NCBI RefSeq assembly: GCF_032444005.1
Contig: NC_091283.1
Coordinates: forward strand, 168,640,001-168,704,000
From: Ranitomeya imitator
Lineage: Eukaryota
DNA: 64,000 bases
Direction of reading: 5' to 3'
The notes under the pieces were generated by a model that was given only the letters and a program-made list of their open reading frames with translations, was not told where the DNA came from and did no database searches. A program made the translations under genes and the position numbers. Position 1 is the stretch's first letter; every line of letters starts with the position of its first letter. Below are positions 1 to 64,000 of this stretch, in pieces.

Positions 1-103
1 AGGGGGGGGAGGAAGGTGTGAGGGGGGGATGAAGGTGTGGGGAGGGGGGGGATGAAGGTGTGGGGAGGGGGGAGGAAGGTGTGTGGGGGGGGGCGCTGGA
101 TAC

Positions 104-224
104 CTTGGAAGAGCCGATACTCCTCGTCCAGCTGCAGCAGCTTGAATGCACTGCGCGCTCTCCAGCCTTCCTCCTTGGCCAACCGGTAGTAGATGTCCCT
201 CTTGTCCTTTGAGGAGCGCCCCAT
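104..224 (-). CDS. FTSJ1: tRNA 2'-O-methyltransferase FTSJ1/TRM7, first coding exon ([40 protein letters not shown])
   Basis: Manual translation matches the FtsJ/Trm7 N-terminus. Acceptor ttttag at 235-240, donor AAG|gta after 104. The 121-nt coding length ends in phase 1. Confidence 0.95.
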
Positions 225-582
225 GATGTTCCTCCTAAAAGGGAAAACCCACTGTAAATCCCTGCACCCGGCGCCGGCCCTGCTATAGGGGCAGCTCACA
301 GGACTCGGGGGTTGTGGGGGGAAACTACTAAACGAATGATCCGACTTCCCCCGTGATGGCACCAGACGGACGTATAATAAAGGCTCTCCTCCAGGTCAGG
401 GGGCTCTGGGTTTACAGAGAAAGGACAATCGGACCATGAAGTTCTTCATCCTCCGAATAACGCTGAGGGGACACTTCCTCTACATCTCTGCTTGCTGTCT
501 ATGAATGGAGGAGACGAGGCCATGCCCTGTGCACACTGACGGCGGCCGCTCCGGCTCATCCCGTGCGGTACCGCACACTCAC

Positions 583-805
583 CGTTACCGGCGCCGCTCA
601 GGGCGATCTCAGTCTCCGCAAAAATGTCCGCTCGCCAGTAAGGATTGGAAGCGGTCACATAAAAAAAGTTCTCCCAAGCTTTATTAAACTGACAGAGGCG
701 GAACCGCTGTGTCGCAGGCCATCGAGGTGACGAAGGCGGAAGTTCAGTTGCCATGGAGACGTTCATCTAGCTTTATTTACACGGACAGAGGCGGACGTCG
801 TCACC
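583..805. promoter_or_regulatory. CpG-rich bidirectional promoter between FTSJ1 non-coding exon 1 (minus-strand donor G|gtgagt at 583/582) and the SFT2D3 ATG
   Basis: CpG-rich; two GGCGGAA motifs; X-box-like GTTGCCATGGAGAC at 747-760; the two genes diverge within about 220 bp. Confidence 0.65.
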
Positions 806-1420
806 ATGGCGGACCTAGGCCGGCAGTTACAGGAGTACGTAGCGCAGAATAAGGCCGGGAGCAGCGGCGGTTCTGCGGCCTCCTCCCCCGCGGAGCGCCA
901 GAGCTCGGAGCCGGGATGGCGGGCCTGGTTCTCTCCTCCCAGCAGCGGCCTCTCGTGGTCATGGAGTCCTATGGACCCGGATCCTTTCCTGCCCGGGATG
1001 TCCGGGACGCAGAGGCTGATGGCGGCCGGTGTGTGCGCGGGCATGGCCGCTCTGTGCTTCGGCCTGGCCGGACTCTATGTGCCGCTGTTGCTGCTCCGGG
1101 CTCGGAAGTTCGCGATGCTCTGGTCTATGGGCTCGCTGCTGGGCCTGTGTGCCGCCGGCCTCCTGCGGGGCCCCAGCCGCATGCTCCGGGAGCCCGACCC
1201 GTGGGCCTTCTTCTACCTGGCCGCCCTGGGGGGCACGCTGTACGCCGCGCTAGGCTTCCGGAGCACCCCGCTCACATTACTGGGGGCCGCCGCGCAGATC
1301 GTCACTGGCGCCGCGCTGCTGCTGGGCATGTTACCGGGCGGCGCCGCGGGGAGGCGCTACATCAGCGGGCTGTGCGGGAGTCTGATGCGGAGAGGGGTCT
1401 CCAAAGCCCTGCCCGTGTAA
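806..1420 (+). CDS. SFT2D3: Vesicle transport protein SFT2C (Got1/Sft2 family), intronless, 204 aa
   Basis: N-terminus MADLGRQLQEY, LLLRARKFAMLWSMGS motif, four hydrophobic segments and C-terminal KALPV match SFT2D3 as recalled. Good Kozak context (accATGG). Confidence 0.93.
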   Translation: MADLGRQLQEYVAQNKAGSSGGSAASSPAERQSSEPGWRAWFSPPSSGLSWSWSPMDPDPFLPGMSGTQRLMAAGVCAGMAALCFGLAGLYVPLLLLRARKFAMLWSMGSLLGLCAAGLLRGPSRMLREPDPWAFFYLAALGGTLYAALGFRSTPLTLLGAAAQIVTGAALLLGMLPGGAAGRRYISGLCGSLMRRGVSKALPV

Positions 1421-1549
1421 TGACTGTGGCCCCCGCTGTGGAGCTGAAGACCAGGGACACACAAGGCCTAATGGGAGTTGTAGTATTGGAATAACTTGAG
1501 ACACCGCTTGGGAAACTACTCAGAGCTCGGTCCCGTTAGTCTGAGTGAT

Positions 1550-1775
1550 CGGGACTGTGGCCCCTGTGATGCTGAAGGCTCCTCTATGGGTTTCTGACTG
1601 TGGCCCCTGTGATGCTGAGGGCTCCTATCAGGGCCCTGGACTGTGGCCCCTCTGAAAATGAGGGCTCCTATCTGGGTTTCTAACTGTGGCCTGTGATGCT
1701 GAGGGCTCTTATCAGGGCCCTGGATTGTGGCCCCTGTGATGCTGAGGGCTCCTATCAGGGCCCTGGACTGTGGCT
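1550..1775. repeat. Minisatellite of about 40 bp (ctgtggcccctgtgatgctgagggctcctatcagggccctgga)
   Basis: Five to six diverged tandem copies downstream of SFT2D3. Confidence 0.8.
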
Positions 1776-2779
1776 TCTCCCTACAGCTTTATATGGAACA
1801 ATCAGACACTTGGTGCCTGGCTGTGGCCGCTGTGACTCTGCTGCTTATATTAAGCATACCATACACTATAGGGAGGCGGACACCAGACTCTTATCTCCCC
1901 TGAGAACAAAGGATCAGACCTGATGAAATCCAACATGTCTGACCCTTTTCCTCCAGCTGCTGGCAGGACACCCATGTACATGTTAGATGGTCGGCCAATC
2001 GTACTGACATCGGTGGTTGTGTTGAACATTTATTTAAGGTGTTAGGCCTCAAGGACCAATCACAGCTTTGAGAAGGGGTGACCTTTACAGGGTTAATGCT
2101 GCTCTCCTGGAGAGATGAGGGGGCCGGTGACATCCCGTCACTCACACCTGCAGGGACACATGTGACGCACTGTACGTCCCACACAGGTGTACAGCAGATG
2201 TGATGATGCTGGCCCCTATCAGAACTGGATACAGAAGTGAGGGACCAGCACTAACCCTTTATGAGCCACGTTTTCAGGTCTGTTATCAATACTGGGGGCC
2301 GTGCCAAAAGGAAAATACGCTATATGTGCAGCTGATCTAACTTATTCAGGCATTTCCAAGTATAACGGTCTGTTGAGGATATTCACATTCCCCCTTCTTA
2401 TCTTTACCAGGATTCAGATATTGCAAAACTGCACCCTCTGAATCAGCCGGAAAATAGAATATGAAGGGAACCTGGCAGCCTGTTCATGCTGCCCCATCAA
2501 TGTGTAGACAAGCTCACTCATTGCAGGAAGTGACCTGGCACGGGGGGAAGAGGCGCCAGGCAGCTGCCCCAACTTCTCACCTGACTGACATTTCTCCCCT
2601 ATACATACTGAGAACCCTGTTAAAGAGAAGCTATCAGCAGGATTGAGCCCTATAAAGACATGGCTATAATGGCACTGCGATGGTGATTAATCTGATACCT
2701 GATGTGAAGCGATCCACTCGGTGGCTGATGAATACTCGCCTTATGACGTTTGCAGGGAATGACGTGTGCTCTGAACTGA

Positions 2780-2954
2780 GACGAAATCTCGATCTGCGCC
2801 GCCTCTGGCGCTATTTCATTGCGGGACGCGAGCTCACGCTGTGTATGCACACAATGATAGCAGCGGCACGGAATTTTAAAAAGGAAGCAGGTCACTGAAT
2901 CAGAAGACCCTGCATCGAAGCACACAAGACATCACTTTCTGAGAACTTCATAAG
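2780..2954 (+). promoter_or_regulatory. Candidate promoter and non-coding exon 1 of the SYCE1-family gene
   Basis: Local CpG cluster, GCGGGA (E2F6-type TCCCGC on minus) at 2821-2826, strong donor AAG|gtgagt at 2954/2955. An in-frame TGA upstream of the 8261 ATG makes this exon non-coding. Confidence 0.4.
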
Positions 2955-4152
2955 GTGAGTATTCATCAGGCGCTCAGCAGATCCCTAACACGCACCAGGT
3001 ATCATATTAATCAGTATCAGTGCCATTATGGCTGTGCCTTTAGTTTATAGGCCTAAATCCTGCCGACACGTTCAAACTGAGGTGGGGAGAAGCCAGAAGG
3101 GATCTGCTCAGGACACCTCCCCGTGCCCAGGCTTCTCTCTCACCAGAGGATACATGACTTTGTGAAATGAAGGAGTCTACTAGATTTCATGTTGCCCATG
3201 TCTTGGGCAGAAGGAAACCGCTAATGGTCTTTTTGAAGGGGGTTGGTCACCTTTAGCACTTTATTTTTTTTTTTAAGCAGATTCCTGGGGGACTGGGATG
3301 GGCAGATGTTGACCCCACACTGTGATGATCCTACACCATATTGGTACTGGAGAATACAAGAAGTGGTGCTGCACCTTTATTAGTAAAACATGGAAATGAG
3401 ATTGGCGAGACTGGTGGACTTTCATACGCTGGTCCTGACCAACATGTTGGAGAACTGTTCAAGGAACGTCTACTTGTGATGTTGGATCTCGCTCTTAACC
3501 CACTGCCTGCCAGTATCGTCTGTTCCTAAGGACGGAGCTTGTTCTTAATACACAACTTGCAATGCACGCGCTGGCTCTGCGGCCTTTCCTGTGCAGCTCG
3601 GCCCCATGTTGAACCTCCTTTATCTTCTCTCCGTTGTAGGGAGACATATTATTATACATAGGGGATATGTTTTCTGACACGAGGGTTTCCTAGATTAACT
3701 GATTTTTCTAATTAACTGCCGTTTTATAATTCCAGAATGTTGAGATTTTCCTACAAGATGAAATAAATGTTACACCCTGGTATCTTGTGCTTTGTGCTTA
3801 AGTTTATAATGGCGTCACAGTTTTTAGGAGCGCAATTCTGATAAATCTAGGAAATCTGTAGCCGAATAAATGGAGCAATGTGTTGCAGAACTACAGCAGA
3901 AAGATTTCCGCAAGAAACGAAAGTTGCACTGCTGGGAATATGCTGGTGCCATGGCGGCACGGAGGTCTTCACACACAGATTTTCTCTGACCACAGGGTTT
4001 CCTATTCTGACGTAACTGTACAATCGGCGGATGCATGTGTATGGAGCAGGCTCATACAGCCGCATCTGACTGTCGGCAGCAACCAAGGCTTGCTTCGCTC
4101 CTGCTGTTTTAACCCTTTAGATGCCGCTGCCAGTCTGTGGCCGCAGCATTTA

Positions 4153-4465
4153 GGCTATGTGCACACTTTGCAGATTCCACTGCGGATTTTTCCGCAGCGG
4201 AATTGCAAAATCCGCAGTGAAAACCCATCGCGGTTTTTACTGCGTTTTCTTCTGCGGATTTTCAACTGCAGTTTTCTATTGGAGCAGCTGAAAATCCGCA
4301 GAAAAGAAGTGACATGCTGCGGAATGTAATCCGCAGCGTTTCCGCGCGGATTTTTCTGCAGCATGTGCACAGCGTTTTTTGTTTCCCATAGGTTTACATT
4401 GAAATGTAAACTCATGGGAAACTGCTGCGGATCCGCAGCAAAATCCGCAAAGTGTGAATATAGCC
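4153..4465. mobile_element. MITE, PIF/Harbinger-like
   Basis: TIRs ggctatgtgcacac / gtgtgaatatagcc, TTA on both sides. Confidence 0.8.
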
Positions 4466-5644
4466 TTAAAGAGCTAGATTGCTGCTGAGCGCGTACACCG
4501 ACTCGCACTCGCTACCCCAACACACAAGTGGTGGGAGCCAGGGAGCTGCTGAGGGCCCCCTCACTGCCATTTGGGGCCTTATATTGGAGATGATCAATTT
4601 CTAAGAAGACTAAAAAATAATAAAAACAGAAATGTTCCCATAGATAAAAACCATAAATGTTAAAATCGCCCTCTTCCCAGTTCAGAAGTAAAAGTAAACC
4701 TATTTGGTTTTGTCCATAGAAGTCCTGAGTTATTAAAGTATACAAATTTAATTTGTACATTAAATGCCAAAAAGAAAAACTTGAGCTCCAGAATTGTTCT
4801 TTTGGGTCATTGCACCTCACCCTCTTTACCCCCTAAAAAAAAGAGGAAATGCAATTAAGAAATTATCAAAACGGTACCAATAAAAATGAGCGCTTCCCCC
4901 GCATCAAACAGGTCCTCACCAGCGCCATCCGCCTGTGAAGAAGAGTCACAGATCCTGGCGACACAAAACACATTTTTGTTATTTATTTTCAGCTCCCAAT
5001 TTTTAACTGAAAGCCGTGACCTGCTGGGTTGCTATGGTAACAGCCCCCTCTTCATGTCTACCATTTGTGATACATGGCGGTGAGTCTCATCAGCGTCTGG
5101 TCATTACTCAGCCAGGACGGCTAACATGGCTGCCACTGACCATGGATACTGTCCGGGATTACAACTCAGCCCCATTTATGGGATGGGAGCTGCAATACCG
5201 GACACAACACCTGGTCAGGGGTGGCGCTATTGCTGTAAGAAAGCCACCATGTTTTTCTTAGCCTCTTTCATATCATCTTGGCTGCTACTGGGGTGGAGTT
5301 TAGGTGCAGATGTCTGTGGTTGGAGTCACCTGCGCTGCTCACTGTGAGGACTCTGCGCTACATGGACACTGGGGCAGAAAATACCTCATGAGGCGATTGC
5401 TGAGGTAAATTCAGGACAGCCTATCATGTGCCTGCTTTTATCTCCATCCTGTGCTGTATGGATGAAAGACAGCTGCTGGTTGGTTGGAGTGATCTGGTCT
5501 CCGGGCGTGTCCTCCGCATCAGCCGTTGCCGGAGATCGCAGTGCAGGAGCAGGTAGACATGTCTGACACAGGCCGAGGTCTAGAGGGCCCGATACTACAC
5601 AGTGCACAGCCCAGGGTGACCAGGCAGGGCGGTCAGACGGTGTC

Positions 5645-7012
5645 ACACAGGGTAGGATTAGGTACACGGCTCAGCACACAGGATAGGATTAGGTACACGG
5701 CTCAGCAGACAGTATCACACAGGATAGAATTAGATACACGGCTCAGCAGACAGTATCACATAGGATTAGATACACGGCTGAGCAGACAGTATCACACAGG
5801 ATAGAATTAGATACACCGCTCAGCAGTCAGTATCACACAGGATAGAATTAGATACACAGCTCAGCAGTCAGTATCACACAGGATAGGATTAGATACACGG
5901 CTGAGCAGACAGTATCACACAGGATAGAATTAGATACACGGCTCAGCAGACAGTATCACACAGGATAGGATTAGATACATGGCTCAGCAGTCAGTATCAC
6001 ACAGGATAGGATTAGATACACGGCTCAGCAGACAGTATCACACAGGATAGGATTAGATACATGGCTCAGCAGACAGCATCACAGGATTGGATACACATCT
6101 CAGCAGACAGTATCACACAGGATAAGATTGGATACACATCTCAGCAGACAGTATCACACAGGATAGGAATTAGATACACAGCACAGCAGACAGTATCACA
6201 CAGGATAAGATTGGATACACATCTCAGCAGACAGTATCACAGGATAGGATTAGATACACGGCACAGCACACAGTATCATACAGGATAGGATTAGGTACAT
6301 GGCTCAGCACACAGTATCACACAGGATAAGATTAGATACACGGCTCAGCAGACAGCATCACATAGGATTGGATACACATCTCAGCAGACAGTATCACAGG
6401 ATAGGATTAGATACACGGCACAGCACACAGTATCATACAGGATAGGATTAGGTACATGGCTCAGCACACAGTATACAGGATAGGATTAGGTACATGGCTC
6501 AGCAGACAGTATCACACAGGATAGGATTAGGTACACATCTCAGCAGACAGTATCACACAGGATAGGATTAGATACACGGCTCAGCACACAGTATCATACA
6601 GGATAGGATTAGATACACGGCTCAGCAGACAGTATCACACAGGATAGGATTAGATACATGGCTCAGCAGACAGTATCACACAGGATAAGATTGGATACAC
6701 ATCTAAGCAGACAGTATCACAGGATAGGATTAGGTACACGGCTCAGCAGACAGTATCACACAGGATAGGAATTAGATACACAGCTCAGCAGACAGTATCA
6801 CACAGGATAAGATTGGATACACATCTCAGCACACAGTATCACACAGGAGAGGATTAGATACACGGCTCAGCAGACAATATCACACAGGATAGGATTAGAT
6901 ACATGGCTCAGCAGTCAGTATCACACAGGATAGGATTAGATACACATCTCAGCAGACAGCATCACACAGGATAGGATTAGATACATGGCTCAGTAGATCG
7001 TATCAAACAGGA
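5645..7012. repeat. Minisatellite of about 40 bp (caggataggattagatacacggctcagcagacagtatcaca)
   Basis: More than 30 tandem copies over about 1.35 kb. Confidence 0.95.
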
Positions 7013-7027
7013 TACATCTTGTATTTT

Positions 7028-8220
7028 TAATAATAATTTTATTGCTATAGCGCCAACATCTTCAGCAGCACTTTACAATAATCGGGGTCATCACACACAA
7101 TATCAGACATTACAGAGTAACACATAGCTCACCAGTTACAGAAGGAGTGAGGACCTGGAGACAGATGAGGAAGAGGAGCAGAGTCTGAGGAAAGTTTAGA
7201 AAGAGGGAACAGGTAGTGTTAGATTAGTGAGGTGATAGGCCTGTCCAAAGAGATGTGTTTTTACAGCACGCTTAAAAATGCGGGCTCTAGGTATAAGTTG
7301 GATCATCCGGGGTAGTGCATTGCAGAACACTGGGGCAGCAAGGGTGAAGTCTTAGAGACCGAGGTGCGAGGTTTGGATTATGGAGGTTGTTAGTCTTAGA
7401 TCAGTTGCAAACCAGAGAGCACGGTACGATCATAGACTGAGGTGAGGGAGGAGAAGTAGGGCCGTGCGGAACTGTGGAGCACTTTGTGGATGAGAGATGT
7501 TTGTATTGTATTCTGTAGGGGATGGGTAACCAGTGTAATGACTGGCACAGGGTGGAGGCATTGGTGTAGCAGCTGGATATAAATATGACCCTGGCTGCCG
7601 CATTCAGGACAGAGTCGAAAGGAGAAAGTTTGGTTAGAAGGAGACTGATCAGTAGAGAGTTGCAGTAATCCAGACGAGAATGAATAAGAGCGACAGTAAC
7701 ATTGAAAACTTGATAAATTGTTGGATTCTGGAGATGGTTTTAAGATGCAGGTGACATGAGTGAGTGACTGGAAGTAGGGAATAAAGGAGAGTTATGTGTC
7801 ACATATGACCCCAAGACAGCGAGCTTGATGCTGGAGAGTTATGGTAAGACCAAACAAGGCAACTACAATATTGGGCATAGGTAAGTTAGTGGCGGGAGGA
7901 AACACAAGGAGTTCAGTTTTTGACAGATTCAGGTTTAGAGGGACGACATGATGTTAGAGACAGCGGACAGACAATCCCTGGTATCTTGTAGTAATGCATG
8001 GACATTAGTGATCAGTGAATATACTCGTTACTCGAGATTTCTCGAGCACGCTCGGGGATCCTCCGAGTATTTTTTAGTTCTCGGAGATTTAGTTTTTCTT
8101 GCCGCAGCTGAATGAATCTCGAGTAACGAGTATATTCGCTCATCACTATTGGAGATGTCAGTAGACGATGTGTATAATTGGGTGTCATCGGCAGATGGTC
8201 GTGAAGACTGAATCTGTTGA
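7028..8220 (-). mobile_element. L2/CR1-type LINE 3' fragment, interrupted by a short TIR element at 8006-8148
   Basis: Minus strand gives an ADDTQLY RT motif near 8200; taa-repeat tail at about 7028; inverted repeats tagtgatcagtgaatatactcg / cgagtatattcgctcatcacta bound the insert. Confidence 0.75.
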
Positions 8221-8260
8221 GCTGTGTATTCCTGAGCTGTTCTGTTTCTCATGTAGTGAC

Positions 8261-8303
8261 ATGGAAACGCTGTTGAGCCAGACTGCAGACATGTTGGGAG
8301 AAG
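8261..8303 (+). CDS. SYCE1: SYCE1-family protein, coding exon 1 (METLLSQTADMLGE)
   Basis: Acceptor atgtag|8257, donor G|gtatgt; phase joins the 8375 exon. Confidence 0.7.
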
Positions 8304-8374
8304 GTATGTACAGTATACACTGGATCTGTAGGAGGTGAGGAGCCCTTGTATATCACCTTCTTATTACACCACAG

Positions 8375-8431
8375 GACGGATGGACCCAAAGATGGACGAA
8401 GTCCTGAAGAAGATCACCATGGTCCAGAAAG
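8375..8431 (+). CDS. SYCE1: SYCE1-family coding exon 2 (GRMDPKMDEVLKKITMVQK)
   Basis: cag| and |gtaac sites, phase 1-1; aligns to human GSLEPRVEVLINRINEVQQ as recalled. Confidence 0.8.
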
Positions 8432-8685
8432 GTAACAAGGATGATGGAGATGTCGCCCCTTCAGGGAAATGTAGTATTACAGGGCGTCCATTCTCCATGC
8501 TATTGTATTATAGTCACTAATAACAGCATTTCCAATGTGTAGTAGAGGTTGTTGTTTAGGTGATTCTCATATATCTGTAAAGTGGTCATGAAGGTGGAGT
8601 ATCACATTAACATTAATTACATTACAGCAGATGACTTCTATCCATTGCCAGCTGATATGAGCTGGGACCCTTATTCTGACATTGA

Positions 8686-8966
8686 AATAATAATAATAAT
8701 CTTTATTTTTATATAGCGCTAACATATTCTGCAGCGCTTTACATTTTGTACACATTTTCATCACTGTCCCCGATGGGGCTCACAATCTAAATTCCCTATC
8801 AGTATGTCTTTGGAATGTGGGAGGAAACCAGAGTACCCAGAGGAAACCCACACAAACACGGAGAGAACATACAAACTCTTTGCAGATGTTGTCCTTGGTG
8901 GGGTTTGAACCCAGGACTCCAGCGCTGCAAGGCTGCAGTGCTAACCACTGCGCCACCGTGCTGCCC
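8686..8966 (-). mobile_element. tRNA-derived SINE (V-SINE-like) with L2-type tail
   Basis: Minus strand begins gggcagcacggtggcgcagtggttagc (A box), gggttcaaaccc (B box), central gggtttcctc...ggtttcctcccac domain, ends in (att)n. Confidence 0.8.
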
Positions 8967-9104
8967 ACGAAATCACTTTTGTAAGATTTGGTTTGGACTT
9001 GTACGAACGTTTCCCTACAATTGAGTAATTCTCAATCTGTCACATCCTGAAATGTAAGACGGCATTAAAAACTGGCAGCTGATGGCGGCTCTATACCTGT
9101 GCAG

Positions 9105-9179
9105 ATCGGGAACAAAGCGAGGCCGAGAAGCAGGAATTAGACAAGGAGATAGAAGCAGAAGAGCGGGAACTACAGAAAC
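9105..9179 (+). CDS. SYCE1: SYCE1-family coding exon 3 (DREQSEAEKQELDKEIEAEERELQK)
   Basis: 75 nt, cag|...|gtgag, coiled-coil, phase 1-1. Confidence 0.85.
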
Positions 9180-9259
9180 GTGAGCAGCTATCATTCACTG
9201 CGCTAGTCCTGTCCAGTGTATATGGCGATGTGCAATATACGGTCGTGTTTATGTTTCAG

Positions 9260-9307
9260 TACATGCAGAAAAAATGGCCCTGAAAGAAACACTCGTGAAA
9301 AAGCAAG
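9260..9307 (+). CDS. SYCE1: SYCE1-family coding exon 4 (LHAEKMALKETLVKKQ)
   Basis: 48 nt; resembles human LHGEKVHLKEILSKKQ; canonical splice sites. Confidence 0.9.
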
Positions 9308-9589
9308 GTGAGCAGGAGGTTACAAAACATTAGACTGCACTTCTAATGCAGATGTAAAGCAACAAATGTTCAGAAAAGAAACACTATGTGCGAATTATGG
9401 AATTATGTGGGCACCCTGTTAGGGTATTATCAAGCACTCAATAGTGTGATATCATTTGGGTAAATTATGGTCATAAAGTTAGGGATGCTATAGGTTGTTA
9501 TTATTTGTGCACTCTTAGGTAGGAAAATTGGCCACCATATACAGTAGGTGTATAATATTTTGCCACTGTATGGTTGTATAATTGGCCAT

Positions 9590-10088
9590 GCTGTAGGAAG
9601 ATATTTTTGGGGTACCGATGGATGATATTACTTGGTACACTATGGTAGTATAATTGGGCACACTATAAGTTGATATTACTTGGTACACTATGGTAGTATA
9701 ATTGGGCACATGACAGGATGATATTATGTGGTACACTATAGTAGCATAATTGGGCACACTATAGGATGATATTATTTGGTACACTATAGTAGCATAATTG
9801 GGCACACTATAGGATGATATTACTTGGTACACTATGGTGGTATAATTGGGCACTCTAGGATATTACTTGGTACACTATAGTAGCATAATTGGGCACTCTA
9901 TAGGATGATATTACTTGGTACACTATGGTAGCATAATTGGACACTCTATAGGATGATATTACTTGGTACACTATGGTAGTATAATTGGGCACACTATAGG
10001 TTGGTATTATTTTGGCACGGTATGGTGGTATACTTGGGCACTCTATAGGTTGGATTATTTGGGCATGGTATTGTGGTATATAGTATGA
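9590..10088. repeat. Minisatellite of about 38-41 bp (gatattacttggtacactatggtagtataattgggcacactatag), resumes at 11909-12135 after the Helitron
   Basis: Tandem copies on both sides of the insertion. Confidence 0.85.
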
Positions 10089-11908
10089 CTAGCTATTGAA
10101 CCCGTTCTACGCCCGGGTGGCGAGCATTTATATTGGTATATGGTCTCCATCATGTGCTGCTGCCATCCTGCGCCCGTTCTGTCATGCGCTGCTGCCATCC
10201 TGCGCCAGTTCTGTCATGTGCTGCTGCCATCCTGCGCCCGTTCTGTCATGTGCTGCTCCCATCCTGCGCCCCCGTTCTGTCATGCGCTGCTGCCATCCTG
10301 CGCCCGTTCTGTCATGTGCTGCTCCCATCCTGCGCCCGTTATGTCATGCGCTGCTGCCATCCTGCGCCCGTTCTGTCATGCGCTGCTGCCATCCTGCGCC
10401 CGTTCTGTCATGTGCTGCTGCCATCCTGCGCCCGTTCTGTCATGCGCTGCTGCCATCCTGCGCCCGTTCTGTCATGCGCTGCTGCCATCCTGCGCCCGTT
10501 CTGTCATGCGCTGCTGCCATCCTGCGCCCGTTCTGTCATGTGCTGCTCCCATCCTGCGCCCGTTCTGTCATGTGCTGCTCCCATCCTGCGCCCCCGTTCT
10601 GTCATGCGCTGCTGCCATCCTGCGCCCGTTCTGTCATGTGCTGCTGCCATCCTGCGCCCGTTCTGTCATGCGCTGCTGCCATCCTGCGCCCGTTCTGTCA
10701 TGTGCTGCTCCCATCCTGCGCCCCCGTTCTGTCATGCGCTGCTGCCATCCTGCGCCCGTTCTGTCATGTGCTGCTGCCATCCTGCGCCCGTTCTGTCATG
10801 TGCTGCTCCCATCCTGCGCCCGTTCTGTCATGTGCTGCTGCCATCCTGCGCCCGTTCTGTCATGCGCTGCTGCCATCCTGCGCCCGTTCTGTCATGTGCT
10901 GCTGCCATCCTGCGCCCGTTCTGTCATGTGCTGCTCCCATCCTGCGCCACTATTGTATTATATGCCCCCGTATGCTGCTGCCATATAAAAAAAAAAAAAT
11001 ACCATACTCACCTATCGTCCGGCTCCACTGCAGGTGTGTCTTCAAGAAAATGGCACCGGAAAGCGCGGACTGCGCAGGCGCCGATTCCGGCACCAGGAGG
11101 AGAAAGAGAATGGCGGCGGAAATGCCGTAAGTAACAAATGGCTGTGGCATGAAGTGCCACAGCCTCATGGCACAGCAATTTGTTACTTACGCCAGTTCCG
11201 GCGCCATTGTCTTGCTTTTCCTGGTGCCGGAATCGGCGCCTGCGCAGTACGCGCTTTCCGGCGCCATTTTATTGAAGACACTGCAGTGTGTCTTCAATAA
11301 AATGGCGCCGGAAAGCGCGTACTGCGCAGGCGCCGATTCCGGCACCAGGAGGAGAAAGAGAATGGCGGCGGAAATGCCGTGAGTAACAAATGGCTGTGGC
11401 ATGAAGTGCCACAGCCTCATGGCACAGCAATTTGTTACTAACGCCAGTTCCGGCGCCATTGTCTTGCTTTTCCTGGTGCCGGAATCGGCGCCTGCGCAGT
11501 ACGCGCTTTCCGGCGCCATTTTATTGAAGACACTGCAGTGTGTCTTCAATAAAATGGCGCCGGAAAGCGCGTACTGCGCAGGCGCCGAGTGTCTTCAATA
11601 AAATGGCGCCGGAAAGCGCGTACTGCGCAGGCGCCGATTCCGGCACCAGGAGGAGAAAGACAATGGCGCCGGAACTGGCGTAAGTAAAAACTTTCTGTGC
11701 CGGGCGCACATACGGCGCCCCCGTGCTCCCGACCCCCTGCTCTCGGCGGCATCTCCCCGTACTCCCGACCCCCTGCTCTCGGCGGCATCTCCCCGTGCTC
11801 TCGACCCCCTGCTCTCGGCGGCATCTATAATGTAACGCTGGGAGCGTCGCGCCTGCGCAGTCTATTAAGGCTTCGGACAGAGTGACGCTCCCAGCGTTAT
11901 ATTATAGA
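10089..11908 (-). mobile_element. Non-autonomous Helitron with an internal 32-bp tandem array and palindromic 252-bp units
   Basis: Minus strand starts TCTATAAT at 11908, ends CTAG at 10089; hairpin acccg...cgggt at 10100-10118; inserted between A and T of the host repeat with no TSD. Confidence 0.85.
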
Positions 11909-12250
11909 TATTAGTTGGTACACTATGGTGATATAAATCGGTACACTATAGGTTGGTATTATTTGGGCATGGTAACCCTGCATGTAACCCCTTTTCTCAT
12001 GTACAGCACCGTGGAATTAATGGTGCTAAATATGATAGTATAATAGGGCACACTATAGGTTGGTATTATTTGGGCACAGTATGATGGTATAATTGGGCAC
12101 TCTACACTGGTATTATTTGGGTACTATATGGCGATAAGGCTGACCTTCACACTACTTTTCTTGGGGCTTCTACAAATATTATTTAGTCTTAGCTTACATT
12201 ATGATCCTTTATCTCATAAAATGTAACAAAATGTCTGTATTTTCTGTTAG

Positions 12251-12305
12251 AAACCATCCAACTTCTAAAGCTAAAACGTGACAATCAGTTAAAGAAAGAA
12301 AAGAA
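12251..12305 (+). CDS. SYCE1: SYCE1-family coding exon 5 (ETIQLLKLKRDNQLKKEKK)
   Basis: 55 nt, tag|...|gtaag, phase 1-2. Confidence 0.88.
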
Positions 12306-12382
12306 GTAAGTGGACGCCATGTTAGTGTGCTCAGCAATACCTTCCAATTCACTGACAGGAAGCAGAGTGAACACTGATTATA

Positions 12383-14032
12383 CAGTTAGGGCCAGAAATA
12401 TTTGGACAGTGACACAAGTTTTGTTATTTTAGCTGTTTACAAAAACATGTTCAGAAATACAATTATATATATAATATGGGCTGAAAGTGCACACTCCCAG
12501 CTGCAATATGATAGTTTCCACATCCAAATCGGAGAAAGGGTTTAGGAATCATAGCTCTGTAATGCATAGCGTCCTCTTTTTCAAGGGACCAAAAGTAATT
12601 GGACAATGGACTCTAAGGGCTGCAATTAACTCTGAAGGCGTCTCCCTCGTTAACCTGTAATCAATGAAGTAGTTAAAAGGTCAGGGATGGATTCCAGGTG
12701 TGTGGTTTTGCATTTGGAAGCTGTTGCTGTGAGCAGACAACATGCGGTCAAAGGAACTCTCAATTGAGGTGAAGCAGAACATCCTGAGGCTGAAAAAAAA
12801 GAAAAAATCCATCAGAGAGATAGCAGACATGCTTGGAGTAGCAAAATCAACAGTTGGGTACATTCTGAGAAAAAAGGAATTGACTGGTGAGCTTGGGAAC
12901 TCAAAAAGGCCTGGGCGTCCACGGATGACAACAGTGGTGGATGATCGCCGCATACTTAATTTGGTGAAGAAGAACCCGTTCACAACATCAACTGAAGTCC
13001 AGAACACTCTCAGTGAAGTAGGTGTATCTGTCTCTAAGTCAACAGTAAAGAGAAGACTCCATGACAGTAAATACAAAGGGTTCACATCTAGATGCAAACC
13101 ATTCATCAATAACAAAAATAGACAGGCCAGAGTTAAATTTGCAGAAAAACACCTCAAGAAGCCAGCTCAGTTCTGGAAAAGTATTCTATGGACAGATGAG
13201 ACAAAGATCAACCTGTACCAGAATGATGGGAAGAAAAAAGTTTGGAGAAGAAAGGGAACGGCACATGATCCAAGGCACACCACATCCTCTGTAAAACATG
13301 GTGGAGGCAACGTGATGGCATGGGCATGCATGGCTTTCAATGGCACTGGGTCACTTGTGTTTATTGATGACATAAGAGCACACAAGAGTAGCCGGATGAA
13401 TTCTGAAGTGTACCGGGATATACTTTCAGCCCAGATTCAGCCAAATGCTGCAAAGTTGATTGGACGGCGCTTCATAGTACAGATGGACAATGACCCCAAG
13501 CATACAGCCAAAGCTACCCAGGAGTTCGAGTGCCAAAAAGTGGAACATTCTGCAATGGCCAAGTCAATCTCCAGATCTAAACCCAATTGAGCATGCATTT
13601 CACTTGCTCAAATCCAGACTTAAGACGGAAAGACCCACAAACAAGCAAGACCTGAAGGCTGCGGCTGTAAAGGCCTGGCAAAGCATTAAGAAGGAGGAAA
13701 CCCAGCGTTTGGTGATGTCCATGGGTTCCAGACTTAAGGCAGTGATTGCCTCCAAAGGATTTGCAACAAAATATTGAAAATAAAAATATTTTGTTTGGGT
13801 TATGTTTATTTGTCCAATTACTTTTGACCTCCTAAAATGTGGAGTGTTTGTAAAGAAATGTGTACAATTCCTACATTTTCTATCAGATATTTTTGTTCAA
13901 CCCTTCAAATTAAACGTTACAATCTGCACTTGAATTCTGTTGTAGAGGTTTCATTTCAAATCCAATGTGGTGGCATGCAGAGCCCAACTCGCGAAAATTG
14001 TGTCACTGTCCAAATATTTCTGGCCCTAACTG
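12383..14032 (+). mobile_element. Tc1/mariner transposon, full length (1650 bp)
   Basis: TIRs cagttagggccagaaatatttggacagtgacacaa at both ends, TA flanks at 12381-12382 and 14033-14034. Confidence 0.95.
12742..13777 (+). pseudogene. Tc1 DD34E transposase with one frameshift near 13527
   Basis: Paired-like HTH N-terminus, GRP, WTDE, MDND and SPDLNPIE motifs. The frame changes between QEF and SAKKWNIL; restoring 2 nt gives D34E spacing. Confidence 0.9.
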
Positions 14033-14596
14033 TATGATTGATCGTGTGATACATAGGAAGGATTGAACAGACCCTTTTAGATTTCTAACTTGTTCTGCAA
14101 AGTTGAACCTAAATTTTAAATACTTAAATTGCAATCTCCCACCTCTCTCGTGCACTCACAGGGTCCCGAGAAGCTGAGATATGAGGGGCTGTTTGTTGGG
14201 ATTCTTATATTTGCCTGTGACACAGAAGTAGCATTGTGATCACAGGGGGACTTATTGACACAAAATATCAGACCTACAGTATAATACATAATGAAAGCAA
14301 TCCAGCACACCTTACATTACCAGGAATATCACCATCTGGGATTATACCGGTCATGGATATGGACCACCTCCTGCAGAGAGAAGACTGAGTATGTGTCAGC
14401 ACTGAAGGACTTGAGGGGGGTTACAAAAACGATACCCCATAGTTTAAACCTGGGCTAAAATATAGCACCTGTAGTGACATAAAGACTGAACTACTACTCA
14501 CGGTGCTGGCACTAAACAATCCACTCCCCAGTAGAGAAGAACAGGCCTGAAGTGTGCCAGCTCCATCATCTTACTATTTGCCTTACATTGGTGCAG

Positions 14597-14686
14597 AATG
14601 CAAGAGCAAGCAGAGGAGAGCAAAAAGAGGATTGATGATCTGACCACCAAAATTAAAGAAGAGAAACAAAAGCAGAGAAAACAGAG
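14597..14686 (+). CDS. SYCE1: SYCE1-family coding exon 6 (MQEQAEESKKRIDDLTTKIKEEKQKQRKQR)
   Basis: 90 nt, canonical sites; resembles human [24 protein letters not shown]. Confidence 0.9.
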
Positions 14687-14973
14687 GTGAGGGAATAAAG
14701 TGCTGGATTCAGCCGATGAATCACCATAGTTTTAGGATTCACATTTATACTGCTTTCCACATGGACCTCAGATCTGCATGTAAAAAAATCTTAGTATTGA
14801 CTAGTCTGGCCAAATTCATGGACCAAACTGGTGCATGTAAATAGTAGGCAGCTCCTGCACCCATTCACTATGTGGACAGCCACAAGGAACTGCACACGGA
14901 TGTGATCAGGCCACAAAGTTCCGCGCACTTCTGAACTTAGCCTTCTAATGATTCTTTTTCTATACTGATATAG

Positions 14974-15037
14974 GATTGAATTTCAGGAGCAAATGGAAGA
15001 TCTAATGAAACAGCACAAGGCGCTGGCAAAGTTTTAT
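14974..15037 (+). CDS. SYCE1: SYCE1-family coding exon 7 (IEFQEQMEDLMKQHKALAKFY)
   Basis: 64 nt; resembles human FEEQLEDLMGQHKDLWDFH. Confidence 0.9.
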
Positions 15038-15420
15038 GTAAGTAGATGACGGGGCCAAGGGAATCATGTGGCTAAAACTATGGTGCCACATTCTAATGTT
15101 ATATTACAGGTCCGATAGTTTCCGAATGAAGTCCAGTATATATACATTTGCATAGTGAAATAGTGTATCGCTATATAATAATAATAATCTCTTTATTTAT
15201 ATAACGCCAACATATTCCACAGTGCTTTACAGTTTTTGCACACATTATCATCATAGTAGTCATAGCCATGAGAAGTCATTGTGTCTCCACACATTGGTAT
15301 TCTGGATCTTAGAGAGGGATTTGTTTCTAAATATTGGCTCTTCCTACAGTCACCGATGACATACACCACCTTGTGAATCCACGACCTGCCCATTCACTGA
15401 ATTATATGCGTTGTTTGTAG

Positions 15421-15487
15421 GATGCAAAAAGACTCGGAGCAGAGACCGATGAAATGAAACAGCAGAAAAATCAGCTTCTGCTAGAAG
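15421..15487 (+). CDS. SYCE1: SYCE1-family coding exon 8 (DAKRLGAETDEMKQQKNQLLLE)
   Basis: 67 nt, tag|...|gtaag, phase 0-1. Confidence 0.88.
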
Positions 15488-15587
15488 GTAAGAGATCGCC
15501 GACTTACCAGGGAAAAATAGAGCCCCTTATCTCAACCGGCCTCACTTCTGTACTGCTGGATATATAAGCTTTCATTTGTTATCATAG

Positions 15588-15705
15588 AAAAGGAGAAGTC
15601 AGCCGAGCTCAAGAAACTCGAAGAAACTGAGGTCAAACTGAGAGAGGAAGGTGTCCTGACTGCAGAAAATCTCTTCCTGCGCAGCGAGCCAGCGACGTGC
15701 GCAGT
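15588..15705 (+). CDS. SYCE1: SYCE1-family coding exon 9 (contains ENLFLRSE)
   Basis: LFLRS motif shared with human SYCE1; tag|...|gtgag. Confidence 0.9.
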
Positions 15706-15826
15706 GTGAGACATGTAGCGCACCCTCAGGGGACTTCTTGCTCTAAATAACTCTATACAGTATATAAGTGTGTATTAGAGTTAGAGACAATCCGGGAGAA
15801 TCAAATCTAATGTTTTGCATATTTAA

Positions 15827-16068
15827 AAGGACTCTGTCACCTGAATTTGGAGGGAACAATTTTCAGCCATAGGGGCGGGGTTTTCGGGTGTTTGATTCAC
15901 CCTTTCCTTACCCGCTGGCTGCATGCTGGTTGCAATATTGGATTGAAGTTCATTCTCTGTCCTCCATAGTACACGGCCAGCGGGTAAGGAAAGGGTGAAT
16001 CAAACACCCGAAAACCCTGCCTCTATGGCTGAAAATTGTTCCCTCCAAATTCAGATGACAGAGTCCCT
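15827..16068. mobile_element. Palindromic TTAA-flanked MITE (T2/Kolobok-like)
   Basis: Long inverted arms aaggactctgtcacctgaatttggaggg...; TTAA on both sides. Confidence 0.8.
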
Positions 16069-16207
16069 TTAAATTATGGCAGAGGCCATAGCAGTGTCAC
16101 TGCACATGGTGGGTTCCTAGAACTCTGAAAGCCTAAAAGAATGGCATAACTTAGCGAGCTTGTAATATCCAGCACTGTCTCTTCTTGCATCTCTTATGGC
16201 CTTACAG

Positions 16208-16297
16208 AAAGCTATTTGAAGAGGAAAACAACCGTGCCAAGGTCATGATAGAAGAGGAAACTGGCCGACAAACAGAAGTACTGAACAAATATAACAG
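16208..16297 (+). CDS. SYCE1: SYCE1-family coding exon 10 (KLFEEENNRAKVMIEEETGRQTEVLNKYNR)
   Basis: 90 nt; resembles human QLFQEEHRKAEELL. Confidence 0.88.
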
Positions 16298-18541
16298 GTC
16301 AGTATGAAACTCACAGAATGAGGCGATAACACATTTTTTCCAAGACAAATCTGCAAAAACAAATGTGTTATATCCTCATTGTCTCTCCTGAGCTGTTAGG
16401 TCATATTCGCACCCCCATGATTAAAAGTTGTTGAATACAGTACATCTATATTGCTATTCGACAGTCTCTTTGTGTAAATGGACTTTAATTTGTCACCAGA
16501 TTATCACCAGAGGACTAGTTAACATGCTTTTAGGTAGTCTACCCATGACCCCACTGCTGATTGTCAGCTTTCTTCCTAAGCATAGAGTACACAGAACGCT
16601 GTCAATCAGTGCTATGGGCAGGGTTATACAGAGCTCAGCAGCAGGGAAAGCTGTTTTTAATCAAAACTGCAAGAAGCAGTGCAGTAAGGTAAGTGATATA
16701 TTGCTGGAATCAAGGTCTCTGCCGCTACATCATGCTGCTCTTAAATGGTGTGGAAAATACCTGGAGACAGATTTCCTTTAATGCCAAATACATCTGTTAA
16801 TCTTTTTTTTGCTCCAGTCACATCCAGAGCTGCATTCACAAGTTAGGGGAAGCTAATTGCAGACAGTCCATCTAATGTATTCAGTATATAATATACAGGT
16901 GCTTCTCACAAAATTAGAATATCATCAAAAACTTAATTTTTTTCAGTTCTTCAGTACAAAAAGTGAAACTCATATATTATATAGAGTTATTACAAACAGG
17001 GTGATCTATTTCAGGTGTTTATTTCTGTTAATGTTGATGATTATGGCTTACAGCCAATGAAAACCCAAAAGTCATTATCTCAGTAAATTAGAATACTGTA
17101 TACCACCAGCTTGAAAAATGACTTTAACCCCTCTGTGACCTTAGACGTACTATCCCGTCGAGGTGCCCTGGGCTTATCTGACCCTGGACGGGATAGTACG
17201 TCATAGCGATCGGCAGCGCTCATGGGGGGAGCGCCGCCGATCGCGGCCGGGTGTCAGCTGCTTATCGCAGCTGACATCCGGCACTATGTGCCAGGAGCGG
17301 TCACGGACCGCCCCCGGCACATTAACCCCTGGCACACCGCGATCAAACATGATCGCGATGTGCCGGCGGTGCAGGGAAGCACCGCGCAGGGAGGGGGCTC
17401 CCTGCAGGCTTCCCTGAGCCCCCCGCAGCAACGCGGTCTTACCTCCCTCCCTGCCTGCTCGAGCCCGGATCCAAGATGGCCGCGGATCCGGGTCCTGCAG
17501 GGAGGGAGGTGGCTTCACAGAGCCTGCTCAGAGCAGGCACTGTGAAGCAGCCTGCACTGCTCTCAGATCGGTGATCTGACAGAGTGCTGTGCAAACTGTT
17601 AGATCGCCGATCTGTGATGTCCCCCCCTGGGACAAAGTAAAAAAGTTAAAAAAAATATTCCAAAATGATGAAAAAAAAAAATATATTATTCCCATAAATA
17701 CATTTCTTCAGCTAAATAAAAAAAAAACCCAATAAAAGTACACATATTTAGTATCGCCGCGTCCGTAACGACCCGACCTATAAAACTGGCCCATTAGTTA
17801 ACCCCTTCAGTAAACACCGTAAGAAAAAAAAAAAAAAAAAACGAGGCAAAAAACAACGCTTTATTATCATACCACCGAACAAAAAGTGGAATAACACGCG
17901 ATCAAAAGGACAGATATAAATAACCATGGTACCGCTGAATACGTCATATTGTCCCGCAAAAAACGAGCCGCCATACAGCATCATCAGCAAAAAAATAAAA
18001 AAGTTATAGTCCTGAGAATAAAGCGATGCAAAAATAATTATTTTTTCTGTAAAATAGTTTTTATCGTATAAAAGCGCCAAACCATAAAAAAATGATATAA
18101 ATGAGGTATCGCTGTAATCGTACTGACCCGAAGAATAAAACTGATTTATCAATTTTACCAAACGCGGAACGGTATAAACGCCTCCCCCAATAGAAATTCA
18201 TGAATAGCTGGTTTTTGTTCATTCTTCCTCACAAAAATCGAAATAAAAAGCGATCAAAAAATGTCACGTGCCCGAAAATGTTTTCAATAAAAACGTCAAC
18301 TCATCCCGCAAAAAACAAGACCTCACATGACTCTGTGAACCAAAATATGGAAAAATTATAGCTCTCAAAATGTGGTAATGCAAAAAATATTTTTTGCAAT
18401 AAAAAGCGTCTTTCAGTGTGTGACGGCTGCCAATCATAAAAATCCGCTAAAAAACTCGCTATAAAAGTAAATCAAACCCCCCTTCATCACCCCCTTAGTT
18501 AGGGAAAAATAAAAAAAAATGTATTTATTTCCATTTTCCCA

Positions 18542-18915
18542 TTAGGGCTAGGGTTAGGGCCAGGGTTAGGATTAGGGCTAGGGTTAGGGCTAGGGTTAGG
18601 GTTAGGGCTAGGGTTAGGGTTAGAGTTAGGGCTAGGATTAGGGTTAGGGCTAGGGTTAGGGCTAGGGTTGGGGCTACAGTTAGGGTTAGGGCTAGGGTTA
18701 GGGCTAGAGTTAGGGCTAGGATTAGGGCTAGGGTTAGGGCTAGGGTTAGGGTTAGGGTTGGGGCTACAGTTAGGGTTGGGGCTAAAGTTAGGGTTAGGGT
18801 TTAGATTACATTTACAGTTGGGAATAGGGTTGGGATTAGGGTTAGGGGTGTGTCAGGGTTAGAGGTGTGGTTAGGGTTACCGTTGGAATTAGGGTTAGGG
18901 GTGTGTTTGGATTAG
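18542..18915 (+). repeat. Degenerate telomere-like (TTAGGG/CTAGGG)n tract
   Basis: About 60 hexamers, mixing TTAGGG with CTAGGG, TTGGGG and TTAGAG variants. Confidence 0.9.
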
Positions 18916-18929
18916 GGTTTCAGTTATAA

Positions 18930-20670
18930 TTGGGGGGTTTCCACTGTTTCGGCACATCAGGGGCTCTCCAAACACGACATGGCGTCCGATCTCAATTCCA
19001 GCCAATTCTGCGTTGAAAAAGTAAAACAGTGCTCCTTCCCTTCCGAGCTCTCCTGTGTGCCCAAACGGGTTTACCCTCACATATGGGGTATCAGCGTACT
19101 CAGGACAAATTGGACAACAACTTTTGTGGACCAATTTCTCCTGTTACCCTTGGGAAAATACAAAACTGGGGGCTAAAAAATAATTTTTGTGGGAAAACAA
19201 AAAGATTTTTTATTTTCACGGCTCTGCGTTATAAACTGTAGTGAAACACTTGGGGGTTCAAAGTTCTCACAACACATCTAGATAAGTTCATTGAGGGGTC
19301 TAGTTTCCAATATGGGGTCACTTGTGGGGGGTTTCTACTGTTTAGGTACATTAGGGGCTCTGCAAACGCAATGTGACGCCAGCAGACCAATCCATCTAAG
19401 TCTGCATTCCAAATGATGCTCCTTCCCTTCCGAGCCCTCCCATGCGCCCAAACGGTGGTTCCCCCCCACATATCGGGTATCAGCGTACTCAGGACAAATT
19501 GGACAACAACATTTAGGGTCCAATTTCTCCTGCTAACCTTGGAAAAATACAAAACTGGGGGCTAAAATATAATTTTTGTGGAAAAAAAAATATTTTTTAT
19601 TTGCACGGCTCTGCGTTATAAACTGTAGTGAAATACTTGGGGGTTCAAAGCTCTCACAACACATCAAGATGAGTTCCTTAGGGGGTCTACTTTCCAAAAT
19701 GGTGTCACTTGTGGGGGGTTTCTACTGTTTAGGTACATTAGGGGCTCTGCAAACGCAATGTGACGCCTGCAGACCATTCCATCTAAGTCTGCATTCCAAA
19801 TGGCGCTCCTTCCCTTCCGAGCCCTCCCATGCGCCCAAACGGTGGTTCCCCCCCCCACATATGGGGTATCAGCGTACTCAGGAAAAATTGGACAACAACT
19901 TTTGGGGTCCAATTTCTCCTGTTACCCTAGGGAAAATACAAAACTGGGGGCTAAAAAATAATTTTTGTGGGAAAAAAATTTTGTTTTATTTTTACGGCTC
20001 TGCATTATAAACTTCTGTGAAGCCCTTGGTGGGTCAAAGTGCTCACCACACATCCAGATAAGTTCCTTAGGGGGTCTACTTTCCAACATGGTGTCACTTG
20101 TGGGGGGTTTCAATGTTTAGGCACATCAGTGGCTCTCCAAACGCAACATGGCGTCCCATCTCAATTCCTGTCAATTTTGCATTGAAAAGTCAAACGGCGC
20201 TCCTTCCCTTCCGAGCTCTCCCATGCGCCCAAACAGTGGTTTACTGCCACATATGGGGTATCAGCATACTCAGGACAACTTGGACAACAACTTTTGAGGT
20301 CCAATTTCTTCTCTTACCCTTGGAAAAATAAAAAATTGGGGGCAAAAATATAATTTTTGTGAAAAAATATGATTTTTTATTTTTACGGTTCTGCATTATA
20401 AACTTCTGTGAAGCACTTGGTGGGTCAAAGTGCTCACCACACCTCTAGATAAGTTCCTTAGGGGGTCTACTTTCCAAAATGGTGTCACTTGTGGGGGGCA
20501 CATCAGTGGCTCTCCAAACGCAACATGGCGTCCCATCTCAATTCCTGTCAATTTTGCATTGAAAAGTCAAACGGCGCTCCTTCCCTTCCGAGCTCTCCCA
20601 TGCACCCAAACAGTGGTTTACTGCCACATATGGGGTATCAGCGTACTTTTGGGGTCCATTTTCTCCTGTT
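18930..20670. repeat. Tandem repeat of about 390 bp, roughly 4.5-5 copies, inside the TTAA element
   Basis: Marker ggtatcagc recurs near 19087, 19476, 19865, 20257 and 20634. Confidence 0.85.
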
Positions 20671-22699
20671 ACCCTTGGTAAAATAAAACAAATTGGAGCT
20701 GAAGTAAATTTTTTGTGTAAAAAAAGTTAAATGTTCATTTTTATTTAAACATTCCAAAAATTCCTATTAAACACCTGAAGGGTTAATAAACTTCTTGAAT
20801 ATGGTTTTGAGCACCTTGAGGGGTGCAGTTTTTAGAATGGTATCACACTTGGGTATTTTCTATCATATAGACCCCTCAAAATGACTTCAAATGAGATGTG
20901 GTCCCTAAAAAAAAATGGTGTTGTAAAAATGAGAAATTGCTGGTCAACTTTTAACTCTTATAACTCCATAACAAAAAAAAAATTTGGTTCCAAAATTATG
21001 CTGATGTAAAGGAGACATGTGGGAAATGTTACTTATTAAGTATTTTGTGTGACATATCTCTGTGATTTAATTGCATAAAAATTCAAAGTTTGAAAATTGC
21101 GAAATTTTCAAAATTTTCGCCAAATTTCCGTTTTTTTCACAAATAAACGCAGGTACTATCAAAGAAATTTTACCACTATCATGAAGTACAATATGTCACG
21201 AGAAAACAATGTCAGAATCACCAGGATCCGTTGAAGCGTTCCAGAGTTATAACCTCATAAAGGGACAGTGGTCAGAATTGTAAAAATTGGCCTGGTCATT
21301 GACGTGCAAACCACCCTTGGGGGTAAAGGGGTTAAAATCCGAAATGTTGGCCTACTGAAATGTATATTCAGTAAATGCACTCAATACTTGGTCGGGGCTC
21401 TTTTTGCATCAATTACTGCATCAACGTGGCGTGGCATGGAGGCGATCAGCCTGTGGCACTGCTGAGGTGTTATGGAAGCCCAGGTTGCTTTGATAGCAGC
21501 CTTCACCTCGTCTGCATTGTTGGGTCTGGTGTCTCATCTTCCTCTTGACAATACTCCATAGATTCTCTATGGGGTTAAGGTCAGGCGAGTTTGCTGCCAA
21601 TCAAGCACAGTAATACTGTTGTTTGTAAACCAGATATTGGTACTTTTGGCAGTGTGGACAGGTGCCAAGTCCTGCTGGAGAATTACATTTCCATCTCCAA
21701 ACAGCTTGTCAGCAGAGGGAAGCATGAAGTGCTCTAAAATTTCCTGGTAAACGGCTGCGCTGACTTTGGTTCTGATAAAACACAGTGGACCTACACCAGC
21801 AGATGACATGGCTCCCAAACCATCACTGATTGTGGAAACTTCACACTAGACCTCAAGCAGCTTGGATTGTGGCCTCTCCACTCTTCCTCCAGACTCTGGG
21901 ACCTTGATTTCCAAATGAAATTTCAAAATTTACTTTCATCTGACAACACCTTGGACCACTGAGCAACAGTCCAGTTCTTTTTCTCCTTGGCTCAGGTAAG
22001 ACGCTTCTGGCGTTGTCTATTGGTCATGAGTGGCTTGACACAAGGAATGTGACACTTGTAGACCATTGAGTGGTGGATCTTGAAGCAATGACTCCAGCAG
22101 CAGTCCACTCCTTGTGAATCTCCCCTAAATTTTTGAATGGCCTTTTCTTTACAATCCTTTCAAGGCTGCGGTTATCCCAGTGCTTGTGCACTTTTTTCTA
22201 CCACACTTTTTCCTTCCACTCAACTTCCCATTAATATGCTTGGATACAGCACTCTGTGACCAACCAGCTTCTTTAGCAATGACCTTTAGTAGCTTACCCT
22301 CCTTGTGGATTGTGTCAGTGACTGCGTTCTGGACATCTGTCAAGTCAGCAGTCTTCCCCATGATTGTGGAGCTACTGAAACAGACTACAGGACCTTTTTT
22401 AAACGCTTAAAAAGCCTTTGCGGGTGTTTTTTGTTAATTATTCTAATTTACTGAGATAATGTCTTTTGGGTTTTCATTGGCTGTAAGCCATAATCATCAA
22501 CATTAACGGAAATAGACACTTGAAATAGATCACTCTGTGTGTAATGACTCTATATAATATGAGTTTCACTTTTTGTATTGAAGAACTGAAATAAACTTTT
22601 TGATGATATTTTAATTTTGTGAGAAGCATCTGTATGAGAAAAAAAATGAAGTTTCTCTTTGCTTGTCTTAATCTTGTCCTGTCTGTTTTGGGGAGACAG

Positions 22700-22832
22700 G
22701 CTGAAATCATGGCTGGAAGATGCAGAGAGGAAGCTGCCTAAGGTGTCGCAGGCCCTGGCGGAGAAGCCCCAACCCGAGCTCAGCCATTCGGCCCCCCAGC
22801 CCAGCAGTATCCTGTTCTCATTTACCAGATAG
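22700..22832 (+). CDS. SYCE1: SYCE1-family last coding exon (LKSWLEDAERK...SFTR*)
   Basis: Phase-2 acceptor cag|G gives RLK as in human RLKEELEK; total CDS is 840 nt (279 aa); AATAAA at 22927-22932. Confidence 0.75.
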
Positions 22833-23224
22833 GCTCCAGAGCACAACACGCAGGTCTCCTCTTCTTCCCAGGGGTTATTTCTGCTTTGCATAGTAATTAT
22901 TCTGTAGTCTGTCCAAAGTATTATTAAATAAAGTTTTCTCCATTGTATTAATTGCCTGTATTTATTACAATCTGTGCTCACAGAGCAGTGAAATTAGTCA
23001 GATGCCAAAAGAGATACCAGGCTGTCACCTGTTTTTTTTTTTTTACCAATCGATGCCACACTTGGATCTGGTTTTTCGCACAATAATGAGGCTTTGCCAC
23101 GTCCCCATCTGAAGTTGACAGTAGATCAGATGAAGCAGCCAGGGGGGATAAATAAGGGAATTTTGCTTAGTTGTCACAATTCAGGTGTACAGGGAAGTGT
23201 GTCATCTGACCCCTGTGACCAGCC

Positions 23225-23469
23225 TATAAAAAGAGGAAAGACGTACTGTACGTGGGATGGGTTTTCCTGCCCCAGACTGGCACTTTGGCCGCACTAGGAT
23301 ACAGCTGAACGCAGGAGGTCCAGTATTATAGGAGCTATTCTGAAATATTAGTCTGCATGATCACCCATAGGGAAACTATTTGGTGACAGTTCTCTTTACA
23401 TTCATGCTGAAGTCGAAGCGGATGAGCAAATGACAGGCTTTTAGTAGGACACACACCCACCAACAACTC
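23225..23469 (+). promoter_or_regulatory. Candidate TATA box and non-coding first exon of the death-domain gene
   Basis: TATAAAAAG at 23225; donor C|gtaaga at 23469/23470. Confidence 0.35.
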
Positions 23470-23563
23470 GTAAGAGGAACACGGACAAAGCATTTCCTTT
23501 CATTTTTGCTGCTGAGTTGGTTTCACTTTTATACAAAGAAGATTTCCAGGAGACCTGACGGAC

Positions 23564-23582
23564 ATGGATTACCACAAGCCAG
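23564..23582 (+). CDS. Unassigned death-domain protein, candidate coding exon 1 (MDYHKP)
   Basis: gacATGG Kozak, donor AG|gtaatc, phase 1 fits the next exon. Confidence 0.5.
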
Positions 23583-23721
23583 GTAATCCTGCACATGGCT
23601 CTGTTTTCTGGGTACATCACTCATAGGACTCTGCTGGAAATTCATTGTCGACAAGGATCCAACCGCACGCATCAATGTCCACATCATGACTCCTATGTGG
23701 ACGCATTGACATCATCTATAA

Positions 23722-24212
23722 GGCTGCTTTCACACATCAGGTTTTTTGCCGTCAGGTACAATCCGGTGAATTTAGAAAAAAAACGGATTGGGCAAAAGTT
23801 GCCGCTGGATCCCTTTTTTTTTCATAGACTTGTATTAACGACGGATGGCCGCACGTTTCATCCGTTTTTCGCCAGATCCGTCAAAAATTGGTTTTCCGGC
23901 GGACGTAGAAGAGTAGAAAACGGACATTTTTGTGTCTGTCGAAAAAAAACGGACAGCGACGGATCCGTCGTTTGCTAAAATGGAACCCTATGGCACCGGA
24001 ATAGTCAAATAACGGAATCCAGCAACGGATTCCGTTTTTTTTTAACTGAGCATGCTCCGATTTTTTTGGGATCCAAATAGCTGGATCAGCTAGTCGGATC
24101 CGTCCAAGAAACGGATCCGTTGCATCAGTTTTTCACAATCTGCGACGGATACGTTTTTTTCAACATTCGACGAATTGTGACTGATGCCAAAAACTGATGT
24201 GTGAAAGCAGCC
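23722..24212. mobile_element. MITE, PIF/Harbinger-like
   Basis: TIRs ggctgctttcacacatcag / ctgatgtgtgaaagcagcc. Confidence 0.8.
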
Positions 24213-24389
24213 TATGACTGATGTGCCTAAGAGCAGTCCGGGCAATGGCGTCATTGGGACATTGCAGCTGGGGATTAGTTGTAAAGGCTTTCCACCTAGC
24301 GACTATGGCGCACGTACACTATTCGGGCATCATGTGGGCAAGCTGCGACTCCACTGACCATATTCTTTATTATATCCTTCCTCCTGCAG

Positions 24390-24605
24390 TGAGATGTGGC
24401 CCGGTGGAGGATGATGAGATGGAAGATCACAGAGAGGTCAGGAATATAGCAGAGGAACACGATGACCCCACGGAGAATATTCCCTCTATTGGGCCATTAC
24501 TTTCTTGTGAACCCTTTTCCACTAAAAGTCTGCAGATTTCTATTGATCGTAATTCTACCGCAAGTCTGCAGATTTCTTGCTCTGTCCCTCCCACAGCAAC
24601 GGCAG
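24390..24605 (+). CDS. Unassigned death-domain protein, exon 2 (acidic, Ser/Pro-rich)
   Basis: Strong acceptor ccttcctcctgcag, donor AG|gtaaga, open phase 1-1. Confidence 0.6.
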
Positions 24606-24867
24606 GTAAGAATAATAGTGTCCCAAAAGGGGCAATTTACAGGGATGACCCACCCTGAATATTCACCGATTTATAAATTGGGGGTGGGGTGTTAATAAAA
24701 AGTTTTTGTTATTGTCAGTTTTAATAATTCTACTTACCTCCCATTGCTATGGAATTGAATGCAATCTGTTGCTCCCTTTTATCCACCATTTCAGATTGGG
24801 CTCAACAACGTGCCCCTTGGCTGAGCGTCATCTTATAGACACATTCACAAGTTCATTTTCTTCTCAG

Positions 24868-24968
24868 ATTGTCGCTGGTCTCCGGACGTAATTTCTACCT
24901 TTCACAAGCTTCCCGCTTTGAATGAAGACATAGTTGCCACACTTAACTCTTTGCTCAGTTTATCAATG
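24868..24968 (+). CDS. Unassigned death-domain protein, exon 3 (DCRWSPD...EDIVATLNSLLSLSM)
   Basis: Strong acceptor ttttcttctcag, donor ATG|gtaggt. Confidence 0.55.
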
Positions 24969-25560
24969 GTAGGTGCCCCCTGTATCCTCCCGTCAGTGGC
25001 ACAATGCATGCTTATATATGGCAATCAGGACAGCTTTTTTGATACTGTGTTCTTTGTAATTAATGGCATCCATCTTTTCCCAGCCATGAACATTACATAC
25101 TCCCAATCCCCTAGTGTCGTCCTGCAGCTCATATTGGGGCTGTAGCCTTATGGGCTGGCAAGTAGCAGTCTGTGCTCATGGGCGCTCCCGGTCTTCTTGC
25201 ATTACATACATGACATGGTGTCTCAGTGGTAAGCATTCCTTTGCTCGGCCCTGACCAGCTTGTCTTTTTACTTTTGTACACTTTCCATGTGTGCACTATG
25301 GCTGTGACTTGCTGTAGCACAACGGTTTAGTGCCGTCACTTTGAAGTCTATGGTATCTTGCAACTAAGGACAGAAAATCCAGCACATTTAGAAACATTAG
25401 CAGTATGGCACAGGGCAACAGCACAGATCATTAGATACGATATCGTGATACAGTACCAGAATCTCACGTCACCGTGTATCATCTGGCCGCTAAACTAGAA
25501 GGGCTGCTAGTACTACAGAACTTTGTGTGCCGCCACACAGTCCTGGAGCACACGCTTTAG

Positions 25561-26275
25561 GCCGGGGTCACACTAGTGTATGGCATCAGATGTGATATGC
25601 TAGCGACCCTCGGCTCATGTGAAAGTGATCTGATTGTCAGTGCTCCGATTGTCTCACATGAAACAATCGCAGCACAGGTGTGGAGGAGACAAAGTCATTT
25701 CCCCATCTCCACTGCTGCTGGTGTCTGCTGTAATCACACTGCACTCATATGACATCCGAGTGCAGTGTATTGATGAGTGTGATCTGATTCTTGGATGCAA
25801 TCCCAGTAAGCTGAATTAGCATGAGAAAATAATCGCAGATCTGAGCTCCCACATAGTATAACACTGGGCCGAGTTCTAGGTGCTGTTTTAGCATTCGGCC
25901 GTATTATACACTTGTGTGACTCCGGCTAGGTTCACATTGCGTTAGGGCAATCCGTTAAGCGCATAGCACTAGCGGATTGCGCTAACGCAAGGTTTATTTT
26001 GGTGCCGCGTTCGCCGTCCCCGCTAGCGCAGATCCCCGATCTGCGCTAGCGAGGGACGCACCTCGGACGCTGCAAGCAGCGTCCGAGGTCCGTCACAAAA
26101 GAACGGCACATCGCTAGCGCGTGCTGAAAATGGCATGCGCTAGCGATGCGCTACAGGCAGAAATCACATTGCTGTCAATGGGTGCGCTAACGGACCCGTT
26201 GCACGGCGTTAATTGCGACATTTTCGCCGTGCACCGCAGTTAGCGTTAACCCATTAACGCAATGTGAACCTAGCC
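25561..26275. mobile_element. Two abutting MITEs (ggccggggtcacac family and taggttcacattgcg family)
   Basis: Two TIR pairs visible; the second family recurs at about 40886-41232. Confidence 0.7.
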
Positions 26276-26394
26276 TTAGTGTTTGCATCACGCCTATAAA
26301 TGCGACTCCGGGGACATAGCTCACTTTACAGAACATATTGCTGCAGTTTTCATGGCGCAGAATCAGTATCTGAGCTTATCACATTTGCCCACAG

Positions 26395-26554
26395 CCAAGA
26401 CAACCTCTAAACGTGAAGGATTTCTTAATGGATTTTCAGGATCATCCAGATAATTACAAACAACTGCGGACACTGGCGCAAAAGCTGAAGTCTCTGGGAC
26501 GAGAAGACGTGGTCAAGGCCATGCACAACGAGGGAGCCGTTCTGCGCTGGCTGG
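26395..26554 (+). CDS. Unassigned death-domain protein, exon 4 (PRQPLNVKDFL...LRTLAQKLKSLGREDVVKAM...LRWL)
   Basis: LxxLxxxLxxLGRxDVV resembles death-domain helices 5-6; cag|...G|gtgag, phase 0-1. Confidence 0.65.
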
Positions 26555-27183
26555 GTGAGATCTGCCACAAACAGCCCATTCTCTACAGGGGTCAATATAG
26601 CAATGTACCATTCACTGACATGTAACAATATGGCAGCCATGTCTCATTTGTAACATTGACATCCAGCTCTCATGATAAAATATCCATAGTATTGTAAGTC
26701 CACAGGGGTGCATGAGATAGGAGCTGTTTGTAGGCTCTCACACTGTAGGGAGCATTTAGCTGTCCTTGTGATGGGACCATTGTGAAAGAAAACCAGTCAT
26801 ACCTGAATGGTGAGATTTTCCCTGGACGCTAGATACAAATCAGCTTGATAATTGGCAGGTTGGCAAATTGTGTATGTGAAAAAAATAATGGACTATAATG
26901 TAGGCAGATCAGAAGGAATGTCATGGTCAGGTGAAGCTTATGGCACCAATTAGGCATTTTGCTCCCATTACCCTACGGTGAGCCTGGGCAGTAACAGTCC
27001 AGGAACAGCGGTGGGCTCAGCCATGTACAAATGTCTGTGCAAAGGTAATGAAAAGTGGCATGCAATTTACGTATATAAAATCCTTTATTCCAAATCATGG
27101 ATTATAATGGAGGCAGATCAGGAGGAATGCGTCTGGCCACTACGTGTGCATCGGTGTACAGCTCATGTATTGTCAGTCTGCAG

Positions 27184-27276
27184 GTCCGCTGTTACCAGAG
27201 GAGCATCTTGTGAGAGACATCGTCCCTTCCTTGTGGGTGCCACTTACAGTAAAGCTCAGCCTCTCTCATCCGAAAG
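27184..27276 (+). CDS. Unassigned death-domain protein, exon 5 (GPLLPEEHLVRDIVPSLWVPLTVKLSLSHPK)
   Basis: tctgcag|...AAG|gtaagg, phase 1-1. Confidence 0.7.
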
Positions 27277-27688
27277 GTAAGGCTCCGACACCAGCTTCTA
27301 TTCATGTGTCCTCAGGCCTCTCACATGTGGAGAGAACCGAGATCCTAGAACCTACGAGTTATCTCACAGGGCAGTCTCTTTCATGGAGACATCTTTTCAT
27401 GCCTGTTTGTAACGATCAGCGCCAATCTGGAGGTATTGCTGTTCCTGTCTTTCTACACCGGTGTATGTATGTATATATATATATATATATATGTATGTAG
27501 ATGGCTGGTAGAGGTGACTATAAGTTGTCAAAACACAACTGCATATCCTCCAGTAAGCTACTGCCCCACCACCAGGGAAGCCCAGGTGACACATTCCTAC
27601 CCCATGTTCCCTTCAGCTCCAACCTACATCTCGGATATGGAGTCTGCAGAATACACTATCCCCACGTAATCATATGTTCCTACCACAG

Positions 27689-27798
27689 GATATGACTGGA
27701 AATGGCTCGCAAATCAACTGTCTATCCCTTCTCATTTTATTGACCTATGGGAGCAACAAGGTGGACTGCCAGCTGAAAACGTCCTGAAGACCTGGCAG
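27689..27798 (+). CDS. Unassigned death-domain protein, exon 6 (GYDWKWLANQLSIPSHFIDLWEQQGGLPAENVLKTWQ)
   Basis: Fits the death-domain DWxxLAxxL...P...LxxW pattern; canonical sites, phase 1-0. Confidence 0.78.
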
Positions 27799-28318
27799 GT
27801 ACAAGATGTACATATGGTGACCATGTCTTATCCCCTCCTCAAGCTGAATAATCTGAGACTTGGGGTCCTGGAGGCGACAACTCCGATCACCCCATCAGAG
27901 GATATGGGGTCATGTGATGATGTGACCACCATCAATAAGTCTGTATTCAGATAATTTCGTGCGGGATGGGGTTGCAGTTTTTAAGCCAAAACCAAATGTG
28001 GATCCAGCAGGAAGACGTTTACATCCTTTCTTCATATTCCTATTGAATCCACTTCTGTCTCTGCCATAAAAACTGCAATACTTTCCAAAAATCAGTGTGT
28101 GAAACCACCGTAATCAGCTACGAGCTGCAGCAATACAGGGTCCTGGGCATGATACACCAGCTAATGAATCCTTAGCCTGCCCCATGGACCGCCATCACCT
28201 CCTTAATAGCACTGGTGAAACTACTACTCCCATCATCATATTGGGAGTTGGTGTCTTGTAGATCACTGGAGCGGTGCAGAATCAGCACCTTTGTGTAATG
28301 GCAGCCTTTCTTCCACAG

Positions 28319-28399
28319 GTGACGGTGAGTGAGGCCACGGTGGGACGACTCTTTGATCTGCTGATTGAGCACCGGGAGGATCTGGCAGCGATGCTATGA
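28319..28399 (+). CDS. Unassigned death-domain protein, last exon (VTVSEATVGRLFDLLIEHREDLAAML*)
   Basis: Strong acceptor ctttcttccacag; ATVGRLxxLL...R.D matches death-domain helices 5-6; AATAAA at 28445-28450. Confidence 0.78.
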   Translation: MTVSEATVGRLFDLLIEHREDLAAML

Positions 28400-28664
28400 T
28401 GTGCGGGGCATTGCCCTCTGTGCAGCAGAATGTCCTCTAATTATAATAAAAGAAATTATGTTAAAGTTATGGAGGAGCAGCTTTATTGAGGAACACATTG
28501 ATGAGAAAAGTAGCAGAATGTGGCACACGCAGGTCCGTGGTCGGCCATCTTAGCCCTGACGAGTTTCTGTGCTTGGTTAGGTTCTACAGTCCATACTGGA
28601 GCGGGATCCTCTGGATGGTGAGGGCAGGCCGTGTGTACAGATTACACACAGATCCTCTCCAACA

Positions 28665-28892
28665 CTACAGGCCAGTGAAGAAGCCATTCTGAGAAGGGTC
28701 AGTCCTATCTGTCCGACTTGATTTAACCCCTTTCCCAGGGACAGGGGTTGTGGAGTATTTTGGAGGGTAACGTATGAACAGACGATCTTCCTCCCTTTTG
28801 ATCCAGCGGAGCAGCTTGGTTATGACATTTATTGCACCCACCTTAGTCACTAAAGAGCTGAACGCCGTGTAGAGCTCAAACTTACTGGTGAC
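28665..28892 (-). CDS. MON1B: Vacuolar fusion protein MON1 homolog B, last exon
   Basis: VTSKFELY...KLLRWIKREEDRLFIRYPPKYST...NGFFTGL* matches the MON1B C-terminus. Confidence 0.95.
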   Translation of the reverse strand, partial: VTSKFELYTAFSSLVTKVGAINVITKLLRWIKREEDRLFIRYPPKYSTTPVPGKGVKSSRTDRTDPSQNGFFTGL

Positions 28893-29148
28893 CTGCGGAG
28901 GGGACGACAAAAGGAACCCAATTATGTCCTGCATTGCATCTGGAGCACACGCATCGCCCCTGAGCACACGCATCGCCCCTGAGCACAGATACCTAGTCAG
29001 ACATGGAATAAAGGCCACTGCCATACTATATAATGATGGGACATTCTTGCTGTTGATGTTTTTGGTTTTCTATCTCGAACACAGTCCAATACCTTATGGC
29101 CATAAACAGTTTTTTATCCACAGAGTTAGTCAATTTTCAGATTCTTAA

Positions 29149-30050
29149 CCCCTTAACCACCGGGCCATTTTTCGCTCCCCTTCTTCCCAGAGCCATAACT
29201 TTTTTTATTTTTCCGTCAATATGGCCATATGAGTCCTTGTTTTTTGGGGGGACGAGTTGTACTTTTGAACGACACCATTGATTTTATCATATAGTGTACT
29301 GGAAACGGAAAAAAATTCCATGTGCGGTTAAATTACAAAAAAAAAGTACAATTCCACAATTGCTTTTTTTTTTTTTTTTACCATGTTCACTAAATGCTAA
29401 AACTAACCGTCCATTATGATTCTCCGAGTCATTACGAGTTCACAGACATGTTTGCTAATTTTTTTCTCGGTACGCCATTTACTGTTCGGATTATTTTTAT
29501 ATTTTGATAGATTTGGTATCTTTGCATTCAGAACCGTCCAATTTGTATTTTTTATATATTTTTTAATGTTTTATTTTGAATGGGCAAATGGAGGGCGATT
29601 TGAACTTTTATATTCTTTCATACTTTTTTTTTTTTTTACCTGCTTCAATAGTCTTCTTAGGAGACTTGAAGCTGCGATCTTCTGATGGCTAGTGCTACGC
29701 AGAGCAGAGCTTCAGCCCTGCTATGTGTAGCAAATATCATCATCCGCTATGAAGGCCGGCCACTGGAGAAGCGCTCGTAGCAGATTGGCAGTGACAACCG
29801 CAGGGGTCTCCTGCAGACCTCCTGTTGTCATGTCGACCCATCAACGCACTGCGATCATGTGACAGGGGCGCCGATGGGCGGGGTTAGTGACGCGCTTCCA
29901 GTGCGATCATGTTAAATGTCAAACTCTGACAGTGGCATTTAACAAGTTAACATCCGCGGATGAATGACAATTCCACCCACGGCTATTAGGGGCACATATC
30001 AGTTGATCAGATCAGCCGTCATGTGCTGGAAAAGATGTGGGTTCAGCGCA
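29149..30050. mobile_element. Partial TTAA|CCC-type (piggyBac-like) non-autonomous element
   Basis: Starts ttaaccccttaaccacc; right boundary not resolved. Confidence 0.45.
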
Positions 30051-30344
30051 GGAGTGCTGAATTTCAGTAGCCAATCCATTTATTCCCAGGAAAAATAAGC
30101 CACCGCCCAAACTTTGGTCATCAGCTAGCGTATGTCCGGCTTCCGTGTGCTACTGTCATATAAGAATGCAATCAGTATGGTCTATATTACAGGAGACAGA
30201 AGAGCTACATGCCACTCAGGACAACTGTCCAATGCTTTACACAGCCTCAGGGTTGGGACAGATTATACTGTGACATCTCCAGTAACGTCTAGGAATCCCG
30301 CAGGTGCACAACCCTACATCCTAAGCACAGACATATAGTATCAC

Positions 30345-30492
30345 CCAGGCTAGCAGCGTCTCCTTCTCTGCCACATGGTAAATGAGCCGTAAGGGTCTGG
30401 CTGAGCTGTGGATGCGGCAGTGCAGGTACCGGTACAGATCAAAGAGCCGCTGTCTTTCCTCCTCACTGGTGTACGGGCCGTCGGGTTCAGGG
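30345..30492 (-). CDS. MON1B: MON1B coding exon 4 (PEPDGPY...RPLRLIYHVAEKETLLAW)
   Basis: 148 nt, canonical sites, phase 2-0. Confidence 0.93.
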
Positions 30493-30814
30493 CTGCAGAG
30501 TGACAGATGACAGATGTTACATCATAACATGGAGTTATTCCAGTGATGATATTAAAATCAATGCTAAATCTTAGGTAAATATGAGCACATGGGTGTACAT
30601 CTATGATTTCATGGCCTGCAGGGCAAAATTATGCATCTGAGCTCTGATGCGCTGTGTGCAACTTTCTATTACAGTGCGACCCTTTCCAATTGTCAGAAAG
30701 CTGCAGGACGGCAACATTTCCAAATTTTGGTTTGTCACCTTCTGATAATGCTAATCTGTATGTTGCACATAATGTTATTTTACAAATTTACATCTATATC
30801 CTTACAAAAAGTAC

Positions 30815-31613
30815 CTGGTAAATTGTGGAAGCTGTTGGTAGGTTTCAGGGATGTCAAGGGGCTTGTACACAAAATGTAAGAGCTCTGGGACCCCTACAAG
30901 AGAGGCACTATATGAGCGGCAGCGGAGGGCCCCAGCCAATGTCTGCAGAGAGTTCTGTGCTTCCATGGCCTCCTGGATCTTTCTCTTACAGCCAGACACT
31001 GCGTAGAAAGACTCTTTATCCGTGGATAGGAGCACCAAACACACTGTGCAGTTGGGGTCCAAATATGAGATGTAAGCATAAAAATAGCCATCGGGGTTAA
31101 AGCGTGGAAGGCAAATAGGAGTCCAGATCTCACCTGCCTGAAAGGCAGAAGAGGCTCCGATAAGGTTCAGCAGCAGCTGGAGGTCTGCAGGGTCCAGACG
31201 GCAATCCTCAATCACTGCCCGCTCCTGCACCACAGTCACAAGCTGCTGCTCTGCCACTAAGATGGAGAACACTAAATTGGGAGTGATGGCTTTAGTTAGA
31301 ATGGAGCTCAGGGAGTCCCGCAGCGGGCTTGGCAAGGCCACGCACCGTACTGCCCCAAGGAGGAAGCCAGGGTCAGTATCCAGCAAGTCCAATAGGCTAT
31401 CCAGGATCTTTTCAGAGCCGGTGAGAAGACGCCGCAAATCGTAATTCTTCTTGCGCTCAAATATTCGAGCCACACTTGCCTGTGTGAGCATGCTGATTAT
31501 CTGGTAGTAAACGTACTGCAGCTCCTTTCTCAGCTGCTCCTCTGACTGAGGGGCCCGCGACACAGACACTAACACCAAGGGGCCCTGCTGCAGGAACACC
31601 ACTTTCTGCTTGT
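30815..31613 (-). CDS. MON1B: MON1B coding exon 3 (longin domains)
   Basis: FLQQGPL, NYDLRRLL, RLDPADLQLLL, CLPRFNPDG and KPLDIP...QLPQFT motifs; 799 nt. Confidence 0.95.
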
Positions 31614-31639
31614 CTGTGAAAAAAAACAGAGCAACAATC

Positions 31640-32975
31640 AGCATTGCAGCTTCACAAATACCCTCCCAATAGCCACCATTACATAACAATAGCCATCAGA
31701 CCCCAAAACCAGACATTACTTTACCAAACAAGGCAAGTCTTTGTTGTCCGACCACCACAACCCCTTTGTATACCAGACCAATGCCCAAACACCATAACCT
31801 CCCTATCCAACATCACTGAAGGAGAACTTGCTCATCTTCTCTCCAAATCACACCTCACCACTTGTGCACGTGACCCCATCCCATCCCACCTCCTTCCCAA
31901 CCTCACCACCACACTAATCCCATCCCTAACCCATCTCTTCAACCTATCACTAACTTAAGATACCGTCCCCTCTGCATTCAAACATGCAACAGTCACACCT
32001 ATCCTCAAAAAGCGCTCTCTTGACCCGAGCGCTATGTCTAGCTATCGCCCTATATCTTTGCTCCCAAACTCCTTGAGCAGCACGTCCATGCTGAACTTTC
32101 CTCTCACTCTGCATCTAATTCACTCAACAACCTACAATCTGGCTTCTGTCCCCACCATTCCACTGAGACTGCCCTGACCAAACTTTCTAACGACTCACAG
32201 CCAAAGCTAACTAACAATTCTCTATACTCCTCCTTCTTGACCTGTCCTCTGCCTTCGACACAGTTGACCACTGCCTCCTACTACAGATCCTCTCTTCCTT
32301 TGGTGTAAAAAATCTCACCCTATCCTGGATCTCTTCATACCTTTCCAACCGCACATTTAGCGTTTTCTACTCCCATACTACCTCTTCATCTCGCCCTCTC
32401 TCTGTTGGTGTCCCTCAAGGCTCTGTCCTTGGACCCTTACTCTTCTCAATCTATACATTTAGCCTGGGACAACTCAAAGTCCAATGGCTTCCAGTACCAT
32501 CTATATGCTGATGACACTCAGATCTACCTCTCTGGTCCAAACGTCACCTCTCTCCTGTCCAGAATCCCGGAGTGTCTATCAGCCATATCCTCGTTCATCT
32601 CCTCTCGCTTCCTCAAGCTCAATGTGGGCAAATCTGAAATAATTATCTTTCCTTCATCTCACATATCTTCCCTACCTGATCTATCACAATCTATCCACCA
32701 CATTTGGATCCTTCAGACGGAACCTGAAAACCCATCTCTTCAAAAAAGCTTACAACCTGTAATGACCACGCGGCCACCTCAACACCTACTGCAACCCCGA
32801 CCTACTGTCTCCTTCCCCATAATCCTGTAGAATTTAAGCCCACAAGGGCAGGGTCCTCTCCCCTCTGTACCAGTCTGCCACTGTTAGTTTTGTTTACTGT
32901 GATATTTGTATTTTGATTTAACCCCATCTAGTGTACCATGGAATTAATGTGCTATATAAATAATAATAATAACAA
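31640..32975 (+). mobile_element. L2 LINE fragment (degraded RT)
   Basis: [21 protein letters not shown] and YADDTQIY motifs; (taa)n tail near 32970. Confidence 0.85.
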
Positions 32976-33010
32976 CTTTACATCATAGATCACATAAAAC
33001 TGTCACGTAC

Positions 33011-33937
33011 CAGAATGGATGGAGCGGATGGCGTTATTTCCACTCTGAACAAAACTGACCAGCGCCATCATTACTCCCATGGTGGAGGACAGGGCCTCCT
33101 CATTGCCATAGCGGGAGTAAATCGGCTTTCCTGCCTCGCTCAGGACAAACACGTGCTTCCGTTTTGTGCGCCAACTCTCTGCGGTCACGTCCTCCTCTCG
33201 CTGAACAGGGGTAGTAGGTGGAGACGCATCTGACGTCACTCCTGCCACCACTGAGGAGACACCAGGAAAATCCCCAGAGTCATCCAACACATTATCTGTT
33301 AGTCCCTTGTGCTCATCATCATGGTCACCAGCATCTGTAGATTGTCCAGGGTCGGCAACCACAAGATCACTTAGTTTGGTCTCATCCGCAGAAGCCTCTG
33401 TATTGTTATACTTGAGGCTCTTTTTGTGTGTCTGCCCAGTGTCATTGCATTCTGTTGATTCTTTGCATGACGGTTCTTCACCAATAGTTTGCAGGGCCTG
33501 TGGTGGCTGGCTGCCGTCATATACCATGCCACCATTCTCGCCTTCTACATCTTCTGCAGCCGACATACAGCCTTGCTGTAAACAGTCACGTATATCTAAT
33601 CCCCCCACCTCATTTACAGTAGCAGTGTCATGGTCCACCACATTCAAGGTTTCTGGTACTTCCATTAAGCCCATGGAAACTTGTCCTGTCTCTTCTGCAG
33701 TTCCCCTGGTGCTGTCCTCCAGAGAACCCTCAGAGCATTGTGTATCGGTGACATCCATGCCCTCCTGTAAGGGACCACGGTGGGGATCGTCTCTGGGAAA
33801 ATGTGACAGAACAGATGCATCATGAGGACATCCCTCATCTGAGCTCTTTGGCCGTGTGTCCAAGGGCTGGACATCGAGTGGTGACGGTAAAGTTTGAGGG
33901 TCATCGCTGGTCTCATTTTCTGTTTGATCCAGGAGAT
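33011..33937 (-). CDS. MON1B: MON1B coding exon 2 (long acidic region plus [23 protein letters not shown])
   Basis: 927-nt open phase 1-1 exon with poly-T acceptor; conserved MON1 motif. Confidence 0.93.
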
Positions 33938-36618
33938 CTGTGGGAGAAAAAAAAAACTTGGTTAATTACAATTGGCCCAGACCAAACTATATGAAACCAG
34001 AAGAATACAGGCCCTTAGTAGCAGGGAGCCAGGATCTAGAGGGAAGAAGTGGGACATACATATCTGCATGCGATTTCCCATCCAGAGGAGGTTAAGACTC
34101 TGGTCATATCAGCGTAAGAGGCTCTGACCGGTAGGGTCACGTGACTTTTTCTTAGCCGAATTTAGCACAAGTCCGCTTCAAAACTGCCTGTAAAAAGCAC
34201 TCAGAAACTGTTCCAAAAAATCCTATTCATTTATATGTAAAGACATCTTGCTGTTCACACGTTTCTTAGCATCCTTTAACCGGCACAGGTTTCCAAAAAC
34301 GCCAAGCGGTTAAAATGATTCATCTGACCATTCTTCAGGCATCTTCCACTTGGAAGAAGCTTTATACTTTACAATTGAAAGGAATGGGAAGGCAAAAAAG
34401 AACACCCAGAAGACTCCAGGACGACTTTTGAAGTGAACTTTGAGCGTCTCCGAGAACAAAATGCTTGTGGTTTACTCACTGCCTAACAGACTACAATAAT
34501 CACCTACAATCTGCCCCACAAAAAAACACTTACAAAGCTCAACAGGTAACGAAGAGAAAAAAAAATGCACAAAAAGATGCTTCAAGAAAGAAAAGAATTG
34601 TGAAAATGCCGGCGTTTCTGTATCAGCTTCCGTCTGAAAACCTTGTCTGCTTTGCTTGCCTGAAAAGAATGTCATGTGAACACAGCCTTAGAAAGCTCAG
34701 CTGCGGACTCTGATGCTTTCCATAGAGAAGATATCACTGCATGCAGCAGTACGTTCCTGTCAAGTGAAACCGAATACAATCAGGTCAACGGGGTCCTCCG
34801 TATACCGCGGGTCCGTATACCGTGGGTCCGAGATGGATCAGTTACAGTATTTCGGCTTCAGGAAACCACTATGCAGACATGAACAGCGCATAGGACAAAG
34901 TATTAGAAAGCTGCAGTCCGTCTACAGCCCAGTGGTCAGCACCAATGTCTAAACCTTCCGTCTACTAAGGAAATATTGGGAAATATTCTGTTTTAGAGAA
35001 GTTCCTCCACAGCAGTGCAAATGTGTTTGGCCTTGGAATCCTGTCCCTGCACAGAGGGTGGTGTGACCTCTGATGAGCCCTGGCCTCCAGTCCAGGCGGT
35101 GCTCTGTGTTCCCACCCTCTCCTACTTATTGGGGGTCTGCTCTGTACTCTTGGTGCCAGGCCTGCTCTCGGCGTTTTCAGTACTTTATCTATTTTCAGCC
35201 TCAAAAAAATTAAAGACTATGAAGAGTCTAACAGAATAAGGGTCTCATTCAGATGTCAGTGACATCCGCAATGCCCGGACTGGCTGTGGCTCTCCTGGAC
35301 GCAGTATGACGGCTTCGTGTCTTGCTATGAGGTGGTCATGCTCAGGTTGGGAGATCGTGCAATAGTGATCCGAGCTCAGACAGATTTGCATGAATGATAT
35401 TCATGAGTCTTACTCGGACGCTGCAGAGTCACAGGACTTATGTCATAATGAGGTGGCAGATGAATGGAAGCAGGGCCCCTATTATGGTTGGCAGATGCCC
35501 CTCGCCATGCGATCTTGGGGAACTGATGGGTTGTCATGGCTGTGCCTAATGAAGGCCCCTGTAAATGCCATCTTTGGCAATCAATGAAACAATGGCAGGT
35601 TCAAGTCCCTTTAAGGAGTCTAAAGAATAAAGCAAATACACTGAATACGATTTGTTAAAAATATGAGAAAATATTAAAAAAAAAAAAAATTAAATCACCC
35701 TTCCAAACATATTTGGAATTGCCATGACTGTAAAATTTTGATCAATCAAGATATAAAATTATTTTAACCATATGTTAAATGCAGAGAAATAGTTGAAACG
35801 CAAGAATGGATTTTATTCGATCACTGCACTCCCCACAAAAAAACAGCTTTAAAAAGATCAAAACGGCGCATTTACGCCAAAATGGTATTAATAAAAGTGT
35901 AAGCTCAGGTAGTAAGAAACAATTTCACACAGCTCCATTGGTGGAAAAATACAAGCCATTATGGGTTATAATTAGGGGCACCTGGATGGCTGTGACTAGC
36001 ACCAGGCCACATGTTAACTGGTCAGTCAGCTGGGGGAGCTGAGCAGAGCGGATTTGTGTTGGAGCTGACGAGACAAGCCAGAATCTCGATGAGAAGAGTC
36101 TCCGCAGGCCGTGTACACCAAGCTTTGAGTATCACTGCTCACGATGGACGACAGCTGTTTTGTGTGACCAGATTGGAATTATCTCAGCCGTGTGTGAGAA
36201 GCCAGGGTCTGTAGGTTTATTTATTGTTTGGACAAGGCTAGAGTTTTTATGCTGCCAGGTCATTTTTACTGCATAATGAATGCAACAAAACCCACAAACC
36301 AATGCCAGAATTGTGCGTGTGTGAGGGGTTTGCATCATTTTACTGAACTTGGGAATTTTTGTCCTCCCTCTCATAGTACATTACTTAAGAAAGTGAAACT
36401 TCAACTTGTTCCACAAAAAAGAAGCCCTCCTACGGCTATCTTGGGGGACAGATTAAAAAAAAAGACAACTTCTGGCTTGAGAAAAAAGTTAAGAAAAAAA
36501 GTGAAAGCAGGGGGCTAATATTCTGCTGCAGGAGGTGAATCTGGTGACCCCTACAGACCTAAGACACCACTGGTTTCTGTCTATTTGGGGGGGTTCTCCT
36601 TACATTCACTCCAGTAAT

Positions 36619-36810
36619 GTCCTACAATCCGCCCCTGAACACGGGGACACGTCCTACAATCCGCCCCTGAACACGGGGACACGTCCTACAATCCGCCCCT
36701 GAACACGGGGACACGTCCTACAATCCGCCCCTGAACACGGGGACACGTCCTACAATCCGCCCCTGAACACGGGGACACGTCCTACAATCCGCCCCTGAAC
36801 ACGGGGACAT
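36619..36810. repeat. Six near-perfect 32-bp tandem copies (gtcctacaatccgcccctgaacacggggacac)
   Basis: Read directly from the sequence. Confidence 0.95.
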
Positions 36811-36968
36811 GTACGACATAAACACAGGATGACCTGACGAACAGTACTGTGGCAAGAAGGAGCCGACTAGATCCCGGCGGCAGCTCTGCTTAGAACGTGC
36901 ACAGTTTTTACTACATTTCACCCCATCCCTCCCTGTGAGCCCAATGATGTGACCCTCTCATTACTCAC

Positions 36969-37023
36969 CAGTCTCCAGATCCCCTTTTTCTCGTTGGGCC
37001 GTATTAGGTGCTTCTTCGGCCAT
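36969..37023 (-). CDS. MON1B: MON1B coding exon 1 (MAEEAPNTAQREKGDLET)
   Basis: Donor TG|gtgagt in phase 1 joins 33937; acceptor cctctacag at 37082-37090; total CDS is 2157 nt. Confidence 0.75.
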
Positions 37024-37486
37024 CACCCCCACATCCCTGCCGGCACCTTACAATGGAGACATACAGACATAGGCTCAGTCACTGTAGAGGAACGATGCAC
37101 GCACGCTTTACCACTGTCTACTACACTTCTGCTTGCCGTAGTCAGGTAAAACCACAATTGTATGCAACACAGCAGCCGTCTCCTTGTTCTGTGCAAACTG
37201 GATCAGGAAACATGGACCCCCCATTATCAGCCGATGGTCAGCCCCTGGAGTCTGGGGAATACCTCCCAATACTGGCTGCTGATGGTGGAGTTGTCTGGCC
37301 TGCAATCAGCTAGAAAGAAGGAGTAGATATAGTGGCTAGATTGTGAAAATGCACTAACATCTGCACTTTACGGCAACTGGTACAAACTGCTGTAAAATCA
37401 GCAGAGCCTGCAGTCACAGAGGGAGAGCCCTGCAGAAAAAACGGAATTCAGAAAGTTTATGACCCAAAACAAATCACTTCTCCCAA

Positions 37487-38227
37487 TCTACTATATAATT
37501 GTCTAAGGGTCACTTTCGTCCTTCTGTCTGTCCTTCTGTCTGTCGCGGATATTCATTGGTCGCTGCCTCTGTCTGTCATGGAATCCAAGTCGCTGATTGG
37601 TCTCGCCAGCTGCCTGTCATGGCTGCCGCGACCAATCAGCGACGGCCACAGTCCGATTAGTCCCTCCCCTGCAGTCAGAGCCCGGCGCCCGCCCTATACT
37701 CCCCGCAGTCATCGCTCACACAGGGTTAATGCCAGCGATAACGGACCGCGTTATGCCGCGGGTAACTCACTCCGTTACCGCCGCTATTAACCCTGCGTGA
37801 CCAAGTTTTTACTATTGATGCTGCCTATGCAGGGTCAATAGTAAAAACATCTAATGTTAAAAAAAAATAAAAAATCATTATGTACTCCCCTTTCGCGATG
37901 CTCCGGTGACCGCTCCATGCAAGCGGCAGGTTCCGGTGGCATGGACGGTATGGGAGAAGGACCTGCCATGACGTCACGGTCATGTGACCGCGACATCATC
38001 ACAGGCCCTGCGCGCCAACGACCTGAGAGGACGTCACGGTCATGTGACTGCGACGTCATCACAGGTCCTGTGACCGAACTACAAGGGGCCCTCGGAAGGT
38101 GAGTATATGTTTATTTTTTAACCTGTGACATATGTGGCTGGGCAATATACTACGTGGCTGGGCAATATACTACGTGGACATGCATATTCTAGAATACCTG
38201 CTGCGTTAGAATCGGGCCACCATCTAG
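37487..38227 (+). mobile_element. Non-autonomous Helitron
   Basis: A|TCTACTATATAA 5' end, subterminal hairpin-like segment, CTAG|T 3' end. Confidence 0.8.
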
Positions 38228-38881
38228 TACAAATATATTAGGAAAAAGACAAAGAGGTTTGTTCTTGAGTGCTGTGAAGGAAACCCGGTTCCTCCCACGT
38301 CACCAATCCGTGACGTAACTACAGAGGCACAGCTCTCCGGTGCCCCCTTTGTCTCTCAGGTCGATAAGGGAACTGCACCTAGAGCAAATGGCCGCAGGGG
38401 AGACTGCCCTGTTACCCAAGCTGGGTACTCTAAGATTCGCAATCAGAGTAAAAGGATCAGCCCAAAATTAATTTATGATTTAATTGCCTTAAGGGTGCAC
38501 TAGGTAATTACAAGTAATATACAGACAAAATATATCAAGAATTACAGTCAGAGTAAAATATAACAATCATAAGACAAGGCTTAAAGGTATACAGCTGGAG
38601 GTCAATTTACCAGGTTGAAGGTCGCTTGTGGAAGCCGGGGGGCTCAGCGTTACGCAGGTCCAAGACTTAGTTGCCGGGCAGCCCCCAGAAAGCGTGTGCT
38701 TGCTCCCCTCTGGCTGGCATACCCTGTTCCTTAGTTTATCATCTTCTGTGGAGTGAGTCCTACTCTCCAAGTGTCCTCAGCTCTTAAACCTTCCATGCCC
38801 CCCTCCCCCTCCCTGTAACTGGGTGGGCTAGCAATCTCCACCCCTCAGCTTAACTGCAAAATCTGTGCCCAATATCTAATA

Positions 38882-39064
38882 TCTATATATATAATTGTCT
38901 AAGGGTTTTTCCGTCTGTCTGTCTTTCTGTCTGTCTGTCTGTCCTGGAAATCCCGCGTCTCTGATTGGTCGAGGCCGCGAATTCTGGAATCATCATTGTC
39001 CATATACTACGGGGACATGCATAGTCTAGAATACCCGATGCGTTAGAATCGGGCCACAATCTAG
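38882..39064 (+). mobile_element. Short Helitron of the same family (183 bp)
   Basis: Same tataattgtctaagggt 5' sequence; hairpin cccgat...atcggg; CTAG|T end. Confidence 0.8.
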
Positions 39065-40809
39065 TATGGAATAACTGCTCTGAGGGTGGTCGGATCAGCA
39101 CACGGGCGGTACCAGTGCACAAGGTTGGTTCTGTCGGTCGCCCAGGGACCAAACCCGGACCCATTCGGTCGCTGTGGGAGGCTGATCTCCATATCTCAGG
39201 TTTGAGAACTCCCACGGACTCGGGAATTGCACTGACAGATGCACAATCTCTTTAGGGTGAGGGGGATATTTTTAATGAGCCTGTACCTCGGATGATGTGT
39301 CCATAATTCACGATTCCATGTTGGAGACGGTTCGACTGGGAGGCCACAATAGACGTATATCCTGTGGCCACTTGACATGAGTGCTTTAATTAAGCCCCCA
39401 AGCACCTCCTAGTCCGTCCCCTGCTGGTGTGGCTTCCTCATTGGCTTTGAAGTACCTTCTGCCTGCTACACTGAGCTGGACTTAATTACCATGCTAAAAG
39501 GAACTTTATTCATGAGAATAGGTGGGGGCCAGGAGCACTCATCTCTGCAGAGACAAAATGGAGTCACGCCAATCTCTGTTAGTATGCCCGTCCAAGATGG
39601 TGGCGGCTCCCTCATCACAAGCGCATCCGCTCCTCTGCTTCCATGGGCAGTGCGATTTTGATGTCTGACAGCTTGGAGCTGCCACTGCCTGATCCGTGCT
39701 CTCTCCCATGCTGTGCGCACAGACAGCTTTGCCTTGGCAGCATTGGGTTTATGACCTATAGCAAAAAGATTGCCTAAAACGGCCACCTCTGACTGACAGC
39801 CTGCAAAGGCCGACGATCAACAAGGCAGCGAGCAGTACACTATACAATTACAAATCACTCCTTTCTTGACATCGGAGAGGATTTTTCATAAGGGATATGT
39901 TGCTTGTTTTCTTTTTTGCAATTTTACCCCTTTAAAAAGATGACACTCCCTTTAATACAAACTGTAGCTGCCCTAGTGCCAACTTGTTCAGCACAGATAC
40001 AGAACCATGCAGTGCCTTAGTCCTGTGACTGGGTACTTGTAACACAGAACACATGACAGCACGCACTTCTGATTTATGACGGCCGCATACAAGGGTCACA
40101 TGAACCCTGGCACTTGCTCCAAGGCACAAAATCCCATCCCTGTGAGGCACCGCAGACATTTCACAGCAAACAGTCCCCAGGTTGGACCAGCTCATGACTC
40201 ATGGCGGCAAATAATTATATCAGCAGCACAAACACCCAGCAAATCCCGCAAAACACAAAGATCTCAATGTCTGCACCCCGGGCCCCGGCCACCTCCTCCA
40301 TGATAGTCCTGGGTGTCCTCAGCAGCTGATGCACAGCTTTCTGTACCCCGGCTATCACCGAGACCCTCAGCACTTAGGGCAGGAGGTCCCCATGTTATGC
40401 CGCGCCGGCCATTCCCCTGTGGCCGCTCTGATCAGGCAGCATGGGGGAGTCCTACTATACCAAGCCTCAGGATGGGCCCCGCACCTGGGTCTGAGTCTCC
40501 TGCAGTTCACACACGACGGCAGAATGCGTCTCTTATAACTGAATAGGATTATTTCTGCAAGCCCCAATAAAATGAAGATCACTATCAGGGGAACGTCTCA
40601 GTAAAATCTGCCGTATGTGAACAAGTCTTTAGGCTGCAGCTTTCCCCATGATGTACACTGCAGCTCTGCTAGACTGCCCTTTACTGCCACAATCCAGGAA
40701 GTCAGTGCAGATAGCTACTGATCACTACACACTGACACCAGTCTACCTCCCAAATGGCTGATAACAGAGAACAATAGATTACAGTCAAAAGCACAGTGCT
40801 CAGGCTTAA

Positions 40810-41550
40810 GGTACCGTCACATTTAGCGACGCTGCAGCGATATAGACAACGATCCGATCGCTGCAGCGTTGCTGTTTAGATCACTAGGTTCAGATTGCGT
40901 TAGTGCAATCCGTTTAGCGCCTAGCGCTAGTGGATTGCGCTAAGGCAATGTGTTGTAAAGGGGTCGCGTTAAACGTCCCCGCTCTCGCAGTTCTCTGATC
41001 TGCGAGAGTGGGGAACGGACCGCGGGCGCGCCTCAGACGCTGCAAGCAGCGTGCGCGGCGCGCCACAAGACAACGGCACATAGCTAGCGCGTGCCGAAAA
41101 TGGCACGCGCTAGTGATGCGCGTCCCCATTGCTGTTAATGGGCGCGCTAACGGACGCGTTGCACTGCGTTAGTTTCGCCGTACAACGCTGTCCGTTAGCG
41201 CGATCCCACCCATTAACGCAATGGGAACCTAGCCAGAGACGTCAAACACGGCAACAGCTGAACGATGCAGGAGCGATCCAGTGACGTAACGGCGACTCAC
41301 TTATTGTTCTCGCTGGTTGTTCGCTCCATGAAAAACCATTGCAGGCATCGTTGCTTTTGCTGTCAAACATGACGAATCACGCCGACCTGACGACCAAATA
41401 AAGTTCCGGACTTTCAGCGACGACCAGCGATGTCACAGCAGGATCCTGATCGCTGCTGCGTGTCAAACACAACGAGATCGCTATCCAGGACGCTGCAACG
41501 TCACGGATCGTTGTCGTTCTCGTTGCAAAGTTGCTTAATGTGAAGGTACC
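40810..41550. mobile_element. MITE (ggtaccgtcacat / atgtgaaggtacc) with a nested MITE at about 40886-41232
   Basis: Outer and inner TIR pairs visible. Confidence 0.75.
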
Positions 41551-41665
41551 TTTAGACTAGGGCTACATGGCAGCCTGTGGCCACTGACATGCAATCACAA
41601 GGACACATTTATACAAAGATGATACTTTAGGGATTTGCATTTTGAGACCTTTTTTGGTCTTTATA

Positions 41666-41947
41666 CAGTACAGACCAAAAGTTTGGACACGCTTTCTCAT
41701 TTAAAGATTTTTCTGTATTTTCATGACTATGAAAATTGTAAATTCCCACTGAAGGCATCAAAACTATGAATGAACACATGTCGAATTATATACTTAACAA
41801 AAAAGTGTGAAACAACTGAAATTATGTCTTATATTGTAGGTTCTTTAAAGTATGTAAGTAAGGTGTGAATGTACAATTTTCATAGTCATGAAAATACAGA
41901 AAAATCTTTAAAATGAGAAGGTGTGTCCAAACTTTTGGTCTGTACTG
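41666..41947. mobile_element. Tc1-derived palindromic MITE
   Basis: TIRs cagtacagaccaaaagtttggacac, TA flanks. Confidence 0.85.
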
Positions 41948-42270
41948 TACATCCTGCAGATCGGTGGGGTACTGAGACCCCCCAACCTCCAGAGAAGTGA
42001 AGGAGAGTCTAGGTGACCGGGGACCACTGATCGGCAGGACATCTCATGGCCCACATTACAAGGCAGTTTTCTGTAACTTCCCATTACGATTTGTTTTGAT
42101 TACATCTGTTTGCTGTCAGTGACCAGGAACATTTGTGTTTCCATCAAACACCAGATATGTTCAGAGCTGAGCATTTACTACACTGGTAATTTGTTACAAT
42201 GTATCAGTGCAGGGGTGACACGTATCAGGAGAGCGAGGACTTGTGCAGCAGCTGAAGTGTCCAGAAATAA

Positions 42271-43026
42271 GGGTATGTTCCCATGGTCAGTAAACGCTGC
42301 TGGTTGGACGCCGAGTACATCCGCACCATCCAACCCACAGCAGACAGATGTTACAGCACAGTGGAGGGGATTTCAAGAAACCCCACCTCCACTATGAGTG
42401 TATGTGCACCAGCGGCTTCCCTGCGGAGACGGACATGCGGCGTGCCTTGCCAGACGGCAGCATGTCTATTTATCTCATGGAGAAGCTCAGTCTCCACAAG
42501 ATAAATGTCCCCGTACAATGTATTGGGTGCGGTGATTCCGTACGGATCAATGAACACATATGGGATCACCTGCAATCAAAAGCCGGCAGCAGTTTGGACG
42601 GAGCGGACGTGCTCCCGATCACTGACCGTGGGAACATAGCCTAAGGGTATGTGCACATGTTGCGGATTAGCCTTAGGAATTTCTGGTGCGGACTCTGCCT
42701 CTCCTGGCAGAAAACGCACCTGCGGTTCCGCAACGTTTTTTGTGCGGTTGCGCAGAGTTTTTTGTGCGTTTTTGCTGCAGTTTTTACCACTGCGGTTTTC
42801 TATAATTTAATGGGTACAAAAACGCTGCAGATTCACAAAAAAGAAGTGACATGCTACTTCTTTTAAACCGCAGCGTTTCCGCAGCGGATCTTCCGCAAAG
42901 TGTGCACAGCATTTTTTTTTCTCATTGATTTACATTGTACTGTGAATCAATTGCGGATCTGCAGCATTTCTGCACCTCAAAAACCGCTGCGGATCCGCAG
43001 AGAATCCGTAACGTGTGCACATACCC
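42271..43026. mobile_element. Two tandem PIF/Harbinger-like MITEs (42271-42641 and 42645-43026) sharing a TAA
   Basis: TIR pairs gggtatgttccc / gggaacatagcc and gggtatgtgcac / gtgcacataccc; the second is the same family as 4153-4465. Confidence 0.8.
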
Positions 43027-43219
43027 TCAGAGCTCTGCATGTAAACATGTTACCGCTCACTGACAGCAAGCAGAATACAAAACCAATAAGGACACAAATC
43101 AGCTTCATCTCCATGGCCTGAGAGCTGTGACTGTCTATGACCTGCACACACTGCAGTGTTACACTAAATACCATCCCCCTGCACGTACACTACATGTACT
43201 GACACTATACAGGGGCTCT

Positions 43220-44410
43220 CCGCTCCACACTCCCCAATATACCGGCCATGGGGCTCCGCACTCCACTGTATCCCCCAATATACCGACCATGGGGGCTCCA
43301 CACACTCCTGTATCTCATCAATAAACTGGCCATGGGGCTCCGTGCTCCCCTGTATCCCCCCAATATACCGACCATGGAGGCTCCGCACACCCCTGTATCT
43401 CCCCAATAAACCGGCCATGGGGCTCTGTGCTCCCCTGTATCCCCCCAATATACCGACCATTGGGCTCCGTGCTCCCCTGTATCCCCCCCCCCCAATATAC
43501 CAACCATGGGGCTCCATGCTCCCCTGTATCCCCCAATATACCGGCCATGGGGCTCCATGCTCCCCTGTATCCCCCCCAATATACCAACCATGGGGCTCCA
43601 TGCTCCCCTGTATCCCCCCCAATATACCAACAATGGGGCTCCGTGCTCCCCTGTATCCCCCCCCCAATATACCGGCCATGGGGCTCCGTACTCCCCTGTA
43701 TCCCCCCAATATACCGGCCATGGGGCTCTGTGCTCCCCTGTATCCCCCCCAATATACCGGCCATGGGGCTCCGTGCTCCCCTGTATCCCCCAATATACCG
43801 GCCATGGGGCTCCGTGCTCCCCTGTATCCCCCCAATATACCGGCCATGGGGCTCCGTGCTCCCCTGTATCCCCCCAATATACCGGCCATGGGGCTCCGTG
43901 CTCCCCTGTATCCCCCCCCCCCAATATACCAACCATGGGGGCTCCGTGCTCCCCTGTATCCCCCCAATATACCGGCCATGGGGCTCCGTGCTCCCCTGTA
44001 TCCCCCCAATATACCGGCCATGGGGCTCCGTGCTCCCCTGTATCCCCCAATATACCGGCCATGGGGCTCCGTGCTCCCCTGTATCCCCCAATATACCTAC
44101 CATGGGGCTCCGTGCTCCCCTGTATCCCCCCCCAATATACCAGCCACGGGGCTCCACACACCCCTGTATCCCCCCAAATATACCAACCATGGGGCTCTGT
44201 GCTCCCCTGTATCCCCCTATATACCGGCCATGGGGGCTCCGTGCTCCCCTGTATCCCCCCCCAATATACCAGCCACGGGGCTCCACACACCCCTGTATCC
44301 CCCCAATATATCAGCCATGGGGCTCCGTGCTCCCCTTTATCCCCCTATATACCGGCCATGGGGGCTCCGTGCTCCCCTGTATCCCCCAACATACCGGCCA
44401 TGGGAGCTCC
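43220..44410. repeat. Minisatellite of about 42 bp (ccccaatataccggccatggggctccgtgctcccctgtatcc), about 28 copies
   Basis: Read directly; C-run length varies between units. Confidence 0.95.
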
Positions 44411-44520
44411 GTGCTCTGCAGCTTAGGTCGAGGAAGATGTAGATCGCAGCGGAGCTGCAGGACCTTCGGTGATGTCACCACCATGTGACCAGTGACGCGT
44501 GTGGGCGGAGTCAGCCCTCC
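44395..44520 (-). promoter_or_regulatory. Candidate MON1B promoter and first exon
   Basis: CpG-rich; CLEAR/M-box-like GTCACATG (44482-44489) and GC box (44503-44510) upstream of a minus-strand donor G|gtatgt at 44395/44394. Confidence 0.4.
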
Positions 44521-44570
44521 TGTGTGTTGGGCTGCAGGATGGGAGGGTAGGCTGTATCCATAGTCGCAGC

Positions 44571-47500
44571 CGCACTCAGGCATGAAGTACAGCTGCACTC
44601 AGTATAGTTGCACTCAGTACAGTCGCACTCGGTACATTCGCACTCAGGCAGTACAGACGCACTCAGTATAGTCGCACTCAGTATAGTCGCACTCAGTACA
44701 GCCGCACTCAGTACAGCCGCACTCAGTATAGTCGCACTCAGTACAGCCGCATTCAGTATAGTCGCACTCAGTACAGCCACACTCAGTATAGTCGCACTCA
44801 GTACAGCCACACTCAGTATAGTCGCACTCAGTACAGCCGCAGTCAGTATAGTGGCACTCAGTACAGCCGCACTTAGTATAGTCGCACTCAGGCAGTACAG
44901 CCGCACTCAGTATAGTCGCACTCAGTATAGCCGCACTCAGTATAGTCGCACTCAGTACAGCCGCAGTCAGTATAGTCGCACTCAGTACAGCCGCACTTAG
45001 TATAGTCGCACTCAGGCAGTACAGCCGCACTCAGTATAGTCGCACTCAGTACAGCCGCACTCAGTATAGTCGCACTCAGTACAGCCGCAGTCAGTATAGT
45101 CGCACTCAGTACAGCCGCAGTCAGTATAGTCGCACTCAGTACAGCCACACTCAGTATAGTCGCACTCAGTACAGCCGCACTTAGTATAGTCGCACTCAGG
45201 CAGTACAGCCGCACTCAGTACCGCCGCACTTAGTATAGTCGCACTCAGGCAGTACAGATGCACTCAGTATAGTCACACTCAATACAGTCGCACTCAGGCA
45301 GTACAGACGCACTCAGTATAGTCGCACTCAGGCAATACAGACGCACTCAGTAGAGTCGCACTCAGTACAGTCGCACTCGGTACATTCGCACTCAGGCAGT
45401 ACAGACGCACTCAGTATAGTCGCACTCAGTACAGCCGCACTCAGTATAGTCGCACTCAGTACAGCCACACTCAGTATAGTCGCACTCAGTACAGCCACAC
45501 TCAGTATAGTCGCACTCAGTACAGCCACACTCAGTATAGTCGCACTCAGTACAGCCGCAGTCAGTATAGTGGCACTCAGTACAGCCGCACTTAGTATAGT
45601 CGCACTCAGGCAGTACAGCCGCACTCAGTATAGTCGCACTCAGTATAGCCGCACTCAGTATAGTCGCACTCAGTACAGCCGCAGTCAGTATAGTCGCACT
45701 CAGTACAGCCGCACTTAGTATAGTCGCACTCAGGCAGTACAGCCGCACTCAGTATAGTCGCACTCAGTACAGCCGCACTCAGTATAGTCGCACTCAGTAC
45801 AGCCGCAGTCAGTATAGTCGCACTCAGTACAGCCACACTCAGTATAGTCGCACTCAGTACAGCCGCACTTAGTATAGTCGCACTCAGGCAGTACAGCCGC
45901 ACTCAGTACCGCCGCACTTAGTATAGTCGCACTCAGGCAGTACAGATGCACTCAGTATAGTCACACTCAATACAGTCGCACTCAGGCAGTACAGACGCAC
46001 TCAGTATAGTCGCACTCAGGCAATACAGACGCACTCAGTAGAGTCGCACTCAGTACAGTCGCACTCGGTACATTCGCACTCAGGCAGTACAGACGCACTC
46101 AGTATAGTCGCACTCAGTACAGCCGCACTCAGTATAGTCGCACTCAGTATAGTCGCACTCAGTACAGCAGCACTCAGTATAGTTGCACTCAGGCAGTACA
46201 GCTGCATTCAGTATAGCCGCACTCAGGCAGTACAGCTGCACTCAGTATAGTCACACTCAGTACAGCCGCACTCAGTAAAGCCGCACTCAAGCGGTACAGC
46301 GGCACTCAGTATAGTTGCACTCAGGCAGTACAGCCGCACTCAGTGTAGCCGCACTCAGGCAGCACAGCCGCGCTCAGTATAGTTGCACTCAGGCAGTACA
46401 GCCGCACTCAGTATGGTCGCACTCAGGCAGTGCAGCTGCTCTCAGTATAGATGCACTCAGGCAGTTCAGCCGCACTCAGTGTAGTCGCATTCAGGCAATA
46501 CAGCCACATTCAGTATAGCCGCACTCAGGCAGGACAGCCGCACTCAGTATAGTCGCACTCAGTACAGCCGCACTCAGTATAGCCACACTCAGGCATTAAG
46601 TAAAGCCGCACTCAGTATAGCTGCATTCAGTATAGCCGCACTCAGGCAGTACAGCTGCACTCAGTATAGCCACACTCAGGCAGTACAGCCGCACTCAGTA
46701 TAGCCACACTCAGGCATTAAGTAAAGCCGCACTCAGTATAGCTGCATTCAGTATAGCCGCACTCAGGCAGTACAGCTGCACTCAGTATAGCCACACTCAG
46801 GCAGTACAGCCGCACTCAGTATAGCCACACTCAGGCATTAAGTAAAGCCGCACTCAGTATAGCTGCATTCAGTATAGCCGCACTCAGGCAGTACATCCGC
46901 ACTCAGTATAGCCACACTCAGGCGGTACAGCCGCACTCAGTATAGTTGCACTCAGGCAGTACTGCCGCACTCAGTATAGCCGCACTCAGGCAGTACAGCC
47001 GCACTCAGTATAGCTGCATTCAGTATAGCCGCACTCAGGCAGTACAGCTGCACTCAGTATAGCCACACTCAGGCAGTACAGCCGCACTCAGTATAGCCAC
47101 ACTCAGGCATTAAGTAAAGCCGCACTCAGTATAGCTGCACTCAGTATAGCCACACTCAGGCAGTACAGCCGCACTCAGTATAGCCACACTCAGGCGGTAC
47201 AGCCGCACTCAGTATAGTTGCACTCAGGCAGTACTGCCGCACTCAGTATAGCCGCACTCAGGCAGTACAGCCGCACTCAGTATAGTTGCACTCAGGCAGT
47301 ACAGCCACACTCAGTATAGTCGCACTCAGGCAATACAGCCGCATTCAGTATAGCCGCACTCAGGCAATACAGCCGCACTCAGTACAGCTGCATTCAGTAT
47401 AGCCGCACTCAGGCAGTACAGCCGCACTCAGTATAGTCGCACTCAGTACAGCCCCACTCAGTACAGCCGTACTCAGTATAGCTGCACTCAGTACAGCTGC

Positions 47501-50500
47501 ATTCAGTATAGCCGCACTCAGGCAATACAGCCGCAATCAGGCAGTACAGCCGCATTCACTATAGCCGCAATCAGGCAGTACAGCCGCACTCAGTATAGTC
47601 GCACTCAGTACAGCCGCACTTAGTATAGTCGCACTCAGTACAGCCGCACTTAGTATAGTCGCACTCAAGCAGTACAGATGCACTTAGTATAGTCGCACTC
47701 AGTACAGCCGCACTTAGTATAGTCGCAGTCAGTACAGCCGCACTTAGTATAGTCGCACTCAAGCAGTACAGATGCACTTAGTATAGTTGCACTCAGTACA
47801 GACGCACTCAGTATAGTCGCACTCAGTACAGTCACACAGAGGCAGTACAGCCCCACTCAGTACAGCCGCACTCAGTATAGTCGCACTCAGCACAGCCGCA
47901 CTCAGTATAGCCGCACTCAGGCATTAAGTAAAGCCGCACTCAGTATAGTCGCACTCAGTACAGCAGCACTCAGGCATACAGCAGCACTCAGTATAGTTGC
48001 ACTCAGGCAGTACAGCTGCATTCATTATAGCCGCACTCAGGCAGTACAGCCGCACTCAGTATAGTCACACTCAGTACAGCCGCACTCAGTATAGCCGCAC
48101 TCAGGCAGTACAGCCGCACTCAGTATAGCCGCACTCAGGCAGTACAGCCGCGCTCAGTATAGTTGCACTCAGGCAGTACAGCCGCACTCAGTATAGTCGC
48201 TCTCAGGCAGTGCAGCCTCTCTCAGTATAGATGGACTCAGGCAGTTCAGCCGCACTCAGTATAGTCACACTCAGGCAATGCAGCCGCATTCAGTATAGCC
48301 ACACTCAGGCAACACAGCCGCACTCAGTATAGCTGCACTCAGTATAGCCACACTCAGGCAGTACAGCCGCACTCAGTATAGCCACACTCAGGCGGTACAG
48401 CCGCACTCAGTATAGTTGCACTCAGGCAGTACTGCCGCACTCAGTATAGCCGCACTCAGGCAGTACAGCCGCACTCAGTATAGTTGCACTCAGGCAGTAC
48501 AGCCACACTCAGTATAGTCGCACTCAGGCAATACAGCCGCATTCAGTATAGCCGCACTCAGGCAATACAGCCGCACTCAGTACAGCTGCATTCAGTATAG
48601 CCGCACTCAGGCAGTACAGCCGCACTCAGTATAGTCGCACTCAGTACAGCCCCACTCAGTACAGCCGTACTCAGTATAGCTGCACTCAGGCATTAAGTAC
48701 AGCCGCACTCAGTACAGCTGCATTCAGTATAGCCGCACTCAGGCAATACAGCCGCAATCAGGCAGTACAGCCGCATTCACTATAGCCGCAATCAGGCAGT
48801 ACAGCCGCACTCAGTATAGTCGCACTCAGTACAGCCGCACTTAGTATAGTCGCACTCAGTACAGCCGCACTTAGTATAGTCGCACTCAAGCAGTACAGAT
48901 GCACTTAGTATAGTTGCACTCAGTACAGACGCACTCAGTATAGTCGCACTCAGTACAGTCACACAGAGGCAGTACAGCCGCACTCAGTATAGTCGCACTC
49001 AGCACAGCCGCACTCAGTATAGCCGCACTCAGGCATTAAGTAAAGCCGCACTCAGTATAGTCGCACTCAGTACAGCAGCACTCAGGCATACAGCAGCACT
49101 CAGTATAGTTGCACTCAGGCAGTACAGCTGCATTCATTATAGCCGCACTCAGGCAGTACAGCCGCACTCAGTATAGTCACACTCAGTACAGCCGCACTCA
49201 GTATAGCCGCACTCAGGCAGTACAGCCGCACTCAGTATAGTTGCACTCAGGCAGTACAGCCGCACTCAGTATAGCCGCACTCAGGCAGTACAGCCGCGCT
49301 CAGTATAGTTGCACTCAGGCAGTACAGCCGCACTCAGTATAGTCGCTCTCAGGCAGTGCAGCCTCTCTCAGTATAGATGGACTCAGGCAGTTCAGCCGCA
49401 CTCAGTATAGTCACACTCAGGCAATGCAGCCGCATTCAGTATAGCCACACTCAGGCAACACAGCCGCACTCAGTACAGCTGCATTCAGTATAGCCGCACT
49501 CAGGCAGTACAGCCACACGCAGTATAGTCGCACTCAGTACAGCCGCACTCAGTATAGCCACACTCAGGCATTAAGTTCAGACGCACTCAGTACAGCTGCA
49601 TTCAGAATAGCCGCGTTCAGGCAGTACAGCCGCACTCAGTATAGACGCACTCTGGCAGTACAGCCACACTCAGTACAGCCGCACTCAGTATAGCCGCACT
49701 CAGGCGGTACAGCCGCACTCAGTATAGTCGCACTCAGGCAGTGCAGCTGCTCTCAGTATAGATGCACTCAGGCAGTTCAGCCGCACTCAGTATAGTCGCA
49801 CTCAGGCAGTGCAGCCGCTCTCAGTATAGATGCACTCAGGCAGTTCAGCCGCACTCAGTATAGTCGCACTCAGGCAATACGGCCGCTCTCAGTATAGATG
49901 CACTCAGGCAGTTCAGCCGCACTCAGTATAGTCGCACTCAGGCAATACAGCCGCACTCAGTATAGCCGCACTCAGGCAATACAGCCACACTCAGTACAGC
50001 TGCATTCAGTATAGCCGCACTCAGGCAGTACAGTCGCACTCAGTATAGTCGCACTCAGTACAGCCGCACTCAGTACAGCCGCACTCAGTATAGCCACACT
50101 CAGGCATTAAGTACAGCCGCACTCCGTACAGCTGCATTCAGTATAGCCGCACTCAGGCAGTACAGCCACACTCAGTATAGTTGCACTCAGTACAGCAGCA
50201 CTCAAGCAGTACAGCCGCACTCAGTATAGTCGCACTCAGTACAGCCGCACTCAGTATAGCTGCACTCAGGCAGTACAGCCACACTCAGTGTAGCCGCACT
50301 CAGGCAATACAGCCGCACTCAGTATAGTCGCACTCAGGCAGTACAGCCGCACTCAGGCAGTACAGCCGCACTCAGTATAGCCACACTCAGGCAGTGCAGC
50401 CGCTCTCAGTATAGATGCACTCAGGCAGTTCAGCTGCACTCAGTATAGTCGCACTCAGGCAGTGCAGCCGCTCTCAGTATAGATGCACTCAGGCAGTTCA

Positions 50501-51665
50501 GCCGCACTCAGTATGGTCGCACTCAGGCAATACAGCCGCACTCAGTACAGCCGCACTCAGGCAATATAGCCACACTCAGTACAGCTGCATTCAGTACAGC
50601 AGCACTCAAGCAGTACAGCCACACTCAGTATAGTTGCACTCAGTACAGCAGCACTCAAGCAGTACAGCCGCACTCAGTATAGTCGCACTCAGTACAGCCG
50701 CACTCAGTATAGCCGCACTCAGGCAGTACAGCGGCACTTTGTATAGTTGCACTCAGGCAGTACAGCTGCATTCAGTGTAGCCGCACTCAGGCAGTACAGC
50801 CGCACTCAGTATAGTCGCACTCAGGCAGTACAGCCGCACTCAGTATAGCCGCACTCAGGCAGTACAGTCGCACTCAGTATAGTCGCACTCAGTACAGCCG
50901 CACTCAGTACAGCCGCACTCAGTATAGCCACACTCAGGCATTAAGTACAGCCGCACTCCGTACAGCTGCATTCAGTATAGCCGCACTCAGGCAGTACAGC
51001 CACACTCAGTATAGTTGCACTCAGTACAGCAGCACTCAAGCAGTACAGCCGCACTCAGTATAGTCGCACTCAGTACAGCCGCACTCAGTATAGCTGCACT
51101 CAGGCAGTACAGCCACACTCAGTGTAGCCGCACTCAGGCAATACAGCCGCACTCAGTGTAGTCGCACTCAGGCAGTACAGCCGCACTCAGGCAGTACAGC
51201 CGCACTCAGTATAGCCACACTCAGGCAGTGCAGCCGCTCTCAGTATAGATGCACTCAGGCAGTTCAGCCGCACTCAGTATAGTCGCACTCAGGCAGTGCA
51301 GCCGCTCTCAGTATAGATGCACTCAGGCAGTTCAGCCGCACTCAGTATGGTCGCACTCAGGCAATTCAGCCGCACTCAGTATATTCGCATTCAGGCAATA
51401 CAGCCGCACTCAGTATAGCCGCACTCAGGCAATACAGCCGCACTCAGTACAGCTGCATTCAGTATAGCCGCACTCAGGCAATACAGCCACACTCAGTATA
51501 GCCGCACTCATGCAATACAGCCGCACTCAGTACAGCTGCATACAGTATAGCCGCACTCAGGAAGTTCAGCCGCACTCAGTATAGCCGCACTCAGGCAGTA
51601 CAGACGCACTCGGTATAGCCGCACTCAGTATAGTCGCACTCAAGCAGTATAGCCACACACAGTAT
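44571..51665. repeat. Satellite of about 7.1 kb made of 15/19-bp units (cagtatagtcgcact, cagtacagccgcact, caggcagtacagccgcact) with higher-order blocks
   Basis: Continuous units; duplicated blocks at offsets of about 718, 1221 and 834 bp from repeated ORF translations. Confidence 0.97.
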
Positions 51666-52429
51666 ATACATGCATTCACAAGTTGCATATTTGTTCCGTT
51701 TTTTACATAAGTGTTTATGAGCCTAAACTAGGGCTGGATCCATAGCACGAGGCAAATAAAATGGTAAGATTAGGATGGGTCTGCCAGCAAAGTGGCTTCA
51801 CAGCCGCCAGATACCTGCTCACTGACAACCAGACCACTGTGCTCTGCGTGTGACGGGACTCGTCTGTCACGTCATTGGCATTTTTTGTGTGGTTATCCTA
51901 CACTACAGGTGGATCGCACCGTGACAGGCGAACATGTGTAATTGGCGGAGAAAGGATGGACTTGATGGAGCTGGGTCTTTATACTGCCTGTGTAACCATG
52001 TACATATATGTGACACGGCCAAGACACTGTCACGAGACTACAGGTGCCGTCTCTCCCGGCCGGCGGCTCTGTCTCTTCTTTATATCCCTTTGGATTCTGG
52101 CTATAAAACGCTGATCAGATTTACAGTGTGTGAATGAGGCTGTACGGCGACATTGGCCGCTCTATAGCAGGGTAATGCTCGTGCATGGGGCCACAGTGAC
52201 TGTACTGCAACCACACAAGAAACTCTGCTTGTGACCTGTGCTCTGGGGTCGTAATGTGGCCATGGCCACCTTCATCACACTGCCATCTAGCAGCGGCACA
52301 CAGTCATCTATTATTGTCAAAGTCGCAGTGCAGCCCCAGGGTAATGCAGCTGAGCGGTGTGTGCACAGAAGTAAAATGTGCCACAGAGCTGTAGTGTCCA
52401 GCTACATGACCCATCACTATAGGAGAGGC

Positions 52430-55400
52430 CCCTGTGCAGAAACAATACAGGAGGCCCATGCAGGAACAATACAGGGGGCTGTGCAGGAGCAATACGGGAG
52501 CTGTGCAGGAGCAATACGGGGGCTGTGCAGGAACAATACAGCAGCCCTGTGCAGGAACAATACAGGGGCTGTGCAGGAACAATACAGGGGGCTGTGAAGG
52601 AACAACACAGGGGTCCCATGCAGGAACAATACAGAAGGCTGTGCAGGAGCAATACAGGGGGCCATGTGCAGGAGCAATACAGGGGGCTGTGCAGGAGCAA
52701 TACAGGGGGCTGTGCAGGAGCAATACAGGGGGCTGTGCAGGAACAATACAGCGGCCCTGTGCAGGAACAATACATGGGCCCTGTGCAGGAACAATTCAGG
52801 GGGCTGTGCAGGAAAAATACAGGGGGCTGTGCAGGAACAATACAGGGGGCTGTGCAGGAACAATACAGCGGCCCTGTGCAGGAACAATACATGGGCCCTG
52901 TGCAGGAACAATACAGAGGGCTGTGCAGGAACAATACAGGGGGCTGTGCAGGAACAACACAGGGGTCCCATGCAGGAACAATACAGGGGGCTGTGCAGGA
53001 GCAATACAGGGGACTATGTGTAAGAGCAATACAGGGGGCTGTGCAGGAGCAATACAGGGGGCTGTGCAGGAACAATACAGCGGCCCTGTGCAGGGACAAT
53101 ACATGGGCCCTGCGCAGGAACAATTCAGGGGGCTGTGCAGGAACAATACAGGGGGCTGTGCAGGAGCAATACAGGGGGCCCATGCAGGGACAATACAGGG
53201 GGCCTGTGCAGGAACAATACAGGGGGCTGTGCAGGAACAATACAGGGGTTCCATGCAGGAACAATACAGGGGGCTGTGCAGGAACAATACAGGGGTCCCA
53301 TTCAGGAACAACACAGGGGTCTCATGCAGTAGCAATACAGAGGGCTGTGCAGGAACAATAGAGGGGCCCTGTACAGGAATAATACAGGGGGACCATGCAG
53401 GAGCAATACAGGAGGCTGTGCAGGAACAATACAGGGGACCTGTGCAGGAACACTACAGTGGGCCCGTGCAGGAACAATACAGGGGCCCTGTGTAGGAACA
53501 ATACAGGGGGCTGTGCAGCAGCAATACAGGGGCCCTGTGCAGGATCAATACATGGGGTCCTGTGCAGCAACAATACAGGGGCCCTGTGCAAGAACAATAT
53601 AGGGGCCTGTGCAGGAACAATACAGGGGCCCTGTGCAGGAACAATACAGGGGTCCTGTGCAGGAACAATACAGGGGGCTCGTGCAGGAGCAATACAGGGG
53701 TCCTATGCAGGAACAATACAGGGGGGGCTATGCAGGAACAATTCCGGGCCCTGTGCAGGAACAATACAGGGAGCCCGTGCAGGAATAATATAGGGGGCCT
53801 GTGCAGGAACAATACAGGGGGCTTTGCAGGGGCAATACAGGGGCCCTGTGCAGGAACAACACAGGGGCTCTGTGCAGGAACAATACATGGGGGGGCCCTG
53901 TGCAGGAACAATGCAGGAGTCCCATGCAGGAACAATACAGGGGGCTGTGCAGGAACAATGCAGGGGTCCTTTGCAGGAACAATACAGGGGACCTGTGCAG
54001 GAGCAATACAGGGGGCTGTGCAGGAACAATACAGGGGGCCCATGCAGGAACAATACAGGGGGCCTGTGCAGGAACAATACAGCGGGCTCGTGCAGGAACA
54101 ATATACAGGGGGCCTGTGCAGGAACAATACAGGGGGCTCTTGCAGGAACAATATACAGGGGGCCTGTGCAGGAACAATACAGGGGGCTGGTGCAGGAACA
54201 ATATACAGGGGGCCTGTGCAGGAACAATACAGGGGGCTCGTGCAGGAACAATGTGCAGGCCAATAGCTCATCATAAATTACAATGCCACCTGTTGTGGAG
54301 GTTGTAGTGGACACTTACATACAGAGGGCTGTGCAGGAGCAATACAAGGGGCCCATGCAGGAACAATACAGGGGGCCTGTGCAGGAACAATATGGGGAAT
54401 GTGCAGGAACAATACAGGGGTCCCATGCAGGAACAATACAGGGGGCTGTGCAGGAACAATGCAGGGGTCCCATGCAGGAACAATTCCGGGCCCTGTGCAG
54501 GAACAATACAGGGGGCTGTGCAGCAGCAATACAGGGGCCCTGTGCAGGATCAATACATGGGGTCCTGTGCAGCAACAATACAGGGGCCCTGTGCAAGAAC
54601 AATATAGGGGCCTGTGCAGGAACAATACAGGGGCCCTGTGCAGGAACAATACAGGGGTCCTGTGCAGGAACAATACAGGGGGCTGTGCAGGAGCAATACA
54701 GGGGTCCTATGCAGGAACAATACAGGGGGGGCTATGCAGGAACAATTCCGGGCCCTGTGCAGGAACAATACAGGGAGCCCGTGCAGGAATAATATAGGGG
54801 GCCTGTGCAGGAACAATACAGGGGGCTTTGCAGGGGCAATACAGGGGCCCTGTGCAGGAACAACACAGGGGCTCTGTGCAGGAACAATACATGGGGGGCC
54901 CTGTGCAGGAACAATGCAGGAGTCCCATGCAGGAACAATACAGGGGGCTGTGCAGGAACAATGCAGGGGTCCTTTGCAGGAACAATACAGGGGACCTGTG
55001 CAGGAGCAATACAGGGGGCTGTGCAGGAACAATACAGGGGGCCCATGCAGGAACAATACAGGGGGCCCGTGCAGGAACAATACAGGGGGCCTGTGCAGGA
55101 ACAATAGAGCGGGCTTGTGCAGGAACAATACAGGGGGCTCTTGCAGGAACAATATACAGGGGGCCTGTGCAGGAACAATACAGGGGGCTGGTGCAGGAAC
55201 AATATACAGGGGGCCTGTGCAGGAACAATACAGGGGGCTCGTGCAGGAACAATGTGCAGGCCAATAGCTCATCATAAATTACAATGCCACCTGTTGTGGA
55301 GGTTGTAGTGGACACTTACATACAGGGGGCTGTGCAGGAGCAATACAAGGGGCCCATGCAGGAACAATACAGGGGGCCTGTGCAGGAACAATATGGGGAA

Positions 55401-58234
55401 TGTGCAGGAACAATACAGGGGTCCCATGCAGGAACAATACAGGGGGCTGTGCAGGAACAATGCAGGGGTCCCATGCAGGAACAATTCCGGGCCCTGTGCA
55501 GGAACAATACAGGGAGCCCGTGCAGGAATAATATAGGGGGCCTGTGCAGGAACAATACAGGGGGCTTTGCAGGGGCAATACAGGGGCCCTGTGCAGGAAC
55601 AACACAGGGGCTCTGTGCAGGAACAATACAGGAGTCCCATGCAGGAACAATACAGGGGGCTGTGCAGGAACAATGCAGGGGTCCTTTGCAGGAACAATAC
55701 AGGGGACCTGTGCAGGAGCAATACAGGGGGCTGTGCAGGAACAATACAGGGGGCCCATGCAGGAACAATACAGGGGGCCTGTGCAGGAACAATACAGCGG
55801 GCTCGTGCAGGAACAATATACAGGGGGCCTGTGCAGGAACAATACAGGGGGCTCTTGCAGGAACAATATACAGGGGGCCTGTGCAGGAACAATACAGGGG
55901 GCTGGTGCAGGAACAATATACAGGGGGCCTGTGCAGGAACAATACAGGGGGCTCGTGCAAGAACAATGTGCAGGCCAATAGCTCATAATAAATTACAATG
56001 CCACCTGTTGTGGAGGTTGTAGTGGACACTTACATACAGGGGGCTGTGCAGGAACAACACTAGGGTCCCGTGCAGGAACAATACAGGGGGCTGTGCAGGA
56101 GCAATACAAGGGGCCCATGCAGGAACAATACAGGGGGCCTGTGCAGGAACAATATGGGGAATGTGCAGGAACAATACAGGGGTCCCATGCAGGAAGAATA
56201 CAGGGGGCTGTGCAGGAACAATGCAGGGGTCCCATTCAGGAACAACATCGGGGTCCCATGCAGGAACAATACAGGGGGCTGTGCAGGAGCAAGACAAGGG
56301 ACTGTGCAGGAACAATATACAGGGGGCCTGTGCAGGAACAATACAGGGAGCCCGTGCAGGAATAATATAGGGGGCCTGTGCAGGAACAATACAGGGGGCT
56401 TTGCAGGGGCAATACAGGGGCCCTGTGCAGGAACAACACAGGGGCTCTGTGCAGGAACAATACATGGGGGGCCCTGTGCAGGAACAATGCAGGAGTCCCA
56501 TGCAGGAACAATACAGGGGGCTGTGCAGGAACAATGCAGGGGTCCTTTGCAGGAACAATACAGGGGACCTGTGCAGGAGCAATACAGGGGGCTGTGCAGG
56601 AACAATACAGGGGGCCCATGCAGGAACAATACAGGGGGCCTGTGCAGGAACAATAGAGCGGGCTTGTGCAGGAACAATACAGGGGGCTCTTGCAGGAACA
56701 ATATACAGGGGGCCTGTGCAGGAACAATACAGGGGGCTGGTGCAGGAACAATATACAGGGGGCCTGTGCAGGAACAATACAGGGGGCTCGTGCAGGAACA
56801 ATGTGCAGGCCAATAGCTCATCATAAATTACAATGCCACCTGTTGTGGAGGTTGTAGTGGACACTTACATACAGGGGGCTGTGCAGGAGCAATACAAGGG
56901 GCCCATGCAGGAACAATACAGGGGGCCTGTGCAGGAACAATATGGGGAATGTGCAGGAACAATACAGGGGTCCCATGCAGGAACAATACAGGGGGCTGTG
57001 CAGGAACAATGCAGGGGTCCCATGCAGGAACAATTCCGGGCCCTGTGCAGGAACAATACAGGGAGCCCGTGCAGGAATAATATAGGGGGCCTGTGCAGGA
57101 ACAATACAGGGGGCTTTGCAGGGGCAATACAGGGGCCCTGTGCAGGAACAACACAGGGGCTCTGTGCAGGAACAATACAGGAGTCCCATGCAGGAACAAT
57201 ACAGGGGGCTGTGCAGGAACAATGCAGGGGTCCTTTGCAGGAACAATACAGGGGACCTGTGCAGGAGCAATACAGGGGGCTGTGCAGGAACAATACAGGG
57301 GGCCCATGCAGGAACAATACAGGGGGCCTGTGCAGGAACAATACAGCGGGCTCGTGCAGGAACAATATACAGGGGGCCTGTGCAGGAACAATACAGGGGG
57401 CTCTTGCAGGAACAATATACAGGGGGCCTGTGCAGGAACAATACAGGGGGCTGGTGCAGGAACAATATACAGGGGGCCTGTGCAGGAACAATACAGGGGG
57501 CTCGTGCAAGAACAATGTGCAGGCCAATAGCTCATAATAAATTACAATGCCACCTGTTGTGGAGGTTGTAGTGGACACTTACATACAGGGGGCTGTGCAG
57601 GAACAACACTAGGGTCCCGTGCAGGAACAATACAGGGGGCTGTGCAGGAGCAATACAAGGGGCCCATGCAGGAACAATACAGGGGGCCTGTGCAGGAACA
57701 ATATGGGGAATGTGCAGCAACAATACAGGGGTCCCATGCAGGAAGAATACAGGGGGCTGTGCAGGAACAATGCAGGGGTCCCATTCAGGAACAACATCGG
57801 GGTCCCATGCAGGAACAATACAGGGGGCTGTGCAGGAGCAAGACAAGGGACTGTGCAGGAACAATATACAGGGGGCCTGTGCAGGAACAATACAGGGGGC
57901 TCGTGCAGGAACAATGTGCAGGCCAATAGCTCATCATAAATCACAAAGCCACCTGTTGTGGAGGTTGTAGTGGACACTTACATACAGGGGGCTGTGCAGG
58001 AACAACACAGGGGTCCCATGCAGGAACAATACAGGGGGCTGTGCAGGAGCAATACAGGGGGCTCATGCAGGAACAATACAGGGGGCCTGTGCAGGAACAA
58101 TACGGGGGATGTGCAGGAACAATACAGGGGTCCCATGCAGGAACAATACAGGGGACTGTGCAGGAACAATACAGGGGTCCCATTCAGGAACAACACAGGG
58201 GTCCCATGCAGGAACAATTCAGGGGGCTGTGCAT
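52430..58234. repeat. Satellite of about 5.8 kb made of ~24-bp units (gtgcaggaacaatacagggggct) with higher-order repeats
   Basis: A ~60-bp marker recurs six times at spacings 1001, 714, 835, 714 and 399; one 1549-bp block is duplicated. Confidence 0.97.
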
Positions 58235-59306
58235 GACCCTGGTATTGTCGAAGGAGTAGACTTTGCCGTTACGACACCCCCACCCATTTTATCCCCACCC
58301 GTGGCCCCCCAACTATCATTCTAAACCCAATAAAAACACAACCACTGTAATTCTTTTGGAATGATCTAGGCCACAGTAGCCTTTTTTATTAAAACATATA
58401 ACAATAATACATTAATAACAATAAATAAAATTTTAAAGGCTAGAAGGAGTCCTTGGAGCCCCAAGAATCTGGTGACTGACAAGCCATACCGTGAACATAC
58501 ATAACACCAACTTTACCCCCAGCCGTTCAAAACCCTGGCTCGGGAGCCCAAAAACCCAAATGAGGGTTCACTGTTCACGGTAAAAAATCCCAGGAGATCC
58601 AGCCACCCCTGCCGGAACTCCCCAACCACCATTCACCAGATTCAAATTATACCAAAACTGAAACAGAGGAGCCATATGCCAAAATGGATCCCCAAATCCA
58701 ATTTTTACCAACTCCCAGGACTCCCCCCAGCCGCCACGGCCACAATGACCCAAAAGAAACAACAACCCTCCCATTTAACGAGCAACTTAATAAAACCCTC
58801 TCCCTCCACTTTTTTTTTTTTTTTTTAAATGAAAATAACAATAGGGCGGGAGGGCGGGACTGCTCACGATCCTCCGAGAGCGGGAAGTGACTGCCCCCAC
58901 CCCAAAACTCCCATAAACCCCCGAGCTAGCTCCGCCCCCTCCTGATTCAAATTATCTACCCCTCTCCCCCCCATTGTCATGCAGGCCTTCACCTACGCTG
59001 TGGGGGGGGGGGAGGGGCACGGCTCGCTTCGGCCTTTCCTTGACCCTGGTATTGTCGAAGGAGTAGACTTTGCCGTTACGACACCCCCACCCATTTTATC
59101 CCCACCCGTGGCCCCCCAACTATCATTCTAAACCCAATAAAAACACAACCACTGTAATTCTTTTGGAATGATCTAGGCCACAGTAGCCTTTTTTTTTATT
59201 AAAACATATAACAATAATACATTAATAACAATAAATAACATTTTAAAGGCTAGAAGAAGTCCTAGGAGCCCCAAGAATCTGGTGATTGACAAGCCATACC
59301 GTGAAC
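58235..59306. repeat. Direct repeat of about 265 bp (58235-58497 and 59041-59306) around a ~540-bp spacer; possible Ngaro-type terminus
   Basis: Both copies start tgaccctggtattgtcgaaggagtagac; the second is cut by the Gypsy LTR. Confidence 0.6.
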
Positions 59307-60109
59307 TGTTATGAAAGGCAATTCAGTACTACAATGGACATAGCGGTCAGAGCACATACAGTGATCTGACAATAACCCAAAATCATAGAACGAGCTCTGA
59401 GACGTGGAAACTCTGGAGACCGCAATCCCTAATCCTCTCCAAACAACACTAGAGGCAGCCGTGGATTGCGCCTAACTCTGCCTATGCAACTCGGCACAGC
59501 CTGAGAAACTAACTAGCCTGAAGATAGAAAATAAGCCTACCTTGCCTCAGAGAAATACCCCAAAGGAAAAGGCAGCCCCCCACATATAATGACTGTGAGT
59601 TAAGATGAAAAGACAAACGTAGAGATGAAATAGATTCAGCAAAGTGAGGCCTGACTTTCTTAACAGATCGAGGATAGAAAAGGTAACTTTGCGGTCTACA
59701 CAAAACCCTAAAGAAAACCACGCAAAGGGGGCAAAAAGACCCTCCGTACCGAACTAACGGCACGGAGGTACACCATTTGCGTTCCAGAGCTTCCAGCAAC
59801 AAATTAGACAAGCTGGACAGAAAAAATAGCAAACAAATAGCAAAGAAGAACTTAGCTATGCAGAGCAGCAGGCCACAGGAATGATCCAGGGAAAAGCAAG
59901 TCCAACACTGGAACATTGACAGGAAGCCAGGATCAAAGCATTAGGTGGAGTTAAGTAGAGAAGCACCTAACGACCTCACCAGATCACCTGAGGGAGGAAA
60001 CTCAGAAGCCGCAATACCACTTCCCTCCACCAACAGAAGCTCACAGAGAGAATCAGCCGAAGTACCACTTGTGACCACAGGAGGGAGCTCTGCCACAGAA
60101 TTCACAACA
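59307..60109 (-). mobile_element. 3' LTR (803 bp) of a Ty3/Gypsy element
   Basis: TG...CA ends (minus strand TGTTGTG...CATAACA); polypurine tract at about 60110-60123. Confidence 0.88.
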
Positions 60110-63100
60110 GTACCCCCCCCTTGAGGAGGGGTCACCGAACCCTCACCAGAGCCCCCAGGCCGACCAGGATGAGCCACATGAAAGGCACGAACAAGATCGG
60201 GAGCATGGACATCAGAGGCAAAAACCCAGGAATTTTCTTCCTGAGCATAACCCTTCCATTTAACCAGATACTGGAGTCTCCGTCTAGAAACACGAGAATC
60301 CAAAATCTTCTCCACAATATACTCCAATTCCCCCTCCACCAAAACCAGGGCAGGAGGATCAACAGATGGAACCATAGGTGCCACATATCTGCGCAACAAT
60401 GACCTGTGGAATACGTTATGTATGGAAAAAGAATCTGGAAGGGTCAGACGAAAAGACACAGGATTAAGAACCTCAGAAATCCTATACGGACCAATGAAAC
60501 GAGGTTTAAACTTAGGAGAGGAAACCTTCATAGGAATATGACGAGAAGATAACCAAACCAGATCCCCAACACGAAGTCGGCGACCCACACGGCGTCTGCG
60601 ATTAGCAAAACGTTGAGCCTTCTCCTGGGACAAGGTCAAATTGTCCACTACATGAGTCCAAATCTGCTGCAACCTGTCCACCACAGTATCCACACCAGGA
60701 CAGTCCGAAGACTCAACCTGTCCTGAAGAGAAACGAGGATGGAACCCAGAATTGCAGAAAAATGGCGAAACCAAGGTAGCCGAGCTGGCCCGATTATTAA
60801 GGGCGAACTCAGCCAAAGGCAAAAAGGACACCCAGTCATCCTGATCGGCAGAAACAAAGCATCTCAGATATGTTTCCAAGGTCTGATTGGTTCGTTCGGT
60901 CTGGCCATTAGTCTGAGGATGGAAAGCCGAGGAAAAAGACAAGTCAATGCCCATCCTACCACAAAAGGCTCGCCAAAACCTCGAAACAAACTGGGAACCT
61001 CTGTCAGAAACGATATTCTCTGGAATGCCATGTAAACGAACCACATGCTGGAAGAGCAATAGCACCAAATCAGAGGAGGAAGGCAATTTAGACAAGGGTA
61101 CCAGATGGACCATCGTAGAAAAGCGATCACAGACCACCCAAATGACTGACATCTTTTGAGAAACAGGAAGATCAGAAACAAAATCCATAGAGATATGTGT
61201 CCAAGGCCTCTTCGGGACCGGCAAGGGCAAAAGCAACCCACTGGCACGAGAACAGCAGGGCTTAGCCCGAGCACAAATCCCACAGGACTGCACAAAAACA
61301 CGCACATCCCGCGACAGAGACGGCCACCAAAAGGATCTAGCCACCAACTCTCTGGTACCAAAGATTCCAGGATGACCAGCCAACACCGAACAATGAACCT
61401 CAGAGATAACTTTATTGGTCCACCTATCAGGGACAAACAGTCTCTCCGCTGGACAACGATCAGGTTTATTAGCCTGAAATTTTTGCAGCACCCGCCGCAA
61501 ATCAGGGGAGATGGCAGACACAATTACTCCTTCCTTGAGGATACCCGCCGGCTCAGACAAACCCGGAGAGTCGGGCACAAAACTCCTAGACAGAGCATCC
61601 GCCTTCACATTTTTAGAGCCCGGAAGGTACGAAATCACAAAGTCAAAACGGGCAAAAAACAGCGACCAACGAGCCTGTCTAGGATTCAACCGCTTAGCAG
61701 ACTCAAGATAAGTCAAGTTCTTATGATCAGTCAATACCACCACGCGATGCTTAGCTCCTTCAAGCCAATGACGCCACTCCTCGAATGCCCACTTCATGGC
61801 CAGCAACTCTCGATTGCCCACATCATAATTTCGCTCAGCAGGCGAAAACTTCCTGGAAAAAAAAGCGCATGGTTTCATCACTGAGCAATCAGAACCTCTC
61901 TGCGACAAAACAGCCCCTGCTCCAATCTCAGAAGCATCAACCTCGACCTGGAACGGAAGAGAAACATCTGGTTGACACAACACAGGGGCAGAAGAAAAAC
62001 GACGCTTCAAGTCTTGAAAAGCTTGCACAGCAGCAGAAGACCAATTGACCAAATCAGCACCCTTCTTGGTCAAATCGGTCAATGGTTTGGCAATACTAGA
62101 AAAATTGCAGATGAAGCGACGATAAAAATTAGCAAAGCCCAGGAACTTTTGCAGACTTTTCAGAGATGTCAGCTGAGTCCAATCATGGATGGCTTGGACC
62201 TTAACAGGATCCATCTCGATAGTAGAAGGGGAAAAGATGAACCCCAAAAATGAAACCTTCTGCACACCAAAGAGACACTTTGATCCCTTCACAAACAAAG
62301 AATTAGCACGCAGGACCTGAAAAACTGTTCTGACCTGCTTCACATGAGACTCCCAATCATCCGAGAAGATCAAAATGTCATCCAAGTACACAATCAGGAA
62401 TTTATCCAGGTACTCTCGGAAGATGTCATGCATAAAGGACTGAAACACTGATGGAGCATTGGCAAGTCCGAATGGCATCACTAGATACTCAAAATGACCC
62501 TCGGGCGTCTTAAATGCAGTTTTCCATTCATCTCCTCGCCTGATTCGCACCAGATTATACGCACCACGAAGATCTATCTTGGTGAACCAACTAGCCCCCT
62601 AAATCCGAGCAAACAAATCAGATAACAATGGCAAGGGGTACTGAAATTTAACCGTGATCTTATTTAGAAGGCGGTAATCTATACAAGGTCTCAGCGAACC
62701 ATCCTTCTTGGCTACAAAAAAGAACCCTGCTCCTAATGGTGACGATGACGGGCGAATATGACCCTTCTCCAAAGACTCCTTCACATAACTGCGCATAGCG
62801 GCGTGCTCAGGCACGGATAAATTAAACAGTCGACCTTTTGGGAATTTACTACCAGGAATCAAATTGATAGCACAATCACAATCCCTATGCGGAGGTAGGG
62901 CATTGGACTTGGGCTCATCAAATACATCCCGGTAATCAGACAAGAACTCTGGAACCTCAGAAGGGGTGGATGACGAAATTGACAGAAATGGAACATCACC
63001 ATGTACCCCCTGACAACCCCAGCTGGAGACCGACATGGATTTCCAATCTAATACTGGATTATGGGCTTGTAGCCATGGCAACCCCAACACGACCACATCA

Positions 63101-64000
63101 TGCAGATTATGCAACACCAGAAAGCGAATAACCTCCTGATGTGCAGGAGCCATGCACATGGTCAGCTGGGTCCAGTATTGAGGCTTATTCTTGGCCAAAG
63201 GCGTGGCATCAATTCCTCTCAATGGAATAGGACACTGCAAGGGCTCTAAGAGAAACCCACAACGCTTAGCATACTCCAAGTCCATCAAATTCAGGGCAGC
63301 GCCTGAATCCACAAATGCCATGACAGAATACGATGACAAAGAGCAGATCAAGGTAACGGGCAGAAGAAATTTTGACTGTACCGTACCAATGGTGGCAGAC
63401 CTAGCGAACCGCTTAGTGCGCTTAGGACAATCAGAGATAGCATGAGTGGAATCACCACAGTAGAAACACAGCCCATTCAGACGTCTGTGTTCTTGCCGTT
63501 TAACTCTGGTCAAAGTCCTATCGCACTGCATAGGCTCAGGTTTAAGCTCAGGTAATACCGCCAAATGGTGCACAGACTTACGCTCACGCAAGCGTCGACC
63601 GATCTGAATGGCCAAAGACATAGACTCATTCAAACCAGCAGGCATAGGAAATCCCACCATGACATCCTTAAGGGCTTCAGAGAGACCCTTTCTGAACATA
63701 GCTGCCAGCGCAGATTCATTCCATTGAGTGAGCACGGACCACTTTCTAAATTTCTGACAATATACCTCTATCTCATCCTGACCCTGACAAAGAGCCAGCA
63801 AATTTTTCTCTGCCTGATCCACTGAATTAGGTTCATCGTACAGCAATCCGAGCGCCAGGAAAAACGCATCGATATTACTCAATGCAGGATCTCCTGGCGC
63901 AAGAGAAAATGCCCAGTCCTGAGGGTCGCTGCGTAAAAAAGAAATAACAATCAAAACCTGTTGAACTGGATCACCAGAGGAGAGAGGTTTCAAGGCCAGA
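59941..64000 (-). mobile_element. Chromovirus-type Ty3/Gypsy gag-pol (gag, CCHC, protease, RT, RNase H, integrase, chromodomain), one in-frame TAG at 62599-62601
   Basis: CFYCGDSTHAISDC, FVDSGA, YLDD, VDAS/ELLA/TDHKNL, GHPG...CGIC, SMDF/SDRG/GQTE, chromodomain YLVKWKGY; both ORFs are in the same frame. Confidence 0.95.

Follow-up and report, generated by a model that had tools for sequence, protein, structure and literature searches.

A MyD88-like death-domain gene of Ranitomeya imitator with candidate TRAF6 and IRF docking motifs in a disordered N-terminal tail

An intact gene and its transcript

The window analysed here, a 64,000-nt stretch of the Ranitomeya imitator genome, carries on its + strand (as are all features below) a gene spanning positions 23564–28399. 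The model rebuilt from the sequence has seven exons, with GT..AG at all six introns, that join into a 780-nt frame (259 codons plus TGA) followed by an AATAAA polyadenylation signal at 28445–28450 (motif scan), exactly the structure given in the original prediction. Splicing of the RNA, proposed there as a check, was seen at 6/6 intron joints in contigs from four public runs of four different studies, the positions being exact once the given cut offsets of the contigs were applied.

A TATAAAA box (23225–23231, motif scan) precedes the transcript start. Spliced contigs extend back as far as 23241, the first position of the longest one, so that the 5' UTR begins just after the box; it makes up the first part of exon 1 (23241–23563), where contigs 23241/23302–23579 run on over the first splice joint. 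No ISRE or NF-kB consensus was detected near the promoter by motif scan, which counts against the function proposed below. The coding part of exon 1 (23564–23582) provides the ATG and aa 1–7 and is joined to exon 2 (23582/24390) in all four runs. Exon 2 (24390–24605, aa 7–79) encodes an acidic region, disordered by pLDDT, that harbours both short motifs described below. Contigs also agree with the model for the remaining exons: exon 3 (24868–24968, aa 79–112) and exon 4 (26395–26554, aa 113–166, LR.L...LK.LGR.DVV) code for the two halves of a first death-fold domain, exon 5 (27184–27276, aa 166–197) for an inter-domain linker and helix 1 of a death domain (DD), exon 6 (27689–27798, aa 197–233) for its helices 2–4 (DWKWLA...) and exon 7 (28319–28399, aa 234–259 plus TGA) for helices 5–6 (ATVGRLFDLL...). 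The domain assignments come from structure prediction for exons 3 and 5, from Pfam for exons 6 and 7 and, for exon 7, also from the DD profile described below. Several contigs stop at 28427–28452, although contigs cannot prove a transcript end.

Intron 4 (26555–27183) is spliced, but also appears unspliced in 4/4 runs (contigs 26527/26591/26624/26821–27212) at a depth of ~0.3–0.9 of that of the spliced contig. When it is retained, the frame stops 22 codons past aa 166.

The open frame is not a product of chance: tblastn with orthologues of other species reproduces the exon ends, and the orthologue of Ranitomeya variabilis is identical at 246/259 residues (95%). Other frogs also have full-length orthologous transcripts (L001). 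The frame is intact across more than 20 anuran genera, and dN/dS against L001 is 0.32–0.40 overall and 0.17–0.21 in the death domain, not near 1, the value that would have spoken against the gene. The locus is an intact, transcribed and selectively constrained gene, its 259-aa product being a predicted cytosolic adaptor without enzymatic domain.

A C-terminal death domain and a predicted second death-fold-like bundle

The last 93 residues (aa 167–259) match Pfam Death (PF00531) at E 1.5e-6, their 28.7 bits exceeding the cut-off of 22.6, and 16/16 orthologues matched as well. TIR, kinase and ZU5 domains had no Pfam match in these 16 sequences. The expectation of a stand-alone death-domain protein devoid of those domains was thus borne out, and the motifs on which it had been based (DWKWLANQL, ENVLKTWQ, ATVGRLFDLL, LRTLAQKLKSLGREDVV and DIV...LSLS, the latter twice) are all present in the translation. 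A profile built from the DDs of 21 orthologues had as best match among solved structures the MyD88 DD (E 1e-8, 38 bits, full length), followed by UNC5B (1.6e-6), p75NTR (9e-6) and the FADD DD (2.5e-4), while IRAK3 (0.025) and IRAK4 (0.11) DDs were weak matches. Identity to the MyD88 DD is 24–26%, with the motifs DW..LA, P...L..W and VGRL..LL common to both. The AF2 model of the domain is a six-helix death fold (pLDDT ~90) that aligns best with the DDs of IRAK4 (Z 11.7, rmsd 1.7 over 86 residues), Pelle (Z 11.6) and MyD88 (Z 11.4), the rmsd of these three ranging from 1.7 to 2.0 and all other DDs staying at Z ≤ 9.6. Many columns do not vary between frogs and coelacanth, an invariance that the DD-only alignment extends to bichir, bowfin, gar and sturgeon. 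Residues 167–259 thus form a genuine death domain, nearest in sequence to the one of MyD88. This similarity does not establish entry into the Myddosome, given that the UNC5B and p75NTR DDs are significant matches as well.

The overall architecture differs from that of MyD88. The frog protein has neither TIR nor intermediate domain and ends with its DD, which is C-terminal and encoded over three exons, whereas the MyD88 DD is N-terminal and encoded by a single exon; it also adds an extra death-fold domain and a TRAF6-form motif. The extra domain (aa 79–166) is predicted to be another six-helix bundle (AlphaFold, pLDDT 88.8). Its top 50 structural matches were nearly all CARD, DD, DED or PYD domains, at Z values (≤ 5.9) that lie under the tool's noise guide for helical bundles. 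Pfam gave no match for aa 79–166 of the frog protein, and hhalign of the first against the second domain profile was not significant; in a Saccoglossus homologue, the corresponding segment does pass Pfam Death, at 23.4 bits, and the exon 4 segment is weakly similar to helices 4–6 of the NRADD DD (E 0.018). From the models, this would be a second six-helix, death-fold-like bundle that can be placed in the death-fold superfamily only and not specifically among DDs. Of the original description as probably tandem, the two predicted bundles hold, the first of them being a possible DD.

A family from ray-finned fishes to amphibians

Orthologues were found in frogs, salamanders, a caecilian, lungfish, coelacanth, bichirs, bowfin, gar and sturgeons. 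The gene had been called unassigned; orthologues of other species are already annotated, all as 'uncharacterized protein LOC...' (LOC100498557 in Xenopus tropicalis). An exhaustive profile protein search confined the strong relatives to amphibians, lungfish, coelacanth and non-teleost ray-finned fishes, with no mammal, other amniote or teleost among the named matches, and for this reason a loss of the family in amniotes and teleosts is suggested. A non-mammalian gene without human ortholog was what had been predicted; its alternative wording, an amphibian gene, proved too narrow, since judged by these matches the family is old, extending from ray-finned fishes to amphibians, and not amphibian-specific.

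The weaker homologues are invertebrate. Next best are the tandem death-domain proteins of a hemichordate, amphioxus, coral and annelid, the family profile spanning both domains in several of them (E 1e-25 to 1e-13), and the next tier of matches has two Pfam Death stretches together with other effector domains such as RING, OTU, COR or CARD. The closer ones mostly lack the PxExx[DE] pattern discussed below, and none is characterised.

Fish, caecilian and lungfish orthologues begin with an additional DED, whose profile matches the DEDs of caspase-8 (1.4e-5) and FADD (8.8e-5), Pfam DED remaining sub-threshold. Bombina and Discoglossus retain an N-terminal domain homologous to it, and no DED remnant was detected in the window by tblastn with DED-bearing orthologues. 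By comparison with these sequences, the frog protein has arisen by shortening from an older protein of DED-linker-death-fold-DD layout, most frogs being likewise without the DED. The ancestral form, as found in fish, lungfish and caecilian, resembles FADD in combining an N-terminal DED with a C-terminal DD. It differs in its additional death-fold domain and in a long linker with a TRAF6-form motif, while the N-terminus of the frog protein is disordered and DED-less, and the FADD DD matches the frog DD less well than the MyD88 DD does. With the DED gone, coupling to FADD or caspase-8 would no longer be expected of the protein of most frogs.

The apparent loss of the family in amniotes and teleosts, the missing DED of frogs and the frequent retention of intron 4 could all be expected of a functionless relic, i.e. 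a transcribed gene on its way to disappearance. This is highly improbable and already disfavoured by the intact anuran frames, the 95% identity within Ranitomeya, dN/dS values well under 1 and the DD columns invariant from frogs out to coelacanth, bichir, bowfin, gar and sturgeon.

Two conserved motifs in the tail and the proposed function

The first 78 residues are disordered (pLDDT < 50 at residues 1–11 and 15–77 of an orthologue model), and the only columns within them that are at least 90% conserved are P11–E16 and L66/(Q67)/S69. These two short motifs hold most of the functional information. Both had been missed in the original prediction.

The first one, PVEDDE (aa 11–16, 24401–24418), fits the TRAF6 MATH-binding definition PxExx[FYWHDE] (bioRxiv 10.1101/2022.05.08.491058) and lies in an accessible, low-pLDDT segment, making it a candidate TRAF6 site. 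Its P, E, D and E are invariant across 16 frog sequences. Nearly all vertebrate orthologues have PxExx[D/E] in their linker; it recurs, with invariant P and E, in the otherwise unalignable linkers of newt, axolotl, caecilian, lungfish, bichir, bowfin, gar and sturgeon. Against this reading of the sequence counts that PxExx[DE] is a low-complexity pattern within an acidic region. The TRAF-binding motif of IRAK-M (IRAK3) is PVEDDE, letter for letter, and restores signalling when swapped into MAVS/IPS-1 (PMC3538592), and HSV UL37 carries the identical hexamer, which recruits TRAF6 (bioRxiv 10.1101/2022.05.08.491058). The frog protein shares with the IRAK family both a Myddosome-type death domain and a motif of TRAF6-binding form. 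Unlike IRAKs and Pelle it has no kinase or pseudokinase (no Pkinase match, and a length of just 259 aa); its motif is N-terminal to the DD and that of IRAKs C-terminal, and IRAK DDs are weak sequence matches.

Could the acidic motif be instead a caspase cleavage site (xExD) of an adaptor in FADD/caspase-8-type cell-death signalling? VEDD, EESD, EECD and EEND would each put an Asp at P1, the long orthologues begin with a DED, and the FADD DD is significant in the DD profile search. We consider this quite improbable. The DD of FADD matches far less well than that of MyD88, the R. imitator protein has no DED and the window no remnant of one, Glu is a poor caspase P1' residue, and axolotl PEENEE, without any Asp, as well as newt PEEDEE and lungfish PMESED, without Asp at the P1 position, still fit PxExx[DE].

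The second motif has the pLxIS form, in which p is hydrophilic and x any residue (PMC7672473), and through which MAVS, STING, TRIF and TASL dock IRFs (PMC7672473, PMC11759703). SLQIS occurs twice, at aa 53–57 (24527–24541) and, with the identical 15 nt reappearing 36 nt downstream, at aa 65–69 (24563–24577), each a candidate IRF-docking motif. The second is the conserved copy, its L66, Q67 and S69 being at least 90% conserved. [S/D/E/N]LQIS is kept in nearly all frogs, newt, axolotl (two copies) and caecilian, i.e. in all three amphibian orders, and is duplicated in several frogs, R. imitator among them; lungfish has ELCIS at a similar place.

The main output might accordingly be IRF3/5/7 docking on phosphorylated LQIS, as in MAVS, STING, TRIF and TASL, with the death domains supplying oligomerisation and TRAF6 helping to recruit a kinase. 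By analogy, the combination of an oligomerising module with a disordered region bearing a TRAF6 motif and a pLxIS would be that of these adaptors (PMC7672473, PMC3538592, PMC11759703), and TASL/TASL2 set a precedent for such proteins besides MAVS, STING and TRIF (PMC11759703). LQIS and PVEDDE are the sole conserved features of the disordered region, and LQIS is retained even in the caecilian, in whose orthologue no first death-fold domain can be detected. We nevertheless regard this output as unlikely to be the main one: a four-residue pattern is weak evidence, ray-finned fish and coelacanth orthologues do not have LQIS, some annotated isoforms (P0004, P0006) skip it, its phosphorylation is a prediction, and no TBK1-binding motif was identified. 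The pLxIS adaptors oligomerise through a CARD, TIR or membrane domain, the frog protein would do so through a death domain; it has no sequence homology to them, and its IRF binding is predicted from the motif.

Our preferred reading, to which we give a probability of roughly one half, is that of a scaffold recruited through its death domain which, as motifs and fold suggest, would bring in TRAF6 and perhaps IRFs. The death domain would co-assemble with oligomeric DD platforms of the MyD88/IRAK (Myddosome) type, and the N-terminal tails, once clustered, would bring in TRAF6 via PVEDDE, with a proposed NF-kB/MAPK output; a kinase-less scaffold would in this way do the job of the IRAK C-terminal tails, and LQIS, once phosphorylated, may add IRF docking. 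The full version, a further pLxIS-type innate-immune adaptor of amphibians, perhaps also of lungfish, missing in mammals, with its DD in Myddosome-type assemblies and its tail docking both TRAF6 and a phospho-LQIS-bound IRF, is a tentative and rather doubtful extension. If true, TLR/IL-1R-MyD88 signalling could reach NF-kB and interferon directly and independently of IRAKs.

Death-fold adaptors (MyD88, FADD, TRADD, IRAKs) organise innate immunity and cell death, and to our knowledge their vertebrate set is usually treated as complete. The family described here adds to this set a conserved member whose architecture is its own (DED, TRAF6-form motif, death-fold domain, MyD88-like DD). Its two conserved motifs make function directly testable, with genetics feasible in Xenopus tropicalis thanks to its orthologue, and could show by which wiring TLR/IL-1 signals reach TRAF6 and IRFs in non-mammalian vertebrates, a question of relevance to amphibian defence against ranaviruses and chytrid fungus.

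The same modules might, with low probability, serve the opposite purpose, that of a decoy or brake acting on death-domain assemblies, by capping or diluting them, or on TRAF6, by sequestering it; the protein, which has no kinase, no TIR and no DED, would damp signalling by analogy with IRAK-M or short MyD88 isoforms. IRAK-M, whose TRAF6-form motif is the identical one, is generally regarded as an inhibitory IRAK. The frog protein consists of interaction modules only, with no effector domain, its DED output domain has been lost, and the intron 4-retaining transcript would encode a DD-less form. Two output-type motifs under strict conservation would be superfluous in a pure decoy, however, and the IRAK-M motif is signalling-competent after transplant into MAVS (PMC3538592).

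Gene structure, transcripts and selection

The gene encoding the 259-aa death-domain protein occupies 23564–28399 on the plus strand of the window. Rebuilt from the sequence, it has seven exons on that strand (coding part of exon 1, 23564–23582; exon 2, 24390–24605; exon 3, 24868–24968; exon 4, 26395–26554; exon 5, 27184–27276; exon 6, 27689–27798; exon 7, 28319–28399), which join into a coding sequence of 780 nt (259 codons and a TGA) with GT..AG borders at all introns. TATAAAA is found upstream at 23225 and AATAAA at 28445, 46 nt past the stop. As RNA evidence we used contigs from four public runs of four different studies, placed on 23200–28800; the runs were anonymised and labelled 'RNA?', and despite this label the contigs must represent spliced RNA because they skip GT..AG introns. 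All six joints appeared in each of the four runs, exactly at the modelled exon ends after the stated cut offsets, so that the seven exons and open frame of the original prediction, which had proposed a search for spliced junctions, are now confirmed at the transcript level. The most 5' reach of spliced contigs was 23241, i.e. transcripts begin just past the TATA box. A motif scan around the promoter (22400–23700) gave no ISRE, NF-kB, STAT or AP-1 consensus.

Intron 4 (26555–27183) was also present in unspliced form in four of four runs (contigs covering approximately 26527–27212), at a depth about 0.3–0.9 times that of the spliced contig and far above the other introns of this gene. If translated, the retained form would encode aa 1–166 plus 22 residues before a stop, and would thus keep both conserved N-terminal motifs (see below) and the first domain, and not the death domain. 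Intron 1 (at 23720–24210) and intron 3 (at 25924–26278) each contain a transposon-like element bounded by terminal inverted repeats; the RNA contigs over these elements reach a summed depth of up to ~1,700 with many loose ends, which indicates abundant dispersed repeat families.

dN/dS was estimated between the coding sequence in the window and L001 (~73% amino acid identity), a full-length transcript from a frog more distant than Ranitomeya variabilis and Anomaloglossus. A ratio near 1 had been named beforehand as evidence against the prediction; the overall value was 0.32–0.40, with 0.38–0.46 for the N-terminus, 0.40–0.50 for the first domain (aa 79–166) and 0.17–0.21 for the C-terminal death domain (aa 167–259). 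The gene is under purifying selection, greatest on the death domain. One could regard it as a decaying relic, a reading disfavoured by the sequence conservation.

The death domain and the bundle preceding it

We queried with the C-terminal 93 aa and with the structured 181 aa (aa 79–259). The C-terminal part scored above the Pfam Death cut-off (28.7 bits vs 22.6, E 1.5e-6). As a single sequence it matched nothing significantly in the PDB (MyD88 just E 1.3) and a profile was needed; that of 21 orthologues had as its best match the MyD88 death domain, aligned end to end (E 1e-8), followed by UNC5B (1.6e-6), p75NTR (9e-6) and FADD (2.5e-4). AlphaFold2, run on the R. variabilis orthologue (P0001, 95% identical) with 16 aligned sequences, predicted residues 1–77 to be disordered and 80–259 to be folded at pLDDT ~90, in two six-helix bundles (84–165 and 180–258). 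The C-terminal model was structurally closest to the IRAK4 death domain (VIA-align Z 11.7, rmsd 1.7 over 86 residues, 26% identity), then to those of Pelle (Z 11.6) and MyD88 (Z 11.4); the remaining death domains reached Z 9.6 at most, and CARD, DED and PYD fell below those. Foldseek returned no match at E ≤0.001 for either the model containing this domain or that of the first domain. The assignment of the last ~85 aa to the death domains therefore withstood both checks suggested for it, the Pfam profile and structure prediction.

The original prediction had also called the protein probably tandem, and here the outcome was mixed. A second six-helix bundle is indeed predicted, also when the first domain is modelled alone (pLDDT 88.8), and death-fold domains (CARD, DD, DED, PYD) make up nearly the whole of its 50 best structural matches, at Z ≤5.9, which by the tool's own guide is a noise level for helical bundles. 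There was no Pfam match for this domain, and helices 4–6 of the NRADD death domain matched it weakly (E 0.018). For these reasons we call it only a death-fold-like bundle, and the label 'tandem death domain' is no more than plausible. In a homologue from Saccoglossus, the equivalent segment does score above the Pfam Death cut-off (23.4 bits vs 22.6). A profile comparison (hhalign) of the first domain with the death domain was not significant, so that an internal duplication is not demonstrated.

Relatives, distribution and ancestral layout

A word search with aa 79–259, in a collection without the window's own protein, recovered ~17 orthologues from R. variabilis to Xenopus tropicalis (LOC100498557), all named 'uncharacterized protein' and all carrying PF00531. 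That of R. variabilis is also 259 aa long and identical at 246 of 259 positions over the full length. Profile searching added Bombina, Discoglossus, Pelobates, Spea and the coelacanth. The exhaustive profile search (1.84 billion representatives) gave 21 matches at E ≤1e-30 plus the sturgeon Huso at 1.3e-29, every one of them named: among amphibians, frogs (including Rhinophrynus), the newt Lissotriton, axolotl and the caecilian Rhinatrema, and among fishes, the lungfish Protopterus, coelacanth, bichirs, bowfin, sturgeons and gar. Below those, at E 1e-25 and weaker, came hemichordates, amphioxus, corals and an annelid; these uncharacterised invertebrate proteins are the closest homologues outside vertebrates, and several align to the family profile across both domains. 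The named matches, all from annotated proteomes, included none from amniotes, teleosts, sharks or lampreys, which supports a probable loss of the family in amniotes and teleosts.

The protein belongs to the death-domain superfamily, and it can be told apart from MyD88, the IRAKs and FADD by what it lacks. Neither a TIR nor a kinase domain was found in any of 16 orthologues, as had been anticipated, so it is neither MyD88 (which has a TIR) nor an IRAK (which have a kinase), and the frog protein, having no DED, is not FADD. Next-tier matches, unlike the frog protein, bear RING, OTU, COR or CARD domains. The gene itself is not new, since annotations of its orthologues exist, as uncharacterised LOC entries. 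No publication on any of these orthologues was found in a limited literature collection, which is not proof of absence; the family, its architecture, phyletic pattern and motif content appear undescribed so far.

Besides orthologues of 210–300 aa there are those of non-anurans, at 350–780 aa. In several of the non-anuran ones the N-terminus forms a domain that matches Pfam DED below threshold (e.g. bowfin, 31.9 bits vs a cut-off of 35.9). A profile of this domain, Bombina and Discoglossus included, matched exclusively DEDs in the PDB (caspase-8 1.4e-5, FADD 8.8e-5, then vFLIP, PEA-15 and cFLIP). By alignment the domain is retained in Bombina and Discoglossus, although Pfam scans of these two singly gave no DED match, and it is missing from Xenopus, spadefoots and neobatrachian frogs. 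Given this distribution, the ancestral order was DED, linker, death-fold domain and death domain, the DED having been lost by most frogs, and the frog protein is a shortened version of this layout. Searching the window with the long orthologues (tblastn) revealed no DED remnant, and the matches obtained for a remnant or a second gene copy were only noise, e.g. at 37.8–38.1 kb within repeats.

Conserved motifs, proposed function and genomic surroundings

Conservation of at least 90% among frogs is confined, within aa 1–78, to the columns P11-V-E-D-D-E16 and L66-(Q67)-S69. The first, PVEDDE, matches the TRAF6 MATH-binding motif PxExx[FYWHDE]; the motif of HSV UL37 is likewise PVEDDE, and a V in position +1 and a D in position +4 are predicted to favour binding (bioRxiv 10.1101/2022.05.08.491058). 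The TRAF-binding motif of IRAK-M is also identical, and when swapped into MAVS/IPS-1 it restored IRF3 and NF-kB signalling (PMC3538592). Linkers elsewhere carry PxExx[D/E] as well: PEENDE in Xenopus and Discoglossus, PEEDEE in newt, PEENEE in axolotl, PVENDD in caecilian, PMESED in lungfish, PEECDE in bichir, PQESDE and PEELDE in bowfin, and PEESDE in gar and Huso. In the long-form alignment, its P and E are the sole invariant columns of a ~200-aa linker. The acidic motif might instead be a caspase site in a cell-death adaptor, a reading disfavoured because the frog protein has no DED and the axolotl motif contains no Asp.

The second motif, [S/D/E/N]-L-Q-I-S, fits pLxIS (p hydrophilic, x any), whose phosphorylated serine docks IRF3 in MAVS, STING and TRIF (PMC7672473); TASL and TASL2 are further examples (PMC11759703). 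The window protein has SLQIS twice (aa 53–57 and 65–69), each copy being encoded by one and the same 15-nt string, at a spacing of 36 nt (24527–24577), and these identical strings point to a probable recent in-frame micro-duplication. Two LQIS copies also occur in Hyperolius, Rana and Anomaloglossus. LQIS is present in nearly all frogs, newt, axolotl (two copies) and caecilian, the lungfish has ELCIS in a similar place, and the motif is absent from the ray-finned fish and coelacanth orthologues.

We have shown an expressed, conserved gene without an enzymatic domain, whose product has, besides a MyD88-like death domain and the death-fold-like bundle before it, a pair of conserved motifs that belong to types known from docking. 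On the favoured reading such a protein would act as an adaptor: its death domain would join oligomeric death-domain platforms, most plausibly of the Myddosome type, the clustered N-terminal tails would then recruit TRAF6 with NF-kB/MAPK output, and LQIS, once phosphorylated, may also dock an IRF. Rival readings of the same features are a decoy or brake, and an adaptor directed primarily to IRF.

In the dendrobatoids R. variabilis and Anomaloglossus, the gene stands between SYCE1 and an HPS1-like longin gene of 716–728 aa. In gar (locus L002, 1–6866), the order is an NLR-type gene (NACHT/NLRC4_HD2), the orthologue directly downstream and then CCDC115; with the NLR-type gene beside it, the orthologue may sit among genes of innate immunity. 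Synteny ties the gene to no named human gene. In the window, the orthologue of the frogs' longin neighbour, a convergent Fuz/MON1/HPS1-type gene, lies at approximately 28467–34000 on the minus strand (domains 1 and 2 in ORFs 30805–31689 and 33006–33863), and contig depth climbs beyond 28467, which places the two 3' ends no more than a few dozen bases apart.

Elsewhere, a single ORF of 204 aa (806–1417, plus strand) in a GC-rich (0.61) stretch has a Got1/Sft2-like match (E 9e-17); it could belong to a vesicle-transport gene, as its first exon or its only one, or could be a retrocopy. Mobile elements include a Tc1/mariner-type transposase ORF (HTH_Tnp_Tc3_2, DDE_3; 12742–13587, plus strand) and a Ty3/gypsy-type retroelement (59944–63993, minus strand) in which long open frames encode gag-protease and RT-RNaseH-integrase-chromodomain. 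Minisatellite arrays fill ~15 kb at 43232–58233 (a 42-bp unit x28, 43232–44416; a 15/34-bp unit x200–440, 44586–51642; a 24/47-bp unit x120–240, 52431–58233) and account for the overlapping ORFs in all frames there. The GC skew reverses at ~52 kb, inside this region.
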